A stretch of DNA of 64,000 nt from an uncultured Bacteroidales bacterium (lineage in GTDB: Bacteria > Bacteroidota > Bacteroidia > Bacteroidales > FEN-979), in NCBI GenBank assembly GCA_903915465.1, contig CAIWTA010000120.1, positions 591 to 64,590 on the forward strand. The letters are read 5' to 3'. The notes under the pieces were generated by a model. It saw only the letters and a list, made by a program, of their open reading frames with translations, was not told the origin of the DNA and did not search any database. The position numbers were made by a program, and so were the translations under genes. Positions 1 through 64,000 of this stretch are shown piece by piece (the first letter of the stretch is position 1; every line of letters begins with the position of its first letter).

Positions 1-1
1 C

Positions 2-274
2 TTCGGGGATGAACCCTATTCAAAAGAGGAATTGGTCGCTGAGCTCTGTTCATCCCACCTTGCCGAGATCGCTCATCTGGAACTGAATATCCGAAACTCT
101 GCCGCTTATATCGCAGGTTGGGCATCAAAGCTCAGGGATAACCAGAAATGGATCCTCTGGGCGGCATCCAGGGCAGAGAAAGCCGCTGATCACATCCTGG
201 GAATCGTTTCCGAGGAACCCATTCCGTCTGATTCTTCAGAAGTTGAAACCCTTGAGCCTGCAATGGCTGGATAA
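2..274 (+). CDS. C-terminal part of an ArdC-like antirestriction / zincin-like metallopeptidase protein (5' end outside window)
   Basis: The frame is open from the window edge. FGDEPYSKEELVAELCSSHLAE...NSAAYIAGWASKLRDNQKWILWAASRAEKAADHIL resembles the conserved ArdC C-terminal block (EELVAEL..., SAAYI.sWl..Lk.d....f.AAs.AqkAAD). Confidence 0.6.
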   Translation, partial: FGDEPYSKEELVAELCSSHLAEIAHLELNIRNSAAYIAGWASKLRDNQKWILWAASRAEKAADHILGIVSEEPIPSDSSEVETLEPAMAG

Positions 275-297
275 CAAATCTTTCTTCAAACCGGCGT

Positions 298-326
298 GCC
301 AGATGCCAATATAAGTCTCAAGGGCA
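298..326 (+). promoter_or_regulatory. Conserved leader box, copy 1 (gccagatgccaaTataagtcTCAagggca), ending 14 nt before the ATG at 340
   Basis: A near-identical 29-mer lies at 887-915 with identical spacing to the next start codon. Confidence 0.45.
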
Positions 327-339
327 TGAGCATTCTATA

Positions 340-555
340 ATGTCACATACACATTACTCAGGAGATCCAAGACAGATCACAGCCCGTTTCCCATCAACCT
401 GTCACACCTGCAGCAAACCGATCAAAAAGGGTGAAACCATTATCTACTGGCCAAACGGCAAAAAGGCCGGCCATTACGACTGCGATATCCAGGATTACCG
501 CCAGTCAATAGCTTCCTTCGAAGACGAAGATCGCTATAATAATGTTTATCACTGA
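340..555 (+). CDS. Small hypothetical protein with CxxC...HxxC (zinc-ribbon-like), ICE-associated
   Basis: 71-aa ORF preceded by the leader box and followed by the hairpin+T terminator at 563-597. Cys/His pairs are STCHTC and GHYDCD. Confidence 0.5.
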   Translation: MSHTHYSGDPRQITARFPSTCHTCSKPIKKGETIIYWPNGKKAGHYDCDIQDYRQSIASFEDEDRYNNVYH

Positions 556-562
556 TTCACCT

Positions 563-597
563 GGAGAGCCTCTTTGATGAAGGTTCTCCCTTTTTTA
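563..597 (+). terminator. Rho-independent terminator
   Basis: ggagagcct (563-571) pairs with aggttctcc (581-589) with one G-U pair, followed by cttttttt. Confidence 0.55.
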
Positions 598-886
598 ATG
601 CTTTTTTTCTTTGATAGTCCGGGACAAAGAAAAACCGCCAGGGAAAAAAGAAATCCAATGTTCCGGGGAACTTTTTGTGAAAAAGTACCAAAAACCCCAC
701 CCACAGTTACTCAAAATTTGTCGCAAAGTTAAACTCATGAAAATATCGTGTCACTAAACGCTGCCTCCTGACAGAACCGCAGCCCGTTGGGTTCATTCAT
801 TCCGTTGCACGGAAGTGACCTGAACGTTTGTTCCAGAATTTTCATTCCGTTTGTTGTCAGGGCATAAATTTTTTTAACCCTGGCGA

Positions 887-915
887 GCCAGATGCCAAAA
901 TAAGTCCGCAGGGCA
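887..915 (+). promoter_or_regulatory. Conserved leader box, copy 2 (gccagatgccaaAataagtcCGCagggca), ending 14 nt before the ATG at 929
   Basis: See copy 1. 25 of 29 positions are identical and the spacing to the ATG is the same. Confidence 0.45.
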
Positions 916-928
916 GCGGCGATCTGAA

Positions 929-1366
929 ATGACAAAAGTAACGAACACCGCACTGAAACCGGGTAACGGAAAACCCAATGCCGAAGAAATGGCAATCGTG
1001 AAGACCATCCTCAATCCGGCAGAAAACAAAACCGAAGAGAAAAAGCCGGTTTTCCAGATTGAACCCGAAAAGCCGGTCATTCCCGCTCCTGAGCCAAAGA
1101 AGGAAATGACCATGATTGAGAAGATCCTCAAGATCGAAAACCTCCAGCTCGTCATTGAAAAGAGAGCCAAGCTGGTGCAGACTCGCTCCGAACTGGATCG
1201 CTTCCAGATCTCATCCAATGACTTTAACTGCACGATGCGGCTGAACGATTCAGACGGAAATGTCTTCACCACCAGCTTCACCCCGGGCATCAAGAAAGTC
1301 ATCGAGTTTCTCAAGACCTCATTCGATTCAAGCATCACGGAAGCTGAAAACAAGATTACCTTCTGA
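929..1366 (+). CDS. Hypothetical protein (ICE-associated; Lys/Glu/Pro-rich N-terminus, helical C-terminus)
   Basis: 145-aa ORF with the leader box upstream and a strong terminator downstream. Preferred over the antisense ORF 874-1353. Confidence 0.55.
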   Translation: MTKVTNTALKPGNGKPNAEEMAIVKTILNPAENKTEEKKPVFQIEPEKPVIPAPEPKKEMTMIEKILKIENLQLVIEKRAKLVQTRSELDRFQISSNDFNCTMRLNDSDGNVFTTSFTPGIKKVIEFLKTSFDSSITEAENKITF

Positions 1367-1392
1367 ATCTTTTCCTTGCGTCAAGATTCCGG

Positions 1393-1425
1393 CGTTCCGG
1401 CTAAGGCCGGAACGTCTATTTTTTG
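1393..1425 (+). terminator. Rho-independent terminator
   Basis: cgttccggc (1393-1401), loop taag, gccggaacg (1406-1414), then tctatttttt. Confidence 0.65.
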
Positions 1426-1643
1426 GTCGTAAAGTGATTCAATGAATTAAGGACAAGCCATCACTATTGATCATCTTATTGAATCACTGGTTTTTGATTT
1501 CTCGGTTTTTTACGCTAATCAGAAATGATAAAAATAGGAAAAATGGATTATTCAATTAAGGAAAGAAAGAATATGTTTACGTAAATTCGCAATGTTATGA
1601 AAGATGGTTTTTCATTGAATTTGATAACTTAAGTGTACTTCAT

Positions 1644-2276
1644 ATGTCAGCAACTAACTATGAATACGATGTTTTTATCAGTTATAGAAGAACTGATACT
1701 GGGACTTTTTGGGTCAAGGAGTATTTTAAACCACGATTAGAGGAAGAAATACAACAAGCTTATGGAGGACCTGTTAAAATATTTTTCGATTCAGCTGATA
1801 TCCCAGTCGGTGCAAATTGGCCTAATACAATAAAAACAGCGTTGGCTACTTCACGTTGCATTGTCCCTGTGTTTTGTGGATTGTATTTTCAATCAGAGTG
1901 GTGTGTACGTGAGTTTGCGGTGTTTCATAATCGTCAGGAGATATTAAATCAGGGGAGAGTCATTAATCCTTATGAAATAATTCTCCCTGTTCTGGTAAGA
2001 GATGGCAATCACCTTCCACAGTCAGTCAATAGAATATTTAAATCTGTATTGAAAGATTATTTTACCGGTTGTGTTTCGTTTCGAACTTGCCCAGATTATA
2101 GAGATTTTGAAAGGGAGATTGTCAAACTTGCAGATGAAATTAGCAATGCGTTGAAAACGAAAACCCCAGTATGGGACAAGAGGTGGCTTTTAAATGAATG
2201 GTTAGATGAAGTCCCCATTAATCATTTTTTAAATCAAAGACCAGTTGTACTCCAAGAAAATCCTACATTAAAATGA
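1644..2276 (+). CDS. Stand-alone TIR domain protein
   Basis: YDVFISYRRTD start motif and SEWCVREF helix with a candidate catalytic Glu (codon 90, nt 1911-1913). The stop overlaps the next start (ATGA at 2273-2276). Confidence 0.85.
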   Translation: MSATNYEYDVFISYRRTDTGTFWVKEYFKPRLEEEIQQAYGGPVKIFFDSADIPVGANWPNTIKTALATSRCIVPVFCGLYFQSEWCVREFAVFHNRQEILNQGRVINPYEIILPVLVRDGNHLPQSVNRIFKSVLKDYFTGCVSFRTCPDYRDFEREIVKLADEISNALKTKTPVWDKRWLLNEWLDEVPINHFLNQRPVVLQENPTLK

Positions 2277-5149
2277 GCAATATAATTACTTTCTATTCAT
2301 ACAAAGGAGGCGTTGGAAGATCAATGGTTCTTGCCAACGTTGCAACGATGTTATCCAAATGGGGATTCAAAACCTTGATTGTCGATTTTGATTTGGAAGC
2401 CCCCGGTCTCCATTATTTTTTTAATTCTCAAATCAGAAATTTCAATGATCTTGGAAAAAGAAAGGGCATGTTGAATTTCTTAAATCAGGATCATAAGAAC
2501 CCTCGATTAAAATGGCAAGACCTTGTTGTTCCCATAATTATTCAACCAACTAGCAAGGAAAAAAACATCAATCCCAGTACAATTGATTTAATTCTTGCTG
2601 GTAACAAAGGTGAATCAAGTTATACCAATGAATTAAAGAAGTTTAATGCAAGAAATTTCTATAAGAACCATAATGGTAGTATGGTTATCGAAAAATTACG
2701 TGATGATTGGAAAAATAGCTATGATTTTATCCTTATTGATTCAAGAACTGGAGTCACAGATATTGGTGGAATATGCACTATTCAATTACCGGATATTCTC
2801 GCTACTTTGTTTACCGCAAATGAACAGGGTTGGATAGGAATAAAAGACATTACTGTTAAAGCAATAAAAAATCACAATGACATTCCTTTTGAAAGGGAAA
2901 GGTTAAAAGTTTTTCCCATTCCGACACGTATTGATAATACTGAAAAATTACTTACTGAAGAATGGCTTAAAAGATTTTCTGAAGAGGTAAAGTCAATTAT
3001 AGGCAATTGGATACATACTGAAATAAACATTAGGCAATTTATTGATAAAATTTATGTGCCTTATATCCCTTATTATAGCTTTGGTGAAAGACTTTCTGTT
3101 CTTGATGGTACATCAGATCCTAAGGGTATTGGCTATGCTTTAACAACAATAGCTTCATTACTTGCAAATAGATTAGTGGATAGCAAGCTGTTTTTTGATT
3201 CTCGTGATGAGTATATTCGGAAGATTGAAAATTCAATCAAAGAGAGACAGTCAGCAGAAATAATGAATGATAGTAGATTAAATACAGTTAAACTATCTGT
3301 TATTGGAGAATCCGCCTCAGGAAAATCCACATTAATAGACGCCTTGTTTTTCAATAATATTCAATCATATGATTTGGAGTCAACACATGGTTTAGAGACA
3401 ACAAAATATATTTTTAAATCAAAAAATGAAAATTACCGCATTAATATATGGGATTTTGGAGGGCAGGAAATTTATTCGGGCATCTATCAATTTTTCCTCA
3501 CAAAAGGATCGATAATATTGTTAGTGCTAGATTCTAGAAACATAGAACTCTCTTTACAAATCGAAAACTGGTTGGCAACCATAAATTTGTTAACAGAATC
3601 TAGTCAAATTTTTATATTCCTTAATGACAAAATAAAATCATCCAGACCCACTGGTTTCGATTCATTAATGTTTCAAAAAAATTATCCAAACGTTAAAGTG
3701 TTTACAGGAAGTATTCGTGAAACCGAGACAACTGAATTATTAAGAGATGAAATAGAAAAGGTTGTCACATCTTTTCCTTCTGTTATTATACCAAGGTCTT
3801 GGAGAAACATTCTAGACAAAATTGATAATATTGTTGATTCCTGCTCATATATTTCCCTCGCTGAATTTTCAAATATATGTAAAGAGTTTGGTGGAATTAA
3901 TGATAGTGATCAAGTGTTAGAAATAACTTCCTTATTTCATAGTAATGGTACTATAATTCATTATCAGGATGATTCTTATCTGAAAGATTATATTTTTATT
4001 CGTATAGGTTTAATAATAAAAGCTGTTTATAAAATATTTGAAGATAGTAATTTGATTAACGTTTCTAAAGGGTATTTTGATCAAAAGGACCTTGAAAAAA
4101 TTTTGAATGATGAGGAATTTAAGGACCTTCATTATGCAATTTTAAAATTAATGTTAAAATTTGAACTTGCTTATACATTTAATAATCAACAATTAGAGAA
4201 ATATCTTATTCCACAATTATTATCGCCAATACAACCCGATTATAATTGGGAATCGTTTAACACGTTGCACTTTATTTACCAATATGAAGTTGTTCCCAAG
4301 GGGCTACTAAATAAACTAATTATCAGGTTGCAGCATTTGATTACTGATTCTAAACTATTATGGAGAAATGGTTTTGTTGTAACATATGAAGAGAGCAAGG
4401 GTGAGGTTATTGAAGATTTTTCCAAAAGAAAAATTATGGTAAAAACTAATGGCATAAATAGTAAAAGCTTATTAATTAATATTTCAAATGAAATTGATAC
4501 GATTAACAATGAATACGCTTTGCTTAAATGTGAAAAATTGATACCATGTAATTGCAAAGAATGTCAATCAATAGAAAATCCATTCTATTTTAGTTATGCT
4601 ACTCTGAATAGTTATTTGCAGCACAAAATGCATGAGGTACCTTGTCCGAACTCATCTTTAATGATATCAATTCGAGATCTCATTGAACCATTTTCAAAAT
4701 TTGAAGTAGGTAAAAACAGAAAGAAATCACCAGTGAATATTTTCATATCATATGCTCATGAAGACCTTGATATGAAGAATAGTATTGAAAAATATTTATG
4801 GCCTCTTAAAAAAGATCAAAATGTTTCTATTTGGTTCGACCAGATGATTGAACCTGGAACAAATTGGAAAAATGAAATTCAACAAAAAATGTCAGATTCA
4901 GATATAATAATTTGCATTGTAAGTGCTGATTATTTAAGTAAAGATTATATTTGGGAATTGGAATTAAAAGATGCCTATGCGCGAAACAAAAAGATAATTC
5001 CAGTAATCTTAAGGCCTTGCCTTTGGGAGGATACCATTTTAAACAATTTTAGTGCGTTGCCTAATCAAGGAAAGCCGATTTCAAAATTTGAAGATAAAGA
5101 TGAAGCCTTCAATGAAATTGCGAAAAACCTAAAAATATTAATTGAATAG
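2273..5149 (+). CDS. Multidomain protein: KGGVGR-type ParA/MinD-like ATPase - Roc GTPase - COR - Cys cluster - TIR
   Basis: aa 1-300: SYKGGVGRS, VDFDLEAPGL, FILIDSRTG. aa 338-500: GESASGKST, WDFGGQE, LNDK. aa 505-755: COR-like (LFHSNGTIIHYQDD, LIPQLL, LWRNGFVV). aa 753-791: CxxxxxCxCxxC...C. aa 820-958: TIR (VNIFISYAHED, DYIWELEL). Confidence 0.85.
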   Translation: MSNIITFYSYKGGVGRSMVLANVATMLSKWGFKTLIVDFDLEAPGLHYFFNSQIRNFNDLGKRKGMLNFLNQDHKNPRLKWQDLVVPIIIQPTSKEKNINPSTIDLILAGNKGESSYTNELKKFNARNFYKNHNGSMVIEKLRDDWKNSYDFILIDSRTGVTDIGGICTIQLPDILATLFTANEQGWIGIKDITVKAIKNHNDIPFERERLKVFPIPTRIDNTEKLLTEEWLKRFSEEVKSIIGNWIHTEINIRQFIDKIYVPYIPYYSFGERLSVLDGTSDPKGIGYALTTIASLLANRLVDSKLFFDSRDEYIRKIENSIKERQSAEIMNDSRLNTVKLSVIGESASGKSTLIDALFFNNIQSYDLESTHGLETTKYIFKSKNENYRINIWDFGGQEIYSGIYQFFLTKGSIILLVLDSRNIELSLQIENWLATINLLTESSQIFIFLNDKIKSSRPTGFDSLMFQKNYPNVKVFTGSIRETETTELLRDEIEKVVTSFPSVIIPRSWRNILDKIDNIVDSCSYISLAEFSNICKEFGGINDSDQVLEITSLFHSNGTIIHYQDDSYLKDYIFIRIGLIIKAVYKIFEDSNLINVSKGYFDQKDLEKILNDEEFKDLHYAILKLMLKFELAYTFNNQQLEKYLIPQLLSPIQPDYNWESFNTLHFIYQYEVVPKGLLNKLIIRLQHLITDSKLLWRNGFVVTYEESKGEVIEDFSKRKIMVKTNGINSKSLLINISNEIDTINNEYALLKCEKLIPCNCKECQSIENPFYFSYATLNSYLQHKMHEVPCPNSSLMISIRDLIEPFSKFEVGKNRKKSPVNIFISYAHEDLDMKNSIEKYLWPLKKDQNVSIWFDQMIEPGTNWKNEIQQKMSDSDIIICIVSADYLSKDYIWELELKDAYARNKKIIPVILRPCLWEDTILNNFSALPNQGKPISKFEDKDEAFNEIAKNLKILIE

Positions 5150-5194
5150 TTATATATATTTCGATTAATCACCCTGAGAAACAATAATAAAATT

Positions 5195-5863
5195 ATGAAT
5201 TTTCTAATTGTTATGAGTATGACAAATAGCTATTATTTTTTTTTTAGCGATCAACAAGCTGAAACAAAATATTCAATTGAGCCACTTTGGTGGTTGTTAA
5301 TAATTGTAGCTGCTATTATCTTGGTTGGGGGTCTATATTGTTTTTTTAGTAGAAAGAAGTATCGGATTGTGAATATGGGCTTCGAGGTATCTGGAAGCCC
5401 CAAATTTACTTTTAATGTTGAAAGGAATACCCAAAATTTATATATAGCGAATCGCATCTATATGGAGTTAATTACTCGTAAAGCCGCACTTGAATTTGAA
5501 GAGGACAAAGATGTTATTATAGAAGTATATAATTCATGGTATAAACTATTTAACATTATTAGAGAAGAAATCAAAAATGTGCCTGGCGATTATTTAATAA
5601 ATCATGATTCATCAAAAGCTCTTATAGGTTTAACTGAAAAAATTTTAAACCTAGGCCTACGACCTCATTTAACAGCCTATCAGGTAAAATTTAGAAAATG
5701 GTATACTTCGGAAACAAAAAAGCTTACAAACATGAACCTTACTCCACAAGAAATTCAAAAAACGTATCCCTATTATGCTGATCTTGTTGTTGATTTGAAA
5801 AAAGTAAATAAAGTATTAATTGATTATTCAAAAGATTTATTAACTCTTATTCAGAAAAATTAG
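5195..5863 (+). CDS. Membrane-anchored protein of unknown function (one TM helix, helical C-terminal domain)
   Basis: 222-aa ORF 45 nt after the ROCO-TIR gene, with the same strand and AT-rich composition. TM helix LWWLLIIVAAIILVGGLYCFF is followed by SRKKYR. The start could be an internal Met. Confidence 0.6.
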   Translation: MNFLIVMSMTNSYYFFFSDQQAETKYSIEPLWWLLIIVAAIILVGGLYCFFSRKKYRIVNMGFEVSGSPKFTFNVERNTQNLYIANRIYMELITRKAALEFEEDKDVIIEVYNSWYKLFNIIREEIKNVPGDYLINHDSSKALIGLTEKILNLGLRPHLTAYQVKFRKWYTSETKKLTNMNLTPQEIQKTYPYYADLVVDLKKVNKVLIDYSKDLLTLIQKN

Positions 5864-6027
5864 TAGTATTGTAGTCTTTTTTTAATTATCTTCCTATAGA
5901 AATGTTTTCCATCGATTTGATTCAACGAGAATTTAGTTGTTTCATGCTTTTATGGATTTTAACTGATAGAAACTAGTCAATTATCTTTTCACGATTGAAA
6001 AATCACCTATTGCACTCTAATGTTATT

Positions 6028-6963
6028 TTACAAAATAGATGTATTAAAAATTATATTATCAAACAGTATCTTATTTCCAAATTTAGCGTAAAGTATTTTA
6101 TTTTCAGTTTCATCTAAATAGGTTCGACCAAGATCATCTTTTGCAATGCTTACTTGAATGCCTGAACTTTCTAATATCAAGACGTCTGGATTTATTAAAT
6201 AAGCTGCAGCAAGTGGATCCCATGCAAAATATAAATTATCATATATCCAATTCTCAACATTTTTAAGAATTGAGTATGTTATTTTGTTTTTTCTATTCTT
6301 CCATTTACTAAATACTAAATAGCTCTTATCAATTTTAATGGAATTAGACGCATCTAAAGGAACCAAAATAATATTTTTTAAATAGCTTAGACAAATCTTA
6401 GCTGCCAAAGGATCACAATAAAAGTTCCATTCTGAAAACCTGTTTTTTGTTTCATTAATTTCATTGTCGAAAAGATTTCCTTCAACACTAATTGCTCCAC
6501 CCATTATGATTGTGGTAATGGATCTGAGCTTTCCCATCCTATCATTAACAATAAGATTTTCAATATTTGTCAACGGTCCTAAAGTCAGTAGAAACTGATT
6601 ATTCGCTTTGAAAGAATTTAAAATATTTATAGCATCAAATTCTAGAATTCGTTTATTTCCTGAATTAATATTTAATACTTTATATCCTACTTCAGTTGAT
6701 TGCTGCTTCCAACTTTTAGGAAAGAAATTAGTCTTACCTAGTGAATCACTTTTGCCTATATAAATAGGGGTATTTATATGCCCATAATAATCTAGAAGTC
6801 TTCGAATTATTTGAGCACCATCCTTAGGTTCAGTCAACCCATGAACACATGACACACCTATAATTTCAATATTTCTTGAATTTAATAATAGATCTATGGC
6901 GATTAGATCATCAGTTCCACAATCGGTATCTATAAAGACATGTTTTACTTCAACTGAGCACAT
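6028..6963 (-). CDS. Inosine-uridine-preferring nucleoside hydrolase (IUNH) family protein
   Basis: N-terminal VFIDTDCGTDDLIAIDLLL matches the DxDxxxDD fingerprint of IUNH-family ribohydrolases. Length is 311 aa. Confidence 0.8.
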   Translation of the reverse strand: MCSVEVKHVFIDTDCGTDDLIAIDLLLNSRNIEIIGVSCVHGLTEPKDGAQIIRRLLDYYGHINTPIYIGKSDSLGKTNFFPKSWKQQSTEVGYKVLNINSGNKRILEFDAINILNSFKANNQFLLTLGPLTNIENLIVNDRMGKLRSITTIIMGGAISVEGNLFDNEINETKNRFSEWNFYCDPLAAKICLSYLKNIILVPLDASNSIKIDKSYLVFSKWKNRKNKITYSILKNVENWIYDNLYFAWDPLAAAYLINPDVLILESSGIQVSIAKDDLGRTYLDETENKILYAKFGNKILFDNIIFNTSIL

Positions 6964-7058
6964 AAATGGGTAGATAATTATGATTTTATATATTTAGAAG
7001 AATATTCTAAATTCGAGAGTAACATGAATTGTTATATTAAGTTGTAAAAATCAGTGAA

Positions 7059-8480
7059 TTAATCGAGTCTCCAGATTTTATTAATTTGCTGGAATTGCGT
7101 TATGATATAATCAAATGGTAAATTCTTTCCGATTTTTGCAATTTCAATATTTAGCACATTTGATGGGACAAGTAAGTCAGGATGACCCCATGGTCTTTCG
7201 ACTTCTTGTCTTGGACTAAAAATCCAAATTGTTTTAAGACCAAGATTTTTTGCAGGTATAATATCTTTTTCTAATGAGTCACTTATAATAGCTATTTCAT
7301 CAGGAGGGAAATTGAATTCTTCAATTACCTTAAGCAGCAATTCTATCTTTAGTCCTGTTTCATCTGTACTATCACCAGACACAATTAAATCAAATAGATC
7401 TGGTTTTAAATCAAGCAATTGCATTCTTAAATCGAGGGTAGAAGGGGAAGCGTTAGTAGCTATGGCTGTTTTAATTCCTTTTATTTTCGCTTTGAAAAGA
7501 TATTCCTGAACCCCAGGGAATAAATGGATATAGCGTGAATTTTCATAATGAACCCTTTTAAAATCTTTAAATGAAAGACCAAGGGTCAAGCAATGTTGGA
7601 GATAGTCGTACCATAACCTATCCTTTTTATCAAAAAGATCTTTTAGCCATTTGTGATATTCTTTAGCCTCTTCTTTATTTCTGGGTATACTAACGCACAA
7701 GGCATCATCAAATGAATCTTCTTCGACCAATGTTTTACGCCAATCGAAGATTATTAGTTTTGGCAAGGTTGGTGGTGTAAGATAAATATCGTGGTTATTG
7801 AGGTTAAAATTTGGTGAATATGTTACAATTTGCCAAATCCTTTCTTTAGATATTTGAGTATATGATGAAATTGCCTCAATACTAAAACGATTTTCACATA
7901 CTATTGCAAATTGTATTGCTGCCTCTTCAGGAAAAAGAAATGCTCTATTTTCCAAAGTAATTATTCCCAAATGAGCATCAGATTTAACATCAAAGAAGAG
8001 TTTTGGAGGGATTACTATTTTATTTAGTTTATCTATTCTGTCACTACGAAGAAATTGCTTTAGTAAATCAAACCTATTTATTGTAACCGTTGGTTTACCT
8101 TTAAGTTGCTGTACGAGTTTTTCCAAATTCAGCGAATAGTCATCACCAAATATGTCAAAACACTTTCTATGGGAAAGAATTGGAGGTAGGGGCACAAAAT
8201 CCAGTCTTGCAGGAATAACCTTTATTGTGGAATTGAGGTGTTCTTTCATTAAGGCAGTTGCCCATTCCTCTTGTATCCAATTATTTTTCTCAGTATTTTT
8301 TGAGAAAAAAACAAGTAAATATTTAGCATTATTTATAGCCTTCGAAATTGACAAAGGAATTGAATCTCCGAACAAAATCTCATCTTCATCAAGCCAAAAA
8401 TCAATATCATATAAACGTAAGTCCTTTGCGATTTTCCTTATTGCGTTTATGTCAGCTGATGCATGTGAGATAAATATCAT
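7059..8480 (-). CDS. TIR domain - linker - HAD-superfamily hydrolase-like fusion protein
   Basis: N-terminus MIFISHASAD...NNWIQEEW (TIR). C-terminus has LIIFDWRKT (HAD motif I with Arg at D+2), IATNAS (motif II) and ISDSLEKD (motif IV). Confidence 0.8.
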   Translation of the reverse strand: MIFISHASADINAIRKIAKDLRLYDIDFWLDEDEILFGDSIPLSISKAINNAKYLLVFFSKNTEKNNWIQEEWATALMKEHLNSTIKVIPARLDFVPLPPILSHRKCFDIFGDDYSLNLEKLVQQLKGKPTVTINRFDLLKQFLRSDRIDKLNKIVIPPKLFFDVKSDAHLGIITLENRAFLFPEEAAIQFAIVCENRFSIEAISSYTQISKERIWQIVTYSPNFNLNNHDIYLTPPTLPKLIIFDWRKTLVEEDSFDDALCVSIPRNKEEAKEYHKWLKDLFDKKDRLWYDYLQHCLTLGLSFKDFKRVHYENSRYIHLFPGVQEYLFKAKIKGIKTAIATNASPSTLDLRMQLLDLKPDLFDLIVSGDSTDETGLKIELLLKVIEEFNFPPDEIAIISDSLEKDIIPAKNLGLKTIWIFSPRQEVERPWGHPDLLVPSNVLNIEIAKIGKNLPFDYIITQFQQINKIWRLD

Positions 8481-8698
8481 ATGGGATTTTTTATCAATAT
8501 TATTGTTTTATAACATTTTACATGGTAAATTTATAGAAATTTTATTGTGAATATCCAAATTCTTTATAACTATTTATATAGACCTATTAGCATAATCCTT
8601 GTATTAACCTGATTAATATATTTAAGGAATTTTGCCCTTCTTAATTCTCGAATTACACTTACACTTCGACTTCACTTTGTAAAAGGAAATTATATATT

Positions 8699-8722
8699 TT
8701 TGGATACCCATTTGGATACCCA
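8699..8722. repeat. Tandem 12-mer tttggataccca x2
   Basis: Exact tandem duplication immediately distal to the tRNA-Leu terminator, at the island edge. Confidence 0.8.
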
Positions 8723-8754
8723 AAAAAGAAAAACCCACGATTGACGTGGGTTTT
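8721..8754 (-). terminator. Rho-independent terminator of tRNA-Leu
   Basis: On the minus strand: AAACCCACG, loop TCAAT, CGTGGGTTT, then TTCTTTTTT. Confidence 0.65.
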
Positions 8755-8767
8755 AGTGGTGTTTTCG

Positions 8768-8851
8768 TACCCGGAGCCGGAATCGAACCGGCACGAGATT
8801 ACTCTCATTGGTTTTTGAGACCAACGCGTCTACCTATTCCGCCATCCGGGC
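8768..8851 (-). tRNA. tRNA-Leu (anticodon CAA), type II with long variable arm, no encoded CCA
   Basis: Reverse complement is GCCCGGATGGCGGAATAGGTAGACGCGTTGGTCTCAAAACCAATGAGAGTAATCTCGTGCCGGTTCGATTCCGGCTCCGGGTA. It has an acceptor stem, D loop, anticodon stem TTGGT/ACCAA with loop CTCAAAA, and T arm GGTTCGATTCC. Confidence 0.9.
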
Positions 8852-8960
8852 GAAGTGAGTGTGTGTTTGAGTGTGATGGAAGTATTGGTGTGGAATGTGT
8901 GAGAAGTGCATATGGGTGAAGTAAGTGTATGTTTAGGTGTGTTTTAGCTTCCGTCCGTGG

Positions 8961-8984
8961 CCCCTCCCCCAATTGGGGGAGGGG
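8961..8984. repeat. Perfect G/C palindrome cccctcccccAATTgggggagggg
   Basis: 10-bp stem with a 4-nt loop. A related copy lies at 23142-23179. Confidence 0.7.
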
Positions 8985-9119
8985 AACGGGGTGGAGGCAG
9001 GGCTGCAAAAGTAAACAAATTTTCTTTTCAAACACAAACCTTACTACATTGGCATAGTTTAATTTGCAGGATTTCAAAGAATAGCTTAATTTCGCGCCCG
9101 GATTTAAACCTCCTTTGGC

Positions 9120-10058
9120 ATGCCAAATCAAGTTAAAATTTTCTCTGGCCGGGCCATGAACTTCCTGGCACAAAAGATCGCAAAAAATTACGGTACCGAC
9201 CTTGGAACTGTTGTTGTCACGGATTTTTGTGACGGTGAATTCCAACCATCATTCGAAGAAAATATCAGGGGAAACGACATTTTTATTGTGCAGTCTACTT
9301 TCTCACCAGCCAGCAACCTGTTAGAACTACTCATGCTGATTGATGCAGCCAGAAGAGCCTCGGCGAGAAATATCATTGCCGTGATTCCCTATTTCGGATA
9401 TGCCCGCCAGGACCGCAAAGATAAACCCCGTGTTTCTATAGCTGCCAAATTGGTGGCAAATCTGCTTTCTACTGCCGGCGTTCAGCGTATCATCACCATC
9501 GACCTGCATGCCGACCAGATCCAGGGGTTCTTTGACGTCCCCGTCGACCACCTTTATGCTTCATCCATCTTTTTGCCTTATCTCCGCAACCTTAACCTGC
9601 CCAAGCTTACAATGGCTTCTCCTGACACAGGTGGAACACGAAGGGTGGCTGCATATGCAAAGTTCCTGAATACCGACTTTGTAATCTGTTACAAACAACG
9701 ATCTAAACCGAATGAAGTAGATAAAATGGCGTTGGTGGGTGAAGTCGAAGGACGTGATGTGATCCTTGTCGACGACATCGTTGATACTGCCGGTACATTG
9801 ACCAAATCAGCAGAAATCATCATGGCCAATGGCGCCAATAGCGTCCGGGCAATCTGTACGCACCCCATACTATCAAATAATGCGGTCGAAACAATCGAGA
9901 AGTCAGTTTTATCTGAACTCGTGGTCACAGATACTATTCCTCTGCAAAAAGAATGCAAAAAAATCAAAGTCCTTACTACCGCCAGCCTCTTCGCCGAAGT
10001 CATTAAACGCGTGGAAAGCCATGAGTCTATTAGCTCTTTGTTCAAATTTGGAGAATAA
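9120..10058 (+). CDS. prs: Ribose-phosphate pyrophosphokinase
   Basis: Full-length match to the Prs pattern (IFSG..., VIPYFGYARQDRK, DLHADQIQGFF, ILVDDIVDTAGT). Confidence 0.95.
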   Translation: MPNQVKIFSGRAMNFLAQKIAKNYGTDLGTVVVTDFCDGEFQPSFEENIRGNDIFIVQSTFSPASNLLELLMLIDAARRASARNIIAVIPYFGYARQDRKDKPRVSIAAKLVANLLSTAGVQRIITIDLHADQIQGFFDVPVDHLYASSIFLPYLRNLNLPKLTMASPDTGGTRRVAAYAKFLNTDFVICYKQRSKPNEVDKMALVGEVEGRDVILVDDIVDTAGTLTKSAEIIMANGANSVRAICTHPILSNNAVETIEKSVLSELVVTDTIPLQKECKKIKVLTTASLFAEVIKRVESHESISSLFKFGE

Positions 10059-10145
10059 AAATAAACGATATTCGAAAATCGACTAATCGTAAATCATAAT
10101 CACAATTATTACTTTTATACAATCATTAATTAATTTATTTAAACC

Positions 10146-10787
10146 ATGAAAACAGTATCATTGAGCGGTTCTCTAAGGGAGAACGTAGGGAAAAAAGATG
10201 CTAAAAAACACCGGAAAAATGGGGATTTCCCATGTGCAATTTACGGTGGAAAGGAACAGGTACATTTTGTTGTTAATGAAAAAGCCTTCAAAAAGATCTT
10301 CAATGTTCCGGCAGTGTTTATTATTAAACTTAATATCAACGGAAATGAATACGATTCAATTGTTCAGGATGTACAGTACCACCCTGTAACAGACCGGATT
10401 CTTCATGCCGACTTCCTTGAAGTAATGCCTGACAAACCAGTCGTAATTGCTGTTCCGGTAAAACCGGAAGGCGTTCCAACAGGAGTTCTTAAGGGTGGCA
10501 AGTTCATCGTAAAGTTGCGGAAAGTTAAAGTGAAAGCTTTCCCTAAAGACCTACCTGACTTTATCGTGGTAAAAACAGATGATCTGGATATTGGTGACTC
10601 CATAAAAGTTATGGATATCAAGTATGAAAATATCACATTTCTGGATCCTCCCAGCACTGTTCTCGTTGGCGTAAGAACTGCACGGGCTGTTGTGGAAGAA
10701 GTTCCTGGCGCACCCGGAGCAGCTGAAGAAGGAGCTGCCGTACCAGAAGCTGGTAAGGAGAAAGAGGGAGAAAAAGAGAAGAAGTAA
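10146..10787 (+). CDS. rplY: 50S ribosomal protein L25 / general stress protein Ctc
   Basis: Typical L25/Ctc N-terminus with an acidic/Lys-rich tail, in the conserved prs-ctc-pth order. Confidence 0.9.
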   Translation: MKTVSLSGSLRENVGKKDAKKHRKNGDFPCAIYGGKEQVHFVVNEKAFKKIFNVPAVFIIKLNINGNEYDSIVQDVQYHPVTDRILHADFLEVMPDKPVVIAVPVKPEGVPTGVLKGGKFIVKLRKVKVKAFPKDLPDFIVVKTDDLDIGDSIKVMDIKYENITFLDPPSTVLVGVRTARAVVEEVPGAPGAAEEGAAVPEAGKEKEGEKEKK

Positions 10788-10981
10788 CACTTCTCTTATT
10801 ATCAATTTCTTCTTGGGTGTTGGGGTTGTCGTATTCCAACTTATTAAGAAAAAACAGTCACTACATAAGCAGCCTTGGCTTCTTCTGTTCCTACGAAACC
10901 GGAAATCGAACGTAGTGAGATAGAAGAAGGCGGGGCTGTGGTATGGTGACGAAGCCAGCCCGGCCTATGGGCAACTGCAAT

Positions 10982-11545
10982 ATGAAATACCTCATCGTTG
11001 GTCTGGGAAATATTGGCGAAGAGTACGCAAATACCCGCCACAACATCGGATTTATTATAGCCGATGCTTTCGTTCAGAACATGAAGTCGACTTTTTCTAC
11101 CGGGCGTCTGGCATCCGTCGCAAAAGTGGCTATTAAAGGGCGTACTTTCATTGTTATTAAGCCCTCCACATTCATGAATCTAAGCGGAAAAGCAATCCTC
11201 TACTGGATGAATAAAGAGAAGATTCTTCCGGAAAATATCCTCATTATTGCCGATGACCTTGCCCTTCCCCTTGGATCTCTCCGCCTTCGGAAAAAAGGTT
11301 CCGATGGTGGACACAATGGCCTGATTAGTGTTATAGAAAGCCTGGGAACCGCAGAATTCCCAAGATTACGGGTAGGAATTGGATCCGAATTTCCTAAAGG
11401 ATACCAGGTTGATTATGTGTTGAGCCCTTGGACCAAGGGGGAAGAAAAAATCTTAACCCCAAGGATAGAACTGGCAGTTGAAATAATTAAAAACATTGGA
11501 CTCGTCGGGGTTGATAAAACAATGAACCTGTTCAACAATAAGTGA
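10982..11545 (+). CDS. pth: Peptidyl-tRNA hydrolase
   Basis: MKYLIVGLGNIGEEYANTRHNIGF... is the canonical Pth start. The listed ORF start at 10943 is probably an upstream extension. Confidence 0.9.
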   Translation: MKYLIVGLGNIGEEYANTRHNIGFIIADAFVQNMKSTFSTGRLASVAKVAIKGRTFIVIKPSTFMNLSGKAILYWMNKEKILPENILIIADDLALPLGSLRLRKKGSDGGHNGLISVIESLGTAEFPRLRVGIGSEFPKGYQVDYVLSPWTKGEEKILTPRIELAVEIIKNIGLVGVDKTMNLFNNK

Positions 11546-11626
11546 TGCAGCCATGTCAAGGCATTCGCAAAAATCATCAGACACATTTTAGAATATCAGA
11601 ACAACTGACCTCATTTACTATCAGAA

Positions 11627-11660
11627 TTCTGAATTCCTGCATTCTGAATTCCTGCATTCT
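11627..11660. repeat. Tandem 15-mer ttctgaattcctgca x2.3
   Basis: Exact tandem copies. The same 19-mer recurs at 61772-61790. Confidence 0.8.
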
Positions 11661-11789
11661 CATGGAATAAATGCGCAGCAAGCTACGGGAAATTGACCCA
11701 TAAAAAGATTAAATCCAAAAGAATTTGGTTTTGTGACTACACTCAGCTTCCTGTGTCATCCCTTTTTTTTTATCCTTTCTATTTTTGTC

Positions 11790-11797
11790 TATATTTG
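11790..11797 (+). promoter_or_regulatory. Bacteroidota -7 promoter box TATATTTG
   Basis: Matches TAnnTTTG, 27 nt upstream of the ATG at 11824. Confidence 0.4.
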
Positions 11798-11823
11798 CAG
11801 CATAACAGTAAATTCCCTGCATT

Positions 11824-12717
11824 ATGGAGGAACAGTCACCTTATCGTAAATATAAGATTATCATTGGCGTATTAGCTGCCGTGCTTTTAATTCTCTTTAT
11901 CTGGTTAATTACCCAAAGAACACAATTGACGAAGCTCGTCAAAGAAAAAGAAACAGAAAAAACCGAGCTTCAGAAGGAGCTGGATTCTGTGATCCAGGAG
12001 CATAACAAGACAAAAGCCGCGTATGGTCAACTCGCAGATTCTTTAAAGGTGAAGGACAGCCTGATTCAGGCTAATGCCATTGAGATCCGCAAATTACTCG
12101 ACTCGCAGTGGGAATTTAATAAGGTCCGGAAAAAACTGGCCAGATTACAGACTATCGCCCAGGGCTATGTCCGGCAAATGGATTCGCTTTATGTTGTAAA
12201 CCGTGAACTACAGTCGGAAAATGAAAAAATCCGTCAGGATTTTCATAACGAACAAACAAAAGCTAAGGCGCTGGTGAAGGATAAAGAAGCCCTGACCGAA
12301 AAAGTCAACCAGGCTGCCATTCTCAGGGCTTATGGAATCACCGTTACTCCGCTCAAAGTCAAAGTCGGCGACAGGGAGCAGCCAACTGATAAAGCCAACC
12401 GCACAGACCGACTCAGGATATGCTTTACAATCGGGGAAAATCCATTGGTTAAAGCCGGAGACCGGATCATTTATGTGCGGGTAACCCGTCCCGATAATGT
12501 TGTTGTTATCAAAAGTAAATACGATACATTTACGTTTAACGGGCAAACCATCGCTTATTCTCTCCGCCAGGATATCACATACCAGGGAAAAGCGATGAAT
12601 ATCTGTGTGAATTGGACGAAAAAGGAATCTGACAAACCCTCAATGAAGGGAAAATACGCTGTTTCCGTGTTTACGGAGGATAAAGAGATAGGTACTGGTT
12701 CCTTTGAATTGAAATAG
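11824..12717 (+). CDS. Membrane-anchored coiled-coil protein, function unknown
   Basis: N-terminal TM helix IIIGVLAAVLLILFIWLI, a long Glu/Lys/Gln-rich coiled coil, and a beta-rich C-terminus. Confidence 0.6.
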   Translation: MEEQSPYRKYKIIIGVLAAVLLILFIWLITQRTQLTKLVKEKETEKTELQKELDSVIQEHNKTKAAYGQLADSLKVKDSLIQANAIEIRKLLDSQWEFNKVRKKLARLQTIAQGYVRQMDSLYVVNRELQSENEKIRQDFHNEQTKAKALVKDKEALTEKVNQAAILRAYGITVTPLKVKVGDREQPTDKANRTDRLRICFTIGENPLVKAGDRIIYVRVTRPDNVVVIKSKYDTFTFNGQTIAYSLRQDITYQGKAMNICVNWTKKESDKPSMKGKYAVSVFTEDKEIGTGSFELK

Positions 12718-12719
12718 CG

Positions 12720-13757
12720 ATGAATGAAAACAAGATGCGGATTGGGATACTGACCGCAGGGGGAGATTGTCCGGGGATCAATGCAGCCATCAGGGGAGTT
12801 GGTAAGACTGCCATTCTCGAGTATGGTATGGAAGTGATTGGCATTTCATCAGGCTTTCTGGGCCTCATCAACCAGGAATATTCGATACTCGATGAAAACC
12901 AGCTCTCTGGAATCCTCACACTGGGGGGAACAATTCTTGGTACTTCAAGGGAGAATCCATTTAAAAAAGGACCGGCATTTAATACTATCGACAAGCCTAA
13001 GCTGATCAAAAAGCATTATAAAGAGCTGGGGCTTGATGCACTTGTGTGTATCGGTGGAAACGGGACTCAACGGACAGCAAGTTTATTATTTGAAGAAGGT
13101 TTGAACGTTATTGGTATTCCCAAAACTATCGACAATGATGTTTGGGGAACGGATGTTTCTTTTGGATTTGATTCGGCCCTCAACATTTCGGTTGAAGCCA
13201 TTGATAGACTCCATACAACGGCGAACAGCCATAAACGCATTATGGTGATTGAAGTGATGGGGCATCATGCAGGATGGCTTGCTTTATATTCGGGCATTGC
13301 AGGAGGAGGAGATGTAATCCTGATTCCTGAAATTGATTACGACATTTCCATCGTTTCCAAATACCTGAAAAAAAGGGTAATGAACAAAAAGCCTTATTCC
13401 ATCGTGGTAGTAGCGGAAGGAATAGCATGTCCAAAGGGTCAGGAACCTGCTCATTACATATCAAATTCTATTTCCGAACAGACCGGGCTGGAGACCAGAG
13501 AAACCATTCTTGGATATATTCAACGCGGAGGGAGTCCTTCGCCAATGGACCGGGTACTTGCCACAAGGTATGGCGCCCATGCCGTTGAACTTATTGCCAA
13601 AGAACATTTCGGGGTGATGGTTGCCTTAAGGAATGATGAGATAATTTCTGTTCCGCTGAAAGAAGTGGGGGGAAAATTACGCACGGTTCCTTTGGATCAT
13701 CCGTTGATTGAAAAAGCTATAAGAATGGGCGTCTGCGTAGGAAATTGCAAGGGTTAA
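12720..13757 (+). CDS. pfkA: 6-phosphofructokinase
   Basis: RIGILTAGGDCPGINAAIRGV, IGGNGT, PKTIDND, MGHHAGWLA. Confidence 0.9.
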   Translation: MNENKMRIGILTAGGDCPGINAAIRGVGKTAILEYGMEVIGISSGFLGLINQEYSILDENQLSGILTLGGTILGTSRENPFKKGPAFNTIDKPKLIKKHYKELGLDALVCIGGNGTQRTASLLFEEGLNVIGIPKTIDNDVWGTDVSFGFDSALNISVEAIDRLHTTANSHKRIMVIEVMGHHAGWLALYSGIAGGGDVILIPEIDYDISIVSKYLKKRVMNKKPYSIVVVAEGIACPKGQEPAHYISNSISEQTGLETRETILGYIQRGGSPSPMDRVLATRYGAHAVELIAKEHFGVMVALRNDEIISVPLKEVGGKLRTVPLDHPLIEKAIRMGVCVGNCKG

Positions 13758-15499
13758 TCTCCAAATTTGATGTCTTTCACATTCAGTTGCAAGCTGACGG
13801 ACCCGTTCCATTCGTTTTCCTCAACATGGTAGCAGATATTGAAAGGAATTCCCTTTTCGATTTTCGATAACAGTTCCCCTTGCTGAAAAGCAATGGCAGA
13901 AAATGGTCCACCGGAAATTTCCGGATGAACCACAAAAAGTTTCAAATGATTTTTCCCCACAATCCTTGAGCCGCCGGCATCAATAATGCCATCTGTTTTG
14001 AACAATGGTGATAAATTTCCTGGACCAAACGGTGCAAATTGTCTCAGGACACTATAAAACCTTGAATGAATGGCATTGAGTGGAAGTTCAGCATCGATTT
14101 CAATTTCTGGGACCAGGTCTCTGCCTTCCAGTTTTTCGATGACAACACTTTCAAATCGGTCAATAAAAGCAATAAGATTTTCTGGTTTCAGGGATAAACC
14201 TGCGGCATATTTATGCCCTCCAAAATGCTCCAGCAGATCACTGCATGAATCAATGGCATCATAAATGTCGAAATCTTTGATCGAACGTGCAGAACCTGTG
14301 ATAAGCTCGCCGGAAAGTGTTAGTACCACTGTTGGCCGGTAATAATGTTCGGTTAAGCGTGAAGCGACAATCCCGATCACACCTTTATGCCAATCAGGAT
14401 CATAAATAATTGTGCTTTTTGCTTTTTGCAGCCGCTCATCCATACTGATCATGTGAAGTGCCTGCTGCGTTGCGAATGTATCGAGTTCCTTACGTTCCGT
14501 ATTATTATCATTGATCTTTGTACCTAATTCCAGCGCTTCTTCACGTGTTTCACAGACCAGCAGCTTTACGGAATTACGCCCGCTTTCAATTCTTCCGGCA
14601 GCATTGATCCTTGGCCCGACAAGGAAAACGAGATCGCTTATGGTAAGTTCCTTTCCAAAGTATTTGGTTACGGTGCTCAAAAGGTTTTTCTGGACGTTGC
14701 TGTACTTTAGGATCGCTTCGAGCCCTGGTCGCGGCTGGCTATTGATCAGCTCCAGTCCGTAAAAAGCCAGGATCCGGTTCTCTCCTGTAATATCAACAAT
14801 GTCTGATGCAATACTCACAACCACCAGGTCGAGGTACAGTTTCAGATCCTCGAAAGGAAGATTTCTTCTTTTGTGGAAGGCCTGAATGAGTTTAAAACCA
14901 ATGCCACATCCCGACAATTCTTTATAAGGATAATTGCAGTCATGGCGTTTCGGGTCTAATACAGCAGATGCAGCAGGCAACTCACTTCCGGGCCGATGAT
15001 GATCGCAGATGATGAAATCAACCCCCTTGGCTGTAGCATATTCAATCTTTTCAACTGCTTTAATGCCACAATCAAGGGCAATAATCAACGAAAAGTTATT
15101 CTCGGCAGCAAAATCAATTCCCTTGAAAGAGATCCCATACCCTTCGGTATATCGATCAGGAATATAAAAATCAATTGGATTGTAAATCTTATGAAAGTAT
15201 GTGTAGACAAGTGCAACCGCAGTGGTTCCATCAACATCATAATCTCCGTAAACAAGAATTTTTTCATTCTTGAGAAAGGCCGTCTCAATCCTTTCCATGG
15301 CTTTTTCCATGTCTTTCATCAGGAAAGGATCAAAAAGATCTTCCAGCTTAGGGCGAAAGAACACGCGGGCATCTTCGAAGGTTGTGATCCCTCGCTGAAC
15401 AAGCAGACTGGCAAGGTTTTTGTCAATGTTAAGCGCCTGTGCGAGTCTCTCCACACAATTCTTCTCACCTTTTTCTTTAAGCACCCAGCGCTTTTCCAT
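13754..15499 (-). CDS. recJ: Single-stranded-DNA-specific exonuclease RecJ
   Basis: DHH motifs (GDYDVDGTTA, DCG, DHH) and a DHHA1 region (GGHKYAAG). Confidence 0.9.
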   Translation of the reverse strand: MEKRWVLKEKGEKNCVERLAQALNIDKNLASLLVQRGITTFEDARVFFRPKLEDLFDPFLMKDMEKAMERIETAFLKNEKILVYGDYDVDGTTAVALVYTYFHKIYNPIDFYIPDRYTEGYGISFKGIDFAAENNFSLIIALDCGIKAVEKIEYATAKGVDFIICDHHRPGSELPAASAVLDPKRHDCNYPYKELSGCGIGFKLIQAFHKRRNLPFEDLKLYLDLVVVSIASDIVDITGENRILAFYGLELINSQPRPGLEAILKYSNVQKNLLSTVTKYFGKELTISDLVFLVGPRINAAGRIESGRNSVKLLVCETREEALELGTKINDNNTERKELDTFATQQALHMISMDERLQKAKSTIIYDPDWHKGVIGIVASRLTEHYYRPTVVLTLSGELITGSARSIKDFDIYDAIDSCSDLLEHFGGHKYAAGLSLKPENLIAFIDRFESVVIEKLEGRDLVPEIEIDAELPLNAIHSRFYSVLRQFAPFGPGNLSPLFKTDGIIDAGGSRIVGKNHLKLFVVHPEISGGPFSAIAFQQGELLSKIEKGIPFNICYHVEENEWNGSVSLQLNVKDIKFGD

Positions 15500-15750
15500 A
15501 ATTCCTAAATCCTTTGTAAAAGTAAAAAAAATCCCTTTGCCTTATCAGATTTAAAAAATGATTTAAAAACAAGGATTACTGATTCTTGATTTGCGAGGTC
15601 CACATTGTCGCTTTGAATTGTTTTTCTGTGCAGTTTCAACACTATTTACGAAACAAGGAACCCATTCCTTAATCGCAGAAAATGGAAAAGGTAATATGAA
15701 AGCGGAAAAAAAAACAAATGCCAAATAACCCTTTTTACGAAAGGATCATC

Positions 15751-17148
15751 TTAGAATTCTGCATTCTTTGGTGTTCGTGGAAACGGAATCACATCACGGA
15801 TATTCGCCATTCCGGTCACAAATAGAATCAGCCTTTCAAATCCAAGGCCGAAACCGCTGTGTGGTGCTGTACCGAATTTGCGGGTTTCCAGGTACCACCA
15901 GATGTCTTTTTCAGGGATATTCAATTCACGGATTCTGCTTAAAAGACTGTCATAATTCTCTTCCCGTTGTGAGCCGCCGATAATTTCACCGATCTTCGGG
16001 AAAAGTACATCCATGGCACGGACAGTCTTGCCATCACTGTTTTGTTTCATGTAGAAGGCCTTGATTTCCTTCGGATAATCTGTCAGGATGACGGGTTTCC
16101 CGAAATGTTTTTCAACCAGATACCTTTCATGTTCCGATTGCAGATCCGTGCCCCAGTCTACCGGAAATTCCCATGTCTGGCCCGAAGACTTAAGAATGGT
16201 GATGGCTTCAGTATAAGTCAGCCGGATAAATTTATTTTCGACAATTTGCCTGAGACGGTCAATCAATTCATTATCATACATCTTGTTCAGGAATTCCAGG
16301 TCGTCCAAACAATTATCAAGCGCATATTTAACGAGATACTTCACAAAGTCCTCGGCCAGGTCCATGTTGTCATTGATATCAAAAAAGGCCATTTCCGGTT
16401 CGATCATCCAAAACTCAGCCAGGTGTCTTGGTGTATTTGAATTCTCTGCCCTGAAAGTAGGTCCAAAAGTATAAACCAGCGATAAAGCCAGGGCTGCGAG
16501 TTCAGCTTCCAACTGACCTGATACTGTAAGGTTGGTTTCCTTGCCAAAAAAATCTTCGGCAAAATCAACCGTTCCGTCTGGTTTTAGCGGCGGCTTGGAG
16601 GCGTCGAGTGTGGTCACTCGGAACATGGCTCCGGCACCTTCTGCATCCGAACCGGTAATAATTGGTGCATGAATATAGTAAAAACCGTTATCGTTGAAAT
16701 ATTGATGAACCGCAAATGCCATTGCATGGCGGATCCTCAGTACTGCGCCAAAAGTATTTGTCCGTGGCCGAAGATGGGCAATTTCACGCAAAAATTCCAG
16801 TGAATGGCCTTTTTTCTGCAACGGGTAAGTTTCAGGTTCAGCAGATCCATAAACATGAATCTCTTTTGCCTGCAACTCCACAGGCTGCCCAGCTGCAGGA
16901 GATTCCACAAGGATGCCTTTCACCATGATGCAGGCGCCGGTATTAACCAGTTTCAGTGTTTCCTCAGGAAAATTGGCAACTTCTGCGACTACCTGGATAT
17001 TATGTATAATAGATCCATCATTGAGTGCAATGAAATTTATATTCTTATTCCCACGGCGGGTTCTCACCCATCCCTTCACCATAAATTCTTTTCCGGTCTC
17101 TTTAGATTTGAGCAATTCCCGAACTTTTATCTGTTGCATTGTTCCCAT
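15751..17148 (-). CDS. asnS: Asparagine--tRNA ligase
   Basis: OB-fold N-terminus [21 protein letters not shown] and class II motifs ([13 protein letters not shown]). Confidence 0.95.
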
Positions 17149-17322
17149 TTAAAATTGTTTATATAACCTGCAAAATTACTCGAATTGCTGATTTCTACCA
17201 ACAGGAAAATAATTCTATCTTTACACACGATAATCACATCAGTAAGAATATCATTTTCAGTACGCACAGCGTTTTTATCTGACATCCGATGAATTAAAAT
17301 CGGAAGCCTTGATCTGCATTTC

Positions 17323-18438
17323 ATGGGATCACCACTTGATATTATTCCTTTAGACCATTGGTTACCGTTGAATTCATCTCCGCTGATCGTGGCTGGTCCA
17401 TGTAGTGCTGAGTCGGAAGAACAGGTGCTTGATACGGCCCGTGAATTGGCGAAAATACCGCAGGTTACTGTGTTCCGTTCAGGCATCTGGAAACCACGTA
17501 CTCGTCCCAGCGGTTTCGAAGGAGTAGGAAATGCAGGGTTGGTATGGTTGCAGAAAGTCAGGCAGCAAACCCGGTTGCTTACTACTGTGGAGGTGGCGAA
17601 TCCCGATCATGTCAAGGTTGCTTTGAAATATGACGTTGATATTCTTTGGATCGGAGCACGGACTGTTGTGAATCCATTTTCTGTCCAGGAAATCAGTGAA
17701 GTTTTAAAAGGGGTTGACATTCCGGTAATGGTAAAAAACCCATTAAATCCAGATATCAAGATCTGGATCGGGGCACTGGAACGGCTGAACCATGTAGGTA
17801 TAAAGAAACTCATCGCAGTACACCGGGGTTTTTCATTTTTCAAACGTACACCTTACCGCAACTCTCCTATGTGGGAGATCCCTATCGAGCTGAAACAATG
17901 GTGTCCTGAATTGCCCATACTTGTTGACCCAAGCCACATCTGCGGAGAAACGGGATTGCTTCTGTCTGTTTCTCAGAAAGCCCTGGACCTGGAAATGAAT
18001 GGCCTGATGGTCGAATCACACATTCACCCTCATGAAGCACTGACAGATAAAGAACAGCAGATCACTCCGGAACATCTGAAAATACTGCTATCCCATCTTA
18101 TCATCCGAAAAAAATCCGGGACAATAGATTTCGAGAACAAACTCGAAGAACTTCGTTCAGAGATAGACAAACTCGATGAAGAATTGATTGATATTCTTGC
18201 GAGAAGAATGGACATTGCAGAAGAGATCGGGAAATATAAAAAGGAGAACAACATCACAATCCTGCAATTGAAGCGTTGGAGCCAGGTTATCCGGGAACGC
18301 GTGTTGGCCGGCGAAAAAATGGGTCTGTCCCGGGAATTTCTATTGAAGTTGCTGGAAGCCGTTCATGAGGAATCGATCCAGCGGCAGACAGAAGTTATGA
18401 ACCGCGAAAACAACGCTACATCCACTTCCTCTTCTTGA
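17323..18438 (+). CDS. Bifunctional 3-deoxy-7-phosphoheptulonate synthase / chorismate mutase type II
   Basis: IVAGPCSAESEEQ and DPSH (type I-beta DAHPS), plus a C-terminal LDEELIDILARRMDIAEEIGKYK chorismate mutase helix. Confidence 0.85.
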   Translation: MGSPLDIIPLDHWLPLNSSPLIVAGPCSAESEEQVLDTARELAKIPQVTVFRSGIWKPRTRPSGFEGVGNAGLVWLQKVRQQTRLLTTVEVANPDHVKVALKYDVDILWIGARTVVNPFSVQEISEVLKGVDIPVMVKNPLNPDIKIWIGALERLNHVGIKKLIAVHRGFSFFKRTPYRNSPMWEIPIELKQWCPELPILVDPSHICGETGLLLSVSQKALDLEMNGLMVESHIHPHEALTDKEQQITPEHLKILLSHLIIRKKSGTIDFENKLEELRSEIDKLDEELIDILARRMDIAEEIGKYKKENNITILQLKRWSQVIRERVLAGEKMGLSREFLLKLLEAVHEESIQRQTEVMNRENNATSTSSS

Positions 18439-19327
18439 AATAAATCACCATCGTTACAGCAATCAGTATCATTGCGGAGGAAAGGATCAGAAAGGATTCC
18501 GATTGATCCTGGCCAGGGAGTTTGATGTTCATGCCATACAGGCTGGCAATGAATGTAAGAGGTAACAATACCGAAGAGATGAGTGTAAGGATCTTCATCA
18601 CCTCATTGGTTTTGTTGACCTGCAGAGAATCAAATGTTTTTGAATATCCGCTTATCAGCTCACCATCATCTTCCACAATATCCCACACACGCTGGTAAAC
18701 ATCCATGATATTTCCCCAGTAATCCTCCATCTTTTCCGAAAAACCTTTGATTGACCCGCTTTGAAGCTGATTGAAAAGAACCAGTTGCGGCTTAAACATC
18801 GTGTTGAGGAGGATCACATTTTTCCTGGTGATGGAAATCTTTTCAATGATCTTTTCAGCATGCCGGCCAAAAAGCAATTTGCCACAATCATCAACATCTT
18901 TATTTACCCGGTCAACCAGTTTCTTCGTATCTTCCATTAAATGCTCCACGATGCGGTAAAAAAGATCATCACTGGTAACGACATCAAGATTCACTCTATC
19001 CTCTTTCCTGGTCTTTTCGGCATTAAACAAATCTTTCACCAGCCAATGAGATTTTCCAATTGTTATCAGAAAATCCTTTCCCCAGAAAATTTTAAACTCC
19101 TTCGTCTCCACAAATGTGTTTGTTTCATTAAAACATGGGAAATGAAGAATCAGAAATAGATAATCATCATAGATATCAACCTTGGGACGTAAGTTTTCCA
19201 AGGTCCGGCAATCTTCAATATCCAATGGATGGAAATTATAATGCGATTGCAATGCTTTAAGATCTTCTTCGGAAGGTCTTATCAGGTGCGACCAATGAAG
19301 ATTCCCGATTGTAACAGTTTCGATCAA
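18416..19327 (-). CDS. corA: CorA-family magnesium/cobalt transporter
   Basis: YGMN motif (LYGMNIKLPG) followed by the C-terminal TM pair. Confidence 0.85.
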   Translation of the reverse strand: MIETVTIGNLHWSHLIRPSEEDLKALQSHYNFHPLDIEDCRTLENLRPKVDIYDDYLFLILHFPCFNETNTFVETKEFKIFWGKDFLITIGKSHWLVKDLFNAEKTRKEDRVNLDVVTSDDLFYRIVEHLMEDTKKLVDRVNKDVDDCGKLLFGRHAEKIIEKISITRKNVILLNTMFKPQLVLFNQLQSGSIKGFSEKMEDYWGNIMDVYQRVWDIVEDDGELISGYSKTFDSLQVNKTNEVMKILTLISSVLLPLTFIASLYGMNIKLPGQDQSESFLILSSAMILIAVTMVIYFKKRKWM

Positions 19328-19345
19328 AGAAAGTAGTGTTAAGAA

Positions 19346-21742
19346 TTAGCGCATTATGATAAGTTTCTTTACTTCTGAAGTACCAAAAGATCCCTGCATT
19401 CTGTAGAAATAGATTCCGGAAGGGTAGTTTTCAGTAGAAAAATCAACTATTCCAGAATTATTATTAACCACAAACTTTTGGAGTGTGATTCCTCTGGAAT
19501 CCATGAGGTCAAGTTCTGCAGGTAAATTACCAGGAATCCGATATCTGACCTGAACGTTCACGGAGGCAGGATTCGGAAAAGGGCCGGAAAGATAAACCGG
19601 TGATTTCTTTATATCTTCCAATCCTACACCGGTCATATCAATAACAGAAACCGAGATATCATCGAAATAGTAACCATCGGCAGTGGATGAAGCATCGCTT
19701 CTCAGAGTAAACCGTATTTTGATATCCTTATTGGCATAACCATCTAAAACGACTTCTTCATTCACCCATGTTCTTTGTTTCCCGTCATATACTGGTTTCC
19801 CGTCATCTTCATTAGCTGAGCCGATCTTTGTATAACGTCCTTTTTGTGGAATGAAATGTATTCCATTGTCACTGGAAACCAGTACCTGCACATAATCAAA
19901 TCCTCTTTCAACGTCCCATTTACTCCAATAGTTGATAATTGCAACAGGAGAATCCTTGAGATCAATGTTATTCCAAGTTGTGACCGAAACATCCGTATTG
20001 TTGCTGTAGTTCCCGGTGGGAGAATCGGTGATGGAGCCTGTGGGTGTATAGAAGGAAGTGTTGGAAATATTCCATTTCGGGGAGGTCCATTTTGTAAACT
20101 GGTTGCAGCTGTCCTGGAAAACAACTAGTTTCGGTCCGAAGTATTTGGTTACTGTGTCTCTGAAAATATAGGGTCCGTTACTCAGTTTAAGGATGTATTT
20201 AAATTCACTTCCGGTCGTGACATTTGCGGATAGTGTGTAGGCGATAGAATCTGTATAGACCTGAAATTGCGCCGGATTCATGAAAAACTTTGGGGTTCCA
20301 ACGTGGGTGATCTGGTTTGTATCCATTGGAGCGATTGATACAGTATAATTGGCTGGCGATTCAATCCCGTAACGTTCAAATTCAAACTTGAAATATCCCT
20401 GCCGGTCAGAAACAATCGATTGTTGAATATCCTTAGTTTCCGCATATTTTAATGCAAGATGTGCCATCATGAGATTCTGGTACATATTTTCCTGGCAGAT
20501 AGGAATAATCCTGTCGGGAAAAGGCCAGAATCCATCGTTGTCGTTTCCGGTTTCCGGTGTATATCCAAAGAGCTTGGGTTTTGCAGTTTGTTCTCCGTAT
20601 AACCAATCGTTAATATCCCCGTTTGTAGTGTACAGCAGTTCTCCTGCAACCCCGGTAGAATACCGGTTTTGCCGTGTCATGATATCCGAAAAGTTCATGA
20701 ACAAAGCACTATCAGCCGTATATTGAATAACGTAACTCCAGGGAAAAAGAAACAGATTACCATACGTATGGTAATTCAAGGCCTCCCTAAAATGAATCTG
20801 ATTGCAGAAATCCCTGACAATCTGCGTTTCCGGTTCGGAGAATGCACTGGCACCACGGTAAGTTTCGTCGGCAGGATAAGGAGAAGATCCTATATCATCG
20901 TAACCCCAGCTGTATCCCCAGTTGCGGTTCAGGTCAACGCCATATTCGCCGCTTCCGTTATTCCTGCGGTTTTTCCGCCAAGCACCACCACCGATGGGGA
21001 AAGTCGAATGATTGTACTCGTACCCGTCAGGATTCATCACAGGTATGAAATACATTTCCAGGTTGTCAACAAGATATTTGACTTCGGGATCTGTTGCATA
21101 ATTTTCCAGCAGGTACCACATAAAAAAAATGAGTTGCTGCATTCCTGCCGGTTCACGGGCATGGGTAAGCGCATTATACAAAATCTTGGGTTCCGCTTCG
21201 GTCGTATTGGGGTTTTTGGAAATTTTCACATAGTAAATTAGCCTTCCTTCAATGGAAGTTTGGGAGGAAACTTCCATTTTGGCTGTTATCAGTGCAGGAT
21301 ATAACAACACCATGCTGTCAAGTTCATTCATCACCTCCTGTAAAGTGAAGAAACCACCCATTGATCCAAAATCAAAGTGATCCGGAACTTTATACCCACT
21401 GACTGAAGGATTATCTGGTTGTCGCGATTTATTATTCCTGACATCTTTATTCTTTTTGATCCACTCGGCATTCCGGGTTTCAATGTACTTTGAATAATCT
21501 TCCTTCAGGATATCTACATGGAATCCGGCATCGATGACTTTTTGCAGATCCTTTTCAGACAAAATAGTTTGCCAGTAACCCTCTTTATGGAACGCACCAT
21601 TATCAAAAGGTATACCAAGTTTTGCAAGATTAATCAGCTCTTCCCGCTGGGTATGGATCTTCACTTCAGAAAACATTGGTGTCTGGCAAAAGCCGTTGAG
21701 ATAAAAGGAGATCAGAAAGAGTAAGAGAATACTTTTTTTCAT
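19346..21742 (-). CDS. M14-family zinc carboxypeptidase with T9SS C-terminal sorting domain
   Basis: HAREPAG zinc-site motif. The signal peptide starts at MKKSILLLF. The C-terminal FPNPA...YFYRM...KLIIMR is a T9SS CTD. Confidence 0.8.
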   Translation of the reverse strand: MKKSILLLFLISFYLNGFCQTPMFSEVKIHTQREELINLAKLGIPFDNGAFHKEGYWQTILSEKDLQKVIDAGFHVDILKEDYSKYIETRNAEWIKKNKDVRNNKSRQPDNPSVSGYKVPDHFDFGSMGGFFTLQEVMNELDSMVLLYPALITAKMEVSSQTSIEGRLIYYVKISKNPNTTEAEPKILYNALTHAREPAGMQQLIFFMWYLLENYATDPEVKYLVDNLEMYFIPVMNPDGYEYNHSTFPIGGGAWRKNRRNNGSGEYGVDLNRNWGYSWGYDDIGSSPYPADETYRGASAFSEPETQIVRDFCNQIHFREALNYHTYGNLFLFPWSYVIQYTADSALFMNFSDIMTRQNRYSTGVAGELLYTTNGDINDWLYGEQTAKPKLFGYTPETGNDNDGFWPFPDRIIPICQENMYQNLMMAHLALKYAETKDIQQSIVSDRQGYFKFEFERYGIESPANYTVSIAPMDTNQITHVGTPKFFMNPAQFQVYTDSIAYTLSANVTTGSEFKYILKLSNGPYIFRDTVTKYFGPKLVVFQDSCNQFTKWTSPKWNISNTSFYTPTGSITDSPTGNYSNNTDVSVTTWNNIDLKDSPVAIINYWSKWDVERGFDYVQVLVSSDNGIHFIPQKGRYTKIGSANEDDGKPVYDGKQRTWVNEEVVLDGYANKDIKIRFTLRSDASSTADGYYFDDISVSVIDMTGVGLEDIKKSPVYLSGPFPNPASVNVQVRYRIPGNLPAELDLMDSRGITLQKFVVNNNSGIVDFSTENYPSGIYFYRMQGSFGTSEVKKLIIMR

Positions 21743-21900
21743 GTGTATATGGATTGAATAACAGGATTGGAAGGCTAACATTCAACAGAAGAACGAAAAG
21801 CTATCCTTTCTCATTGATAATCAGTATTAACGAAGGTTCAATCAGATATGTGGTTTGGAATAATACCCTGTTATACCGAGTGTGCAAAGTTCAGCAAAAT

Positions 21901-22503
21901 TTATTTGGCAGAAGGCATTTTTGCCATTTTTTTCCAGCGAAAAGTGCTGATCATTTTCTCAATATCCTTCTTCAGAAAATCGATCACCGGGGAAAGGGAA
22001 TCATTATTTGGTGCAAGGTTAAAATAGAGTGCGCCCCTCACGAAGTTGGAAACGCTGTCGGTCAGGTAAAACTGGCAAACTGAGGCTGCGTCAGAGCCCC
22101 TGATGTCGTAAACCAATCCATAGACTTTTTCACTTTCATTGATGAACTCCCGCTGATTGATCGAATTCGCTTTTGGAATATGTTTATTTACGAGTGTCCG
22201 AGCGTCTTCCAGGAAAACATTCAAGTTGTTTTTTATTGGTTTATAGCTGATATGCAACTGAGCATGAAATGGAAGGTACAGAATGTTGATCCAGTAAGGT
22301 TCTGCAAGTTTGGATGGATCCGGTAAGATTTTTCCGTAAACCGGATACATAAAAGTATATGGGAAATTTGTATCAAGTGAACGGTATTCTTTGGCAGGAA
22401 AATCAATCCTGTAATAACCCTGTGGTTTAGGGACATAGTTACTCTGACAGGAGATTACGATAAAAACCAGTATCGCTAAAGTTACAATAGGGAAAAGCTT
22501 CAT
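21901..22503 (-). CDS. gldD: Gliding motility lipoprotein GldD
   Basis: Lipobox VISC, and PKPQGYYRIDFP...YTFMYPVYG... is typical of GldD. Start chosen at MKLFPIV. Confidence 0.7.
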   Translation of the reverse strand: MKLFPIVTLAILVFIVISCQSNYVPKPQGYYRIDFPAKEYRSLDTNFPYTFMYPVYGKILPDPSKLAEPYWINILYLPFHAQLHISYKPIKNNLNVFLEDARTLVNKHIPKANSINQREFINESEKVYGLVYDIRGSDAASVCQFYLTDSVSNFVRGALYFNLAPNNDSLSPVIDFLKKDIEKMISTFRWKKMAKMPSAK

Positions 22504-22581
22504 TGCTACATGCAAATGATTAATCGCTGACAGATTGGCGAGTTGCTGAGTAATTGACTCACCAACTCGCCAGATCGCCAA

Positions 22582-23016
22582 CTAAAACGGAAGGTCATCC
22601 TCCGGCTGGGATACTTCACCGTTACTTTCGGTTGTTTCAGGCTTGGTTGAAGCAGCATATTCTTCTCCGCCTCCTTCGCGGCGAGGACCGCCAAGCATGG
22701 TCAGATTATCTCCCTGAATGTCGGTTATATAACGCTTCACACCGTCCTTGTCTTCATAATCGCGTTTCCTGATTTTTCCTTCAATATAAACCGAATTACC
22801 TTTTTTCAGGTAGTTTTCAGCAACTTCAGCCAGTCCGCGCCAAAGTACGATGTTGTGCCATTCAGTATGATCGACCTTTTGACCTTCTTTGTTTTTATAA
22901 GTTTCTGTAGTAGCAAGTGAAAATGTTGCTTTCTTCACACCACTTTCTAAACGCTGAATTTCGGGATCCTTTCCCAGATTTCCAATCAAAATTACTTTGT
23001 TAATTCCATTTGCCAT
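22582..23016 (-). CDS. ssb: Single-stranded DNA-binding protein
   Basis: MANGINKVILIGNLGKDPE OB fold, a Gly/Glu-rich tail, and the terminal DDLPF. Confidence 0.95.
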   Translation of the reverse strand: MANGINKVILIGNLGKDPEIQRLESGVKKATFSLATTETYKNKEGQKVDHTEWHNIVLWRGLAEVAENYLKKGNSVYIEGKIRKRDYEDKDGVKRYITDIQGDNLTMLGGPRREGGGEEYAASTKPETTESNGEVSQPEDDLPF

Positions 23017-23141
23017 AATGCTTCAGATTTGTTTAATACTCCGTGAACAAAAGTACAAAATAATGACCGGCCGGTTAATTATTTTCCCCTTAATCGGTTT
23101 AAAACAAAAAGGTAGTACAATTGTATTCGGGTTTTTTATTC

Positions 23142-23179
23142 GCCCCACCCCTTAGTCCCCTCCCCCAAGGGGGTGGGGC
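23142..23179. repeat. G/C-rich hairpin gccccacccc...ggggtggggc (related to 8961-8984); probable terminator of the transporter operon
   Basis: 10-bp stem containing cccctcccccaaggggg, located 6 nt beyond the stop of the gene ending at 23185. Confidence 0.55.
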
Positions 23180-23184
23180 CAAGA

Positions 23185-24438
23185 TTACAGCGCTCTCACC
23201 AATGGCAGCAGCAGCAAGGTCATGGAAAGCGCAACAAGGATCGCTACAGCAGCCCAGCCAATGATATTCTGAATGGGCTTGTTCACATATTTCCCCATGA
23301 TCTTTTTATTGTTCACCAGCAGGATCATGCAAATCAGAACAACGGGAAGCAGGATGCCGTTGATGATCTGCGACCAGAGTGATATCGCTATCAACGGAGC
23401 GTTGGGGATCAATATTATAATGGCCCCAAATACGATAATCCCGGTATAAAGAATATAAAATTCAGGCGCTTCTTTCCATTTTTTATCAATTCCGGCTTCA
23501 AAACCAAAAGCTTCGCACACGTAGAAAGCCGTAGCTAACGGGAGAATTGTAGCAGAGAAGATGGAGGCAATAAAAAGTCCGAATGAAAATGCCTGGGAAG
23601 AGAGTGCACCTGCCAAGGGTTTTAAAGCCATTGCAGCATCTTTCGCTTCGTTGATCACCACGTTATTGACATGTAATGTTGATGCACAGGCAACCATGAT
23701 AAAGAAGGCAACAACAACAGTTGCCAGGCATCCGATTATGATATCGAGCAGAATAAACTTATACTGTCTTATTTTTAATCCTTTTTCGATCACGGAAGAC
23801 TGCATATAAAACTGCATCCAGGGAGCTATTGTAGTTCCAATGATCCCGATGACCATCTCCAGCGATCTTACATTTACATCCATTTGCGGGTGGGTGATTG
23901 ACTTCCCGATCTCCGGCCAATTTGGCTTACCCATTAAAGCAGAAATGACGTACATCAGCAGGGAAACACTGAAAATAAGAAATATCCTTTCGGCTATTTT
24001 ATAATTTCCTTTCACTACCAGGATCCAAATCATAAATGCCACAATGGGTACAGAAATGTATTTGCTGACCCCAAAAACCTCCATACTTCCGGCAACCCCG
24101 GCAAATTCAGTGGTAGTGTTCCCAATATCAGCGACAAGCAACCCGATAAAAATAAAGAAAGTGATTTTGACTCCTGCATTTTCCCGGATGAGATCAGCTA
24201 ATCCTTTTCCGGTGACAATACCCATCCGGGCATTCATTTCCTGGATGACAAGGAGCACAATAAATGAAGGAATCAGTGTCCAGATAAGTTTATAGCCATA
24301 AATTGCTCCTGCCACAGAATAGGTAGTGATTCCACCGGCATCATTATCGACACTCCCGGTAATTATCCCCGGACCCAGGATTGCAAGAAATAAAACGATG
24401 TTTCGCCAGATTGATCGTCTTCTCATTCTGTATGCCAT
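23185..24438 (-). CDS. Nramp (SLC11)-related divalent cation transporter, NRMT-like site variant
   Basis: GPGIITGSVDNDAGGITTYS (DAGG in place of DPGN) and GTTIAPWMQFY (T..AP in place of A..MPH), with about 11 TM helices. Confidence 0.8.
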   Translation of the reverse strand: MAYRMRRRSIWRNIVLFLAILGPGIITGSVDNDAGGITTYSVAGAIYGYKLIWTLIPSFIVLLVIQEMNARMGIVTGKGLADLIRENAGVKITFFIFIGLLVADIGNTTTEFAGVAGSMEVFGVSKYISVPIVAFMIWILVVKGNYKIAERIFLIFSVSLLMYVISALMGKPNWPEIGKSITHPQMDVNVRSLEMVIGIIGTTIAPWMQFYMQSSVIEKGLKIRQYKFILLDIIIGCLATVVVAFFIMVACASTLHVNNVVINEAKDAAMALKPLAGALSSQAFSFGLFIASIFSATILPLATAFYVCEAFGFEAGIDKKWKEAPEFYILYTGIIVFGAIIILIPNAPLIAISLWSQIINGILLPVVLICMILLVNNKKIMGKYVNKPIQNIIGWAAVAILVALSMTLLLLPLVRAL

Positions 24439-24456
24439 GATCAGGTTATCAGTAAA

Positions 24457-25737
24457 TTACTTGGTTTTCCTTCGGTTCAATAAGTCCTCCACAATATCTT
24501 CAACCACAACGACTCCTTCCAGTTGATTGTTCTTGTTGATCACAGGAATAGAAAGCAGGTTGTAACTGGAGAAGAGTTCTGCGAGAGAATCGACTTTGTC
24601 ATTGTCAAATACTACTACCGGGTTCTTCTTCATGAATTGCTTGAGTTGCAAATCAGGATCGGTAATCACGAGCTCCATCAATGAAATTGCAGAAATCAGG
24701 CGATTGTTCGGATCTGTCACAAAGATGGAGTAGATGTTTGAAGGCTCTGGTTGTAATTTTCGGATTTCGGCAAGGGTTCCTGCCACGGTCATCTCTTCAT
24801 TAAACGTATGAAAATCGGTTGTCATAATAGAACCTACAGCTTTATCCGGGTATTCAAGCAATTCGCGGACTTCTTCTGAAGATTCTTTCTCCATTTCATC
24901 CAACAGCTTGATGGCTTTTTCTTCTTCAAGGTTATCAAGTATATCCGCAACTTCATCTGCCGGCATTTTTTCAAGGAGATCAGCCATCTTTTCTATCGGC
25001 AGACTTTCTACCATATCAACCTGGGCTTTAGGTTCAAGTTCTTCAAGGACATCTGCGGCCTTTTCGTCATCGAGTGATGCAAAAAGAGAAGCTCTTGCTG
25101 TTTTGTCCATATCTTCAATGATATCGGCAAGGTCAGAAGGATGAAGCGTGTGTAATTTTGAAAACGATTTCGACAATTTGATCTTGGTACTCGCATCCGA
25201 AAAATCCACTGCCTGGATATCGTCCCAAAGGATCAGCTTTCCGGGAATGCTGATATTCAATGGATCCAGGGCAGTCTGGAGCGGCCGGTCGATCCCGATC
25301 CTCCGGAGAAGTCCTTCGATCCCGACATCCACAGCGATGGCATAGGTTCCTGATGGAATCATCACCATCCGCACATCATTGACCCGCACTAACTTTCTTC
25401 CATTGATATCCACGATTTGCTTGTCGAGAATATTCTGCCCAAGCCAAAGACAGGTAGATAAATTATCATATGAAATTTCTTTTACTTCGTGACAGATGAC
25501 ATGAATCTTTCTTTTAAATTTTTTAATCTCGAAGGAAGCGAAATCGAAGATTTTCAAGTCTTTCCCTTTTTTCATTTTTACGGCAATGACCCTTGGCCGC
25601 ACAGGTTCAGGTTCATTCTCCGACAAAGTTGCCTGATCAATCAAAAAATCCATCAACTTCCCCAACATCATTCCCTGGGGAGAAAAACATTTTTTCCCAA
25701 TGATTTGGCTAAGATAAAATGTAGTTTGTAATGTCAT
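24457..25737 (-). CDS. Soluble PRC-barrel / MgtE N-domain / CBS-pair protein (no membrane domain)
   Basis: The acidic helical MgtE_N block (LHPSDLADIIEDMD...AADVLEELEP...VADILDNLEEEKAIKLLDEM) is followed by tandem CBS. It lies 18 nt upstream of the transporter gene. Confidence 0.8.
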   Translation of the reverse strand: MTLQTTFYLSQIIGKKCFSPQGMMLGKLMDFLIDQATLSENEPEPVRPRVIAVKMKKGKDLKIFDFASFEIKKFKRKIHVICHEVKEISYDNLSTCLWLGQNILDKQIVDINGRKLVRVNDVRMVMIPSGTYAIAVDVGIEGLLRRIGIDRPLQTALDPLNISIPGKLILWDDIQAVDFSDASTKIKLSKSFSKLHTLHPSDLADIIEDMDKTARASLFASLDDEKAADVLEELEPKAQVDMVESLPIEKMADLLEKMPADEVADILDNLEEEKAIKLLDEMEKESSEEVRELLEYPDKAVGSIMTTDFHTFNEEMTVAGTLAEIRKLQPEPSNIYSIFVTDPNNRLISAISLMELVITDPDLQLKQFMKKNPVVVFDNDKVDSLAELFSSYNLLSIPVINKNNQLEGVVVVEDIVEDLLNRRKTK

Positions 25738-25896
25738 GGTCGCCTCCTTTCAAAAAGATAAATACTAACTGAAAGTTGGCAACGTGCTGTTAGAGCACGC
25801 CGATCGTCCTTTCAGCAGAGGGATACTTCAGCAGTTTAATATGCGCCGGTCCGTCGTCCATTTTGGGTAAAAACTTTAAATTCGGCGGCAAAGGTA
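25738..25896 (-). promoter_or_regulatory. Promoter (-7 box TACCTTTG, plus-strand 25889-25896) and about 145-nt structured 5' leader of the CBS/Nramp operon
   Basis: TAnnTTTG match, nested hairpins, the competing CTTTCA/TGAAAG pairings described in findings, and an unusual AGGAGG before the ATG. Confidence 0.35.
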
Positions 25897-25976
25897 AATA
25901 AATTAAGATTTATACCCAAAAGCTATTTTGAGGTTTATAAAATTTCAGTAAATGGAAACAGTATTTGAGAAAGGTT

Positions 25977-26084
25977 TCTCGCAGATTTCCGTGGATTTTA
26001 TCATAATTTTCGCAGAGAACAGACGCCGTAAAACAACAATGAATCTGCGTAAATCTGTGTTGTCATCTGCGATGATCTGCGAGA
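25977..26084. repeat. 108-nt element bounded by 10-bp inverted repeats (tctcgcagat / atctgcgaga) and filled with ATCTGCG-type heptamers
   Basis: Exact terminal inverted repeats. Internal heptamers lie at 26043, 26053, 26065 and 26075, and inverted copies at 25977 and 26009. Confidence 0.55.
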
Positions 26085-27154
26085 ACATTTGGACCATTTG
26101 CAGCAGCATCGGAAAGGAATTTTTCAATCAGTCGCGGAACAGGAAATTTATCAAGGTTTTTCAAAACTGCGGGGGTAAACTCATTCACTGGTTTTTTTCC
26201 CAAATGAACAACATAAAACCGGGCAAAAATCAATTGGTGCGTTAGTCTATGCTGATAAACTTTCGATCGCTTCCGGATCACGGCCTTTTTTGTTTTTACC
26301 AGATTTCTCCATTCGGCAGTTTGTATCAGTTTTGACTGCGACACAGGCCCGGATGATTCTATCAGGGGGAAGTCGTAAAGATTTTTCCAGATATCGTTTT
26401 CTTTCCGTTTCCGGAGATAAATTATTTCACCATTTTCAGGATCCTTGTAAATGAGAACCAGGAAATTAAAATATCGTTTCCTTGGTTGAATCGCTTTGGA
26501 TTTAACAGGCAGGTCAACAACTTTTTCATGGGTAAACGCGAAACAGTTTTCCCGGAAAGGGCAAGCATGACAGTCCGGGGATCCGGTTTTGCACTGCAAT
26601 GACCCGAATTCCATTATGGCCTGGTTGAACTTCCCGGGGTTTGCCAAATCCATTTTCCCCCGGGCAAGCAGAAGAACCGCCTTTTTACCGGAAGCTTTAT
26701 CGACAGATTCAAAAATCCCAAAATACCTGGAGAAGAAGCGCAACACATTTCCATCGACAACAGGATAAGGCATGTCATACGCCATGGATGCAATTGCGGC
26801 CGCGGTATAATCGCCAATTCCTTTAAGATTCCGTATTTCAGCATAAGTTGAGGGGAATAGCCCTTGATTCATTTTTACGATTTCCTTTGCTGAATGAAGA
26901 AGATTCCGTGCCCGTGAATAATATCCCAGTCCCTGCCAGAGTTTCAGTACGTCATGTTCATCAGCTGCAGCAAGATCAGAAATAGTGCTGAAACGATCCA
27001 TGAACCGATGATAATAGTTTAGCCCCTGTTCTATCCTAGTTTGTTGAAGAATGATTTCGGAAATCCAGATTTTATAAGGATCCTTCGTTCTCCTCCAGGG
27101 AAGATCACGTTGGTGAAGGTCGTACCAGGAAAAAAGAAGCTTCGTAAAATTCAT
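26063..27154 (-). CDS. mutY: A/G-specific adenine DNA glycosylase MutY
   Basis: LPWRRTKDPYKIWISEIILQQT, HhH-GPD, the 4Fe-4S Cys cluster CxxxxxxCxxCxxxxxC, and a NUDIX-like C-terminus. The last few codons run into the repeat at 25977-26084. Confidence 0.85.
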   Translation of the reverse strand: MNFTKLLFSWYDLHQRDLPWRRTKDPYKIWISEIILQQTRIEQGLNYYHRFMDRFSTISDLAAADEHDVLKLWQGLGYYSRARNLLHSAKEIVKMNQGLFPSTYAEIRNLKGIGDYTAAAIASMAYDMPYPVVDGNVLRFFSRYFGIFESVDKASGKKAVLLLARGKMDLANPGKFNQAIMEFGSLQCKTGSPDCHACPFRENCFAFTHEKVVDLPVKSKAIQPRKRYFNFLVLIYKDPENGEIIYLRKRKENDIWKNLYDFPLIESSGPVSQSKLIQTAEWRNLVKTKKAVIRKRSKVYQHRLTHQLIFARFYVVHLGKKPVNEFTPAVLKNLDKFPVPRLIEKFLSDAAANGPNVLADHRR

Positions 27155-27311
27155 TGCAGAAATTTCCAGGTCAAGTCTATCGACAGGATTTTACCGATAA
27201 ACCGGTAAAATTAAGCAAATGTACGATGTGGAAAGAATGATGAAGTATCGTCTGATGAGATTAGAATTTCAAGAAAATTACGATTTATTTCCTTGTGTTT
27301 GAAATTTATTC

Positions 27312-27319
27312 TATATTTG
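27312..27319 (+). promoter_or_regulatory. Bacteroidota -7 promoter box TATATTTG
   Basis: TAnnTTTG match 63 nt upstream of the HU start. Confidence 0.4.
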
Positions 27320-27381
27320 CAGCCCCGTTTTGAACAGGAAATACATTCATAATTAAAATATTATAACTAATCTGAAGCAAG

Positions 27382-27672
27382 ATGACAAAAGCAGAAATTG
27401 TAGCAGACATTGCCATTAAAACAGGAATTGAAAAGGTAGCCGTTCAGGCTGCTGTTGAAGCCTTCATGGAGACCTTGAAAAACTCTCTGGTACATGGAGA
27501 AAATGTTTATTTAAGAGGTTTTGGTAGTTTTATTATCAAGAAAAGAGCGGAAAAAACAGGAAGAAACATTTCAAAAAACACCACGATCATCATCCCGGCG
27601 CATAACATTCCCGCGTTTAAACCAGCCAAAACCTTTGTAACTAAGGTAAAATCAACAGTAAAAGCGAAATAA
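27382..27672 (+). CDS. hup: HU-family DNA-binding protein
   Basis: MTKAEIVADIA...VYLRGFGSF...RNISKNTTIIIPAHNIPAFKP. Confidence 0.9.
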   Translation: MTKAEIVADIAIKTGIEKVAVQAAVEAFMETLKNSLVHGENVYLRGFGSFIIKKRAEKTGRNISKNTTIIIPAHNIPAFKPAKTFVTKVKSTVKAK

Positions 27673-27692
27673 CCCTTTAAGCGGAATTAATT

Positions 27693-27782
27693 ATGCCAAG
27701 CGGAAAAAAGAGAAAAAGACACAAGATGTCGACCCATAAACGCAAAAAACGTTTACGGAAGAACAGACATAAGAAAAAATAA
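27693..27782 (+). CDS. 29-aa Lys/Arg-rich mini-protein, bS22 (AURKAIP1/COX24-like) ribosomal protein candidate
   Basis: Not in the ORF track (under 60 aa). ATG at 27693 gives MPSGKKRKRHKMSTHKRKKRLRKNRHKKK then stop. It sits between HU and rng. Confidence 0.6.
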   Translation: MPSGKKRKRHKMSTHKRKKRLRKNRHKKK

Positions 27783-27931
27783 ATTGACATGACCACTCGT
27801 CACACTTTTCTTCTGAGTGTGAAGATTCCCGGTCTTCAATTTTGTCCCACACGTATTGCCTGCTACAATTCCTTAAGTCATTGACATCATTGATCCTGTA
27901 TCGATGGATAGGGGAATTAAAAAAATAAATA

Positions 27932-29482
27932 GTGAATAAGGAATTAATTATCAATTCAACTTCATCCGAGGTTGAAATTGCTTTGCTCGAGGATAAACTT
28001 CTCGTTGAACTAAACAAGGAAAAATCGAACAATGAGTTTGCTGTTGGTGATATTTACCTGGGAAAGATCAAAAAGATCATGCCCGGGTTAAATGCTGCTT
28101 TCGTGGATGTGGGTTATGGCAAAGATGCTTTCTTGCATTACCTTGACCTCGGTCCACAGATAAATTCGTTGCTTACTTATGTAAAAATTGGACTTTCGGG
28201 AACCAATATTCCTCTTTCCATTGCCGATTTTAAACTTGAAGAGGATATTCAGAAATCCGGAAGGATCAACAGTGTTCTGAAACCTAATCAGCAGATCATC
28301 ATCCAGGTAGCAAAGGAACCGATCTCAACCAAAGGGCCTCGGGTGACTTCCGAACTTTCGTTTGCCGGAAGGTATGTGGTAATGATCCCCTTTTCTGATA
28401 AAATTTCGGTTTCCCAAAAGATCAAAAGTCCTGAAGAACGAAATCGTCTTAAGCGGCTTATCGCAAGCATCAAACCCAAAAATTGCGGTGTCATCATCCG
28501 TACAGTTGCCGAGAATAAACTGGTGGCTGATCTCGATGCAGACCTCCGTTCATTATACAAGAAGTGGGAGATCATCACACAAAAAATACCCACTGCCAAA
28601 GCTCCGCAGAAGATCATTGGAGAAATGGACCGTACATCGGCTATTCTCCGGGACATGCTGAACGCTGATTTCAACAATGTTATTGTCAACGACATAGCAG
28701 TATTTGAAGAGATAAAAAGCTACATCCTGAAAATTGCCCCGGAAAAACTGGGTATTGTCAAGCTTCATTCAGGGAAGGCACACATTTTTGAACAATACGG
28801 AGTTGATAAGCAGATTAAAGGTTCATTTGGGAAAACAGTCACAATAAAGAGCGGAACTTACCTGATCATCGAACACACGGAAGCATTACACGTAATTGAT
28901 ATCAACAGTGGCCACCGGGTAAACTCAGAACAGAACCAGGAAGCCAATGTCCTGGAAGTGAATCTTGAAGCGGCTACAGAAGTAGCACGCCAGTTACGTC
29001 TTCGCGATATGGGCGGGATTATCGTTGTGGATTTCATTGATATGAACCAGGGCGCAAACCGCAGGAAATTATATGAAAAACTGAAGACAGAAATGACCCG
29101 CGACCGGGCCAAACATTCCATCCTTCCTCCAAGCAAATTCGGGCTGGTTCAGATCACCCGCCAACGGGTAAGACCGGAAATGAATGTCCAGATCCTTGAA
29201 AAATGCCCGTCATGTGAAGGTACCGGTGAAATCAGGCCATCTGTTTTGCTGACTGATGATATTGAAAACAACATCAGTTACCTCATCCGCGAGCAAAATG
29301 AGAAATATTTGTCTCTTTTTGTTCATCCATATATTTATGCTTTCCTGACCAAAGGTTTTTTTAGTGTGAAATGGGACTGGCGTTACCGGTACAAAAGATG
29401 GATTCATCTGAAACCACAATCATCATATCACTTCCTGGAATATCATTTCTTTAATAAGAACGCGGACGAGATAAAAATGTAA
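27932..29482 (+). CDS. rng: Ribonuclease E/G family (Rng/CafA-like)
   Basis: S1 domain (VGDIYLGKIKKIMPGLNAAFVDVG), catalytic core (IDINSG, GGIIVVDFIDM) and a Zn-link CPxCxG. Apparent GTG start. Confidence 0.85.
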   Translation: MNKELIINSTSSEVEIALLEDKLLVELNKEKSNNEFAVGDIYLGKIKKIMPGLNAAFVDVGYGKDAFLHYLDLGPQINSLLTYVKIGLSGTNIPLSIADFKLEEDIQKSGRINSVLKPNQQIIIQVAKEPISTKGPRVTSELSFAGRYVVMIPFSDKISVSQKIKSPEERNRLKRLIASIKPKNCGVIIRTVAENKLVADLDADLRSLYKKWEIITQKIPTAKAPQKIIGEMDRTSAILRDMLNADFNNVIVNDIAVFEEIKSYILKIAPEKLGIVKLHSGKAHIFEQYGVDKQIKGSFGKTVTIKSGTYLIIEHTEALHVIDINSGHRVNSEQNQEANVLEVNLEAATEVARQLRLRDMGGIIVVDFIDMNQGANRRKLYEKLKTEMTRDRAKHSILPPSKFGLVQITRQRVRPEMNVQILEKCPSCEGTGEIRPSVLLTDDIENNISYLIREQNEKYLSLFVHPYIYAFLTKGFFSVKWDWRYRYKRWIHLKPQSSYHFLEYHFFNKNADEIKM

Positions 29483-29510
29483 CTGGTAGCATTTTTTAGG
29501 AAATCCCAAT

Positions 29511-29538
29511 AATTCATAATTCATAATTCATAATTCAT
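29511..29538. repeat. Tandem heptamer aattcat x4 abutting the trpS start codon
   Basis: Exact copies. The ATG at 29540 follows directly. Confidence 0.85.
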
Positions 29539-29539
29539 A

Positions 29540-30535
29540 ATGAGCATTGTTGTCAGCGGCATCCGGCCCACAGGGAACCTCCACCTGGGAAACTATTTCG
29601 GGGCCATTAAAAGCTTTGTAAGAATGCAGCAGGAAGACCAGTGCTTCTTCTTTATCGCCGATTATCATTCCCTGACTACTCATCCAACACCAGGAGATCT
29701 TCATGGCAATGTAAAAAATGTGCTCGTTGAATTCCTGGCAAGTGGCTTAGATCCTGAAAAAGCAACTTTGTACATACAGAGCGATGTTCCGGAAGTAGCT
29801 GAACTCTACCTGATGCTCAACATGAACGCATATATTGGCGAACTGGAACGTTGTACTTCATTCAAGGAAAAGATACGCACGCAGCCTCAGAATATCAATG
29901 CAGGCCTGCTTACTTACCCCACGCTGATGGCTTCTGATATCATCATTCATAAAGCGCATAAAGTTCCTGTTGGAAAAGACCAGGAACAACATCTTGAAAT
30001 GACCCGCACGTTTGCCAACCGCTTTAACCGCCTTTACAATATTGACTATTTCCCCGAACCGGTAGCCTATTCGTTTGAGCAAAACCTGGTAAAAATTCCC
30101 GGTCTCGATGGTAGCCTGAAAATGTCTAAATCTGACAACGAGAACAGTGCGATCTTTCTTGCAGACACCGCGGAAGTAATACGTAAAAAGGTGATGCGTG
30201 CGGTTACTGATACCGGTCCTGCCGAAATAAACCAGCCTAAAACGCAGGCTATTGAGAACCTTTTCAGTTTGATGAATGTATTGTCTTCAACTGAGACATA
30301 CGATCATTTCAATGAACTTTATAATACCTGCCAGATTCGCTATGGCGATATGAAAAAGCAGTTATCAGAAGATGTGGTGCGTTTTGTTGAACCTTTCTCC
30401 GAAAAAATCAAAGAACTTCATTCAAACGGGGATTACCTGAGAAAGGTCATTGAAATGGGGGCAGAAAAAGCCCGCATCAGCGCACGCAAGACCATCTCAG
30501 AAGTGCGTGAGATCATTGGATTTAAGAGTTTCTAG
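29540..30535 (+). CDS. trpS: Tryptophan--tRNA ligase
   Basis: GIRPTGNLHLGNYFG (HIGH-type) and KMSKS. Confidence 0.95.
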   Translation: MSIVVSGIRPTGNLHLGNYFGAIKSFVRMQQEDQCFFFIADYHSLTTHPTPGDLHGNVKNVLVEFLASGLDPEKATLYIQSDVPEVAELYLMLNMNAYIGELERCTSFKEKIRTQPQNINAGLLTYPTLMASDIIIHKAHKVPVGKDQEQHLEMTRTFANRFNRLYNIDYFPEPVAYSFEQNLVKIPGLDGSLKMSKSDNENSAIFLADTAEVIRKKVMRAVTDTGPAEINQPKTQAIENLFSLMNVLSSTETYDHFNELYNTCQIRYGDMKKQLSEDVVRFVEPFSEKIKELHSNGDYLRKVIEMGAEKARISARKTISEVREIIGFKSF

Positions 30536-30538
30536 AGG

Positions 30539-31717
30539 ATGTTCAATACTGCTCCGACCAAAGAAACTGCCGTCCTGATCGGCCTCGCTACCAGAAACCA
30601 GAGCCTTGAAAGAATCACGGAATACCTTGAAGAACTTTCCTTTCTTGTAGATACTGCGGGCGGAGTTGCCGTTAAGACGTTTATTCAGAAACTTGATCTC
30701 CCCGATTCAAGAACATATGTTGGAAAAGGGAAAATGGAAGAGATTGCAGCATATATCGAAGAACACCAGGTTGATATGGCTGTTTTTGACGATGAACTTT
30801 CCCCCAGCCAGATCAGGAATATCGAAAGAATCCTCAACTGTAAGATCCTTGACCGGAATAATCTGATTCTCGACATTTTTGCACGGAGGGCAGCCACTTC
30901 TCATGCCCGGACGCAGGTTGAGCTTGCACAATGTGAGTACCTGCTTCCGCGATTGACAAGAATGTGGACTCACCTTGAGAAGCAGCGCGGCGGCATCGGG
31001 CTCAGAGGGCCTGGAGAGCAGGAAATCGAAACAGACCGGCGGATCCTTCGTTACCGGATCTCTTTGTTAAAGGAAAAACTTGAAGATATAGACAAACAGC
31101 AAGCGACACAGCGTAAAAACCGGCGGGATATGGTTCGTGTGGCACTAGTTGGCTATACCAATGTCGGTAAATCTACCCTGATGAATCTTTTGAGTAAATC
31201 CGACATTTTTGCTGAGAATAAGCTTTTTGCAACCCTCGATACCACTGTCCGGAAAATGGTCATTCATGACCTTCCTTTTCTCCTCTCCGATACAGTCGGG
31301 TTTATCCGGAAACTGCCCCACACCCTCATCGAATCTTTCAAATCTACGCTGGATGAAGTCCGTGAATCAGACCTGATGATCCATGTCGTTGACATCTCTC
31401 ACCATGATTTTGAAGAACAGATCAGTGTCGTCAAACAGACACTGACCGAAATCGGCGCATCCGACAAACCGGTCATCATGCTTTTCAACAAGATCGACAA
31501 CTATACTCATATCGTGAAGGAAGAAGATGATCTTACACCGGTTCAAAAAGAAAACATGACGCTTGAAGAGCTCGAAAAGACTTGGATGGCGAAGGATAAC
31601 CTGCCCTGCTTGTTTGTATCCGCAACTGAGAAACTGAATATTGATGAACTGAAGGAGTTGATCTATTCTGAGGTGAAGAAACTGCGTGAGCTGAGATACC
31701 CTCCGATACAGGGATGA
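30539..31717 (+). CDS. hflX: GTPase HflX
   Basis: HflX N-domain, LALVGYTNVGKSTL, DTVGF, NKID. Confidence 0.9.
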   Translation: MFNTAPTKETAVLIGLATRNQSLERITEYLEELSFLVDTAGGVAVKTFIQKLDLPDSRTYVGKGKMEEIAAYIEEHQVDMAVFDDELSPSQIRNIERILNCKILDRNNLILDIFARRAATSHARTQVELAQCEYLLPRLTRMWTHLEKQRGGIGLRGPGEQEIETDRRILRYRISLLKEKLEDIDKQQATQRKNRRDMVRVALVGYTNVGKSTLMNLLSKSDIFAENKLFATLDTTVRKMVIHDLPFLLSDTVGFIRKLPHTLIESFKSTLDEVRESDLMIHVVDISHHDFEEQISVVKQTLTEIGASDKPVIMLFNKIDNYTHIVKEEDDLTPVQKENMTLEELEKTWMAKDNLPCLFVSATEKLNIDELKELIYSEVKKLRELRYPPIQG

Positions 31718-31758
31718 TTTGATTTCTGTTCCATCATCAATAAAAGATGGACATATAG

Positions 31759-32664
31759 CTAACGAAATTTCACCAGTTTTTTATTTGTCGTATTGTTGTC
31801 TTTGTCAATAAATGTCAGGATGTATGTTCCGCTTTGCAAATTGTCAATAGTAATTTTTGTCAGGTTGCTGGTTTGTTGCTGAAAAATGATTTTCCCAAAC
31901 AAGTCTGAAAGCCGTATTTCCTGAACACTTATTGATTTGTCAAATTCAACTGTGAATGAACTGTTCGAAGGATTCGGATAAACTCTTACCGGATCAATTT
32001 TTTTCCCTATTGATTCTGTTGACGTAATAAGATCGCAATTGACTGATGTGCCGGGATATAGTGTATTTCCATTTTGACTGAAGCAGGTAGTAGAAATGTC
32101 GGCCCAATCCACAACTCCGCCGGGGGAATCCTCTATCAGCCCATAGGTCGAACCTACTCCTTCAATGAAATAAATGTTATAACCGGAATTGATTTCCCAC
32201 CTTTTACGGTAATCAGCACCCACCAGAACCGAATCAATAGACACGACAACATCTTTTGTGGTAAGGTTGGTTTCAATATATCCTCGTACCGTATCTCCAA
32301 CCTGCATGGCAAAATCGTACAGCAGTTGTTCGGTGTTAGCATCAGGAGGAATAATGTAAACTTTCCTGTTCAGAACGTCCTGCCGGATCGCCCCACGATA
32401 ACCAGCAGAAGTTAATGTTGTTGTCGATTTTACTGAAGACACGACATAAGGAATAAACAACTGATGATAAGGGAGCCCATTAATAAGTGTATCTCCCGGT
32501 ATGATGATTGAATAAAATTCCATAAGCGCAGGGCCCGGGTAGCCCATGAGTGTCAGCTGCATATTCCATTGGGCGTTACTTTCAGGGAATGGATAGTAAA
32601 CTGATTTCTGCGCCACTGATGAGAGAGTAATTAATACCGTGATAAAAAGTAAAAGTTTTTTCAT
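31759..32664 (-). CDS. Secreted protein with T9SS C-terminal sorting domain, function unknown
   Basis: Signal peptide MKKLLLFITVLITLSSVAQ and CTD VYPNPSNSSFTVEF...GTYILTF...KLVKFR. Confidence 0.7.
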   Translation of the reverse strand: MKKLLLFITVLITLSSVAQKSVYYPFPESNAQWNMQLTLMGYPGPALMEFYSIIIPGDTLINGLPYHQLFIPYVVSSVKSTTTLTSAGYRGAIRQDVLNRKVYIIPPDANTEQLLYDFAMQVGDTVRGYIETNLTTKDVVVSIDSVLVGADYRKRWEINSGYNIYFIEGVGSTYGLIEDSPGGVVDWADISTTCFSQNGNTLYPGTSVNCDLITSTESIGKKIDPVRVYPNPSNSSFTVEFDKSISVQEIRLSDLFGKIIFQQQTSNLTKITIDNLQSGTYILTFIDKDNNTTNKKLVKFR

Positions 32665-32833
32665 AGCTGGTGGTTTTGATAAGTTGCTTAACAATATTTT
32701 GTGCGTTACTATATTTTACCGAAATTACCACACCCTTCCTGGCCATTTTCGAATTTGATCTGAAAAAAATATACCCCTGATGGTAAATCAGAAACGTCAA
32801 TTATGCAGCCAGCTTAGCATTGACGGAGTAAAA

Positions 32834-33337
32834 TTATTTCTGTTTTTGATGTTTATCTAATATCAGCTTTATTCTATTACAAATTGTATTTGAAATATCA
32901 TCTTTCCTTTTCTTATCAAAATAGGTCAGTGAGAATGTCGTAAGCACATACACTCTCGTAGAATCCGGGAAGGTCTTATAATAAATCCCGGCGAGCGTAG
33001 GAATGGTGCCTTTTGACACGCCATACCATATTTCTGTACCTTTCTTAACGTTCCGGAACTTCTGCTCATAATTCAACGAAAGCATTGTGAATTTGATACA
33101 TTCAGACAATAAACTATCACGAACCAGGGAAAAGCTTATCAGATCCTGGTAAGTTGTTTTTTTATCCGGGATGGAGTCTTTAAATGAAACGAATGGTTTT
33201 GGTAAGGTAAAAGAAATCAGATTGTTTGATTTTGGGAAATCATTGATGGAATAATATTTTTCATAAGGAATTGAGATTTGGGCAACTGAAGGAAGGTGGC
33301 AACCGATGATACAAAAAAACAGGATATATCTATTCAT
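32834..33337 (-). CDS. Secreted hypothetical protein
   Basis: 167-aa ORF with signal peptide ...HLPSVAQ. Confidence 0.5.
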   Translation of the reverse strand: MNRYILFFCIIGCHLPSVAQISIPYEKYYSINDFPKSNNLISFTLPKPFVSFKDSIPDKKTTYQDLISFSLVRDSLLSECIKFTMLSLNYEQKFRNVKKGTEIWYGVSKGTIPTLAGIYYKTFPDSTRVYVLTTFSLTYFDKKRKDDISNTICNRIKLILDKHQKQK

Positions 33338-33422
33338 CTCTCAAAATTCTTTGATGTGCCAGGCGCCTTGATATCTGCAAAATGCTTCAGCGAAACTCAG
33401 CGGGAAAAATCGGAGAGATGGT

Positions 33423-34718
33423 TCAGTTATTCTGTGCATTCTCTGATTTCGGAACAAAGGTGTAAGGAATCGTGAAATAAAAAGTAGATCCCTGGCCCTC
33501 TTCACTTTCTACCCTGATGTGCCCGCCAAGTATATCGATGTAGGCTTTTGAAATAGACAATCCCAATCCTGCTCCCTGTCTTAACATTTTGTCGACAAGA
33601 TCCACCTGTACAAACCGGTCAAATATCGTGTTGATTTTATCTTTGGGGATTCCGATCCCGGTATCTTGAATGTAGAATTCAAGATGTCCGCCCTTTTTCT
33701 CATATCCCAGTTCTACAGAACCTTCGTCAGTGTATTTAATGGCATTTTTAACGAGATTCATCAGAATTGCATAGATCTTTTCACGATCTGTCAGGATGAT
33801 GGTTTCTTCTGCCTGTAATAAGCATTTATAAGAAAAGTCAATTCCTTTCTCTTCCGCCTCGGGTTGAAAGAAGGCCCCGATATATCCGATCTGCTCATTA
33901 ATGTTTGTCTCGGTAATGCTAACAGTCATTAACCCCGATTCAATTTTGGAGATATCAATGATATCATTCAAAATATTGAGCATCCGGATCCCGCTTTTCT
34001 CTATTATGCTGATATACTCCTTCTGTAACTCCCCGGTTAAATTTGGTCTTTTAAGAAGTCCCGCAAATCCCAGGATCCCATTCATGGGAGTCCTGATCTC
34101 ATGACTCATGTTCGCAAGGAAAGCAGATTTAAGTTTATCGGCGAGCTTGACTTTTTCATTTTGGCGGAAGTAAAACGACATGGCAACCTGCAGCAAGAGG
34201 ATCGTAAGGGATAAGTATATCAACGCCCCGAAGTAAAGATCCCAAAGCCGGGCAGAGTTTTCCGAATAATGCCCGATGAGTGCCGGATGCCGGTATTCAA
34301 TGAAAAATAAGATGGAGATATTGACAATAACAACGAGTGTGAAAATGAACTTTTCCCTTTTTTCAAATAAAAGGATGATGAATGATTCAATGATCACGAA
34401 GAGATAAATGATCGGCCCGGTTGATCCATAGTTGATGAACCATTGAACATTCAGGATAGCCAGGGAAAGTATTATCATGATATATTTGGAAATGGTAAAT
34501 TTTTGCCTGATTCTGCACAATAGATAAATGATGGTAAAAACAAGAGTGACGACAACAGTTGTAAGAGTAGTAAACCAGCTTAGCCGGAGGGTAAGGTTAA
34601 TGATAACACCCAAAAGCCCCAAAATGGCAGAAAGTAAAGAAAGCCCGAGAATCAGGTAGTTGTCGAAGCCGATTTCATCGGGTTCTCTGATCAGGAAATG
34701 AATTGCTTTTTTTAACAT
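33423..34718 (-). CDS. Membrane sensor histidine kinase (orphan)
   Basis: About 6 N-terminal TM helices, H-box FLANMSHEIRTPMNGILGF, and HATPase N/G boxes (LVKNAIKYT, DTGIGIP, GLGLSI). Confidence 0.85.
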   Translation of the reverse strand: MLKKAIHFLIREPDEIGFDNYLILGLSLLSAILGLLGVIINLTLRLSWFTTLTTVVVTLVFTIIYLLCRIRQKFTISKYIMIILSLAILNVQWFINYGSTGPIIYLFVIIESFIILLFEKREKFIFTLVVIVNISILFFIEYRHPALIGHYSENSARLWDLYFGALIYLSLTILLLQVAMSFYFRQNEKVKLADKLKSAFLANMSHEIRTPMNGILGFAGLLKRPNLTGELQKEYISIIEKSGIRMLNILNDIIDISKIESGLMTVSITETNINEQIGYIGAFFQPEAEEKGIDFSYKCLLQAEETIILTDREKIYAILMNLVKNAIKYTDEGSVELGYEKKGGHLEFYIQDTGIGIPKDKINTIFDRFVQVDLVDKMLRQGAGLGLSISKAYIDILGGHIRVESEEGQGSTFYFTIPYTFVPKSENAQNN

Positions 34719-35172
34719 GGAGTTACAAGAATAACACTCTCTTTTAGATATTTCTCATTCAAATGTAATCTAATTTATACAAAGGCACACAAAGCCATTA
34801 ATTCTTTTTCTTCATGAAAAATTCAATCCCTGATTTACATGACCTTATTATCATCTGTTTCAGAAAGATCTTTCAGCTTATTCAAAGCCAGTGGGAATTT
34901 CTTTGTCATAAAGTCATACATGTTTACTTCTTTGTCTAACTTCAATATAGCAGGAAAATACTCTTTATTAATCAGGAATTATTTCTCATTTTTGTAGGAA
35001 GTAATAAGGGAAGAACAGAAAAAGTTTCTCTTGCATTTAAAAGAATGTGAATTTTGCTTTACCTTTAGAAATGAATCTATTTACAAAATGTTTATGAAAA
35101 ATCTTTGAATTGACCTTCTTAACTAGTCATGAGCCAAAAAATTTAATAAACGAATATTAAGCTTTGAAATTT

Positions 35173-36393
35173 ATGAAAAAACATGTCTGTTTATCAGTAA
35201 TTTTTGCTTGCATTTTTTGCTCTGTTAATGCTCAATGGCAACCATTATCTGGATATTCATCAACGGAAGGTGCATCTTCCCTGATTGTCCTGGGCGATAC
35301 TATGATTGCATCAAGTACTGGTAATTCCTACGATATGACTCCGGGCTTTCTCATTTCATCAGATCATGGGAATACATGGACGGTTAAGAATAACAGTTTG
35401 GGAATTGGAGCTTACCCTTTGTTTGCGGATGGAGAATATCTGTATGCTGGCACAAACGGACAAGGCGTCAATTTATCAACAGATAAAACTGCCACCTGGA
35501 CAACTAAGAACAACGGATTGCCATCTAATTTCCAGGTACTTGATTTACTGGTAAATAATTCCGACTTCTATGTTTGTGGTTCAGGCGGTATTTTTCATTC
35601 TGCAGATAGTGCAAAAACGTGGGAAAACATTAGTTTACCGGGTACAGTTCAGGCTGCTTCTGTAATTGTCGTCGGAGATACTATTATATCAAGTTTTGTT
35701 TTTAATTCTTCTGAGGGTGTTTATAAATCCACCAATAATGGCATCAGTTGGTTACTTATAGATAGTACCACTGGCTTATCCGATACACGGATCCGTAAAT
35801 TCACAGTGTTTCACCATACCCTTTTTGCTGCATCGAATGGGGATCTGGGCTCAGGAAATGTATACATTTCAAGCGATAACGGAATCAGCTGGACAGCATC
35901 CAATGGCTTATTTGATCATGGACACAATGTACCTTTTAATTTTATCACATATTACAACACTATTTTCCTTGCAACGACCAATGGTATCTATCAATCCAAT
36001 GATTATGGATTAAACTGGACCTCTACTGGATGTGCCAACACTTTATCACTGGCAATTGTCGGAGATACTTTGTATACGGGCACAGGCTGGCATGGCATTT
36101 GGAAACGAGGGTTATCTGAATTGATCGGTGGGGTTGAAGGAATTACCGATTTCAGGAAAATGATCGTTTATCCAAATCCCTCATCTGACATGATAAATAT
36201 TGAATTGAAACAAGCTTCTTCTTTAAAAACCGCAATAGTTTCAATATACGATATCCAGGGTCAGCTACTTCTTCAGGAACATATACATAAAGAAAAAACG
36301 GAGATCAATATACGCGGTCTTGAAAAAGGTATTTACATGGTAAAACTGACGAGCAGCACCAGAACTGAAGTAATAAAATTCGTGAAGGAGTAA
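35173..36393 (+). CDS. BNR/Asp-box repeat beta-propeller protein with T9SS C-terminal domain
   Basis: Six SxDxGxTW-like boxes (SSDHGNTW, STDKTATW, SADSAKTW, STNNGISW, SSDNGISW, SNDYGLNW) and CTD VYPNPSSDMINIEL...GIYMVKL. Confidence 0.75.
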   Translation: MKKHVCLSVIFACIFCSVNAQWQPLSGYSSTEGASSLIVLGDTMIASSTGNSYDMTPGFLISSDHGNTWTVKNNSLGIGAYPLFADGEYLYAGTNGQGVNLSTDKTATWTTKNNGLPSNFQVLDLLVNNSDFYVCGSGGIFHSADSAKTWENISLPGTVQAASVIVVGDTIISSFVFNSSEGVYKSTNNGISWLLIDSTTGLSDTRIRKFTVFHHTLFAASNGDLGSGNVYISSDNGISWTASNGLFDHGHNVPFNFITYYNTIFLATTNGIYQSNDYGLNWTSTGCANTLSLAIVGDTLYTGTGWHGIWKRGLSELIGGVEGITDFRKMIVYPNPSSDMINIELKQASSLKTAIVSIYDIQGQLLLQEHIHKEKTEINIRGLEKGIYMVKLTSSTRTEVIKFVKE

Positions 36394-36451
36394 ATCCGGA
36401 AAAGATTCTTGTTTCAACAAGTAACATGTACCGCCATCTCTGCGTTGGGAA

Positions 36452-37285
36452 TTATTCTTTAATAAATTCCCTTATTTGAATTCTGGTTTCATTTCTTAAT
36501 TTGACAATATAAACTCCCGCCGGCAGATTGCTTATATCAAGTTGCGTTTTGCACCCAGTGATTTGATAATTTTTAAGTTCCTGTCCGTTTAAGTTAAGCA
36601 AGGTCAAGTCCGTTTTGCCTGGTAAGGCTGATGACTCGATGGTCAACATAGTGGATGACAGATTGGGATAAATATTAAATTGAGTTTCATTATGCTCTTT
36701 CATCCCCACACCGCAAGCCATCTCTATTTCCTGCACGCTGTTACAACCCGGTGCATTGTATTCAATCCAGGCAGTACCGGAACCGGCTAAATAATTGCAA
36801 ATACTTTGTACTGAACAATCGCACAAATTATCGTTTTCTTTAATTGAAAACAATCCCGGCAATGAAGTTACATTATCAATTCCTTTGAGGCTGGTAAGCG
36901 ACTGATTGTATTCAATTACAACCATTCCTCCGATTGAAGTAAGGTTTTCAAATCCCTCCAGATTGATAAGAGAATCATTGTAAGATAAATAGAGGCCTTC
37001 TCCGATAGATGTCAGGTTATTCAACCCCTCCAGGCTCTTCAGGGAGTTGAGATAAATCGAAACGGTTCCCCCAACAGAAGTCACGGCACTTAACCCATCC
37101 AGGTTAGTAATGTTGCTTCCATTGAATGTGACATTACCCTCAATTTGTGTGCAGTTAGGATAGTCATTTTGAAAATTGTCGATTTGTGTTTGTGTTGTAA
37201 ATGTAATTCCATCATGTAAACATGATTGTGCGTTTGCAACATTGAACACAACAATCGTAATCAGAAGCAGGTAAATCTTTTTCAT
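36452..37285 (-). CDS. Leucine-rich-repeat-like surface protein with T9SS C-terminal domain
   Basis: About 22-aa repeats (L.GL.NLTSIGG.L.I..N.SL.SL) and CTD IYPNLSSTMLTIES...GVYIVKL. Confidence 0.7.
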   Translation of the reverse strand: MKKIYLLLITIVVFNVANAQSCLHDGITFTTQTQIDNFQNDYPNCTQIEGNVTFNGSNITNLDGLSAVTSVGGTVSIYLNSLKSLEGLNNLTSIGEGLYLSYNDSLINLEGFENLTSIGGMVVIEYNQSLTSLKGIDNVTSLPGLFSIKENDNLCDCSVQSICNYLAGSGTAWIEYNAPGCNSVQEIEMACGVGMKEHNETQFNIYPNLSSTMLTIESSALPGKTDLTLLNLNGQELKNYQITGCKTQLDISNLPAGVYIVKLRNETRIQIREFIKE

Positions 37286-37606
37286 AGCTTTTCCTTCTTT
37301 AAAAAAGTTATTATTGGTTAAGCACACGAATGTTTGTATAGCGAAATTGACATACCGAAAAACCTGGATTATCTATATACTTCTTCAAAGATAATATTTT
37401 AATTATTTGGCATTCATAAGGAATTTTTCTCTGCGGATATCAGTGATTTCTCTGTGTAATTTTGTTTGACAGTAATGCTTTTGTGTCTTGGCGCCTTTGT
37501 GGCAGAAAACATTCATCGCCGCTAAGACGCAAAGTCGCTAATTGTACTGAATTCACTTCATAACGAAAATAAGGTCAACCTTTCATTCTGACTTCCAAAA
37601 AACCGC

Positions 37607-37614
37607 TACATTTG
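37607..37614 (+). promoter_or_regulatory. Bacteroidota -7 promoter box TACATTTG
   Basis: TAnnTTTG match 35 nt upstream of the lnt ATG. Confidence 0.4.
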
Positions 37615-37648
37615 TTTCCGTTTTGCAGGTAAAAGCAGTTTATCCAAT

Positions 37649-39295
37649 ATGAAAAAAAAACACCTGATCCTCCTTTCAATATTATCCGGTTTAATTCTGA
37701 CATTTGCCTGGCCCGAACGAGGTTTCCCGGGATTGCTGTTCTTCGGGCTCATTCCCCTTCTGATTATCGAAAACCAGATCTTCAACAACCCGAAGAATTT
37801 CCGACGGTTGAGCGTGTTGTACTTTTCTTATCCTGCTTTTTTCATCTGGAACGGACTAACAACCTGGTGGATATACAATTCCACCGGTATTGGCGCGATC
37901 CTGGCTATTGTTCTTAATTCATTGTTCATGGCCATCATCTTTAACCTTTTTCATTTTTCACGAAAAAAGCTGAAGAACGATTTTGCAGCTTATGCCAGTC
38001 TCATTTTTTATTGGATCGCCTTTGAATACCTGCATCTCAACTGGGACCTTAACTGGCCATGGCTTAACCTGGGAAACGGTTTCGGGGCCTGGTACAAATG
38101 GGTGCAGTGGTATGAATATACCGGTGCGCTGGGAGGAACTTTGTGGGTAATTGTTGCCAACATCCTGATTTTTTTCAGTATCCGGTCATTTCTTTGTAAA
38201 GATGCCAAAATCACTCTACAATACAGGAATAGCCTGGTTGTTCTTGCCTTCTTATGGCTGTTGCTACCTATCATGGTTTCTTATATCCTCTATTCAAATT
38301 ACAAGGAAGAAATCCATCCTGTTAAGATTGTTGTTGTGCAACCCAATATTGATCCCTTTAGCGAACTATACGTTGTTCCGCCCAAACAGGTAGTCGGAAA
38401 GATCATGGACCTGGCCAGGCCTTTTCTTGACAGTACAACAAATTTTCTTGTTGCCCCGGAATCTGCCATTCAGGAGGAGATGTGGGAAAACGAAATGAAC
38501 ACTTTTATGAGTATCCGTTTGCTTCAAGCCATTTTGCTGGAATACCCTGATATCAACATTCTCATTGGAGGTTCTACATTCCGTTATTATAGCAAAGGCG
38601 AAGAGGTTTCATCTACTGCCCGCCAGTTCACGGATACAAAAACTTACTACGATGCTTTTAATACTGCGATCTTGTTCAACATTCACGACAAACTTCAGCT
38701 GTATCACAAATCCAAACTTACTCCTGGTGTAGAGGTCCTGCCATCCTTCCGTAATTTCAAATGGATTGAAAAATTTGCAATTAACCTTGGCGGAACCGTT
38801 GGCAGCCTTGGAACGGATAAGCTCAGGAAAGTATATTCTACAGTGAAAACCGTTCAAGTTTCTCCTGCAATCTGTTACGAATCGATTTTTGGGGAGTTTT
38901 TTGCAAAATTTGTAAGGAATGGTGCCCAGGTGATGTTTATCATTACCAATGATGGCTGGTGGGGAAATACTGCTGGACACCGGCAACATTTTGTCTTTTC
39001 CTCGTTACGGGCCATTGAGACGCGCAGAAGTATTGCGAGGTCTGCCAATACGGGCATTTCTGCTTTCATCAACCAAAGAGGTGACATCCTGAATCCAACA
39101 TCCTATTGGCAACCGGCAGTGATCAAAGGCATCCTGAATGCAAACTCACGGCTTACATTTTATGTTCTGCATGGTGATTATATTGCCAGGGCGGCGGTAT
39201 TCCTGGGAGGGCTTCTTTTCTTTCTGAGCATTCTCTTTCATTTTGTTGCAAGAAAAGAAAAATGCTTGAAAAAGATATCAATGATTGGTTTATGA
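37649..39295 (+). CDS. lnt: Apolipoprotein N-acyltransferase
   Basis: Multi-TM N-terminus plus a CN-hydrolase domain (APE, KSKLTPG, ICYESIF). Confidence 0.85.
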   Translation: MKKKHLILLSILSGLILTFAWPERGFPGLLFFGLIPLLIIENQIFNNPKNFRRLSVLYFSYPAFFIWNGLTTWWIYNSTGIGAILAIVLNSLFMAIIFNLFHFSRKKLKNDFAAYASLIFYWIAFEYLHLNWDLNWPWLNLGNGFGAWYKWVQWYEYTGALGGTLWVIVANILIFFSIRSFLCKDAKITLQYRNSLVVLAFLWLLLPIMVSYILYSNYKEEIHPVKIVVVQPNIDPFSELYVVPPKQVVGKIMDLARPFLDSTTNFLVAPESAIQEEMWENEMNTFMSIRLLQAILLEYPDINILIGGSTFRYYSKGEEVSSTARQFTDTKTYYDAFNTAILFNIHDKLQLYHKSKLTPGVEVLPSFRNFKWIEKFAINLGGTVGSLGTDKLRKVYSTVKTVQVSPAICYESIFGEFFAKFVRNGAQVMFIITNDGWWGNTAGHRQHFVFSSLRAIETRRSIARSANTGISAFINQRGDILNPTSYWQPAVIKGILNANSRLTFYVLHGDYIARAAVFLGGLLFFLSILFHFVARKEKCLKKISMIGL

Positions 39296-39416
39296 GTTTA
39301 TAAGTTGATGCGTTGATAGGTTTATAGGTTGGATTAACTTCAATATTTGAAAAAAATATCAACAATCGCCACTCTGAAGGGCAATATCACACTTATTTAA
39401 ACACAAACATCAAACA

Positions 39417-40427
39417 ATGAAAACCTGCGCCACAATAATCACCCGGAGTTCCATTTTCATTTTTCTTTTAATTATCATTGCCTGCAACAATACCAATCAG
39501 CCTTCGGAGAAAACCAATGAGGAGAAAAAAGCGAAAATTCCTGTTCCATCATTTAATGCCGACTCTGCCTATACATTTGTCAAACAGCAGGTAGATTTCG
39601 GTCCCCGGGTATGCAACACCCCAGCACATGAGAAATGTGCCGGATTCCTGGCGGAGAAATTGCGCTCATACGGTGCTAAAGTTGCGGTTCAGGAAGGGCT
39701 AGTTGCAGCATATAACGGAACCCAACTCAGGATAAAAAACATTATTGCCTCCTATAAACCAAGCGCCATGAGTCGTGTTCTTATACTCTCCCATTGGGAT
39801 TCGAGGCCTTATGCAGATCACGATCCGGATCCGAAAAACCACGATAAACCAATTGATGGCGCCAATGATGGTGCCAGCGGAGTCGGTGTAATCCTTGAAA
39901 TTGCCAGACAAGTAAGCATTTCATCTCCGACTATTGGCGTTGACCTTCTGCTTGTTGATGCTGAGGATTACGGCCCGCCGCAGGATCAGATGAAAAATGA
40001 AGATACCAGCGACTGGTGGGGGCTTGGCACGCAATATTGGGCCAAACAACAACATGCAGCAGGTTATTCTGCCCGATATGGAATTTTGCTGGATATGGTG
40101 GGAGCGCCCAACGCCACATTTCTTATGGAAGCCGTTTCTATGAATTTTGCACCGTCAGTAGTGAAGAATATCTGGTCAGCAGGCAATAATATTGGCTACT
40201 CGGATTATTTCATTTTCGAACAAGGTGGGGCTATTACAGACGATCACCTTTTTATCAATAAAATACTGAACCTGCCGACGATTGATATCATTCATCTCGA
40301 CAGAACCAGTCAGACCGGGTTCTACCCGTATTGGCATACCGTGAAAGACGATATTCAATCCATTGATAAAAATACCCTGAAGGCAGTTGGGCAAACTTTG
40401 CTGACGGTAATTTACAGGGAACAATAA
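39417..40427 (+). CDS. M28-family peptidase / glutaminyl-peptide cyclotransferase-like lipoprotein
   Basis: Lipobox IIAC, SHWDSRPYADHD, GANDGASGVGVILEIAR, LLLVDAEDYG. Confidence 0.75.
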   Translation: MKTCATIITRSSIFIFLLIIIACNNTNQPSEKTNEEKKAKIPVPSFNADSAYTFVKQQVDFGPRVCNTPAHEKCAGFLAEKLRSYGAKVAVQEGLVAAYNGTQLRIKNIIASYKPSAMSRVLILSHWDSRPYADHDPDPKNHDKPIDGANDGASGVGVILEIARQVSISSPTIGVDLLLVDAEDYGPPQDQMKNEDTSDWWGLGTQYWAKQQHAAGYSARYGILLDMVGAPNATFLMEAVSMNFAPSVVKNIWSAGNNIGYSDYFIFEQGGAITDDHLFINKILNLPTIDIIHLDRTSQTGFYPYWHTVKDDIQSIDKNTLKAVGQTLLTVIYREQ

Positions 40428-40588
40428 CTTCAGTTGCCGATTTCGAATCCCTTTCCTGGCAAGCTGCACATAGGCTTATCCGACCATTCAGGTTTGGCAT
40501 TGAGGCAACAAAAACTTCTCAAAATATCGGAGTAGTATCTGGAAACAGAATTATCTAAAATGAGAGAAACAAAGAGCTCCAAAGTCTT

Positions 40589-41035
40589 TTAAACTTTCTT
40601 CACCCGGACGGCGTTCATACCTTTAAAACCGCGCTCGAGCTCAAAGGTAACCATATCGTTTTCCTTGATTTCTTCAGTCACGCCATTGACATGTACAAAA
40701 TATTTCTCCTGCGTATCGAGTTCCTTGATAAAACCAAAGCCTTTTGAAGTGTTGAAGAACTCAACCTTTCCCTTTCTTATTGAGGCAGCCTCTACTGCTT
40801 CCCTTTTTTGAACGCCAATCTCTATGCTTCCGGCATCGATCTTCTTTCTGTTTGCCGGATCGGGTGGTGTATCTGTGATATGACCATTTTCATCAACATA
40901 GGCAATCATATTCTCAGGCCCTCCGCCTTGGGAGTTTGCCTTACGTTCTGCAAGTTTTTGTTGCTTGTCCAATCGTTTCTTTAATCGTTTTTTCTCTTTA
41001 TCTCTCTTGTTATAGGTCTCTTGTGAACTCGCCAT
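40589..41035 (-). CDS. Cold-shock-domain protein with Lys/Arg-rich N-terminal extension
   Basis: GKVEFFNTSKGFGFIKE...YFVHVNG (RNP1/RNP2-type CSD). Confidence 0.85.
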   Translation of the reverse strand: MASSQETYNKRDKEKKRLKKRLDKQQKLAERKANSQGGGPENMIAYVDENGHITDTPPDPANRKKIDAGSIEIGVQKREAVEAASIRKGKVEFFNTSKGFGFIKELDTQEKYFVHVNGVTEEIKENDMVTFELERGFKGMNAVRVKKV

Positions 41036-41103
41036 TTAATATTTGATTTAGAATGATTTCAAGACTCTTCTGCCTGAACAGTATTTATATCGCTATGGAT
41101 ATG

Positions 41104-41111
41104 CAAAGATA
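41104..41111 (-). promoter_or_regulatory. Bacteroidota -7 promoter box TATCTTTG (minus strand)
   Basis: TAnnTTTG match about 70 nt upstream of the csp-like ATG. A long leader is typical of csp genes. Confidence 0.4.
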
Positions 41112-41486
41112 AGATAAAAAATCAGATCGTCGTTTTCGTTACAGCACATCAAATAACGAAATGAATTGCCTTCGGCACTTCAAAAAACGATACTGCCAAC
41201 TTTTGTGGAATTCAGCATTTTCCTGAAGGCAGCAAGGAGTGTTTACTGAGGAAAGTGAAGGATTACAGGATTTATCCATGTTGTTCTATATATCAACCTG
41301 ACAGATAGTTGATGTGAAACATCCTTTACTCAATGACCAGTATTCTCTATTTCATGAATCTTTTCATTTTCTTTTCCAGTACCCGGTGCAGCAATGTCAG
41401 GGATGCGGCAAGTACTACATTCACCAGGAGGCGGAAAACAGGTTCCGCCCCAACATGATGTTCCATCAATGATACGTGAAGGATTT

Positions 41487-41915
41487 TTAAGCAAAATATC
41501 CTAAAGCCATAAACGGGTCGTGGGCTAAATAATACGTTCCCAGAAAGTAATTGGCTTCTGCTTCTCCTTTCTGATACTCAGTTTTTTGAGACATCTTCAA
41601 TGCTTTCTGCGCATTTTCCAGGCATTTCTGTTTATTATAGAAGGAATAAACCAGTGCCATCCTGTTGAATGCATCAATTTCTCCATTGAAATACTTTATG
41701 CCTTTTGAGACCACGAGAGCGGTTTCTGCATATTTCTGGTAGCTATCCGGTTTATCATCTATGTAGAAATTGGGAATCAGGGAGTTGATCAGATTAACTT
41801 TCTCAATTCCTGAAGAATAAAGTATTTTCCTCCGCAAACTATCAACTTCATTTGCAAAAACAGGCAATGTGATGCAAAGACAGGAAAGGAAAATCAACGC
41901 TTTGAATCTTGACAT
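41487..41915 (-). CDS. Short TPR-like secreted protein, possibly a truncated remnant
   Basis: Signal peptide followed by about two TPR-like units. A 47-codon out-of-frame ORF with a TM-like helix follows (see findings). Confidence 0.45.
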   Translation of the reverse strand: MSRFKALIFLSCLCITLPVFANEVDSLRRKILYSSGIEKVNLINSLIPNFYIDDKPDSYQKYAETALVVSKGIKYFNGEIDAFNRMALVYSFYNKQKCLENAQKALKMSQKTEYQKGEAEANYFLGTYYLAHDPFMALGYFA

Positions 41916-42056
41916 AACAGTATCTTTTATTTTCTTTGCAATATTCCGGTTCGTTAATTGGATTTCTCAATTTAAAATAAAAGATGAGTTGATTCCAAAA
42001 ATTTTCTTTTGGCCGGATGACAAATTTAAACGAAAAAAAATGCTGACACTATTTTG

Positions 42057-43958
42057 CTATTTACTCTCCTGCTTCATTTCCCCTAAAAAATCACGTTTCT
42101 TCTGTGATTCACGGCAACGATTAATCTGTTCCCGAGCGCTGTCTGGTTGCCCCGTCAGGAAGTATATAGCACCGAGGTTGAATCGTGCATCGTCAAAAAA
42201 CGGATCAATGGATAGTGTCTCCTTCAGCGTTTTAATGGCCTCTTGCGGTTTGCCTTGATTAAACAAGACTGCGCTGTAATCGTTGCTTACCCTGACCTCG
42301 TAAGGTGTCATTTTCAGAGCCCGTAGAAAACATTTCTCTGCAATTCTATTTTCACCGAGTCGGTAGTGGGCAACTCCTTCGAACCAGCAAATCGGAAGGG
42401 TGTTGGGTGTGATGTGATAGAAAGGATTTTCAGCCATGCGGCAGTAAGTGATCACAAGAGCATCATTTTTACGCTCATTACGGAACATCAATACGGTGTA
42501 ATACTCTCCACGGAAGCGGGCAGCCGCGACCAAAACCGTAAACATACACAAGCACAGAAAGATAACAGAGAGCCATCTGGCAGGTAATTTGTGGAAAAAG
42601 CCAAACCGCATTGGAGGCAGCGGGACTTTGTTAAGCATAAAGGCGAAGACAGACCAGAGTAAGATATTATGTTCAACACGTCGCAGCGGAAAATCAAACG
42701 CAGCAAAAATGTAGAACCCGGTAATGAAAGCGGCATAAAAAAGAGTCTCCAACGGTGGTTTCGTCCGGGGAAAGAGGATCTGGTACAAAACGAAACCTGG
42801 TGGGAGGAAAAAAACGAAAAGTGCAAGGATGAATCCTGTGATTCCAAATTCTGATATGATACGCAACCATTCATTGTGCGGTTCGCTGTAAGTGAAGTTA
42901 CCGATGGTGTGTTCGGGATTGGGAGGATCCTTAATCGAAGGGATGGCCAAACGCCAGTTCCCGGCGCCGACACCGGAAAGCGGCCGGGCGGCTATCAATC
43001 CGAGCGATTTTTGCCAGAAGATCATACGCAGGTTGGCGTTTGAATAATAGTCCTCTGAATAATCGAATGCTGCCATTTTTGTGTGATCTTCCAGGTTGGC
43101 TTGCTGAAGTTTCCTGATGTTCCTGGCTTGCAATTCATCATATGATCTGAAGTAATTCCATATCATGATTTTTTGAAGAAAGTATTGCCTGCGCGTGTTG
43201 TCGAGCATTTGCGTAAAAACAACGATCCCGGTTGCCAGAAGGATCACGGAAAGAAACCCTGTGATGATATTCCGTTTTGAAAAAGCTTCCGGGTAACAGA
43301 TCTTCATCAGAACAAAGGAGATCACAAATGCAGTTATTGTGCCAAGGTATGCCGCCCTGCTTTGTATAATAATGATGAAAAACAGGGCAAGAATCCCTAC
43401 TGCTACAGAAATGTATTTCCATCCCCGTTTTAAGAGGATATAACCTGAAAAGACTAAGGGTAACGATAGGATAAGAAAACCAGAGTAGAGGTTGTTATTG
43501 GCTGAAACCGAAATGATTTTATAGGGATCGTAATAAGCCAGGAATGACATTTTGTAAAAGGCAAGTCCAAACGAAAACAGCAGTACGAGGAGATGGGTTT
43601 TAATAAAGAGGTTTTCGAATCCGGGATATTTCCCGACCAGTGCAGAAATCACAAAGAAGAGAGCCAATGATAAAAAAACCAGTTGCGACAGCAGGATCGT
43701 TTCAGATGGTTCGATCGACCAGAACGCGCTGAGCATGCTCCAGGCATAAAACAGAACAAATGCGGTTTCAAAAAGGTTATTCCTGATGCGGATCATGCGC
43801 CTCACACCAGCTATCCAGGCGATCAGCATTAAAAAGGAAAGCAATGCGAACCTTGGTATGAACGACCGATCAACCAGAATTCCGGAACGAATTGTACAAG
43901 TAAGGAACAGGAGGCAAATGCAAAAGATAGTCAGCCCTATTTTTGCACTTCTGTGCAT
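42057..43958 (-). CDS. O-antigen ligase (Wzy_C) family membrane protein with C-terminal TPR domain
   Basis: About 12 TM helices, the loop YSEPHNEWLRIISEFGITG, and C-terminal TPR units. Confidence 0.75.
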   Translation of the reverse strand: MHRSAKIGLTIFCICLLFLTCTIRSGILVDRSFIPRFALLSFLMLIAWIAGVRRMIRIRNNLFETAFVLFYAWSMLSAFWSIEPSETILLSQLVFLSLALFFVISALVGKYPGFENLFIKTHLLVLLFSFGLAFYKMSFLAYYDPYKIISVSANNNLYSGFLILSLPLVFSGYILLKRGWKYISVAVGILALFFIIIIQSRAAYLGTITAFVISFVLMKICYPEAFSKRNIITGFLSVILLATGIVVFTQMLDNTRRQYFLQKIMIWNYFRSYDELQARNIRKLQQANLEDHTKMAAFDYSEDYYSNANLRMIFWQKSLGLIAARPLSGVGAGNWRLAIPSIKDPPNPEHTIGNFTYSEPHNEWLRIISEFGITGFILALFVFFLPPGFVLYQILFPRTKPPLETLFYAAFITGFYIFAAFDFPLRRVEHNILLWSVFAFMLNKVPLPPMRFGFFHKLPARWLSVIFLCLCMFTVLVAAARFRGEYYTVLMFRNERKNDALVITYCRMAENPFYHITPNTLPICWFEGVAHYRLGENRIAEKCFLRALKMTPYEVRVSNDYSAVLFNQGKPQEAIKTLKETLSIDPFFDDARFNLGAIYFLTGQPDSAREQINRCRESQKKRDFLGEMKQESK

Positions 43959-43985
43959 GATCAGATTAATGGAATCGTTGCCCGG

Positions 43986-45089
43986 TTATTCAAAGAAAGT
44001 GATGATGGTGCATCCGCCTTCGCCGGAAGTTGGTGGGATACTTGAAGAATAGGTCGAAACAGAGCCGCCTTTCCCGGGTTTTGAGGTCAGCACCCTGTCG
44101 CCGATGTAGGAGCGTTCAATCCCCTGCCAAACATCAAGAATGTTAGAATTAGATACTCCTGCATAACTGGTCACCGGACCAATGTTTGCTGTACCGGCAT
44201 TCCCGTGAATAGTATAGAGGTCATAGCTTCCTTTATAGCCCCCTTTTCCACCGGCTGCTTTCAGTGAGCCGAACCAGGAATCGCCACCGTTGCTGCCATC
44301 GGTATCTCCGTACCACCAGTAGCCTGAATAGTAAGCATTATAACCAGAATATCCACCCGTCCCGATCACTACATTAAATTGCTGGTTCTGTGTAACATCC
44401 ATAATCTGTTCCGAGAAACCACCGCTGCCACCATCACCACCATTGTTTAAAATATAGGAGTAGGAATAGGAATAAGCGCCGCCACCACCGCCACCACCCG
44501 AAGCGCCCCATAGCTCCACCTTAATTTTAGAAACAGAGGCTGGAACTGTCCAGGTTTGGGAAGAAGTTAAAACCACTTTAGTGTTTTGGGGATTGCCAGT
44601 GTTACTGATCACGTAAGGAGTAGTCGTAGTACCAGTTCCCGATACTACCATATTTGTACCTGCAACAATTTTTGTTTCGGAACCATCCACGTTGGCCTTT
44701 TCGGAATAGAGTGCATAAGGTACACTCAGCAATTGGCTGACCCCCGAAATAGAGTAGTTCGTACCACCGGCCGGGTCGGTCTCACTCTTCAGGAAATAAG
44801 GTCCCTGTGCCCAGTTTATCGTTTCGAAGCTTCCTGTTGTAGTGCCAGTACCAACAGCTACCGATACAAGGCCGTTCAAATTGGTAGCAGCGGTGTGTGT
44901 TTCGCTATAAACTACAAGCCCTGTTGCAGAACCTTGAAGGACACTGAACCGGATCCCGACATTCGCGTTCTGGACTAATTTACCCTGGTCATTTCTTACA
45001 ACGGCCTGATAGCTTAGTTTTTGAGGAGATTGTGCAACGACAATGATGGCAAAGAGGAATGTTGCCACAAGAGATAAAAGTTTTTTCAT
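43986..45089 (-). CDS. Secreted glycine-rich-domain protein (tail-fibre-like N-domain)
   Basis: Signal peptide, SYQAVVRNDQGKL...LLSVPYALYSEKA module, then GASGGGGGGGAY / GGDGGSGG / GGKGG tracts. Confidence 0.65.
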   Translation of the reverse strand: MKKLLSLVATFLFAIIVVAQSPQKLSYQAVVRNDQGKLVQNANVGIRFSVLQGSATGLVVYSETHTAATNLNGLVSVAVGTGTTTGSFETINWAQGPYFLKSETDPAGGTNYSISGVSQLLSVPYALYSEKANVDGSETKIVAGTNMVVSGTGTTTTPYVISNTGNPQNTKVVLTSSQTWTVPASVSKIKVELWGASGGGGGGGAYSYSYSYILNNGGDGGSGGFSEQIMDVTQNQQFNVVIGTGGYSGYNAYYSGYWWYGDTDGSNGGDSWFGSLKAAGGKGGYKGSYDLYTIHGNAGTANIGPVTSYAGVSNSNILDVWQGIERSYIGDRVLTSKPGKGGSVSTYSSSIPPTSGEGGCTIITFFE

Positions 45090-45571
45090 TTTTTAATGAT
45101 TTTATAGGTCTTGACTGGCCGATCATTTTCAAGGATAACCAGAAAATAAGTAGCGGGCTTAAGGTCATCCATCGGGATGGAGATCTCTTCAGAGTCGACT
45201 GCAATCTCACGCAGCCGTGCGCCTTCTAAATCGAAAATGCAGGAGGACAAGTTTTTCAGGTTATGATTCAAAAATTTCAGGATGATTTTTCCGGTTGTCG
45301 GATTAGGGAAAACAGTACATTCGGTACTTGATTCAAATTCTTCGAGGCCTGATATAATAAAGAACTCATAAGGTTGCTGAACCCCTTCAGTCACTGTGCC
45401 GGTGGTGCTGCTCCATGCAGAATAGTCTACCAATCCGATACTCCAGGAAACGGTACCACCGTTGCCGGTGGCATTACAATTAGCCGAAAGAATATCCTGC
45501 TGGGCAAACAACGCTCCTATCGGAAATTCCGCAAGTATCAATATGAAAAATAATTTCAGAATAATTTTCAC
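45086..45571 (-). CDS. Small secreted protein with T9SS C-terminal domain
   Basis: Signal peptide and CTD VFPNPTTGKIILKF...ATYFLVI...YKIIKK. The stop overlaps the next start (ATGA). Confidence 0.65.
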   Translation of the reverse strand: MKIILKLFFILILAEFPIGALFAQQDILSANCNATGNGGTVSWSIGLVDYSAWSSTTGTVTEGVQQPYEFFIISGLEEFESSTECTVFPNPTTGKIILKFLNHNLKNLSSCIFDLEGARLREIAVDSEEISIPMDDLKPATYFLVILENDRPVKTYKIIKK

Positions 45572-45727
45572 AGGTCAGGATTTATTTTTTGATTCCAACA
45601 GAATAAAAATAATGCGCAAATTTACAATTAAAATCGAAAAAACGGACAACAATGCACGCGGAAAAAGTAAGAATAATAGATCCAAGGCCGAAAAGTAAAG
45701 AAAGAATACCCGTTCCGATTTTCGCAA

Positions 45728-46252
45728 TCAAGCTCCTGTAAATGTATAGTCATTAATCCGGTTAATCCATCCATTCCGGAATCTTGCCTGGGAAGGATCT
45801 CTGGTGATCAGGTCTTCTACGAATTTCTTTCTTGCGTCTACGATCATTTGATGAAATTTCTGTTGATTTGCTGAATTTACTGCAGTAATTGTGAGATTCC
45901 CTACGATTCCATCGGGTTTCAAATTCAATATACGTTGAGGGTTAACGATTCCCCATTTCCCCGAGGCCCATACCCAATCCACCAGAATATCTGCTACTGT
46001 TTGATTATTGATCAGGTCGGCCTTCCAACGATCCCAGTAAAATTTCTTCAATACAACAGTAGCATCCTTTCTTGTCAGAAGCCGGATGTCATCAACATCA
46101 ATGTCACCATCACCATCCTTATCATAGCCAACCTGCCTCCAGGTTGATAAAGTTACGCCCAGGTTAGTTGCGCCGCCATGATCCACAGGATCATTCACAA
46201 AACCGCCTTCCCATTTGAATATTTTGGGGGCTAAAAGATTTACATCTGCCAT
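45728..46252 (-). CDS. Glycoside hydrolase family 108 lysozyme-like protein with PG-binding C-terminus
   Basis: [22 protein letters not shown] (GH108 catalytic EGG block). It contains the EF-hand-like loop [12 protein letters not shown]. Confidence 0.8.
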
Positions 46253-46446
46253 AGCTTTTGATTTTAAATGATAGTACTCAACAATACCGGATATGATATT
46301 GTAAAAATAAATAAAATTCGCTATTTCATGATAAAATTCCTTGTTGGATTATTTGCAGATCCATGGTGTTCTGCCGCAGGTTCCGGTACAATCATAATCG
46401 CATGCATTGGTATCGGCAGAGTTAAAGGATTTGCTAAAATCACTTT

Positions 46447-47454
46447 TCAAAAACCTTTCTCAATTACCACGACGAGCGCATCAAGCTGGCAATACATTTT
46501 CTGGAAGAACTGGAAACGATGCTTCTCGGCAACCCCGCTGATCAGGTTGGCCTGTTTGATCAGGTTATTCATCCAATTTTCTGTCAGTGTACAGAATCCG
46601 GGATTCGTGGTGTACATTTTATTAAAAGTGTGGAAACTGTTATACAGTACTTTTATTTCCCCGATATTAACCAGGATAAAATTATTTCCAATTTCAATAT
46701 CGCTGTGATAAAGCTGGTAATTTCTGGCAAAATTATTTGTCTGCCCGTTGGCCAGGATTTTCATGTTCATTTCCGATTCACGCTGCACCTTTTCCAGTGT
46801 TTTTCTGACGGCGTTGATCAGGCTGATTGCCTCTTCCTTGCTGTAAAACACTCCTGATTGCCAGTAATAAATTATTTGTTTGAGAATGCTGTTCAGAATA
46901 CTGTCGGACCAGATTTCAGTGGATGGGATCATGGCATAAAGATCTGCCAGTTGCATGCACAGACTGATCACTTCCTGATTCACATCTGCGACCCGGTATT
47001 TCTTTACCATAAAATCAGGGTCTGTTGAAACGGAACGAAGCCAATAGAACATCTTAAAGTAAAGGTATTCCGGGAAATTGAAATAGTGGAATATCGGCAT
47101 ATCCACGGCTGCATAGATGATCTGTTTGTCTGGCGCACGGCTGATCCGAACCATCTCATCTTTAATATCAGTAAGGTAGCGGATAAAATCTGTGAACGTA
47201 TTTACCTCATGGTAACTAAAGTTTACAAAACCTGACTGAGATGATGCCAGGGCATCGAATGAAATCTGAAAGTGCCCGCAGATAGTTATTATCTCGTCGA
47301 TGGTCAAGGCTGTTTCTCCCCGAATCCTGCGATAAGCGCTATCGGAGCTGACATGCAGAAGGTCTGCCAGTTCGTCTGCAAGGGATATATTTCCCGGCAG
47401 AGTGCTTTTTATTTTATTGATCAGCAATCCCTGAACCTCCTGGTGACTTTTCAT
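46447..47454 (-). CDS. Helix-turn-helix transcriptional regulator, family unclear
   Basis: N-terminal HTH LADELADLLHVSSDSAYRRIRGE with a large uncharacterised C-terminal domain. Confidence 0.6.
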   Translation of the reverse strand: MKSHQEVQGLLINKIKSTLPGNISLADELADLLHVSSDSAYRRIRGETALTIDEIITICGHFQISFDALASSQSGFVNFSYHEVNTFTDFIRYLTDIKDEMVRISRAPDKQIIYAAVDMPIFHYFNFPEYLYFKMFYWLRSVSTDPDFMVKKYRVADVNQEVISLCMQLADLYAMIPSTEIWSDSILNSILKQIIYYWQSGVFYSKEEAISLINAVRKTLEKVQRESEMNMKILANGQTNNFARNYQLYHSDIEIGNNFILVNIGEIKVLYNSFHTFNKMYTTNPGFCTLTENWMNNLIKQANLISGVAEKHRFQFFQKMYCQLDALVVVIEKGF

Positions 47455-47729
47455 AATTATGTAGTTATGATCCGTTCTTTTCTTTGTAAAAATAAGTATA
47501 AAAGACTAAAATCCATGTTTAAATTGCAATATTTGAACTTGCAACAGCTTTCCTCAGGTCGATTTATTAATGGCAATTGATTTTTGCCAGAAATCTGTTT
47601 CCCCCAGCAGTTTCCCGTTTTTCTAATGTCAGATCCGGTTCTAATTTTGGATCATAAAATTAATTGCCGATGTAATAATACAGAGCAGCAGGTATAAACG
47701 AATCAAGTAAAAACTCAAAACCCAACATC

Positions 47730-48665
47730 ATGGAAACAAAAATTTTAAAAGGGGAATCGGTCAAAGGGCGGATTCTGACAGAAACCAAAACAGAGATAGA
47801 AGAACTCAAAATCACGTATGGTAAGGTTCCCGGGATTGCATTCATTGGATTTGAAGGAGTTTCGCTTGCAAAATACACGATCCCGCTCCATGTTCACTTA
47901 GCTGAAGAGCTTGGATTTAGGGTGTGTATTGAAATAATGCCGGAAAGTGTGACGGAAAAGGAATTGTTCAAACTTACCCGGGAATTGAATGATAATATTG
48001 ATATTCATGCTGTTGTAATTCTCCAACCAGTACCACCGCACCTTAATGCGATGCGAATCTCAAACAGCATTAACGCTAAGAAAGAGGTGGAAGGTTTTCA
48101 TCCCATGAATATGCTGGGAACCATGCTCCCAGAGGTCATGCCAAACAATTATCCAATGTGTTTGCCGGCTGCACTTGAAGAGATCTTTAAAGATGCCGGC
48201 ATTCGACCCGGTAAGGATCAGGAGTGGGTTTTTTTGGTGGATGAGGAATTTTTGGTCAATCCATTAACTAAGATGATCATTCATACGGCTGCTTTAAAAG
48301 TTGTACCGAATGATTGCCCGGTCACATTTCTGACGCGGAATTCCTCGTTGCTTGTTGAACATTGCAAAAGAGCGGATTACCTGGTAATCGTAACAAAGCA
48401 CCCTGAATATGTGCAACCCGGATGGTTGAAACCCGGGGTTTGTATCATGGATATCTACTCAAATCTGGTAAAGGAAATTCCCGATAGAAATAACTCTTCG
48501 AAGCTGATACCGGTCATTCGCGGAGGCATCACTGCAGAATCTGTTAAAAGTATTGCCGGCGCCATCCTGCCGATCCCGGGTGGATTGATGACTACTGTGC
48601 TTGCTATCCTATTTCATAATGCCATGCTCGCATTTAAAGATAGAATGATATTAGAGACAGTTTAA
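47730..48665 (+). CDS. Divergent FolD-like (methylene-THF dehydrogenase/cyclohydrolase fold) protein
   Basis: ILQPVPPHL, VEGFHPMN and PIPGGLMTTVLAILFHN align to FolD blocks, but the catalytic Lys region and the GxSxxxG loop are not conserved. Confidence 0.6.
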   Translation: METKILKGESVKGRILTETKTEIEELKITYGKVPGIAFIGFEGVSLAKYTIPLHVHLAEELGFRVCIEIMPESVTEKELFKLTRELNDNIDIHAVVILQPVPPHLNAMRISNSINAKKEVEGFHPMNMLGTMLPEVMPNNYPMCLPAALEEIFKDAGIRPGKDQEWVFLVDEEFLVNPLTKMIIHTAALKVVPNDCPVTFLTRNSSLLVEHCKRADYLVIVTKHPEYVQPGWLKPGVCIMDIYSNLVKEIPDRNNSSKLIPVIRGGITAESVKSIAGAILPIPGGLMTTVLAILFHNAMLAFKDRMILETV

Positions 48666-48691
48666 TTCTACTTTGGTAGGATGACCAAATA

Positions 48692-49834
48692 TCAGAAATG
48701 AATATTATCGAAAACTTCTATTTCCCGTTCGATAACTTCACAAATAATCAGATCGGGTTTTTCAATATCTATCAAACTCCTGTCATAGGAAGACCAGATA
48801 AAAACTGATTCCCCGAATGATTCCTTGAAAAAAGGTATCATGGCTGTGAAGAATGAATCGCGGAAGATCAACACTTTAAGTGGGCGGTGGTCATTGATAA
48901 ACCTGATTTCATAATCATTTGAATTCCTGGTGTAATAATCCGGAACGGGTAATTTATTTTTTTCCGGTTTAGCATGACTTATAAATTTTGGCTCCATGAT
49001 CACGGAATCTTCAGGAAGTTTCAGGGATAGCATCCCTGTCAGGTCGTTTGTTTCTGAAGTCATGGTGTCAAGTTTGAAATCATTCATTGAAAATACTTTG
49101 AGCCCCGGAAAATCCCGGACAATAAAATCCATCAGGGTACGGTATCCAAGGAAGCCACCAAAGGAGTTCCAATGGGTACCATGAAGGTAAAACAACCTTT
49201 TGTCACAGTGACCGGGGAAATCTCTTTTCAGATCAATAATATTGAGTTGATGATGATTCATTCTGATTAATAACTGATCAAGTTTGGTAGGGTGTTTTGA
49301 TTTGGTAATTGGCAGATACTGTCCATATACCGTAAGTTTATTTGGTGCAATTGCAACGTATACCTTTATCCCTCTTTGTTTGCAGTCCTCGCCGATGGTT
49401 TTGATATTGTTTTCGATAATTCCGAGTTGTGATTCTGAAAACCAGGTGATTCCTTTTGATTCTTTGATTACGTCGCTAAAGGAATTACCAAGAAAATACC
49501 AATTGTTGGTGCCCAGTACTACCTTTTCAGGAAAGGGGTTGACAGAAAATAATGATGTTTTACAGAACCGGAAAATTGTCAATAATTCACTCCTGAATCC
49601 CAAATGATCAGAATAATAAGCATTGATTTCTGGTAAAAGCTTAACGATAGTTCCAAAGGGATTTGATTGATCCCGGGTGTCGAATTTGGGAAAAGAAACG
49701 CTTTTTCTGTTTTCCCCGGGAAGTACTTCTGCTTTTTTATTATCAAATAGCATTTTGCCAGTTGGAAGACAAAGGAAAAGCACAAAGCCAAAGACCAGAA
49801 CCTTATGTTGCCATTCTTGTTTCATGGGAATCAA
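48692..49834 (-). CDS. AlgJ/AlgX-like SGNH-type O-acyltransferase accessory protein
   Basis: N-terminal TM anchor, a GTHWN block like the DxHW(N) motif of AlgJ/AlgX, and ATGA overlap with the upstream MBOAT gene. Confidence 0.6.
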   Translation of the reverse strand: MIPMKQEWQHKVLVFGFVLFLCLPTGKMLFDNKKAEVLPGENRKSVSFPKFDTRDQSNPFGTIVKLLPEINAYYSDHLGFRSELLTIFRFCKTSLFSVNPFPEKVVLGTNNWYFLGNSFSDVIKESKGITWFSESQLGIIENNIKTIGEDCKQRGIKVYVAIAPNKLTVYGQYLPITKSKHPTKLDQLLIRMNHHQLNIIDLKRDFPGHCDKRLFYLHGTHWNSFGGFLGYRTLMDFIVRDFPGLKVFSMNDFKLDTMTSETNDLTGMLSLKLPEDSVIMEPKFISHAKPEKNKLPVPDYYTRNSNDYEIRFINDHRPLKVLIFRDSFFTAMIPFFKESFGESVFIWSSYDRSLIDIEKPDLIICEVIEREIEVFDNIHF

Positions 49835-51309
49835 AACCTGAAATAAATAAATGGATTATAAGTTTGAGCGGTGATATATGAGAGTGAGATCAAAAGCAAT
49901 AAAAACAGAAAGCTGAGGCGTAGGAGGCTACAAGTTAGCCTGATCCCTTTATTGGTCACTGATACAACCATCAGCTTAGCTTTTAAGACAGACATGAAAG
50001 GTGTTGAGAGAATTATTGCGCCAATCAGAATCAGGAAGGTCTCCCAGTTAATGGTGAAAAAACAGAGATAACTGTTTAAGGGAACAGATCCGTTTGAATA
50101 AACAAATAGTTTATGATAGAAATGCATGGCCTGATCAAGGTCTGCCGTGCGAAACAAAACCCACCCTCCCATTATGACAAGAAGGGTATATAGATGTTGT
50201 ATGGGGAACCACAGTTTATGAAGGGTGCGTTTCAGGACAACCTGCTCCACAATCATGAAGCTGGCGTAGTAAATGCCCCAGATCACGAAGGAAAGAGACG
50301 GACCATGCCAACAACCACAAATTATAAAGGTGATCATCGTGGCCACTATATAGAGGAGGTTATCTGTCCTGATCATTGCGTATATATCTTTTTTCCATTT
50401 TTTTGAAAGGTAGTAGGCCACGGGTAAGAAGATATAGTCGCGCAACCATGAGGAAAGAGTCATATGCCACCTCCTCCAGAATTCACGGATATTTTTTGAT
50501 AGATACGGGTAGTTGAAATTTTCAGGGAAGGTGAAGCCAAGGATCATCCCAATCCCAATGGCCATATCGGTATAACCAGCAAAATCGAAGAAAATCTGCA
50601 TCGTATAGGAAACCAGTCCAAGCCAAGCCATAGAAGTAGAAATTTCCCTGACTGGCGCTGAAAAAATCTGGTCAGCTACAGCCCCAAGGGTGTTTGCAAT
50701 CAATACCTTCCGGGCAAGACCGATGATGAATCTTTCTGTGCCGCATGCTATCTTCTGAAAAGATGGTTTCCTGTCATGAAGATCACTTTTCAGTTCAATA
50801 TATCTGGCAATAGGCCCGGCGATCAATAATGGAAAAAACGCCAGCCAGGTTGCAAAATCAATGAATTTTTGTTCAGGTTCTGTCTTTTTTCTGTAAACAT
50901 CCACAAGGTAGGAGATGACCCTGAAAGTATAGAAACTGATCCCGACTGGAAGAACCAGCGATGAAAGATTATGAAGTTGTGGCACAAACCAGGAATTACT
51001 ATCCGCAACTCCAAGCAGGATGTTTGTCAGAAAGAGATGATATTTAAAAACTGAGAGAAGTGCAACATTCAAGATAATTCCCAGTGCTAAAATCCAAACT
51101 TGTTCATTTTTTTTGAGGAGAAGTCCGAAATAAAAATTAAGGCAAATTGAAAAGAGCAGTACAATCGCACTTATATTGTCGAACGTCACAACCAGGACAA
51201 GGCTGAAAATCAAAATTGCGATATTCTTAAACCTGGAGGGAATGACATGATATATGATCAGGAACAGAGGCAGGAAAAGAAAAAGGAATTTAATGCTGGT
51301 AAATGCCAT
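49831..51309 (-). CDS. MBOAT-family O-acyltransferase (AlgI/DltB-like)
   Basis: Multi-TM protein with FWRRWHMTLSSWLRDYIF and the conserved His region (CGCWHG). Confidence 0.85.
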   Translation of the reverse strand: MAFTSIKFLFLFLPLFLIIYHVIPSRFKNIAILIFSLVLVVTFDNISAIVLLFSICLNFYFGLLLKKNEQVWILALGIILNVALLSVFKYHLFLTNILLGVADSNSWFVPQLHNLSSLVLPVGISFYTFRVISYLVDVYRKKTEPEQKFIDFATWLAFFPLLIAGPIARYIELKSDLHDRKPSFQKIACGTERFIIGLARKVLIANTLGAVADQIFSAPVREISTSMAWLGLVSYTMQIFFDFAGYTDMAIGIGMILGFTFPENFNYPYLSKNIREFWRRWHMTLSSWLRDYIFLPVAYYLSKKWKKDIYAMIRTDNLLYIVATMITFIICGCWHGPSLSFVIWGIYYASFMIVEQVVLKRTLHKLWFPIQHLYTLLVIMGGWVLFRTADLDQAMHFYHKLFVYSNGSVPLNSYLCFFTINWETFLILIGAIILSTPFMSVLKAKLMVVSVTNKGIRLTCSLLRLSFLFLLLLISLSYITAQTYNPFIYFRF

Positions 51310-51402
51310 AGGTTCTTTTTACACCAAAAGTTTGCCGTCAGCCCATAATTAGAACTTCCTGATAGATAAGATATTCGAGAATGTTTTCACATTTAACTTG
51401 TG

Positions 51403-51410
51403 CAAATATA
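51403..51410 (-). promoter_or_regulatory. Bacteroidota -7 promoter box TATATTTG (minus strand)
   Basis: TAnnTTTG match 94 nt upstream of the MBOAT ATG. Confidence 0.35.
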
Positions 51411-51557
51411 CCGAAAGTTCTCAGGTATCAAAAAGGAGGCCTGAAGTGGCATTATCTTTTTTGAGGTTCTGGCCTCTGAAATTATGGACACATTTAACCA
51501 AAGTAGAATTAGAGACTGTGTAAAAATTTCAATATTTTTCTATCTAATATTGCCCTC

Positions 51558-51667
51558 AGGCCGGGCGGCCTCGTCGCCACAACGCAGCTGCGCCTTCATC
51601 TATCTCACTTCGTGAGATTTCCGGCTTCGCCGGAACCGAAGACGTCGAAGGCTGCTTATGTGGCGAC
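51558..51667. other. GC-rich multi-hairpin element (candidate structured RNA or REP-like element)
   Basis: Closing stem gtcgccaca (51573-81)/tgtggcgac (51659-67) plus gcagc/gctgc. Two internal hairpins both have a cttcg loop. Flanks are AT-rich. Confidence 0.3.
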
Positions 51668-51877
51668 TGTTATTCAATTGATTGTTGTCTTTTCCATAGC
51701 TTATCGAGTGAATTATCAAGGATTTTAAAAGACCCGTCTTTTGAGATTCATGTAAAGAAAATCGAGGAATGAGCGTCAAAAACTGCGTACTGTTTGAGAG
51801 CGCAGCGACGAGTTTCCGCAGTTTAGCGAAAGACGAAGATTTTTAGTGAATTTCATACAGCGGTGACTTTTACTTTG

Positions 51878-51910
51878 GTACTTTCTTTTGGTGGAAGCAA
51901 AAGAAAGTAC
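51878..51910. repeat. Perfect 13-bp hairpin gtactttcttttg / caaaagaaagtac
   Basis: 7-nt loop gtggaag, about 100 nt upstream of the polysaccharide locus. Confidence 0.6.
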
Positions 51911-51984
51911 AGTAAAGGAAGGTAATTTTATTTAAGAATTGAAATTGTAGTAATGAAATTTCTAAACAGTCTCTTAGTTCCCTG

Positions 51985-51992
51985 TATCTTTG
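51985..51992 (+). promoter_or_regulatory. Bacteroidota -7 promoter box TATCTTTG
   Basis: TAnnTTTG match 17 nt upstream of the ATG at 52009. Confidence 0.4.
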
Positions 51993-52008
51993 CGTTAACA
52001 AACATTTC

Positions 52009-52704
52009 ATGAAAAATGAAACCATGAATGGTGAAACACTGAAAATATTTGAACAATACGAGAGAAGGAAGAATAATGAAAGAGTAAAAAGAGATGCTGC
52101 GAATTTCTATTTTAATCATTTTGCTCAATCAGAACGGGAGTTATTATACACAGAAATTATTCGAAAGCGTTTTGGTTCACCTGACTCAGTAAAACTTTTA
52201 GAAATTGGCGCAGGTACAGGAGGTAATTTATTTCTTTTCAAACGGATAGGTCTAAAATGGGAGAATATATTTGCAAATGAATTACTACCTGACAGGCTTG
52301 AGGATTTAAGGAATTCATTTCCAAAAATAAAGACGTTTAAAGGAGATGCCTGCGACATGGAAATCAACAAAGAGCTCTCGTTTGATATTGTATTTCAATC
52401 TACTGTATTTACCTCCATTTTGGATTTTGATTTTAAGATTAAATTAGCTGATAAAATGTGGTCATTATTAAATCCAGGAGGAATAATTTTATGGTATGAT
52501 TTTTCATTTGATAATCCCCGTAACAAAGATGTTAAAGGAATAAAGAAAAAAGAGATTGCTAAACTATTTAGTAAATCAGATAGAATTACTTTTCATAAGA
52601 CAACATTAGCTCCCCCGATTGGCAGGAAAGTAAAGAAACTTTATCCGTTTTTTAATGTATTTCCATTTTTAAGGACACATCTGATTGCAGAAATTGAAAA
52701 ATAA
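52009..52704 (+). CDS. Class I SAM-dependent methyltransferase
   Basis: Motif I LLEIGAGTGGNL and post-I/II spacing typical of the family. Confidence 0.8.
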   Translation: MKNETMNGETLKIFEQYERRKNNERVKRDAANFYFNHFAQSERELLYTEIIRKRFGSPDSVKLLEIGAGTGGNLFLFKRIGLKWENIFANELLPDRLEDLRNSFPKIKTFKGDACDMEINKELSFDIVFQSTVFTSILDFDFKIKLADKMWSLLNPGGIILWYDFSFDNPRNKDVKGIKKKEIAKLFSKSDRITFHKTTLAPPIGRKVKKLYPFFNVFPFLRTHLIAEIEK

Positions 52705-52779
52705 ATTATCTGAAGTGTTCATTTTTTCTCCTCCGAAATTGTCCGGCTTCGCTTTATTAAATGACACCCTTCCGATGTA

Positions 52780-54021
52780 ATGAAAAAAGATGTTCTGATA
52801 TATTTTGCGGGAAAAATCATCCCCGCCGGTGTCAACCTGGCTATTATCATTCTTGCTGTCAGGTTCCTGGGCAAAGCAGAATATGGTAAATATTCTCTGG
52901 TCTTTTATGCCACCATGCTGCTCAGCACATTTACCTTCGGGTGGATACAGCAGAGCATAATTCGATTTCTGAGCGCTTATCCGAAAGATCAGGTTCTTGT
53001 TATCAACCGTTTCTTTTTCCTGACCATAATGAGTACCCTGTCGGCTGTCATCATCGGGTTTTTCCTGTGCATTTTCTACTTTCATCTTCGATGGCCAGAG
53101 ACTGCTGTAGTCATGGTCTATATTTTTGTGTATAACATTTTTCTATTTCTCCTGACACTGAATCAAACAAACAGAAAATCATTACGTTACGCTATTCTTG
53201 AAGGAACCTACAGCCTGATTTATATTTTCTTATTCCTCCTTTTGGTATTGATTTTTAATCAACATTTATTTATTGTGCTTTTTGTAGCCATGGTTTTCGG
53301 GCTCCTGTTCACCGAATTTTTTTGGGTTACGGTTCTCTCTGAAGGAAAAGTCGTGTTTGATACTTCCCGCATATATTTTCATACCGGTTTTAGTAAGCAA
53401 GTATTCAATTTTGGATTCCCTATAACCATTTGGCTCTTCCTTTCCTATCTATTAAACATCTCTGACCGTTTTATAATTAAAGAGTACACTAGTTATGAAA
53501 ATGTAGGCACTTATTCGGCTATAAAAGATTTTATTATCAAGATCGCTACGTTCGCAACGGTCCCTATCCTTCTGGCCTACTATCCGATGATTGTCGAGAA
53601 ATGGAACGGGAACCGGAAACAGGAGGCAATAACACTGATCCGCGAAGGGTTGAAATATTGTTTTCTGATTGCCATTGCTGTTTTTGTGTTTTTTATGGTT
53701 TTTCAAAATATCTTTTACACAAGGATATTGCATTTGCAGGTAATGCACCAGTTACTTGTATCGGCAGCATTGATCGGTTCTGCTTTCTTATGGCAGGCTG
53801 CCCTTTTGATGCATAAACCACTCGAATTATTATTGAAGCCCCGCCTGATGCTGGTAGCCATTCTTGCTGCCCTCGCCGTTAATGCGCTGGCAAACCTGGT
53901 TTTTGTACCCATTTATGGGTATCCGGCATCTGCTGTCATATCGCTTGCTTCTGTAATCACTTATATTATCGTTATTTTTGTGTTTTTATTCCGGTTCCGT
54001 AAACAGGGATTACTTAAGTAG
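52780..54021 (+). CDS. wzx: Oligosaccharide flippase (Wzx / polysaccharide biosynthesis protein family)
   Basis: 413 aa with about 12 TM helices, positioned inside a glycosyltransferase cluster. Confidence 0.7.
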   Translation: MKKDVLIYFAGKIIPAGVNLAIIILAVRFLGKAEYGKYSLVFYATMLLSTFTFGWIQQSIIRFLSAYPKDQVLVINRFFFLTIMSTLSAVIIGFFLCIFYFHLRWPETAVVMVYIFVYNIFLFLLTLNQTNRKSLRYAILEGTYSLIYIFLFLLLVLIFNQHLFIVLFVAMVFGLLFTEFFWVTVLSEGKVVFDTSRIYFHTGFSKQVFNFGFPITIWLFLSYLLNISDRFIIKEYTSYENVGTYSAIKDFIIKIATFATVPILLAYYPMIVEKWNGNRKQEAITLIREGLKYCFLIAIAVFVFFMVFQNIFYTRILHLQVMHQLLVSAALIGSAFLWQAALLMHKPLELLLKPRLMLVAILAALAVNALANLVFVPIYGYPASAVISLASVITYIIVIFVFLFRFRKQGLLK

Positions 54022-54026
54022 ATAAA

Positions 54027-55301
54027 ATGAACAGGATAGAGTCGTTCATTTACCACGTGGTAAAACACAATCCAAGGGTCAAGGACCTGACCCGGGATGT
54101 CTATCAGGCACTTTTTTCCTTGATTCCGGTTCCACGTGAACAATCGATATACCCTGTCACTGTCAGGGAAGGATTTTTCTTCGGATTCCATGATAAAATA
54201 CCCTGGTCATCCGATAATTTATATCTTCTGGCCCACGGCTATCAGGGGCTTTCCAATAATACACCAAAGCCCGGAGATCAGATAGACATTGGGGTTTTTA
54301 CAGGCGACAATTTTCTCTTGTTTCAAAAAATCACCTCTACCTCTTGTTACAACTGGCAACAGGGAAGCATGTTGCAATGGCTGGGCCAGACCAATAAATT
54401 TATTTTTAATGATGTTGGCGGAGCAGACAATGTTGCTAAAATTTTCGATACAGACGGACATGCTGTTGGTTTTTTATCGAAAGCAATAGCAGCAGTTGAT
54501 CCCAATGGTACAAAGGCTTTATCGTACAATTTCGCGCGACTTCAACGACATTTCCCCGGTTATGGGTATGTTTACGGCAGCGATACTGAAATTGAAGAAC
54601 AAGCACCTTCATCTCATGGGTTAAGCATCATCAATATAGAGAATGACCTTGTTACTAAATTATTCTCGGCGAAGGATATTGCTTCAATACATCCCGAAAA
54701 AAACATGGACGGCGCCTGTCATTTTCTCACGCATTGTTTGTTCTCTCCTTCAGGCCAACGGTTTCTTTTTCTTCACCGCTGGATCAAACATGGAAATTTC
54801 ACCTATACGCGCATGTTTTCCTGCGATGTTAATGGACAGCATCTCCATTTATTTCCAGCGCATGAAATGGTTTCACACATTGCATGGCAGGATGAATCGC
54901 ATGTTCTTGCCTATAGTCGCTCGCCAGAAAATAAAGATGCATACATCCTTTTCCAGGATATGAGCGAATCCTATAAACTGATCGGAACGAATGTTTTTAC
55001 TTCCGACGGACATCCGTCGTTCCCGGAGCTAATTCCGGAATGGTATATTACAGACACATATCCTGACCGTTTACACCGTAGTTATCTTATTCTGTATAAT
55101 ATTTTAAAAAGGAAAAGATTTGATTTGGGATATTTCCGCCAGCCTTACAGCTACAGGGATGAAGTCAGGTGTGACCTGCATCCACGATGGAACCACGGTG
55201 GGACAATGATTTGTTTTGATTCAGCCCACAGCGGGAAAAGATCGCTGTGTACCATGAATATCGGAGATTTACTATTAACCGGCAATATCAATCCCCGCTG
55301 A
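54027..55301 (+). CDS. Hypothetical protein within the polysaccharide locus
   Basis: 424-aa ORF tightly packed between wzx and a GT2 gene. I recognise no motif. Confidence 0.5.
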   Translation: MNRIESFIYHVVKHNPRVKDLTRDVYQALFSLIPVPREQSIYPVTVREGFFFGFHDKIPWSSDNLYLLAHGYQGLSNNTPKPGDQIDIGVFTGDNFLLFQKITSTSCYNWQQGSMLQWLGQTNKFIFNDVGGADNVAKIFDTDGHAVGFLSKAIAAVDPNGTKALSYNFARLQRHFPGYGYVYGSDTEIEEQAPSSHGLSIINIENDLVTKLFSAKDIASIHPEKNMDGACHFLTHCLFSPSGQRFLFLHRWIKHGNFTYTRMFSCDVNGQHLHLFPAHEMVSHIAWQDESHVLAYSRSPENKDAYILFQDMSESYKLIGTNVFTSDGHPSFPELIPEWYITDTYPDRLHRSYLILYNILKRKRFDLGYFRQPYSYRDEVRCDLHPRWNHGGTMICFDSAHSGKRSLCTMNIGDLLLTGNINPR

Positions 55302-55304
55302 AAT

Positions 55305-56150
55305 ATGAATCAAGCCGACATATTGATCATTGGCGTAATTTACAATACATATCAGGAAACACTGCGGTATCTGAATAGTCTTGCACTTGTAACAGCCGAA
55401 AATATCGTCCTTATTCTGACAGATAACAGTGATATAGTGCAACCCCCGGACTTCCTGAGCAAAATCAAAGACTACCCGTTTCTTCATTACCTGAAACCGG
55501 GGAAAAATCTTGGGTATTTTCGTGGCGCTCAGGAGGGTTTGAACTACTATTTGCAGAAACATCCAAGCTATCCCGGATGGATCCTTGTTACCAATGTGGA
55601 TATTGTTTTTACTCCTCAGTTCTTTCAGAGGTTAACCCAATTAAACCATCAACAGAATCTTGGCATTGTTGCTCCATCCATCATTTCCCAAAAATGGAAT
55701 ACAGATTACAATCCGAAAATTTTAATGCGGTATTCCAAACGGAAGCTCCTGTTTTTCAGACTACTGTATTCTTGTTTTCTTTTTCATAATTTGTACCTTC
55801 TTGCTGGTTATTCTAAAAAATGGGGACGTGGTTTGCGGAGGAGGGAAAAAAGTGTAGCTGAATATCCTGTGCTTAAGGGAAGAAAAATCTATGCTCCTCA
55901 TGGCTCCTGCCTCGTTTTTAAGAATAACTATTTTACTTTAGGGGGGACACTGGGACTTCCCAATTTTCTTTTTGGAGAAGAGATCTTTGTGGCTGAGACC
56001 GCTGTGCGGCTGGGACTTGATGTGATCTATGACCCAGGAATGGTAATCCATGATTATGAACATGCCTCCATCGGATTTTTTGTAACCCCGGTAATCAATA
56101 AGCATTACAGGGAGTCTATCAATGCTATTCTTGAACGGTACTACCAATAA
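55305..56150 (+). CDS. Glycosyltransferase family 2-like
   Basis: ILIIGVIYNTYQETLRYL...LTDNS resembles a GT-A fold N-terminus (rhamnosyltransferase-like). Confidence 0.6.
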   Translation: MNQADILIIGVIYNTYQETLRYLNSLALVTAENIVLILTDNSDIVQPPDFLSKIKDYPFLHYLKPGKNLGYFRGAQEGLNYYLQKHPSYPGWILVTNVDIVFTPQFFQRLTQLNHQQNLGIVAPSIISQKWNTDYNPKILMRYSKRKLLFFRLLYSCFLFHNLYLLAGYSKKWGRGLRRREKSVAEYPVLKGRKIYAPHGSCLVFKNNYFTLGGTLGLPNFLFGEEIFVAETAVRLGLDVIYDPGMVIHDYEHASIGFFVTPVINKHYRESINAILERYYQ

Positions 56151-56205
56151 GATGAGACAACAGGATTGTGTTTGAAATTTTTCTATAATACAAACAAATA
56201 TTGAA

Positions 56206-56997
56206 ATGGATCTATTACGTCGTGCCATTCGCAGCATTATTAACCCTGATTCGAGTTTATACAAAGGTGGAGCCACTGTTATGGATTTCCTTACAACTAT
56301 GATGACAGATGGTTACAAAACCTGGTCTGTGCTTCAAGAGCTTGCAGAGGGAAAACAGAGCGATCCCCCGCGACCTGTTATCTTACGAAATCTGACACAT
56401 CCAATCCTTGTGCGACCAGGAACGCAAGATGCACATACAATAATAAACAATGTTGTTAGAAAAGAGTATGACCAGATGAAGCTAAGCACGCCTCCAAAAT
56501 GGATGATTGACGCAGGCGCTTACATTGGTGATACATCTGCCTATTTCCTTTCCAGGTTCCCTGATCTCAAAATTATCGCACTTGAACCAAATCCTTCAGC
56601 ACATGAGATAGCAAAGCAAAATCTCAAACCCTATGGCGACCGTGCAATCCTGTTGCAAAAAGGTCTGTATATATCCGATGGGACCGCTCTATTTTCGGGT
56701 GAAAGCACAGGCGCTTCGATTGCTGAAACGGGCTTTAAAATTGATTGCACGAATGTTTCATCTCTTCTAGAGCGCTATTCGATTCCGTTCGTAGATATTC
56801 TAAAAATGGATATTGAGGGCGCAGAAGAGGCTATCTTTAGTTCGAATCCAGAGATTTGGCTCAGTCGCATAAATATGTTGATTATTGAAATCCATAGCTC
56901 TCATGCCAAACCGCTGATTACTGGTGTTTTAACTGACAACGGCTTTTCCATGAAGCGATATAGATCAATCTGGTATTGTCAATCAGGCACAAAATAG
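56206..56997 (+). CDS. FkbM-family methyltransferase
   Basis: IDAGAYIGD...ALEPNP...ILKMDIEGAEE is typical of FkbM. Confidence 0.75.
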   Translation: MDLLRRAIRSIINPDSSLYKGGATVMDFLTTMMTDGYKTWSVLQELAEGKQSDPPRPVILRNLTHPILVRPGTQDAHTIINNVVRKEYDQMKLSTPPKWMIDAGAYIGDTSAYFLSRFPDLKIIALEPNPSAHEIAKQNLKPYGDRAILLQKGLYISDGTALFSGESTGASIAETGFKIDCTNVSSLLERYSIPFVDILKMDIEGAEEAIFSSNPEIWLSRINMLIIEIHSSHAKPLITGVLTDNGFSMKRYRSIWYCQSGTK

Positions 56998-57002
56998 CAT
57001 TT

Positions 57003-58028
57003 ATGGATCCTTTCGTCACAGTAATAATCCCCAGTTTCAACGAGGAAAAGCACATAACCTCCCTGCTTGAAAACATCCTCCACCAGGATTATCCAAGGGC
57101 GAAGCTTGAAGTTTTCATCATAGATGCTTTGAGTAACGACCGGACCAGGGAGATAATCGAAGAATATCATAATCGGAACCCATATATTCAAATGTTACTG
57201 AACGAAAAGCGGTTTGTTCCTTTTGCTCTTAATGCAGGTATCAAAAAGTCGCATGGAGATGTAATCGTAAGGATGGATGCCCATTCTGAGTATCCTGCGA
57301 ATTATATCAGCTTACTTGTTAAGAACCTTTTTGAACTCGACGCGGATAATGTTGGGGGCTTTTGGATAACGAAACCCGTTAACGATACTCCAAAAGCCAA
57401 TTCAATTGCCATTGCCTTAACATCTGTTTTTGGCGTGGGAGATGCACAATACCGGTTGGGGGTTAAAAAGGTGTGTAAAGTAGATACAGTTCCCTACGGG
57501 TGTTTCCGAAAATCGTTGTTTGACAGGATCGGATTGTTTGATGAAGAACTTCTGCGCAACCAAGACGATGAGTTTAACGCACGAATAATCGAAAATGGTG
57601 GTTCTATTTACCTGATTCCGGATATTGCTATTACCTATTTTGCACGTTCTGATATTTCATCGTTGGTCAAAATGTTTTTTCAATATGCGTTTTTTAAACC
57701 CTTAGTTAACAGGAAATTAAAAAAACCGGCCACCGTAAGGCAATTTATCCCCCTGCTTTTTGTACTGTTTTTACTTTTGGGGTGGTTGGGCACTTTCATT
57801 TTACCAGCCCTTTTCGCGGTTTATATCTTTGGTGCAGGATTGTATCTCCTTTTCAATATTTTTTTTACTATTAAAAGCACGGTGGATCATGGGAAAGGAT
57901 ATCTTCTTTTTTACTTGCCATGGATATTCTTTTTACAGCATCTGGCCTATGGGTTTGGGTATCTCGCCGGGATCATTAACTTTGTTCTTCTTAAAAAGTC
58001 GCCAACAACAATCAGCACTTCACGTTAA
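57003..58028 (+). CDS. Glycosyltransferase family 2 with C-terminal TM segments
   Basis: VTVIIPSFNEEKHI, DALSNDRT, RMDAH, QDDEFN. Start moved to MDPF (57003) to avoid overlap with the FkbM gene. Confidence 0.8.
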   Translation: MDPFVTVIIPSFNEEKHITSLLENILHQDYPRAKLEVFIIDALSNDRTREIIEEYHNRNPYIQMLLNEKRFVPFALNAGIKKSHGDVIVRMDAHSEYPANYISLLVKNLFELDADNVGGFWITKPVNDTPKANSIAIALTSVFGVGDAQYRLGVKKVCKVDTVPYGCFRKSLFDRIGLFDEELLRNQDDEFNARIIENGGSIYLIPDIAITYFARSDISSLVKMFFQYAFFKPLVNRKLKKPATVRQFIPLLFVLFLLLGWLGTFILPALFAVYIFGAGLYLLFNIFFTIKSTVDHGKGYLLFYLPWIFFLQHLAYGFGYLAGIINFVLLKKSPTTISTSR

Positions 58029-58041
58029 TTTTTTTAACCAA

Positions 58042-59280
58042 ATGCGACACAACGTACACCGTAAAATATTTTTTATTTCCTCCCTTTTTCTGACTTTTTG
58101 TCTCCCGCTTTTTCAAAAGGTTATCCCGGCCATTATTGTTGTTATGATGGCTAATTGGTTGATTAGTGGAATATACCTGACAACGATACCGAAATTACTT
58201 AAAGACAAGTGGCGAATCCTGACATTATCTTTCGCTTCGCTCTACCTGCTCTATCTGTCAGGGATGTTGTATTCAACTAATTACATCTATGGTTTGTCTG
58301 ATCTTGGGGTAAAATTCTCACTTTTTATCTTCCCGGTTATTTTTGCCACCTCCTATTTTCCTTTATTCAGTAAAAAAGAAACAGGGATTATTCTACGGGT
58401 TTTTGCCGCCGGGTGTATTGCAGGCAGCCTAATGTTGATCGGACGAGCTTTTTATCATAGTATCTTTCTTCACCAACCGGGTGTATTTTACTATGACAGT
58501 CTCTCCTGGATCTTTCATCCGGGGTATTATTCCATGTACATCGCTTTTGCCATGTCGAACATTCTTTATTTTCTCCTTATCCGGCAAAGCGTGAAAGGAT
58601 TCCTTAAAGTGGCAGGACATATTCTGATCCTTCTGTTTTTTACCCTGATGATTGTTCTGCTAAGTTCAAAAGCCGGTCTTCTGATATGGATTTCCGTCAT
58701 CTGTTTTTATGCGATTCTTCTTTTGGTCAAATACAAAAGATGGCTTACAAGCGTGACATTCGTTGCAGTAGCTTTTACGGCTTTTATTCTTTTTCTCCTG
58801 ACCTTCCCAAAAGCTGCAAGTAGGGTTTCGCAGGCAAAACAGGATATAGCATCAGCAGATTCCATAGCAAAATCCGGGCGGAGTACAGGCGACCGCGTTT
58901 TGATCTGGCAATCTTCCAAAGAAATTGTTAAACAGAATTTTCTTTTTGGCGTTGGAACCGGAGATGTCAGGGATAAACTGATGGAAGAATACAAGAGAAA
59001 AGATGTTTTAACTGTATTGAAACATTATCTCAATGCCCATAATCAGTACCTTCAGACTTTGATTGCTCTTGGAATATCCGGGCTACTTCTTCTGATGGCC
59101 ATGATTTTAATGCCTGCAATTTTTTCCGTCAAACGAGAAAATTATATCTACTTCGCCTTTTTGTTCATTGTTGGGATCAGTATGTTTTTTGAATCGATGC
59201 TTGAAAGGCAACAAGGAGTTGTGTTTTATGTATTTTTTAATACCTTTCTTTTTGCTGGGGCTGTTGTTGATACGGGTTAA
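58042..59280 (+). CDS. O-antigen polymerase/ligase (Wzy_C) family membrane protein
   Basis: Multi-TM protein with NAHNQYLQTLIALGISG. The listed ORF start 57760 lies inside the preceding gene in another frame, so the ATG at 58042 was chosen. Confidence 0.7.
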   Translation: MRHNVHRKIFFISSLFLTFCLPLFQKVIPAIIVVMMANWLISGIYLTTIPKLLKDKWRILTLSFASLYLLYLSGMLYSTNYIYGLSDLGVKFSLFIFPVIFATSYFPLFSKKETGIILRVFAAGCIAGSLMLIGRAFYHSIFLHQPGVFYYDSLSWIFHPGYYSMYIAFAMSNILYFLLIRQSVKGFLKVAGHILILLFFTLMIVLLSSKAGLLIWISVICFYAILLLVKYKRWLTSVTFVAVAFTAFILFLLTFPKAASRVSQAKQDIASADSIAKSGRSTGDRVLIWQSSKEIVKQNFLFGVGTGDVRDKLMEEYKRKDVLTVLKHYLNAHNQYLQTLIALGISGLLLLMAMILMPAIFSVKRENYIYFAFLFIVGISMFFESMLERQQGVVFYVFFNTFLFAGAVVDTG

Positions 59281-59460
59281 TATTTCTTCCCGGCACAATG
59301 GCGGAAACCTATTGCTAAATTAATCTGATATTTGCAAAAGATATTCAACTTGATGATCATAAAATTTTTAGCAGATTCGTCAAATCAGCATAATTATAAA
59401 TATTAAATATCGATATCCGAAAGATCGGGAATCCGGTAGCAATCAGCATCGAACATAAAA

Positions 59461-60231
59461 ATGACAAAACTCTCAGTCGTCATTATCACTTTTAACGAGG
59501 ATCGGAATATTGGCCGTTGCCTCGAGTCGGTGCAGGATATAGCAGATGAGATTGTGGTTGTTGATTCATATTCCACCGACAAAACCAAGGCAATTTGTAA
59601 AAAGTATGGTGTAAACTTTGTTGAGCATGATTTTGAAGGATATATCCGGCAGAAAAATTATGCTGTCAGCCAGGCCACTTTCCCTCATCAGCTATCATTG
59701 GATGCCGATGAGGCCTTGTCGGATGAATTGAAAACCGAGATAAAAAAGATAAAAGTAAATTGGCATTGCGATGGCTACCGTATGAACCGGCTGGCCAACT
59801 ATTGCGAAAAATGGATCAGGCACAGCGGTTGGTACCCTGATACCAAACTCAGGCTGTACGATTCGACAAAAGGAAAGTGGCAAGGTATTGACCCTCACGA
59901 TAAATTTGAGATGATTCCTGGCTCATCGGTGGGATTTTTACGAGGCAACATTTTGCATTACACTTATTCCACTAGCGAAGAGTACATCCGGCAGGCTGAT
60001 AAATTCAGCACCATTGCAGCCATGGAGTTGGTGGCACATGGAAAGCCTGTTTATTTTTTCATGATCGTACTCAATCCGATTGCAAAGTTTATCCGGAATT
60101 ATGTGCTTCGGCTCGGTTTTTTAGATGGATATTACGGTTACCGTATTTGCCGGATCGCTGCCGGCGAAACTTTCCAGAAATACAGAAAAGCATTGCGGTT
60201 AAAGCGATTAGAAGGGAAAAAAAGCTTTTAG
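59461..60231 (+). CDS. Glycosyltransferase family 2 (LPS-core type)
   Basis: LSVVIITFNEDRNIGRCLESV...VVVDSYSTDKT...DADE. Confidence 0.8.
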   Translation: MTKLSVVIITFNEDRNIGRCLESVQDIADEIVVVDSYSTDKTKAICKKYGVNFVEHDFEGYIRQKNYAVSQATFPHQLSLDADEALSDELKTEIKKIKVNWHCDGYRMNRLANYCEKWIRHSGWYPDTKLRLYDSTKGKWQGIDPHDKFEMIPGSSVGFLRGNILHYTYSTSEEYIRQADKFSTIAAMELVAHGKPVYFFMIVLNPIAKFIRNYVLRLGFLDGYYGYRICRIAAGETFQKYRKALRLKRLEGKKSF

Positions 60232-61101
60232 CCGGTCGCGAAGCAACCTCAGCTTAAAATCAGTGTTCTTTTCCGGCTCTTTTAGATAACCTGTAAACGG
60301 TTCTCCCATGTGAAGGTAATATCTTCGGAACGTAGAATTGCTTATCCCCCACTTTTTCAAAAATTGCTTCCTTCCTTCGTTTTTTTTAACGCGCTGCACA
60401 CTTCTGGAAATAAAATGATAGCTCCGGCTTTTGCTTACCCCTTTGAAATAACGAACTCCAGCCTGCCACAACTTCATCATAAAATCTGGGTCAGAATACA
60501 TCCCCGGAGTGAATTCAACGCTTAGTCCACCAACAATATTCCAAAGGTTTCTGTGAACGGCTAAAGGGTACCAACTGCTGCCGTTCCAGTCGGCAAATGG
60601 AATTTGTGCGAATACTTCGAGCAACTCATTTTCATTAAATTCTTCAGGAGAGGCACCAAAACTCAAGGGCGCGATCACGCAATTGTTCAAAGTAACGCGC
60701 GGCTCAATCTTGGTACCGGAAACAGCGAAATATCCATGCCCGATTTTTTGGATTTCTTCCCACAGATATAAATCCCAGTCAGGCAACAGGTAATTATCGT
60801 CATCTATCAGCAGGAGAAAATCGGATTTAGCCAGCGTGGCTGCAGCATTAAAAGCGTAACAAACGCCCACATTTGATTGGGAATAGCTATGATCGAGTGC
60901 CTGGTTTTTCACCCATTCGCTGGTTCCGTCGCTTCCTTCATTGACGTGAACAATGATCTGATGGTTAAACCGGCTGTTTTTTCGTATGCTCCCGATACAA
61001 AGTTTTAGATATTGCAAGCTGTTCCACGTAGGAATGAGGATAGAGAATATTGCCTTTCCCTCATGTCCGCCCGGAGTAAATGTAATTTCCTCAATTTTCA
61101 T
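60208..61101 (-). CDS. Glycosyltransferase family 2-like
   Basis: FSILIPTWNSLQYLKLCIGSI...LLLIDDDNY. Confidence 0.7.
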   Translation of the reverse strand: MKIEEITFTPGGHEGKAIFSILIPTWNSLQYLKLCIGSIRKNSRFNHQIIVHVNEGSDGTSEWVKNQALDHSYSQSNVGVCYAFNAAATLAKSDFLLLIDDDNYLLPDWDLYLWEEIQKIGHGYFAVSGTKIEPRVTLNNCVIAPLSFGASPEEFNENELLEVFAQIPFADWNGSSWYPLAVHRNLWNIVGGLSVEFTPGMYSDPDFMMKLWQAGVRYFKGVSKSRSYHFISRSVQRVKKNEGRKQFLKKWGISNSTFRRYYLHMGEPFTGYLKEPEKNTDFKLRLLRDRLKAFFPF

Positions 61102-61270
61102 TTGTTCGCTAACTGATTTTCACATTTTCAAATAGTAAATGCACCTACATATATTTCAGGCATATTTTAACCTTACCATAAAAAAACCAAGGACTCAAAC
61201 AAAAGTAATGAAATAGTTGGCATCTTCCGATTTCGTTTGGTATGGAATTGCAATGTTAAACGGTCTTTTA

Positions 61271-61313
61271 AAAGGAAAGAGGTTGTCAGTGACCCTGGCA
61301 ACCTCTTTCCTTT
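61271..61313. terminator. Perfect 15-bp hairpin terminator (aaaggaaagaggttg / caacctctttccttt)
   Basis: Immediately downstream of the minus-strand ORF ending at 61330, with T/A runs on both sides. Confidence 0.6.
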
Positions 61314-61329
61314 ATGAATCAGAAAGCAA

Positions 61330-61554
61330 CTATTTATCTTTTTTTGGAGTTCCTTTATGCTTCTTGGAATGGGAAGCAGAAGTTGGTTCTTTTTTAGCCG
61401 GTGCAGGAGTTGCGGCAGTTTTTTCAGCAGGTTTTACCTGTTCGGTTTTTGGAGCTGGTTTTTTCTGATCCTGTTTTGCAGCAGCAGGTTTATCCTGGCC
61501 AAATGCTACAGTCGTAAAAAATACGATACCCAATAAGAATGCTAACTTTTTCAT
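61330..61554 (-). CDS. Small secreted Lys/Pro/Ala-rich protein
   Basis: Signal peptide MKKLAFLLGIVFFTTVAFG|Q, a low-complexity KPA-rich mature part, and a strong hairpin downstream. Confidence 0.55.
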   Translation of the reverse strand: MKKLAFLLGIVFFTTVAFGQDKPAAAKQDQKKPAPKTEQVKPAEKTAATPAPAKKEPTSASHSKKHKGTPKKDK

Positions 61555-61771
61555 TTGTTTATTTAATTTTTATGAGATGAATAATTATTGTTGTGCAAAT
61601 TAAAAGATAGATTCTGAATATTTTCTGTACTTCATTTATGGGATGATATAATCAGCACCCTGCGATCTTCAGCAAAAGCCCTATGCTGGAAAGACAATTA
61701 ATGAACTACCCCGCAGCAAACAACGGGGTATCAGAATTCAGATTTCAGAAAGAAGAAAAAACAATATATAA

Positions 61772-61790
61772 TTCTGAATTCCTGCATTCT
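61772..61790. repeat. Dispersed copy of ttctgaattcctgcattct
   Basis: 19 of 19 identical to 11627-11645 and 11642-11660. tatcagaattc also precedes both loci. Confidence 0.7.
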
Positions 61791-62140
61791 AAATTTTCTC
61801 ATCAACAGAAGTGAGTACCTGATCCGAAAATCGCACAGCAATCCGGATGCATCAAAAAGCAGCGGCTAATGCGATGAAAGTTCATTTCGACACCTTATTT
61901 CCGCGTACTTCCGCACATTTGTGCGTTAATAAAGCATATTTTTTCCACAAACTATGTTGAGAAATTCCTTCTGCAAAAAAAAAATCCCCTTAGTGTCTCA
62001 TATCCGGCGACTTACATGATCATAACCATTATTGTTTGATTTTCAGATATTTCTGGCATATCCTTTGCTTATCCTAATTCTTTTCATTCTTGCACCCAGC
62101 AACGGAAGACTTGTTTTTACTGAATAAAAAAACTAAAATA

Positions 62141-64000
62141 ATGACCATGGAAACACCACATGCTAGATCTGTAACATTATTCTCGACAGCACTTTTAATA
62201 CTAATCCTGATCATTGGGCTTTCGTCCTGCCGGAAAAAGGACGTCACTTACGATCCGGTTAACCCCAACCCACCAAATCCGGAAGAGCCGGCTGTTTTTC
62301 CAAATAAACCGCTCAATATGCTTACAGCCAGCGAAAGGGCACATGGGAAGGAATTCTCTGGATATATTTCTCATTGCCTTGGAAAAGGATTGGGAAGAAC
62401 CGGGGTTGGAGGAGAAGGTTTTCCTTATGAAAAAATTGGTGATTTACTCATGGAAATTCATAAAGACAAAGTAGCGGCAGAAGAATACACTACGATAACA
62501 ACTGACCTGAATAATATTTCTGCACAGCTTGTTCAGTTGGATGCCGAAGTTCAACAACTTTCGCAACAGTTACAAATGGGTCTTGTGAAAATTTCGGATC
62601 AGCTTGATAATATGCAATTACAGCCTTATGTAACATTCCTTACAAGTCGTTTTAAAACATTTGATAACTCGGGGTTACTCTATTATGCAACAAATGCCGC
62701 CACTTACAAACAGAATAATGACAGTGCCCACATGCAACAGCTGGATACCTATGCCCTTGCTTTTGCGAATACCTATTATAATTCATCTACACCCATCGAT
62801 ACGTATATTCAGGGAATACACGATATCATGTGCCCGGGTACCTTCAGTGCAAACCCGTTAAAAAAATTCACCGACCTGCTGGTTGTAAAACCTGTAAATG
62901 TGCAGGATACTGCGGATGCCATGAATGCCTATAAAATGCTGGAAAACTATTTCCTCTACCTTGTTAATGTCCAGTTCCAGGGTGCGACCGTCCTGTGTAA
63001 TATTGATACATTAGTTGGCATGCCGGGAGAGTTTAATGGTTATTTCACACATACTTTCAGGGGATTTATACAAGACGAAATATCTGTTTTCCTTCAAACT
63101 GTTGACTACATGACCGTTAACCTGTCTGATTACCGGACACAGGATCGGTTTACTCAGGATGTGTGTAATTTTGGCCGCGGAGGTATGGCTCCTGACAGGA
63201 TTTTCTACAACGTTGTTGCGCGTTCAAGATTTCTCGCCAATTTGCTCTACGCAGCAATTGGCCTACCCTATTATGGTGTTACAGGAGTGATCGTAACTCC
63301 TCAAAATTACCAGAATGGAATAAATGCGCCAATAACATCCTTAGCAATCCAATTATCGGGGCCTGATGCTTTCATGATGAATTCTGATACCAACAAGGTC
63401 TATCTTAGTATCTACCCGAATACCTCATGGAGTGTTAATGCTTCATCTAAAACCGGGACCTGCACAGCGAGCCCGAATTGGAGTGTTTTCAATTTCAGGA
63501 ACGCTGCCACAAATACTCAGGGCGGAAAATACACGATTGCTTCAGCCGACAATACCACCCAGGGCGATTTTCCCTGGCCTCATGTATCGATCCCTATTAA
63601 AAGTAACAGTTCTGTAACTGTACTATACTATAATCCACAACACCCCGATCCCGGAACTGCCACAACCGGACCAACTGCCACAAATACAATGCCATTCGGA
63701 AGTTTTTCCGGAGCCTGGTACTGGGGATATTTATATCTGAGTGAAACCGAATTAAGCAACTTCTGGCATCTCAATCCATTCGACTATATTGAGGTGGATC
63801 CCAACGGTTTTACAGGTCCTGATATTCCGACACCAATAAATGCTACAACTGATAAGGATGATAATTTGTGGCCGCATGGAACAGGAGGTTTCCTCTATCC
63901 TGAAAATAATGTCGGCAACATGCAATGGAACGGTCCTTCAATAATGACAGATAACTGGGCATTTATTGCAGATGCAATGCATACAACCGTGGAAATTTCC
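62141..64000 (+). CDS. Large lipoprotein of unknown function (3' end outside window)
   Basis: Not in the ORF track because no stop is reached. ATG at 62141, lipobox LIIGLSSC, and I read 620 codons to the window end with no in-frame stop. Confidence 0.65.
   Translation, partial: MTMETPHARSVTLFSTALLILILIIGLSSCRKKDVTYDPVNPNPPNPEEPAVFPNKPLNMLTASERAHGKEFSGYISHCLGKGLGRTGVGGEGFPYEKIGDLLMEIHKDKVAAEEYTTITTDLNNISAQLVQLDAEVQQLSQQLQMGLVKISDQLDNMQLQPYVTFLTSRFKTFDNSGLLYYATNAATYKQNNDSAHMQQLDTYALAFANTYYNSSTPIDTYIQGIHDIMCPGTFSANPLKKFTDLLVVKPVNVQDTADAMNAYKMLENYFLYLVNVQFQGATVLCNIDTLVGMPGEFNGYFTHTFRGFIQDEISVFLQTVDYMTVNLSDYRTQDRFTQDVCNFGRGGMAPDRIFYNVVARSRFLANLLYAAIGLPYYGVTGVIVTPQNYQNGINAPITSLAIQLSGPDAFMMNSDTNKVYLSIYPNTSWSVNASSKTGTCTASPNWSVFNFRNAATNTQGGKYTIASADNTTQGDFPWPHVSIPIKSNSSVTVLYYNPQHPDPGTATTGPTATNTMPFGSFSGAWYWGYLYLSETELSNFWHLNPFDYIEVDPNGFTGPDIPTPINATTDKDDNLWPHGTGGFLYPENNVGNMQWNGPSIMTDNWAFIADAMHTTVEIS

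Follow-up and report, generated by a model that had tools for sequence, protein, structure and literature searches.

The A/T-rich block next to a tRNA-Leu(CAA) gene in this uncultured Bacteroidales bacterium is, in our judgment with a little better than even confidence, a horizontally acquired anti-phage island that would combine a Roco-gated, Thoeris-like TIR module and a membrane effector with a nucleotide-processing operon. A defence function is suggested by the domains of the encoded proteins and by the gene neighbourhoods of their relatives. Within the window (the whole 64,000-nt stretch of DNA analysed), the island spans about 7.3 kb and holds five ORFs in two convergent operons, A (ORF1-ORF2-ORF3) and B (ORF5-ORF4).

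A preliminary description had claimed an A/T-rich block of roughly 30% G+C against low-to-mid 40s in the flanks, and computation bears this out. G+C is 30.6% in the island (1430-8729; 0.306 over 1440-8720), against 0.413 for 8852-64000 and 0.468 for the left flank (1-1439). Windows of the same size outside the island (n=479) range from 0.387 to 0.434 with a standard deviation of 0.013, which places the island about 8 standard deviations under their mean. Its tetranucleotide usage correlates with that of the rest of the window at 0.54 (2501-7500) and 0.65 (5001-10000), and all windows wholly outside it reach at least 0.875; the anomaly is thus more than one of G+C alone. Both measures break sharply at the claimed borders. 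On the left, where a terminator had been placed at 1393-1425, a terminator-like hairpin with T-tract lies at 1391-1426 on the plus strand, 3' of the gene for a 145-aa flank protein. The hairpin (1391-1416) has an 11-pair stem with 8 GC pairs followed by TATTTTTTGG, and G+C drops from 0.456 to 0.362 across it. On the right, the terminator described at 8721-8754 corresponds to a hairpin at 8754-8730 on the minus strand, downstream of the tRNA. The reported tRNA adjacency is also correct: tRNA-Leu(CAA) occupies 8767-8851 (ARAGORN; Rfam tRNA, 58.8 bits) on the minus strand, and its 3' end therefore points into the island. At the same edge, upstream of ORF5, two tandem copies of a 12-nt unit (TTGGATACCCA T/A; 8697-8726) were scored as a hairpin too, and a 21-nt inverted copy (90%) of this repeat sits at 2352-2372.

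The left flank, previously called ArdC-like and ICE-type, does contain the C-terminal part of an ArdC-type protein (32-274, plus strand), which matches Pfam MPTase-PolyVal at 27.5 bits, exactly at the cut-off; the complete protein on ENA contig ERZ1426822 has 304 aa with ArdcN and MPTase-PolyVal domains. The gene is of ICE/plasmid type and lies outside the island, about 1.2 kb to its left. If the segment is an ICE, the element extends past the left end of the window; no integrase, att repeat or second tRNA 3' copy was found within the window. Beyond the tRNA, the preliminary description assigned prs, ctc and pth, and the prs product served as search query for relatives. Two relatives (L001 and L007) keep tRNA-Leu(CAA) upstream of prs. 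The 3' side of the tRNA carries an S41 peptidase gene in one of them and DHDPS, aldehyde dehydrogenase and proline racemase genes in the other, and the G+C dip is absent at both sites. These are ordinary chromosomal genes, but both relatives are distant (Prs 63-69% identical), so that neither is a true empty site. The island is present on three more contigs at 99.65-100% DNA identity. In ERZ1426822, compared at the level of genes and proteins, ORF2, ORF3 and the 145-aa flank proteins are exactly identical and gene order is kept. The composition break, the sites in the two relatives and the recurrence of the ORF1-ORF2 and ORF3 modules, each found in other phyla within defence islands, agree with the earlier proposal of horizontally acquired defence cargo. 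They support acquisition of the island by a Bacteroidota chromosome, where it has the ICE-type segment on one side and the 3' end of tRNA-Leu(CAA) on the other; its mechanism of integration we infer.

The domain content described for the five ORFs was recovered: a TIR protein, a ParA-like ATPase-Roc-COR-TIR protein, a TM protein without family, an IU_nuc_hydro protein and a TIR-HAD protein. Four TIR domains had been counted, but Pfam, PADLOC and NCBIfam give three, in ORF1, ORF2 and ORF5. The ORF list of the preliminary description likewise sums to three. All three keep the catalytic Glu (E90, E897 and E72, respectively), which is invariant across an alignment of ten TIRs that includes published Thoeris ThsBs.

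ORF1 (1644-2276, plus strand) encodes a small TIR protein of 210 aa, with the TIR at residues 10-125 (Pfam TIR_2, 1.6e-13); its match to NCBIfam FxsC_Nterm, at 59 bits, is under the cut-off of 130. Its stop overlaps the start of ORF2 in an ATGA at 2273-2276, an arrangement that by sequence makes the two genes translationally coupled. ORF2 (2273-5149, plus strand; 958 aa) contains, in order, a KGGVGR ParA/MinD-like domain (residues 3-194, 2279-2854; NCBIfam AAA_KGGVGR), a Roc GTPase (340-451, 3290-3625; Pfam 1.4e-18), COR-A (507-650, 3791-4222; 1.2e-29), COR-B (663-805, 4259-4687; 1.5e-31) and a TIR (823-920, 4739-5032; TIR_2, 3.3e-17). Every Pfam domain is above its cut-off, and PADLOC matches the TIR to ThsB1 at 3.9e-31. 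The nearest solved structures are the Roco proteins of M. barkeri and C. tepidum (4wnr at 3e-34, then 3dpu and 6hlu), followed by LRRK2. ORF2 is a genuine Roco protein of prokaryotic type, with TIR as its output domain. The KGGVGR domain has Arg in place of the Walker-A lysine and so probably binds nucleotide or dimerises without hydrolysing ATP.

The ORF1-ORF2 pair recurs elsewhere. In two loci (L081 and L082), a small TIR gene precedes a KGGVGR-Roc-COR gene; the TIR and ATPase parts are 46-58% identical to those of the island, and the small TIR orthologues 46-49% identical to ORF1. A third locus (L107) pairs a small TIR with a downstream KGGVGR-Sel1-Ank, and here an ORF3-family gene adjoins the pair. 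ORF2 relatives at 37-40% identity lack both the C-terminal TIR and an adjoining ORF3 homolog, so that the ORF2-ORF3 link is limited to the near-identical island copies and, loosely, L107. Full-length KGGVGR-Roc-COR-TIR relatives are rare, a handful at 27-29% identity (P0009, P0014, P0020).

ORF3 (5195-5863, plus strand) starts 45 nt after the TIR end of ORF2 and encodes a protein of 222 aa with one TM helix (about residues 32-55), a conserved helical domain (79-220) and, over the protein as a whole, numerous invariant Arg, Lys and His residues. It has no family in Pfam, PADLOC, NCBIfam or PHROG, and its AF2 model (core pLDDT >85) has no PDB fold match under E 0.2. It belongs to an unannotated family that spans bacteria, CPR bacteria and archaea, with over 1000 homologs at 50-65% identity. 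Of 80 genomes drawn from many phyla, 68 have a TIR gene no more than two genes from the ORF3 homolog. TIR genes occupy position -1 in 46/79 cases (58%) and position -2 in 34/78 (44%), and their frequency is 2% or less at a distance of five or more genes. Pfam independently finds 43 ThsB_TIR and 13 TIR_2 domains among 63 genes upstream of ORF3 homologs, and type I R-M and STAND genes also occur in these loci. By tblastn, the TIRs preceding ORF3 homologs resemble that of ORF5; no similarity to the ORF2 TIR was detected. We consider ORF3 a candidate Thoeris-like membrane effector.

In operon B, ORF5 (7059-8480, minus strand; 473 aa) joins the third TIR, predicted to be catalytically competent (residues 2-123, 8112-8477; TIR_2, 3.5e-22), to a winged-helix-like domain (about residues 170-235, 7776-7973) and an atypical HAD (241-420, 7221-7760; Pfam HAD_2, 8.5e-15). 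The HAD fold is confirmed in the AF2 model (pLDDT 91.7); motif I reads D246-W-R, and the second Asp, the usual acid/base, is missing. A search of 1.84 billion representatives gave no full-length relative of ORF5. Its linker and HAD module is common to PRTase-CE-HAD proteins, and the closest relatives carry PRTase-CE, not TIR. ORF4 (6028-6963, minus strand), which follows ORF5 in the operon, encodes a PF01156 nucleoside hydrolase of 311 aa (Pfam IU_nuc_hydro, 8.6e-39) with an intact N-terminal DxDxxxDD motif (D12, D14, D18, D19). Among solved structures it comes nearest to purine-specific IAG-NHs (1.9e-20), and XopQ was undetected even at E<=10. The phage protein family phrog_8702, of unknown function, matches ORF4 at 1.9e-18, and operon B has weak NCBIfam matches to YjjG/PynA and RihC. 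None of seven HAD-family loci has a nucleoside hydrolase and none of seven loci of ORF4 relatives has a TIR or HAD, so that in these loci the pairing is unsupported. Operon B may be a nucleotide or NAD-metabolite processing module.

Thoeris islands that combine multiple TIRs with several TM or unknown-function effectors are known, also from Bacteroidota; Thoeris systems comprise types I-XI, each a ThsB TIR with an effector, plus 18 further unverified putative types (Yirmiya et al., bioRxiv 10.64898/2025.12.03.692087). ORF3-family loci are similar in that a small non-TIR partner gene is immediately preceded by TIR genes with the catalytic Glu, often two of them; in many cases the partner is a TM protein without known function, and the loci lie in defence islands scattered over phyla. 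In contrast, ORF3 matches by Pfam, PADLOC or NCBIfam none of the named Thoeris effectors (SIR2-SLOG, Macro-TM, SLOG, caspase, DUF2270, DUF6650, SLATT, CMP hydrolase, TIR-SLOG, ion channel and HIT), and the partner-adjoining TIR in the island is the C-terminal domain of the large ORF2 rather than a small ThsB. With the Roco proteins of C. tepidum and M. barkeri and with LRRK2, ORF2 shares the order Roc, COR-A, COR-B, an intact GxxxxGKS P-loop in the Roc, and probably the logic of nucleotide-dependent dimerisation controlling an output domain. However, its N-terminus is KGGVGR ParA-like instead of LRR repeats, and its output is a TIR, not the kinase of LRRK2. LRR-Roc-COR-TIR proteins are common in cyanobacteria; no published test of a Roco-TIR protein in defence was found in the literature.

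ORF2 belongs with the KGGVGR family (NCBIfam NF047398; 148 bits over residues 3-194, cut-off 90; KGGVGRS motif present), many members of which are fused to TIR, TPR or STAND domains, but its fusion to Roc-COR and TIR is rare. We know of no earlier description of the conserved small TIR partner encoded upstream. MinD/ParA-like domains of conflict systems have been predicted to be catalytically inactive (Kaur et al. 2020, PMC7159879). Avs/AVAST proteins and other NTPase-TIR single-protein sensors are likewise large NTPase switches fused to TIR and encoded in defence islands. In ORF2, by contrast, the switch is the small-GTPase module Roc-COR instead of a STAND ATPase, and two partners go with it, a small TIR protein dedicated to it and a membrane protein linked to TIRs. 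As for operon B, ORF5 aligns with PRTase-CE (PF24390)-linker-HAD proteins at 26-30% identity over about 300 residues, sharing the winged-helix-like linker and a HAD with motif I FDW[S/R]xTLVDE, but has a TIR head in place of PRTase-CE. No other TIR-headed member was found among the 1.84 billion representatives, nor any published function for these proteins in the literature. To our knowledge, ORF4 is the only PF01156 enzyme inside a TIR gene cluster. XopQ/HopQ1, also of PF01156, hydrolyses the TIR signal 2'cADPR (bioRxiv 10.64898/2026.06.15.732069). ORF4 shares with it the Ca2+-binding Asp motif, but no specific sequence relationship is detectable. Moreover, XopQ is secreted as a virulence factor and does not occur together with 2'cADPR-type Thoeris; the gene for ORF4, in contrast, lies among TIR genes.

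In the mechanism we favour, ORF2, on a phage cue, would place its C-terminal TIR in an active assembly, probably joined by ORF1; KGGVGR ParA-like and Roc-COR families both dimerise in a nucleotide-dependent manner. The two TIRs would cleave NAD+ to an ADP-ribose-derived signal, and its binding by ORF3 would cause oligomerisation and membrane damage that stop the infected cell. ORF5 and ORF4 could act as a second effector destroying NAD or nucleotide breakdown products, or as a built-in enzyme pair maturing or clearing the TIR signal. The action against phage, ADPR-type signalling instead of plain NAD+ depletion, the nature of the signal, ORF3 as its receiver and any part played by ORF4 and ORF5 are the inferred elements of this scheme.

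Depletion of NAD+ is itself a possible, though doubtful, alternative: the TIRs would be executioners, with ORF2 an Avs-like single-protein sensor helped by ORF1, ORF5 a second NADase, ORF3 a membrane protein that is accessory or unrelated, and further breakdown of the products left to ORF4 and the HAD. In large fusions of NTPase and TIR, of which Avs is an example, the TIR is usually taken for an effector that depletes NAD+ rather than makes a signal, and for this reason the Thoeris survey deliberately left out Avs and standalone TIRs (bioRxiv 10.64898/2025.12.03.692087). In the ORF2 relatives without C-terminal TIR, the small TIR gene is still present upstream and an ORF3-like gene is absent, which argues that the core pair functions without an ORF3-type receiver; moreover, PRTase-CE and TIR, as partners of winged-helix and HAD, resemble nucleotide-cleaving heads. 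However, the sharp -1/-2 peak and the tie to TIR genes in most genomes are the signature of a TIR-dependent partner, ORF3 directly follows the ORF2 TIR on the same strand, and that TIR scores strongly as ThsB1.

It is unlikely that ORF4, possibly with ORF5, is counter-defence cargo by which a conjugative element destroys the TIR signals of recipients and so establishes itself, even with an ArdC-type anti-restriction gene nearby, a match to a phage family and the precedent of XopQ, whose cleavage of 2'cADPR abolishes type VI Thoeris defence. ORF4 sits between TIR genes, downstream of one on the same strand, its composition is unlike that of the ICE-type flank (0.31 vs 0.47), it is nearest to purine IAG-NHs rather than XopQ, and a signal-destroying enzyme beside three intact TIRs suits self-regulation better than attack. 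Still less probable is low-G+C accessory DNA outside any conflict, with a signalling GTPase, nucleoside salvage and TIRs as protein-interaction modules. A HAD nucleotidase and a nucleoside hydrolase would perform consecutive steps of nucleotide catabolism, as the weak matches in operon B suggest, and no PADLOC system model covers the full gene set; yet the catalytic Glu is retained in every TIR, the modules of ORF1-ORF2 and of ORF3 move between phyla and have R-M and STAND genes as neighbours, the composition is foreign, and the HAD subfamily of ORF5 is fused to conflict-type heads. We give equally little credence to a chimeric join made during assembly at the tRNA-Leu, a conserved stretch of 85 nt, with the island and ICE-type genes from another organism. 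Three compositional classes meet over the join (0.47, 0.31 and 0.41), other island contigs end inside the island or, judged by length, about 18 nt past the tRNA, the spacer to its right has no match in the JGI metagenome collection, and the sole second contig reaching the tRNA is known by genes and proteins only, not DNA. Against this, both relatives natively have tRNA-Leu(CAA) in front of prs, and an 85-nt identity is below the largest k-mers of common assemblers (L175 bears a k141 contig name, which speaks for its own assembler rather than for that of the window). Such a compositional pattern is also what tRNA-borne foreign islands normally display.

The linkage of the ORF3 family to TIR genes is the main new result of this study, and it concerns a family that is both widespread and unstudied.

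The island at 1430-8729, which carries five ORFs in two convergent operons (ORF1-ORF2-ORF3 on the plus strand, ORF5-ORF4 on the minus strand), departs sharply from its surroundings in base composition. Its G+C content is 0.306 (1440-8720) vs. 0.413 over the 55 kb to its right and 0.468 over the 1.4 kb to its left. Windows of the same size elsewhere range from 0.387 to 0.434 (sd 0.013), which places the island about 8 sd under their mean. When tetranucleotide usage was normalised for base composition, the segment 2501-7500 correlated at 0.54 with the rest of the window, whereas the correlation was at least 0.875 in all 5-kb windows lying fully outside the island; the deviation therefore extends beyond G+C content alone. 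A preliminary description of this DNA had claimed such a break, and both the sliding-window G+C content and the tetranucleotide usage bear it out. The borders that it had drawn, terminators and a tRNA-Leu, are also in place: a strong terminator-like hairpin followed by a T-tract on the left (1391-1416), and the tRNA-Leu(CAA) terminator on the right (8754-8730, minus strand). The tRNA gene itself (8767-8851, minus strand) points its 3' end towards the island. Deviant composition is thus found together with adjacency to a tRNA 3' end, as is the case for cargo of tRNA-integrated islands and ICEs, and the proposed reading as horizontally acquired defence cargo is supported. In the Rfam scan, the tRNA alone was found above threshold; a weak sX6 match at 1299-1438 fell below the family threshold and was taken as chance.

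Gene order around the tRNA provides a second view of the acquisition. A tRNA-Leu(CAA)-prs arrangement in the same orientation is present in two distant relatives, L001 (Prs 69% identical) and L007 (63%), and by this comparison the ancestral place of this tRNA gene is immediately upstream of prs. On the 3' side of the tRNA these loci carry an S41 peptidase (L001) or DHDPS, aldehyde dehydrogenase and proline racemase genes (L007), with no dip in G+C content. The island is missing at the tRNA-Leu-prs site of both, which are distant relatives at 63-69% Prs identity. The genome collection contained no close relative for an empty-site comparison, its nearest members being 63-72% identical in Prs, and a 30-nt spacer pattern had no match in JGI metagenomes. 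No second copy of the 28-nt tRNA 3' end was found in the 64-kb window with up to 3 mismatches allowed, no direct repeats bound the island (repeats around it are at chance level), and no integrase domain was detected in the nine ORFs scanned between 1 and 8480. Since the window holds neither an integrase nor a repeat of the tRNA 3' end, the other end of the element probably lies to the left of it. The left flank is of ICE type (ArdC) and forms a third composition class at 0.47.

The same island was recovered on three further contigs with 99.65-100% identity at the DNA level, all of which stop within it. This leaves room for a chimeric assembly join at the tRNA, which we consider unlikely. ENA contig ERZ1426822, compared at the protein and gene level only, encodes ORF2, ORF3 and the 145-aa flank protein in identical form and order, and by its length it extends about 18 nt past the tRNA. 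Two contigs with near-identical islands come from different assemblies and share an end point at 7894, within the linker that joins TIR and HAD in ORF5; the first base of one corresponds to 2344, and in the other, positions 2319-2343 are an N-gap. These recurrent breakpoints might be due to strain variation, to coverage or to re-assembly of one sample.

Several features of the flanking DNA were recorded in passing. G+C content is higher in 1-1439 (0.468) than in 8852-64000 (0.413), so that the region has three compositional classes, which suggests that the element acquired the defence block in a separate event. Within the ICE-type left flank, two directly repeated 65-nt copies (72% identical) at 281-345 and 870-934 each extend to the ATG of a small ORF, of 71 aa (340-555) and 145 aa (929-1366), respectively, and resemble a promoter or 5' leader that has been duplicated. 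In the stretch from the tRNA terminator to the ORF5 upstream region, a tandem 12-nt unit, TTGGATACCCA(T/A), is present in two copies at 8697-8726 and scores as a hairpin too, and an inverted 21-nt copy of it (90%) lies at 2352-2372, just within the 5' end of ORF2. These repeats may have arisen by chance, given the A/T-rich DNA, or may be the site of a regulator or recombinase. The tRNA-Leu/prs spacer (around 8852-9005) is G/T-rich and of low complexity, and contains the perfect 24-nt palindrome CCCCTCCCCCAATTGGGGGAGGGG at about 8961-8984. Farther to the right, the Por_Secre_tail type IX secretion sorting domain occurs in several proteins (19346-21781, 31759-32694, 35164-36393 and 36452-37327), confirming a Bacteroidota host, and a milder G+C dip at 51-54 kb corresponds to a polysaccharide-biosynthesis locus (52009-54021) with a methyltransferase and a Polysacc_synt flippase.

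Four TIR domains in five ORFs had been announced in the preliminary description. The five ORFs with the domains described are there, and the TIR domains number three: Pfam gave three TIR_2 matches over its cut-off, and scans of all five ORFs by Pfam, PADLOC and NCBIfam gave no fourth. ORF1 (1644-2276, plus strand) is a small TIR protein of 210 aa whose stop codon overlaps the ORF2 start in an ATGA. When aligned with published ThsB/Thoeris TIRs, E90 of ORF1, E897 of ORF2 and E72 of ORF5 occupy the sole invariant acidic column, and the island thus has TIR proteins with the catalytic Glu that is sought in Thoeris systems. Assignment of ORF1 to FxsC was rejected, as the FxsC_Nterm match of 59.4 bits is below the curated cut-off of 130 and no radical-SAM or peptide genes are present.

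ORF2 (2273-5149, plus strand; 958 aa) has the architecture KGGVGR-Roc-COR-A-COR-B-TIR. It matches the KGGVGR-motif variant AAA ATPase family NF047398 of NCBIfam with 148.3 bits (cut-off 90) and the Pfam Roc, COR-A and COR-B domains with 67.7 (cut-off 27), 103.5 (35.3) and 109.6 bits (27), respectively, while its C-terminal TIR is called ThsB1 by PADLOC (3.9e-31). The nearest PDB structures are the Roco protein of Methanosarcina barkeri (3e-34), that of Chlorobium tepidum and then LRRK2. Judged by these domain matches, ORF2 is both a true Roco protein and a true member of the KGGVGR ATPase family. In its motif, K11-G-G-V-G-R16-S17, an Arg replaces the Walker-A lysine of ParA/MinD proteins; the P-loop of the Roc domain is a normal GxxxxGKS. 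MinD/ParA-like domains of conflict systems have been predicted to be inactive (Kaur et al., 2020; PMC7159879).

No close relatives of ORF2 were found in GTDB genomes. Two metagenome contigs (L081 and L082) carry relatives 37-40% identical, and in both a small TIR protein of 208-222 aa has its stop codon overlapping the start of the KGGVGR-Roc-COR gene. The large protein ends past COR-B in these loci, and neither ORF3, ORF4 nor ORF5 has a counterpart near it. In Agaribacillus aureus (L107), an ORF1-like TIR is followed by a KGGVGR-Sel1-ankyrin protein. As far as sequence comparison goes, the ORF1-ORF2 pair is a recurrent module, and these three loci indicate that the stable unit is a small TIR plus a KGGVGR-NTPase protein, the C-terminal part of which is variable. 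Roco-TIR fusions are common in cyanobacteria. Our literature searches found no experimental work on such fusions, and those on "KGGVGR" and on later Thoeris types found nothing.

The third gene of this operon, ORF3 (5195-5863, plus strand; 222 aa), begins 45 nt after the ORF2 TIR gene and encodes a protein with a single TM helix plus a helical domain. This protein had no family match in Pfam, PADLOC, NCBIfam or PHROGs, and a PDB fold search returned generic helical bundles, nothing better than E 0.2. Searches with ORF3 and 41 aligned members at E<=5 gave no match to any of the named Thoeris effectors (SIR2-SLOG, Macro-TM, SLOG, caspase, DUF2270, DUF6650, SLATT, CMP hydrolase, TIR-SLOG, ion channel or HIT), and DUF6650, DUF2270 and SLATT were rejected as identities of ORF3. 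ORF3 nevertheless belongs to a large unannotated family of more than 1000 homologs at 50-65% identity. The family alignment has 45 invariant columns, many of them Arg, Lys or His (R77, R87, R95, K96, R123, K127, R156 and H158 among the invariant residues), and in 80 genomes its members were found in Bacteroidota, Nitrospirota, Planctomycetota, Clostridia, Acidobacteriota, CPR bacteria and methanogenic archaea. Five IMG/VR viral contigs (L184-L188) carry members as well.

The most telling property of this family is its linkage to TIR genes. Among 63 same-strand genes directly upstream of ORF3 homologs, Pfam gave 43 ThsB_TIR, 13 TIR_2 and 9 Nmad2 matches, and 59 genes one step further upstream gave 28 ThsB_TIR and 24 TIR_2. 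A purpose-built TIR profile was then searched against all ORFs of 80 ORF3-family loci. A TIR gene occupied position -1 relative to the homolog in 58% of them, -2 in 44%, +1 in 19% and +2 in 12%; at a distance of five genes or more the figure was at most 2%. Overall, a TIR lies within two genes of the homolog in 68 of the 80 loci, and the adjacent gene thus co-occurs with TIR genes as a Thoeris effector gene does. The loci hold type I R-M, methylase and STAND-WD40 genes as well, and in A. aureus the TIR and KGGVGR pair has an ORF3-family gene at a distance of about 1.5 kb. In terms of gene neighbourhood, Thoeris-type effectors have just this genomic signature. In our window position -1 is taken by ORF2, which ends in a TIR domain, and position -2 by the TIR protein ORF1. 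The usual TIR-TIR-partner order is therefore kept, with a Roco module grafted onto the second TIR.

Some ORF3-family loci have further contents of note. In Puteibacter caeruleilacunae (SJCO01000022.1; L086/L088), four TIR genes and an ORF3-family gene are interleaved with base-modification-type genes, namely HMUDK_hel (5-hmdU DNA kinase helical domain), thymidylate-synthase-like, DUF1599 and Nmad2 genes. Together with the presence of Nmad2 at -1 in 9 of 63 loci, this suggests that base-modification-type enzymes are linked to TIR modules. In a Heliobacteriaceae MAG (L142, 4044-7934), a 1296-aa nSTAND1-WD40 protein is encoded directly upstream of the ORF3 homolog instead of a small TIR, a second case of a large NTPase beside this family.

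Operon B consists of ORF5 (8480-7059, minus strand; 473 aa), a TIR-linker-HAD protein, and, 95 nt downstream, ORF4 (6963-6028, minus strand; 311 aa), a PF01156 nucleoside hydrolase. The structural model of ORF5 (pLDDT 91.7) has a winged-helix-like linker and confirms the HAD fold. Its full architecture was found in no other protein among 1.84 billion representatives by exhaustive HMMER search, and a word-indexed search returned ORF5 itself only; the exhaustive search gave separate relatives for the TIR part and the linker+HAD part. The closest relatives of the latter, 26-30% identical over about 300 residues, have an N-terminal PRTase-CE (PF24390), HTH or glycosyltransferase domain; a literature search on "PRTase-CE" found nothing. 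Motif I of this HAD subfamily is FDW[S/R]xTLVDE, and the nucleophile Asp (D246 in ORF5) and motifs II-IV are conserved. The +2 position of motif I is Arg in ORF5, Ser in most relatives and never Asp, so the acid/base Asp is missing, and judging from these motifs the subfamily may not share the chemistry of ordinary HAD phosphatases.

ORF4 matches PF01156 with 134.4 bits (cut-off 34.2) and has an intact DxDxxxDD motif (DTDCGTDD, residues 12-19) that aligns with DHDGNKDD of the T. brucei IAG-NH, its closest relatives being purine-specific IAG hydrolases. A XopQ-type identity found no support in its sequence, since no XopQ structure appeared among the PDB sequence matches even at E<=10. It also matches phrog_8702, a phage protein family of unknown function (E 1.9e-18). 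No nucleoside hydrolase was seen in the HAD-family loci examined, and the loci of the retrieved ORF4 relatives (25-31% identical) had neither a TIR nor a HAD gene; the evidence for an ORF5-ORF4 link is therefore solely their arrangement in this island. The family is of interest here because XopQ (PF01156) turns 2'cADPR, a signal made by TIRs, into ADPR by hydrolysis and disables type VI Thoeris (bioRxiv 10.64898/2026.06.15.732069), from which it follows that PF01156 enzymes can act on TIR products.

How might these parts work together? Composition and context mark the block as mobile cargo, whose role in defence we infer, and ORF2 would be its switch. Roc-COR and ParA-like proteins dimerise in a nucleotide-dependent manner (CtRoco/LRRK2 and ParA/MinD), and TIR enzymes form their active sites by self-association, as in SARM1 and plant TNLs. 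Taken together, these properties imply that the ORF2 TIR, probably joined by ORF1, would assemble in response to a phage cue. The TIRs would then convert NAD+ into an ADPR-derived signal, although simple depletion of NAD+ is an alternative to signal making. If a signal is made, it would be bound by the conserved basic residues of ORF3 and lead to membrane disruption, a step suggested by the association with TIR genes, by the TM anchor and by the parallel with ThsF, ThsG and ThsH of the Thoeris survey (Yirmiya et al., bioRxiv 10.64898/2025.12.03.692087). More tentatively, ORF5 and ORF4 might further break down NAD or nucleotide products, or might mature or clear the signal.

The island is like Thoeris in its generic genomic features, and unlike types I-XI in that its candidate effector, ORF3, belongs to none of the named effector families. 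ORF3 may represent one of the 18 unverified putative classes in that survey, which has 29 effector classes. On balance, we lean with modest confidence towards the composite explanation, an acquired Thoeris-like island with a Roco-gated TIR, an ORF3 effector and a nucleotide-processing module. It is a rather improbable extension of it that the island is an undescribed Thoeris type, in which Roco/KGGVGR-gated TIR signalling acts on a widespread one-TM helical-bundle receiver and the host's own PF01156 and atypical HAD enzymes mature or clear the signal. Were it true, the PF01156 and HAD enzymes would be a built-in counterpart of the pathogen's XopQ, with a role like that of type III CRISPR ring nucleases.

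Immune systems of bacteria, plants and animals all use TIR signalling, and new bacterial receivers of TIR-made signals continue to be described. Two components of the island, the ORF3 family and the Roco-TIR switch, are worth follow-up in their own right. Linked to TIR genes no less tightly than known Thoeris effectors are, the ORF3 family is a candidate new effector family. Given the cleavage of 2'cADPR by XopQ, a nucleoside-hydrolase-family enzyme within a TIR cluster is a possible host-encoded signal processor. PF01156-like enzymes in phages are candidates to be considered as anti-Thoeris enzymes. The location beside a tRNA and conjugative-element genes is one more piece of evidence on the routes by which such defence modules spread. 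Finally, human LRRK2 is built around a Roc-COR core, and to our knowledge little has been learnt about what prokaryotic Roco proteins do. Bacterial Roco biology would gain a testable function from a member that has a TIR as its output, a TIR partner of its own and an effector linked to it.

Follow-up and report, generated by a model that had tools for sequence, protein, structure and literature searches.

A predicted Thoeris-like TIR operon built around an unnamed TIR/KGGVGR-ATPase gene pair in an uncultured Bacteroidales bacterium

Three plus-strand genes lie near the start of the window, the 64,000-nt stretch of Bacteroidales DNA that was analysed. They encode a small TIR protein (ORF1, 1644-2276, 210 aa), an ATPase-Roc-COR-TIR protein (ORF2, 2273-5149, 958 aa) and a single-pass membrane protein (ORF3, 5195-5863, 222 aa). 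The ORF1 stop and ORF2 start share ATGA (junction aaaATGAgc), and ORF3 starts 45 nt past the ORF2 stop with no terminator predicted in between. A preliminary description of this DNA had reported the overlap, the 45-nt spacing and key motif residues (E90 in ORF1; K11, R16, K351, E895 and E897 in ORF2), and all were found in place on re-reading. An intrinsic-terminator-like hairpin on the plus strand (1391-1416; 11-bp stem with 8 GC pairs, T-run) ends an upstream 145-aa ORF. It is predicted to delimit the ORF1-3 transcription unit on the left, whose promoter region is presumed to span 1420-1643.

The genes occupy an island with a GC content of ~29%, compared to ~42% in the flanks, and an ArdC-like ICE gene lies upstream of the operon. 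The right border is formed by a minus-strand tRNA-Leu(CAA) (8767-8851), accompanied by a terminator-like hairpin (8730-8754). This tRNA is likely the integration site of an ICE-like element. Low GC, the ArdC-like gene and the tRNA support the AT-rich mobile island proposed earlier. Two minus-strand island genes had been left out of the preliminary description: an inosine-uridine type nucleoside hydrolase (6028-6963, 311 aa) that is convergent on ORF3, and a TIR-HAD fusion (7059-8480, 473 aa) with an N-terminal TIR_2 domain and a C-terminal HAD phosphatase domain.

ORF1 matches TIR_2 at 1.6e-13, and the domain calls of both ORF1 and ORF2 are far beyond chance. The TIR core of ORF1 spans residues ~8-130 and includes SEWCVREF, which begins at residue 84 and places E90 (nt 1911-1913) at the catalytic position, where it is invariant in the family. 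ORF1 had been regarded as a bare TIR domain. The TIR assignment holds, but the domain is followed by a conserved, family-specific C-terminal extension of ~85 aa with P175, W181 and a 'PxL' tail.

ORF2 begins with a KGGVGR-variant ATPase domain of the ParA/MinD/Soj fold (residues 1-325, 2273-3247, plus strand). Residues 3-194 match NCBIfam NF047398 ('KGGVGR-motif variant AAA ATPase') with 148 bits (cutoff 90). The AlphaFold2 model of ORF2 (mean pLDDT 83.7, low-confidence linkers at 327-333 and 810-818) retrieved Soj/ParA/MinD structures in Foldseek at ~1e-9 (TM 0.73-0.79; Soj 1WCV, 1.7e-9), corroborating the earlier ParA/MinD-like call. The KGGVGRS motif (residues 11-17) retains the signature lysine K11 and carries Arg16 in place of the canonical P-loop lysine. 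The A' box DFDLEAPGL starts at residue 37 and the Walker B motif LIDSRTG at 152. Alignment of 77 sequences shows the motifs K-G-G-V-G-R, D-x-D-L-E-A-P-G-L and L-I-D-S-R-T-G as invariant (74-77 of 77). ORF2 shares the invariant variant P-loop with the NF047398 family. Conflict proteins with TIR, NACHT and TPR domains also contain this ATPase domain. Its fusion to Roc-COR, as in ORF2, is a minority architecture, absent from all 25 metagenomic ATPases encoded next to ORF1-family genes. MinD/ParA-like domains in such systems were predicted to be inactive and described as cell-division-related effectors, the systems being linked to multicellular bacteria (Kaur et al. 2020, PMC7159879).

The ATPase is followed on the plus strand by a Roc GTPase domain (residues ~337-500, 3281-3772; 1.4e-18 over 340-451), a COR domain (507-805, 3791-4687) and a C-terminal TIR (819-958, 4727-5149). 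The Roc motifs G1 (GESASGKS at 345, including K351), G2 (T371) and G3 (DFGGQE at 393) are all intact. COR-A matches at 1.2e-29 (507-650) and COR-B at 1.5e-31 (663-805). Four cysteines at the end of COR-B (C759, C761, C764 and C791; nt 4547-4645), within a cluster spanning residues 757-792, are kept in 52-53 of 66 homologues and probably form a zinc site. The C-terminal TIR matches TIR_2 at 3.3e-17 (823-920). Its DYIWELEL motif begins at residue 891, and of the two glutamates previously named, E895 and E897, it is E897 that occupies the catalytic position and is kept in 94 of 98 sequences. A PDB sequence search returned M. barkeri Roco2 (4WNR, 3e-34), C. tepidum Roco (~1e-23) and LRRK2 (1e-11), and Foldseek returned 3DPU (3.8e-27, TM 0.78) and 3DPT (TM 0.86 over COR). 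Pfam, NCBIfam, the PDB search and the structural model thus agree with the Roc, COR and TIR folds called from motifs alone.

ORF2 shares the Roc, COR-A and COR-B fold and the G1-G3 motifs, including the Roco-typical DFGGQE, with bacterial Roco proteins (C. tepidum 3DPU/6HLU/8R4B; M. barkeri Roco2 4WNR) and LRRK1/LRRK2. Unlike these, it has no LRR, kinase or WD40 domain, its output domain is a TIR, and its G4 motif reads NDKIK, the usual guanine-specificity Asp being replaced. C. tepidum Roco also lacks the four-Cys cluster. Conflict systems based on Roc(AP-GTPase)-COR proteins, with TIR and other effectors at the C-terminus, have been predicted computationally (Kaur, Burroughs, Iyer & Aravind 2021, PMC8195603). 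They have the same Roc-COR core and a variable C-terminal effector, with TIR among at least 24 listed effector domains. Whereas they carry an N-terminal, rapidly evolving LRR sensor, ORF2 carries the KGGVGR-variant ParA-fold ATPase and no LRR, and is accompanied in its operon by a small TIR and a membrane protein. Sequence databases contain many LRR-Roc-COR-TIR and ATPase-(LRR)-Roc-COR-TIR proteins. PADLOC found no complete named system, returning domain-level matches only (ThsB1 to the C-terminal TIR and PDC-M28B to the ATPase). The earlier claim that no known system has this composition stands in that respect, but its novelty was overstated, as Roc-COR-TIR had already been predicted.

The general logic put forward earlier, an NTPase switch with TIR output, is supported. 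STAND/NLR-like systems such as Avs-TIR and bNACHT-TIR likewise join a nucleotide-controlled oligomerisation switch to a TIR output. However, the ORF2 NTPases are a SIMIBI ParA-fold domain and a Ras-like Roc rather than STAND AAA+, a domain search of ORF2 gave no NACHT or NB-ARC match, and the protein has no repeat-type sensor domain.

Neighbourhood comparisons identify ORF1 and ORF2 as an instance of a widespread two-gene module without a name, composed of a small TIR with a family-specific C-terminal extension and a KGGVGR-variant ParA-like ATPase with a variable C-terminus. A KGGVGR ATPase gene lies directly downstream of 25 of 27 metagenomic ORF1-family genes, on the same strand and either overlapping them or no more than 9 nt away. 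Conversely, a TIR gene is immediately upstream in 5/5 ORF2 relatives examined. The same 4-nt overlap is kept in 3/5 of these, in line with the translational coupling suggested earlier. The pairing also occurs in locus L171 and in Archangium violaceum, where the core pair stands alone amid housekeeping genes. The small TIR is therefore a conserved partner of the ATPase domain, whatever comes after, and a literature search found no description of this near-obligate upstream partner of KGGVGR ATPases. Judging from these relatives, Roc-COR is a rare insert in the TIR/KGGVGR-ATPase scaffold, and ORF2 ends in a second TIR. Its closest relatives (37-40% identity) have neither the C-terminal TIR nor ORF3.

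ORF3 has a TM helix at residues 32-55 (nt 5288-5359) and a conserved helical domain of ~150 aa (residues ~58-222), in line with the single-pass membrane protein with a helical domain described earlier. A basic stretch past the helix implies an N-out/C-in topology, and hence a cytoplasmic helical domain; conservation is lowest in the external N-terminus. ORF3 has no match in Pfam, NCBIfam, PADLOC, PHROGs or PDB, and a search for structural relatives of its fold found none. Its family comprises 1077 relatives that are 50-65% identical across phyla, including archaea, with a patchy, HGT-like distribution.

The family is found almost only right downstream of TIR genes, as far as gene neighbourhoods reveal. 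TIR genes occupy position -1 in 60%, -2 in 42% and +1 in 17% of loci, compared to a background of 0.6% (4/649) for genes of these loci more than five positions away, and a TIR gene lies no more than three genes off in 65 of 79 loci (82%). Pfam assigns ThsB_TIR to 44 and TIR_2 to 16 genes at -1 (n=77), and to 27 and 26 genes at -2 (n=67). The order TIR-TIR-ORF3 is reproduced in the window. Among the neighbours of ORF3 homologues there are no known Thoeris effector domains, and the only other recurrent partner is Nmad2 (10/79 loci). Being the one non-TIR partner that is conserved, ORF3 is a candidate Thoeris-type, signal-activated membrane effector. RM genes, helicases and CRISPR adjoin ORF3 homologues, and the ORF1/ORF2 family is likewise seen in defence-gene neighbourhoods. 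A search of 2.9 M viral contigs found no members of the ORF3 or TIR/KGGVGR-pair families.

Taken together, the locus is most likely a predicted variant of TIR-signalling, Thoeris-like phage defence. Our main reading, to which we give a probability of roughly 0.5, is that an ICE-like element carries, near the tRNA, a composite cargo operon for TIR-based abortive infection. Like Thoeris (types I-XI; ThsB plus effector), this operon places at least one TIR gene right upstream of a small effector gene, has several TIRs, as in type III clusters, and includes a TIR that matches the PADLOC ThsB1 model (3.9e-31). Membrane-spanning effectors occur in Thoeris types II (Macro-TM), V (DUF2270), VI (DUF6650 +/- TM) and VII (SLATT), and in the validated types II and V-VII they respond to cADPR isomers or His-ADPR made by the TIR protein (preprint 10.64898/2025.12.03.692087). 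Unlike in Thoeris, one TIR is part of a 958-aa protein with two NTPase domains and not a small ThsB, and the locus is known here from sequence alone. The ORF3 domain matches no known effector domain; it may fall among the 18 untested effector classes of Yirmiya et al.

We infer the trigger, the TIR product and the ORF3 activity as follows. ORF1 would dock onto the ATPase domain via its conserved C-terminal extension. The ATPase would serve as a nucleotide-dependent dimerisation latch, not a motor, because it keeps the signature lysine, has Arg for the P-loop lysine and shows selection on all of its motifs. Roc-COR would add a second switch between dimer and monomer, controlled by GTP in the manner of C. 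tepidum Roco. The predicted inactivity of MinD/ParA-like domains (Kaur et al. 2020) and the G4 substitution speak against the main reading. An infection cue may shift both switches, whereupon the TIR domains (E90, E897) would self-associate and become active on NAD+, making an ADP-ribose-derived nucleotide and/or depleting NAD+. The nucleotide could bind the cytoplasmic domain of ORF3, which is rich in invariant Arg/Lys/His/Trp; the conservation pattern is what points to ligand binding. ORF3 would then oligomerise and compromise the membrane, causing cell death or arrest ahead of phage release.

A conserved triad of all three genes was rejected, since ORF3 is found at 0/86 loci of ORF1/ORF2 relatives and its family partners with TIR genes in general. 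Of the two partners proposed earlier, the small TIR holds and ORF3 does not. As the pair occurs without ORF3 in 86 loci and alone in Archangium, it can function in the absence of ORF3, probably through depletion of NAD+. These loci lack any effector gene. They leave a less probable alternative: two or three independent neighbouring systems, in which ORF1 and ORF2 form a self-contained abortive-infection pair that depletes NAD+, with TIRs as effectors and the dual NTPase as sensor/switch as in Avs-TIR and bNACHT-TIR. ORF3 would then belong with TIR-HAD (with or without the hydrolase) or be an orphan remnant of a TIR-TIR-ORF3 cluster. The C-terminal TIR of ORF2 is most similar to TIRs of KGGVGR-TIR and Roc-COR-TIR proteins, and groups with such NTPase-fused TIRs rather than the ThsB-type TIRs beside ORF3 homologues. 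In Avs-type proteins, TIRs of this kind are generally taken to be effectors that deplete NAD+. The island TIR most similar to those flanking ORF3 homologues is that of TIR-HAD, on the opposite strand, and the +1 TIR genes show that partners can also lie downstream. However, such downstream genes are mostly co-directional, whereas TIR-HAD is convergent, and no HAD or hydrolase domain recurs in the neighbourhoods of ORF3 homologues. TIR-HAD may contribute a third TIR input, or it may pair separately with the hydrolase. Furthermore, ORF3 follows ORF2 in the family's usual place after TIR-coding sequence. It also co-occurs with an ORF1-like TIR/KGGVGR-X pair in two unrelated genomes, Agaribacillus (L019) and Chlorobiaceae (L079), and in the latter the ORF1-like TIR is the sole TIR near the ORF3 homologue. 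ORF1-ORF2 pairing, active-site conservation, ORF3-TIR linkage, this co-occurrence, defence context and Thoeris precedent speak for the Thoeris-like reading; the 86 loci, the TIR affinities and an ORF3 fold without structural relatives speak against it.

It is improbable that ORF3 is instead a membrane-anchored sensor or scaffold for envelope perturbation or phage entry that recruits or activates TIR proteins as NAD+-depleting effectors. Its single-pass topology with a short external N-terminus, the lack of a recognisable enzymatic or pore-like domain and the intact catalytic-position residues of its TIR partners would suit such a role. However, across phyla the cytoplasmic domain keeps 50-65% identity, against a mean column identity of 5-6% among the extremely divergent TIR partners. 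This is easier to reconcile with binding of an invariant small molecule than with protein contacts that co-evolve. What varies most is the external N-terminus, and the sensor in characterised Thoeris systems is the TIR protein. Least probable of all is a role outside phage defence, in addiction/stabilisation or competitor exclusion for the ICE-like element or as a cellular signalling module: the adjoining ArdC-like conjugation genes and tRNA site, the cell-division and multicellularity links of MinD/ParA-like domains (PMC7159879), and the ties of ParA-like and Roco proteins elsewhere to cell organisation and development favour it, but three TIR domains with a conserved catalytic-position Glu, the defence-gene neighbourhoods, the patchy cross-phylum spread and relatives outside mobile elements speak against it.

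ORF3, whose helical domain the preliminary description could not place, is the most informative piece, and the locus looks Thoeris-like, not only NLR-like. Roc-COR-TIR fusions were already known as predicted conflict proteins (Kaur et al. 2021, PMC8195603). Described here are the unnamed TIR/KGGVGR-ATPase pair and an unannotated, TIR-associated ORF3 family across bacteria and archaea.

Three co-directional genes on the plus strand encode a small TIR protein (ORF1, 1644-2276, 210 aa), a KGGVGR ATPase-Roc-COR-TIR protein (ORF2, 2273-5149, 958 aa), and a single-pass membrane protein (ORF3, 5195-5863, 222 aa). ORF1 and ORF2 overlap by 4 nt (aaaATGAgc), and an AT-rich spacer of 45 nt precedes ORF3. 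The preliminary description had given exactly these ORFs, and all motif positions that it quoted are right. The family alignment suggests that ORF3 perhaps starts at the third Met (M9, ATG at 5219; window 5195-5221) rather than at 5195, which would lengthen the spacer to 69 nt.

The genes are part of an island with ~29% GC across roughly 2-8 kb, compared to ~42% elsewhere. A terminator-like hairpin (1391-1416) marks its left limit and a tRNA-Leu(CAA) gene with its own terminator (8767-8851) its right limit. An ArdC-type gene, typical of conjugative elements, occurs upstream of the island genes. Between it and the operon are two small ORFs (929-1366; 340-555), which encode a 145-aa protein with no family match that ends at the terminator and a 71-aa protein that is rich in Cys and weakly matches a zinc finger. 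Both are kept in a second contig bearing the island. A scan for sigma-70 promoters, which is unsuited to Bacteroidota-type promoters, did not exceed shuffled sequences (46 found vs 41 expected).

ORF2 begins with a "KGGVGR-motif variant AAA ATPase" domain (residues 3-194; NCBIfam NF047398, 148.3 bits vs a curated cutoff of 90), followed by Roc (340-451, Pfam 1.4e-18), COR-A (507-650, 1.2e-29), COR-B (663-805, 1.5e-31), and TIR_2 (823-920, 3.3e-17) domains. The tandem of Roc and COR (COR-A, COR-B) is that of Roco proteins, and a search of PDB sequences by sequence alone finds bacterial Roco proteins of solved structure and LRRK2 (4WNR, 3e-34; C. tepidum Roco, ~1e-23; LRRK2, 1e-11). An AlphaFold2 model based on 22 homologues has a mean pLDDT of 83.7, and its only low-confidence linkers (327-333 and 810-818) separate three blocks, namely the ATPase, Roc-COR, and the TIR. 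The middle block aligns in Foldseek with C. tepidum RocCOR (3DPU, 3.8e-27, TM 0.78) and with LRRK1/2, and the N-terminal block with Soj, ParA, MinD, BcsQ, and FlhG (~1e-9, TM 0.73-0.79). The ParA-like, Roc, COR, and TIR folds initially proposed are thus borne out by Pfam, NCBIfam, and PDB matches, and by Foldseek for the ATPase and Roc-COR blocks.

The P-loop K-G-G-V-G-R-[ST] (KGGVGR at residues 11-16) is invariant in 74 of 77 homologues. Canonical ParA/MinD proteins carry KGGxGK[ST] with both a signature and a P-loop Lys, whereas ORF2 retains the signature Lys11 and, like the entire family, has Arg16 in place of the usual P-loop Lys; it falls far below cutoff in all ParA/MinD equivalog models. 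The A' box (D-W/F-D-L-E-A-P-G-L) and Walker B motif (L-I-D-S-R-T-G) are essentially invariant in homologues, indicating a site under selection rather than a decayed one. Domains of this kind were reported as "inactive MinD/ParA-like" in TIR/AP-ATPase proteins and are predicted to be inactive (Kaur et al. 2020, PMC7159879).

From the Roco G1-G4 set, the Roc domain has intact and conserved G1 (K351), G2 (T371), and G3 (DFGGQE) motifs. The G4 motif is NDKIK (residues 451-455; window 3623-3637) instead of N-K-x-D, with Lys at the position of the specificity Asp that normally reads the guanine base. This position is variable across homologues (D35/E15/N9), and a G4 motif lacking the Asp poses the question of which nucleotide the Roc domain of ORF2 prefers. 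COR-B ends in a CxCxxC...C cluster (window 4547-4645), which the preliminary description had pointed out and which is real: of 66 COR-B sequences, 52-53 have Cys at the positions of C759, C761, C764, and C791. This cluster, probably a structural zinc site, is present in ~80% of related bacterial Roc-COR proteins and absent from C. tepidum Roco; the literature searched describes no such site in Roco proteins. The catalytic-position Glu of the C-terminal TIR is E897 (conserved in 94 of 98 sequences) and not E895.

ORF1 consists of a TIR core with an invariant catalytic-position Glu (E90) and a conserved C-terminal extension of ~85 aa (P175, W181, terminal PxL) that ordinary ThsB proteins do not possess. 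As had been anticipated, a small TIR is a conserved partner: a TIR gene lies directly upstream of every ORF2 relative examined. In the three closest loci (L001, L002, and L003; 37-40% identity), it encodes a ~210-aa ORF1-like TIR with the same 4-nt overlap, and the ORF2 relative has no C-terminal TIR. Two architectural twins of ORF2 (L086 and L088, 27-28% identity) follow longer TIR genes (419-431 aa). Seen from ORF1, a KGGVGR-type ATPase gene is located directly 3' of 25 of the 27 genuine small TIRs of this family in metagenomes, on the same strand and with an overlap or a gap of ≤9 nt. These ATPase genes encode 314-1236 aa, and Roc-COR is found in none of the 25. Among homologues, the ATPase domain is fused to TIR alone, to NACHT/TPR-TIR, to LRR-Roc-COR with or without TIR, or to other modules. 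The full ATPase-to-Roc-COR-TIR arrangement occurs in at least 12 clusters among the best 120 homologues. The conserved upstream TIR and the varied ATPase fusions define the core as a small TIR plus a KGGVGR ATPase with a variable C-terminus. This pair is widespread and near-obligate, and ORF2 is its Roc-COR-containing variant.

A pair of a small TIR and a KGGVGR-TIR protein of ~740 aa resides among housekeeping genes in Archangium violaceum, and the same pair was found in a metagenomic contig. The Archangium pair (positions 4369-7226 of locus L172; ~692.5-695.4 kb of CP137851.1) encodes proteins of 211 and 741 aa whose genes overlap by 4 nt. As a cultured myxobacterium, A. violaceum is a convenient host for testing the minimal module.

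The family to which ORF3 belongs comprises at least 1077 clusters, the best of which are 50-65% identical to it, and no source gives it a name. It occurs in ~0.13% of species genomes and reaches across many phyla, archaea and CPR bacteria among them. Scanning a single genome for each species yielded 233 relatives, and the best 80 of the 233 loci are from Bacteroidota, Chlorobiota, Nitrospirota, Acidobacteriota, Planctomycetota, Verrucomicrobiota, Bacillota, Pseudomonadota, Spirochaetota, CPR bacteria, and methanogenic archaea. Phage carriage of the ORF1 and ORF3 families was rejected, as both are missing from IMG/VR, which indicates that they are host-side genes. ORF3 homologues have a variable N-terminus of ~30 residues and one transmembrane helix, followed by basic residues that imply a C-in topology. 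The helical domain of ~150 aa has many invariant polar residues (among the invariant residues are R77, N86, R87, E91, R95, K96, D106, W115, R123, E125, K127, N152, R156, H158, W169, Q185, Q188, and N205). ORF3 has no match in PADLOC, NCBIfam, or PHROGs, and Pfam searches with 62 family members at E≤1 returned noise only. Structure-based comparison to the PDB gave a best E-value of 0.44 in Foldseek, and the ORF3 profile found nothing below 0.05 among PDB sequences.

In genomes, the ORF3 family is coupled to TIR genes. In 60 of 77 loci, the first gene upstream has the same orientation and lies no more than 150 nt away. Pfam identifies ThsB_TIR in 44/77 and TIR_2 in 16/77 genes at position -1, ThsB_TIR in 27/67 and TIR_2 in 26/67 at -2, and TIR_2 in 15/77 and ThsB_TIR in 9/77 at +1, where restriction and helicase genes also occur. 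In a position-resolved census, TIR genes account for 60% of genes at -1, 42% at -2, 10% at -3, and 17% at +1, compared to 0.6% (4/649) of genes more than five positions away in the same loci, which served as internal control. At least one TIR gene lies within three genes of the ORF3 homologue in 65 of 79 loci, and two or more in 32. A plasmid of Aureispira sp. CCB-E carries four tandem TIR genes, one of them a TIR-SLOG, followed by an ORF3-like "hypothetical protein", and this cluster adjoins CRISPR-Cas. The order in the window, with ORF1, the TIR-ended ORF2, and then ORF3, matches the family pattern of two TIR genes preceding an ORF3 homologue. No known Thoeris effector domain was detected at positions -1, -2, or +1. 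Besides TIRs, the only recurrent neighbor is an Nmad2-type gene (10/79 loci). In Puteibacter caeruleilacunae (L004/L007, 2528-9362) and ~10 of the 79 loci, thymidine-hypermodification-type genes (Nmad2, 5-hmdU DNA kinase, a thymidylate-synthase-like gene, MazG, and DUF1599) are found amid the TIRs and the ORF3 homologue.

The locus had been presented as a candidate new defense operon. The defense reading is well supported by context, but the locus is not a categorically new system: it is akin to TIR-signaling, Thoeris-like and NTPase-switch conflict systems. PADLOC v2 matches are partial and at the domain level only, so no complete known system covers these genes, as foreseen. Kaur et al. (2021, PMC8195603) described prokaryotic conflict systems made of Roc-COR proteins that have N-terminal LRRs and, at the C-terminus, a TIR or one of at least 23 further effector domains. 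ORF2 shares the variable C-terminal effector (TIR) of these AP-GTPase/COR systems, but instead of their rapidly evolving LRR sensor, for which it has no match, its N-terminus is a ParA-fold ATPase. STAND proteins (Avs/NLR-like) are built on a NACHT/NB-ARC core, whereas ORF2 has no STAND match in Pfam or NCBIfam and is structurally ParA/Soj plus Roco. For PADLOC PDC-M28, matches are confined to the PDC-M28B models and to the ATPase part of ORF2 (1.6e-22), and PDC-M28A matches none of the island proteins. ORF1 stays below the cutoff for FxsC, the TIR-like protein of the FxSxx-COOH system (NF040588; 59.4 vs 130 bits), and there are no radical-SAM or peptide genes near ORF1.

ORF1 E90 and ORF2 E897 provide the catalytic-position Glu of Thoeris TIRs, the C-terminal TIR of ORF2 matches PADLOC ThsB1 (3.9e-31), and the coupling of the ORF3 family to TIR genes is that expected of a Thoeris effector. 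ORF3 does not match described Thoeris effectors in PADLOC or NCBIfam, nor do ORF3 and the 62 family members in Pfam (E≤1). The classes compared were SIR2-SLOG, Macro-TM, SLOG, caspase-like, DUF2270, DUF6650, SLATT, CMP hydrolase-TPR, TIR-SLOG, ion channel, and HIT. A recent preprint (Yirmiya et al., 10.64898/2025.12.03.692087) distinguishes 29 putative types of Thoeris: 11 are validated or known, and the other 18 are untested classes. ORF3 fits none of the named effector domains, and the rows listed in Tables S1/S3 contain neither a "1TM" category nor a genome of our census.

It is less clear that ORF3 works together with ORF1 and ORF2. ORF2 and ORF3 are on the same strand, 45 nt apart, with no terminator predicted between them, and an ORF3 homologue co-occurs independently with a KGGVGR pair in 2 of 80 ORF3 loci. 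One, in Agaribacillus aureus (L019), is a tightly packed series of an ORF3-like gene, TIR-Sel1, an ORF1-like TIR, and KGGVGR-Sel1-Ank; the other, in a Chlorobiaceae MAG (L079), encodes an ORF3-like protein, an ORF1-like TIR, and KGGVGR-TPR, with no other TIR nearby. Against coupling, an ORF3 homologue occurs in 0 of 86 ORF1/ORF2-type loci, so that the membrane protein, unlike the small TIR, does not stand as a conserved partner of the 958-aa protein, and the core pair is able to stand alone. The ORF2 C-terminal TIR also groups with NTPase-fused TIRs rather than with ORF3-neighbor TIRs. It matches the TIRs of KGGVGR-TIR and Roc-COR-TIR proteins best (1e-36 to 1e-21), compared to only ~1e-5 for TIRs beside ORF3 homologues, and on these grounds the hypothesis was rejected that a ThsB gene from an ORF3-type cluster had been fused onto a KGGVGR-Roc-COR gene. 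Weighing both sides, functional coupling is the best-supported reading, although it is not settled.

The island TIR most like the ORF3-neighbor TIRs, which also counts against coupling, is encoded by a convergent minus-strand pair that the preliminary description left out. This pair (6028-8480) comprises a TIR-HAD fusion (7059-8480, 473 aa), whose HAD part resembles pyrimidine 5'-nucleotidases with a score below cutoff, and, 95 nt after it, an inosine-uridine-type nucleoside hydrolase (6028-6963, 311 aa). The pair could supply ORF3 with a third TIR input, or it could be a separate TIR plus nucleotide/nucleoside-degrading pair, destroying, for example, NAD breakdown products. As conserved partners these genes were rejected, since neither the hydrolase nor the HAD domain has a homologue in 168 related loci.

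Taking ORF1, ORF2, and ORF3 as one pathway, a mechanism can be proposed. ParA-fold ATPases form ATP-sandwich dimers via the signature Lys, C. tepidum Roco passes through a dimer/monomer cycle with GTP, and TIR NADase/cyclase activity generally requires TIR self-association. The two nucleotide switches of ORF2 may thus govern assembly of its own TIR and a docked ORF1 TIR. Upon an infection cue, the TIRs would use up NAD+ and release an ADP-ribose-derived nucleotide. This nucleotide would be bound by the invariant basic/aromatic cytoplasmic domain of ORF3, which might then oligomerize and damage the membrane. In Thoeris type II, activation of a membrane effector by a TIR-made nucleotide is established, and the same was recently reported for types V-VII (preprint 10.64898/2025.12.03.692087). 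What most strongly favors a small molecule over a protein as the binding partner of ORF3 is the 50-65% identity of ORF3 across phyla, in contrast to a mean column identity of 5-6% for its diverse TIR partners. We give a probability of roughly 0.3 to the complete reading, in which the two switches gate the TIRs and a NAD-derived product opens an unrecognized class of single-pass effectors, the ORF3 family; it is thus a tentative proposal.

To our knowledge, bacterial Roco proteins, which have been structural models of LRRK2 for ~20 years, have no known function in the cell, and we found no experimental work on any of them in immunity. A compact Roc-COR-TIR protein in a three-gene operon offers an assayable read-out of the GTPase cycle (NAD+ cleavage, phage protection). 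The small-TIR/KGGVGR-ATPase pair appears to be an unstudied TIR system in its own right, as we found no literature on it and searches for "KGGVGR", FxsC, PDC-M28, and AAA_31+TIR gave nothing relevant. The ORF3 family has no known fold relative and makes a strong candidate for a new membrane effector activated by a signal; the ligand could be a TIR-derived nucleotide, whether known or new. Three testable items give the locus its value: a compact Roco protein whose immune output is enzymatic, an unstudied, near-obligate TIR/KGGVGR pair, and a widespread candidate membrane effector of new fold. If the three-component pathway is true, a prokaryotic Roco protein would for the first time have a physiological role assigned to it, and Thoeris would gain a further effector class, one with a new fold.

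What the first reader, a model, noticed from the sequence alone, without database searches (positions are those of the whole stretch)
2273..5149. Two different P-loop NTPases in one ROCO polypeptide, both with non-canonical nucleotide motifs
The N-terminal ParA/MinD-like module keeps the signature Lys (K11) but has Arg where the P-loop Lys normally sits (KGGVGRS, R16). The Roc module has a normal G1 (GKS) and G3 (DFGGQ). However, the region where NKxD (guanine specificity) is expected reads FLNDKIK. Downstream of COR is a five-Cys cluster (C753, C759, C761, C764, C791) that could bind a metal. ATPase-GTPase tandems feeding a TIR are unusual. One module may be a sensor or pseudo-enzyme and the other the switch. 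ParA-like proteins commonly bind DNA non-specifically in the ATP form, which suggests a route to sensing incoming DNA. That last point is inference only.
Basis: partly seen in the sequence, partly recalled or inferred. Interest (0 to 1): 0.7.

Follow-up and report, generated by a model that had tools for sequence, protein, structure and literature searches.

The report
TIR partner plus ParA-like/Roco switch protein

Summary
ORF 2273-5149 encodes a ParA/MinD-like module (aa 1-320, KGGVGRS), Roc (G1 and G3 intact, G4 = NDKIK), COR-A, COR-B and a C-terminal TIR.

None of the three oddities is private to this protein:
- **Arg P-loop.** It defines NCBIfam NF047398, "KGGVGR-motif variant AAA ATPase". 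It was present in every family member I examined. The signature Lys, the switch-I DxD and the Walker-B Asp are also kept.
- **G4.** It belongs to a Roc clade whose G4 is N-E-K-x-D. This protein has additionally lost the Asp.
- **Cysteines.** Four of the five form CxCxxC-x26-C, found in 52 of 52 COR-B domains of that clade.

The main new result concerns the neighbouring gene. In 83 loci from at least eight phyla, a roughly 200-aa ORF abuts the KGGVGR gene start, and 71 of these are TIR proteins. Window ORF1 (1644-2276) is one of them. ORF3 is not conserved.

The most likely reading is a two-gene TIR conflict system in which nucleotide-dependent ParA-like and Roc-COR dimerisation switches control TIR NADase assembly. 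It sits in a low-GC island beside tRNA-Leu. The mechanism is inferred, not shown. The DNA-sensing idea has no family-wide support.

The parts
1644..2276 (+). ORF1: a 210-aa TIR protein. It is the conserved partner gene, and its stop overlaps the ORF2 start by 4 nt (ATGA).
   Evidence: Pfam TIR_2, E 1.6e-13. Orthologues (38-50% identity) sit in the same position in L001-L003. 71 of 83 ORFs upstream of KGGVGR genes are TIR_2. E90 aligns with the Glu of the WCLxEL motif in plant TIRs L6 and Roq1.
2273..5149 (+). ORF2: 958 aa, with the order KGGVGR ParA-like module, Roc, COR-A, COR-B, TIR.
   Evidence: The full-length AF2 model has pLDDT 88.1 and pTM 0.58.
2273..3232 (+). KGGVGR-motif variant ParA/MinD-like module, aa 1-320.
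   Evidence: NF047398, 148 bits. Family conservation extends to about aa 311-320. Soj/ParA/MinD fold. 2140 clusters at 50% identity match at E<=1e-30.
2303..2323 (+). Deviant Walker A, KGGVGRS: signature Lys K11 and Arg R16 in place of the P-loop Lys.
   Evidence: K11 and R16 are invariant in 81 of 81 genome-locus proteins. 131 of 136 further representatives carry KGGxGR[ST] and none has Lys at that position.
2384..2410 (+). Switch-I-like DFDLEAPGL; D38 and D40 are invariant.
   Evidence: It aligns with the D-x-D of MinD.
2735..2752 (+). Walker B / switch II, IDSRTG; D156 and R158 are invariant.
   Evidence: It aligns with DSPAG of Aquifex MinD.
3278..3787 (+). Roc G-domain, about aa 336-505. 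G1 is GESASGKS (nt 3305-3328) and G3 is DFGGQ (nt 3452-3466).
   Evidence: Pfam Roc, 67.7 bits. Alignments to 4wnr and 3dpu. Foldseek match to MbRoco2, TM-score 0.85 normalised to the target.
3620..3637 (+). G4 region LNDKIK. It is the clade-type N-[DE]-K-x-D with the final Asp replaced by Lys.
   Evidence: Beta-strand 445-451 ends at N451 in the model.
3791..4222 (+). COR-A, aa 507-650.
   Evidence: Pfam PF16095, 103.5 bits.
4259..4687 (+). COR-B, aa 663-805.
   Evidence: Pfam PF25497, 109.6 bits. Foldseek match to the CtRoco COR domain 3dpt, TM-score 0.83 normalised to the target.
4547..4645 (+). Cys4 motif C759-x-C761-xx-C764-x26-C791 inside COR-B. It is a candidate structural metal site.
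   Evidence: It is conserved in 52 of 52 COR-B domains of the N-E-K clade, with a spacing of 25-28 residues. The region has pLDDT above 90. Metal binding was not tested.
4736..5134 (+). C-terminal TIR domain, aa 822-954. The candidate catalytic residue is E897.
   Evidence: Pfam TIR_2, 63.6 bits. PADLOC ThsB model PDLC00420, E 3.9e-31. E897 aligns with the Glu of the YEL motif in AbTIR.
5195..5863 (+). ORF3: 222 aa with one predicted N-terminal TM helix. It lies on the same strand, 45 nt downstream. It is probably not part of the core system.
   Evidence: No family hit in Pfam, NCBIfam, PADLOC or PHROGs. It is absent downstream of the three closest homologues.

Best explanation
ORF1 and ORF2 form a two-gene TIR-based conflict (probably anti-phage, abortive-infection) cassette carried on a low-GC island.

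ORF2 is the large regulatory subunit. Its N-terminal module is a ParA/MinD-type ATPase variant. It keeps everything needed for a nucleotide-sandwich dimer (signature Lys, Ser17, switch-I Asp-x-Asp, Walker-B Asp) but always has Arg instead of the P-loop Lys. I infer that it binds nucleotide and dimerises but hydrolyses slowly or not at all.

The Roc-COR tandem is a second nucleotide-dependent monomer/dimer switch. It occupies the slot that NACHT, NB-ARC or LRR-Roc-COR modules occupy in paralogous family members. Its G4 lacks the guanine-reading Asp, so base specificity, and perhaps nucleotide cycling, is relaxed.

I propose that a trigger shifts these dimerisation switches. That brings the C-terminal TIR of ORF2 and the separately encoded TIR of ORF1 into an active TIR oligomer. 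The oligomer then degrades NAD+ or makes an NAD-derived signal and stops growth of the infected cell.

**Shown here:** the domain identities, the motif states, their conservation, the folds, the conserved TIR/KGGVGR gene pair, and the island context.

**Inferred:** nucleotide binding, dimerisation, TIR activation, and the defence role.
For: - **Domains and motifs:**
- **Catalytic set of the N-module:** K11, R16, D38, D40, D156 and R158 are invariant in 81 genome-derived family members and in 49 protein hits. Such conservation argues for a working nucleotide pocket, not a decayed one.
- **Arg is fixed:** none of about 200 members examined has Lys at the P-loop position.
- **Fold:** ParA/Soj/MinD. 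The hits include BcsQ, a relative crystallised in complexes with ATP or ADP (PDB titles). From memory, BcsQ also has a degenerate Walker A; this was not checked here.
- **Gene pair:** an ORF of about 190-260 aa abuts the KGGVGR gene in 83 loci from Bacteroidota, Planctomycetota, Acidobacteriota, Actinomycetota, Cyanobacteria, Chloroflexota, Myxococcota and Pseudomonadota. 71 of these are TIR_2. The pair is present in all three closest homologues, with a 4-nt overlap.
- **TIR active sites:** both TIRs keep the Glu at the catalytic position.
- **Swappable second module:** the KGGVGR module is fused to TIR, NACHT, NB-ARC, TPR, LRR-Roc-COR and EAD domains. In L006 and L007, an LRR-Roc-COR-TIR gene lies immediately upstream of a short ORF plus a KGGVGR gene, which is a split version of the same arrangement.
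- **Island context:** GC 0.27-0.35 against about 0.42 in the flanks, next to tRNA-Leu, with an anti-restriction gene fragment on the other side, and with two further TIR genes.
- **Literature:** Kaur et al. 2020 (PMC7159879) place MinD/ParA-like domains and COR-linked "AP-GTPases" in NTP-dependent conflict systems.
Against: - No biochemical or phage-challenge data exist for any family member that I could find (literature searches).
- Kaur et al. predicted the MinD/ParA-like domains of conflict systems to be inactive.
- The PADLOC hit to the N-module is only to a candidate model (PDC-M28B), and its partner A was not found.
- The full-length model has pTM of only 0.58, so inter-domain geometry is unknown.
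- The C-terminal TIR is not conserved among the closest homologues. P0003 lacks it, and P0002 and P0004 have only a weak or no TIR hit. It is therefore unclear which TIR is the effector.
- The trigger is unknown.
Confidence: 0.5

Rival explanations
1. Pseudo-enzyme scaffold. The KGGVGR module no longer binds or turns over nucleotide. It serves only as a fixed adaptor or dimerisation platform that docks the partner TIR. All switching is done by Roc-COR, or by NACHT and similar modules in paralogues.
For: The canonical P-loop Lys is missing in every member. Kaur et al. 2020 call the MinD/ParA-like domains of conflict systems inactive. The module always co-occurs with another, more canonical NTPase or with a TIR.
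Against: A dead pocket would be expected to drift. Instead K11, S/T17, D38, D40, D156 and an extra invariant R158 are fixed across at least eight phyla. From established knowledge, not tested here: Arg can still contact phosphates, and Walker-A K-to-R mutants of P-loop NTPases usually still bind nucleotide.
Confidence: 0.2
2. Thoeris-like signalling pair. ORF1 TIR is the sensor and signal generator. The Arg-containing P-loop pocket of the KGGVGR module has been re-tuned to bind the NAD-derived product, such as an ADPR or cADPR isomer or conjugate, instead of ATP. Ligand-induced dimerisation then activates the downstream modules.
For: The TIR gene and the KGGVGR gene are strictly coupled, whatever is fused downstream. 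The K-to-R change and the extra R158 next to Walker B are invariant and family-specific. The C-terminal TIR resembles ThsB models. The pairing of a TIR producer with a nucleotide-pocket receptor is how Thoeris works (established knowledge).
Against: There is no direct evidence. No SLOG, Macro or other known ADPR-signal receptor is present. Many family members carry their own TIR right after the module, which fits TIR-TIR co-assembly at least as well.
Confidence: 0.15
3. DNA sensor. The ParA-like module binds incoming DNA non-specifically in its nucleotide-bound dimer form, and this licenses TIR activation.
For: The fold matches DNA-binding Soj and ParA proteins, including DNA complexes 5u1j and 8jmj. 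The window copy of the module is basic, with pI 8.9.
Against: Across 81 family members the module is acidic (median pI 5.1; only 2% are above pI 7.5). The high pI here is probably due to Lys enrichment in a 30%-GC gene. MinD, BcsQ and FlhG match about as well as the DNA-binding ParAs, and they do not bind DNA. The conserved partner is a TIR protein, not a ParB-like DNA-binding protein.
Confidence: 0.08
4. Not an immune system. The cassette is a regulatory or developmental cell-fate module, for example kin-selected cell death or stress signalling, unrelated to phage.
For: The family is rich in Actinomycetota, Cyanobacteria, Myxococcota and other complex bacteria. That is the distribution Kaur et al. 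2020 tie to multicellularity-linked conflict systems (abstract).
Against: The window copy sits in a low-GC island at a tRNA gene, with other TIR genes and next to an anti-restriction gene fragment. Architectures vary greatly among close relatives, which is typical of arms-race genes.
Confidence: 0.1

Closest known systems
NCBIfam NF047398, 'KGGVGR-motif variant AAA ATPase' (domain model); apparently the same kind of domain as the 'inactive MinD/ParA-like domain' of conflict systems in Kaur et al. 2020, eLife (PMC7159879)
   Same: Residues 3-194 score 148 bits against a cut-off of 90. The KGGVGR motif sits at the extreme N-terminus. The fold is ParA/MinD. The module is fused to TIR and second-NTPase modules.
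   Different: The family is catalogued but has no described function. Its fusion to a bare Roc-COR tandem (without LRR) followed by a TIR was seen in only a handful of metagenomic proteins (P0002-4, P0009, P0014, P0020, P0025/26, P0051). I found no description of the near-universal upstream TIR gene.
Prokaryotic Roco proteins (Chlorobium tepidum Roco, PDB 3dpu/6hlu; Methanosarcina barkeri Roco2, PDB 4wnr) and LRRK1/2
   Same: The Roc-COR-A-COR-B tandem is present. G1 and G3 are intact. Foldseek gives E 1.8e-28 to 3dpu and a TM-score of 0.85 (normalised to the target) to 4wnr.
   Different: G4 is NDKIK instead of NKxD, and G5 is GSI instead of SCK. A Cys4 motif in COR-B is absent from CtRoco. 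There are no LRRs or kinase. An N-terminal ParA-like module and a C-terminal TIR replace them.
Cyanobacterial-type LRR-Roc-COR-TIR proteins (for example Nostoc 'COR domain-containing protein', P0033, P0038, P0040)
   Same: They belong to the same Roc-COR clade, with the N-E-K-x-D type G4, CxCxxC-x26-C in COR-B, and a C-terminal TIR.
   Different: They have LRRs in place of the KGGVGR module. Most keep the G4 Asp that the window protein has lost.
NLR-like STAND-TIR defence proteins (Avs, bNACHT and TIR-STAND types)
   Same: The logic is the same: an NTPase oligomerisation switch coupled to a TIR effector. Paralogous KGGVGR proteins actually contain NACHT or NB-ARC in the place of Roc-COR.
   Different: There is no STAND domain here. 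Switching would rely on SIMIBI-type and Ras-type dimerisation, not on AAA-like ring assembly.
Thoeris (ThsB TIR plus ThsA effector)
   Same: It is a small TIR protein encoded next to a larger nucleotide-binding protein. The C-terminal TIR hits a PADLOC ThsB model (E 3.9e-31).
   Different: There is no SIR2, SLOG or Macro ThsA. The partner is a ParA-like/Roc-COR protein.
MinD-MinC/MinE and ParA-ParB pairs; BcsQ-BcsR
   Same: It is a deviant-Walker-A SIMIBI fold with a signature Lys. A small partner protein is encoded adjacently.
   Different: The P-loop Lys is replaced by Arg. The partner is a TIR enzyme. The scores do not reach any MinD or ParA equivalog cut-off (for example TIGR01968, 28 bits against 212.9).

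Membership tests
KGGVGR-motif variant AAA ATPase (NCBIfam NF047398) | HMM score above the curated cut-off (90 bits). | tested here: met
   148.3 bits, E 3.2e-43, aa 3-194 matching profile positions 3-186 of 190.
KGGVGR-motif variant AAA ATPase (NCBIfam NF047398) | K-G-G-x-G-R-[ST] in place of the deviant Walker A K-G-G-x-x-G-K-[ST]. | tested here: met
   KGGVGRS at aa 11-17. R16 lies opposite the P-loop Lys of MinD and CapB.
KGGVGR-motif variant AAA ATPase (NCBIfam NF047398) | ParA/MinD (SIMIBI) fold. | tested here: met
   AF2 model with pLDDT 88.7 and pTM 0.90. Foldseek hits to Soj, ParA and MinD at probability 1.0, TM-score up to 0.77 normalised to the target.
KGGVGR-motif variant AAA ATPase (NCBIfam NF047398) | Nucleotide binding or hydrolysis. 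| not testable with these tools
   Only the conservation of K11, S17, D38, D40 and D156 can be shown.
TIR + KGGVGR two-gene cassette (defined empirically here) | A TIR gene of about 200 aa immediately upstream on the same strand. | tested here: met
   ORF1 at 1644-2276 overlaps the ORF2 start by 4 nt. 71 of 83 related loci have a TIR_2 ORF in that position.
Roco proteins | A Roc domain directly followed by COR (COR-A plus COR-B). | tested here: met
   Pfam Roc at aa 340-451, COR-A at 507-650 and COR-B at 663-805, all above their gathering scores. Structural match to 3dpu, 4wnr and 3dpt.
Roco proteins | Canonical guanine-nucleotide motifs G1, G3, G4 (NKxD) and G5 (SxK). | tested here: not met
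   G1 and G3 are canonical. G4 is NDKIK and G5 is GSI. This lowers the claim that it is a GTP-specific GTPase. It does not lower the architectural membership.
Canonical ParA/MinD ATPases | P-loop Lys in the deviant Walker A, and a score above the equivalog cut-offs. | tested here: not met
   Arg at position 16. TIGR01968 MinD scores 28 bits against 212.9, and NF041546 ParA scores 17.9 against 180.
Thoeris | A ThsB-type TIR protein. | tested here: met
   PADLOC PDLC00420 ThsB, E 3.9e-31, on aa 822-954.
Thoeris | A ThsA effector (SIR2, TM or Macro with a SLOG-type signal receptor) in the operon. | tested here: not met
   No such domain in ORF1, ORF2, ORF3 or the two convergent genes.
STAND/NLR-like defence proteins (Avs, bNACHT) | A NACHT, NB-ARC or other STAND NTPase domain. 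| tested here: not met
   No STAND family hit in ORF2. Paralogous KGGVGR proteins do carry PF05729 or PF00931.
PADLOC candidate system PDC-M28 | Both the M28A and M28B proteins are present. | tested here: inconclusive
   The M28B models hit aa 4-213 (E 1.6e-22) and aa 2-53. No M28A hit was found among the window neighbours or among 83 upstream ORFs. The definition of M28A is not available to me.

The most novel reading that the evidence does not exclude
The TIR + KGGVGR gene pair is a widespread, unstudied immune cassette, with thousands of 50%-identity clusters across at least eight phyla. In it, a ParA/MinD-type sandwich-dimer module with an obligatory Arg P-loop would act as the central receptor or switch for a TIR enzyme. 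Either it plays the part that STAND NTPases play in NLRs, or its re-tuned phosphate pocket binds the TIR-made NAD-derived signal. Roc-COR, NACHT or LRR modules would be interchangeable add-ons. That would be a third class of NTPase switch, SIMIBI-type, driving TIR immunity.
Probability: 0.3. Interest if true: 0.75.

Novelty: new variant of a known kind. Interest (0 to 1): 0.5.

Why it matters
TIR enzymes are central to immunity in bacteria, plants and animals. The known ways of switching them on are STAND/NLR oligomerisation, Thoeris-type signalling, and CBASS- or CRISPR-linked filaments.

This locus points to a large family in which a TIR is genetically tied to a ParA/MinD-like module. That module has a fixed Lys-to-Arg P-loop change, and here it is combined with a Roco GTPase tandem of the LRRK2 type.

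If the family is shown to defend against phage, it would add a new kind of switch to TIR immunity. It would also give a tractable bacterial system for two questions: what an Arg P-loop does in a SIMIBI ATPase, and how Roc-COR dimer cycling can gate an effector.

For this particular finding the value is more modest.

Tried and rejected
**Literature**
- Searches for KGGVGR, PDC-M28, Roco with anti-phage, MinD/ParA with TIR, and FxsC/SCO2523 found no study of this family. The only relevant text was the passing mention of inactive MinD/ParA-like domains and COR-linked AP-GTPases in PMC7159879.
- A search for a described metal site in COR-B found nothing relevant.

**Ideas tested and dropped**
- Misalignment as the explanation of the odd motifs. 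HMMER alignments to solved MinD, CapB, MbRoco2 and CtRoco, a 69-domain Roc alignment and the AF2 secondary structure all agree.
- ORF3 as a system component. It is not conserved and has no family.
- The upstream TIR as PDC-M28A. There were no hits.
- DNA binding as a family trait. The pI survey argues against it.

**Technical dead ends**
- Model coordinates are not exposed, so I could not measure Cys-Cys distances or inspect the G4 pocket.
- The window's own genome is not among the GTDB representatives scanned, so the host is only inferred to be a Bacteroidota-like organism from its closest relatives.

Full report
**What is there.** The window has a 958-aa ATG ORF at 2273..5149 (+). Profile searches give five domains, all above their curated cut-offs:
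- NCBIfam NF047398, "KGGVGR-motif variant AAA ATPase", aa 3-194, 148 bits against 90.
- Roc, aa 340-451.
- COR-A, aa 507-650.
- COR-B, aa 663-805.
- TIR_2, aa 823-920. A PADLOC ThsB-type TIR model extends this to aa 822-954.

**The ParA-like module.**
- *Motif alignment.* HMMER alignments to solved structures place KGGVGRS opposite the GKGGVGKT of MinD and the GAGKS of CapB. K11 is therefore the signature Lys and R16 replaces the P-loop Lys. D38-x-D40 matches the MinD switch-I Asp pair, and IDSRTG matches the Walker-B DSPAG.
- *Fold.* An AF2 model of aa 1-335 is confident (pLDDT 88.7, pTM 0.90). Its best PDB matches are Soj, ParA, MinD, FlhG and BcsQ, at probability 1.0 and with TM-score up to 0.77 normalised to the target.
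- *Extent.* The conserved module is longer than the NCBIfam model. Family conservation runs to about aa 311-320.
- *The Arg is a family hallmark.* All hits in the homologue search that carried the module had KGGxGR[ST], nearly always within the first 20 residues. All 81 proteins from genome loci had it. Of 136 further cluster representatives, 131 had it, one had RGGxGRT and four showed no motif. None had Lys at that position.
- *Family size.* An exhaustive HMMER scan found 2140 clusters (50% identity) at E<=1e-30 and 5833 at E<=1e-10.
- *Other invariant residues.* K11, G12, G13, G15, D38, D40, D156, S157, R158, T159 and G160 are invariant alongside R16. A pocket this conserved is unlikely to be dead. 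I infer nucleotide binding with slow or no hydrolysis. The general behaviour of Walker-A K-to-R mutants is established knowledge and was not tested here.
- *Prior literature.* Kaur et al. 2020 mention MinD/ParA-like domains in NTP-dependent conflict systems and predict them to be inactive (PMC7159879).

**The Roc module.**
- *Canonical parts.* G1 (GESASGKS) and G3 (DFGGQ) are canonical.
- *G4 and G5.* Against MbRoco2 and CtRoco, LN-KID aligns with LNDKIK and the G5 SCK aligns with SIR.
- *Two Roc clades.* An alignment of 69 Roc domains from the homologue list shows two clades. One is mostly cyanobacterial-type LRR-Roc-COR-TIR proteins, plus the window protein and its closest relatives. Its G4 is N-[DE]-[KR]-x-D, with consensus KNEKQDR, so one acidic residue is inserted into NKxD. 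The other clade has N-K-x-x and usually lacks the Asp as well (for example NKIKEH).
- *The window protein.* It belongs to the first clade but has Lys where that clade has Asp. Several relatives have also lost the Asp (P0003 NEKFG, P0024 NDKYG).
- *Register.* In the AF2 model, strand 445-451 ends at N451. No Asp falls at the guanine-reading position in either register.
The new point is that the variant is clade-wide and only the loss of the Asp is specific to this protein. Base specificity cannot be predicted from sequence.

**The cysteines.** The motif C759-x-C761-xx-C764-x26-C791 lies inside the Pfam COR-B match. It occurs in 52 of 52 COR-B domains of the N-E-K clade, with a spacing of 25-28 residues. 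It is absent from the N-K clade and from CtRoco. C753 is not conserved. The region is modelled with pLDDT above 90. A structural metal site in the COR-B dimerisation subdomain is plausible, but it was not tested. I found no description of it in the literature.

**Context and partner gene.**
- *Closest homologues.* The three closest homologues (P0002-P0004, 37-40% identity) each have a TIR gene of about 205-220 aa upstream that overlaps their start by 4 nt. These TIRs are orthologous to window ORF1 (1644..2276), with 38-50% identity over the full length, a shared C-terminal extension, and a tail ending NPTL[KR] in three of the four (NPVLK in L002).
- *Whole family.* A scan of species-representative genomes returned 80 KGGVGR loci. 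They come from Bacteroidota, Planctomycetota, Acidobacteriota, Actinomycetota, Cyanobacteria, Chloroflexota, Myxococcota and Pseudomonadota. In 83 loci in all, a same-strand ORF ends close to the KGGVGR start, between 19 nt of overlap and about 60 nt upstream in most loci and up to 187 nt in a few. 71 of these ORFs hit Pfam TIR_2 at E<=1e-3. TIR followed by KGGVGR-X is therefore a conserved two-gene cassette, whatever X is.
- *What X can be.* X varies: TIR, NACHT, NB-ARC, AAA_16, TPR, LRR-Roc-COR, EAD, PNP_UDP, metallophosphatase, CHAT, FGE-sulfatase and pentapeptide repeats. A second NTPase next to the KGGVGR module is common, so the tandem is not exceptional.
- *A split version.* In two Chitinophagales MAGs, an LRR-Roc-COR-TIR gene lies directly upstream of a short ORF plus a KGGVGR gene.
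- *ORF3.* The window ORF3 (5195..5863) has one TM helix and no family hit. It is absent from related loci.
- *TIR active sites.* Both TIRs keep the Glu at the catalytic position. ORF1 E90 aligns with the WCLxEL Glu of L6 and Roq1. ORF2 E897 aligns with the YEL Glu of AbTIR.

**Island.** GC falls from about 0.44-0.49 to 0.27-0.35 between about nt 1500 and 8500. The island ends next to tRNA-Leu(CAA) at 8767-8851. The ORF at the left edge of the window is the C-terminal end of an anti-restriction protein family (phrog_7245). The island also holds a convergent TIR-HAD fusion and an inosine-uridine nucleoside hydrolase. This is the setting of a mobile defence island.

**Mechanism (inferred).** The ParA-like module most likely forms a nucleotide-sandwich dimer through K11. 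The Arg P-loop would make that state long-lived. Roc-COR is a second dimerisation switch; COR is the dimerisation device in CtRoco, as cited. A trigger would change these states and bring the TIR domains of ORF2 and ORF1 together into an active assembly that consumes NAD+ or makes a signal. The rivals are:
- a nucleotide-free scaffold;
- a Thoeris-like arrangement in which the Arg pocket binds the TIR product;
- DNA sensing;
- a non-immune role.

The DNA idea is weakened by the acidic character of the module across the family, with a median pI of 5.1 against 8.9 for the window copy.

**Comparison and novelty.** The protein is a member of NF047398 and, by architecture and fold, of the Roco family. 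It fails the canonical G4 and G5 test. It is not Thoeris, because there is no ThsA. It is not a STAND protein. It is not a canonical ParA or MinD. The PADLOC hit is to a candidate model only (PDC-M28B), with no A partner found. I found no experimental work on the family. I rate it a new variant of a known kind: NTPase-switched TIR systems. The interest lies in the uncharacterised TIR/KGGVGR cassette as a whole.

Noticed in passing
window 1500-8851: A low-GC island (GC 0.27-0.35 against about 0.42 in the flanks). It is bounded on the right by tRNA-Leu(CAA) at 8767-8851 (-). On the left, the ORF at 32..274 matches the C-terminal end of an anti-restriction protein (phrog_7245). This looks like the cargo end of an integrative or conjugative element.
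   Followed up: partly
window 6028-6963 (-) and 7059-8480 (-): A convergent gene pair: an inosine-uridine-preferring nucleoside hydrolase (311 aa) and a TIR-HAD phosphatase fusion (473 aa). It may be a second system targeting NAD or nucleotides in the same island.
   Followed up: no
window 5195-5863 (+): ORF3: 222 aa, one N-terminal TM helix, and no hit in Pfam, NCBIfam, PADLOC or PHROGs. It starts 45 nt after ORF2 on the same strand but is absent from related loci.
   Followed up: partly
window 1644-2276; L001:5336-6004, L002:312-938, L003:482-1096: ORF1-type TIR partners share an extension of about 85 aa after the TIR domain. Three of the four end in NPTL[KR], and L002 ends in NPVLK. This tail could be a docking peptide for the KGGVGR module.
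   Followed up: no
L006:5542-10082 and L007: In two Chitinophagales MAGs, an LRR-Roc-COR-TIR gene (799 aa) lies directly upstream of a 227-aa ORF with no Pfam hit, followed by a 480-aa KGGVGR protein. This is a split counterpart of the fused window protein.
   Followed up: partly
L004:4706-8465 (-): Next to the KGGTGR-Roc-COR-TIR gene P0014 lies a second, convergent pair: a 924-aa ParA-like protein with a TIR, and a 331-aa ParA-like protein. Paralogous cassettes therefore cluster.
   Followed up: no
L032, L034, L038-L042, L046, L049-L052, L054-L056, L059-L065, L067 (actinomycete loci): The KGGVGR proteins of about 525-565 aa in Amycolatopsis, Lentzea, Saccharothrix and relatives are followed within about 75 nt (usually within about 25 nt) by a conserved ORF of about 200-235 aa. 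The one example scanned (L039:7641-8243) has no Pfam hit. This may be a three-gene version of the system.
   Followed up: no
Roc domains of P0009, P0011, P0014, P0015, P0036, P0062, P0107: The other Roc clade fused to KGG[TV]GR modules reads NKIKEH or NKILEH at G4. It too lacks the guanine-specificity Asp, and it lacks the COR-B Cys4 motif. Loss of canonical G4 therefore seems common in conflict-type bacterial Roc domains.
   Followed up: partly
window 340-555 (+): A 71-aa ORF with a CxxC...C/H pattern. It weakly resembles a zinc-finger domain (Pfam zf-Vps39_C, below the cut-off) and hits phrog_1581, of unknown function. It is probably part of the mobile-element backbone.
   Followed up: no
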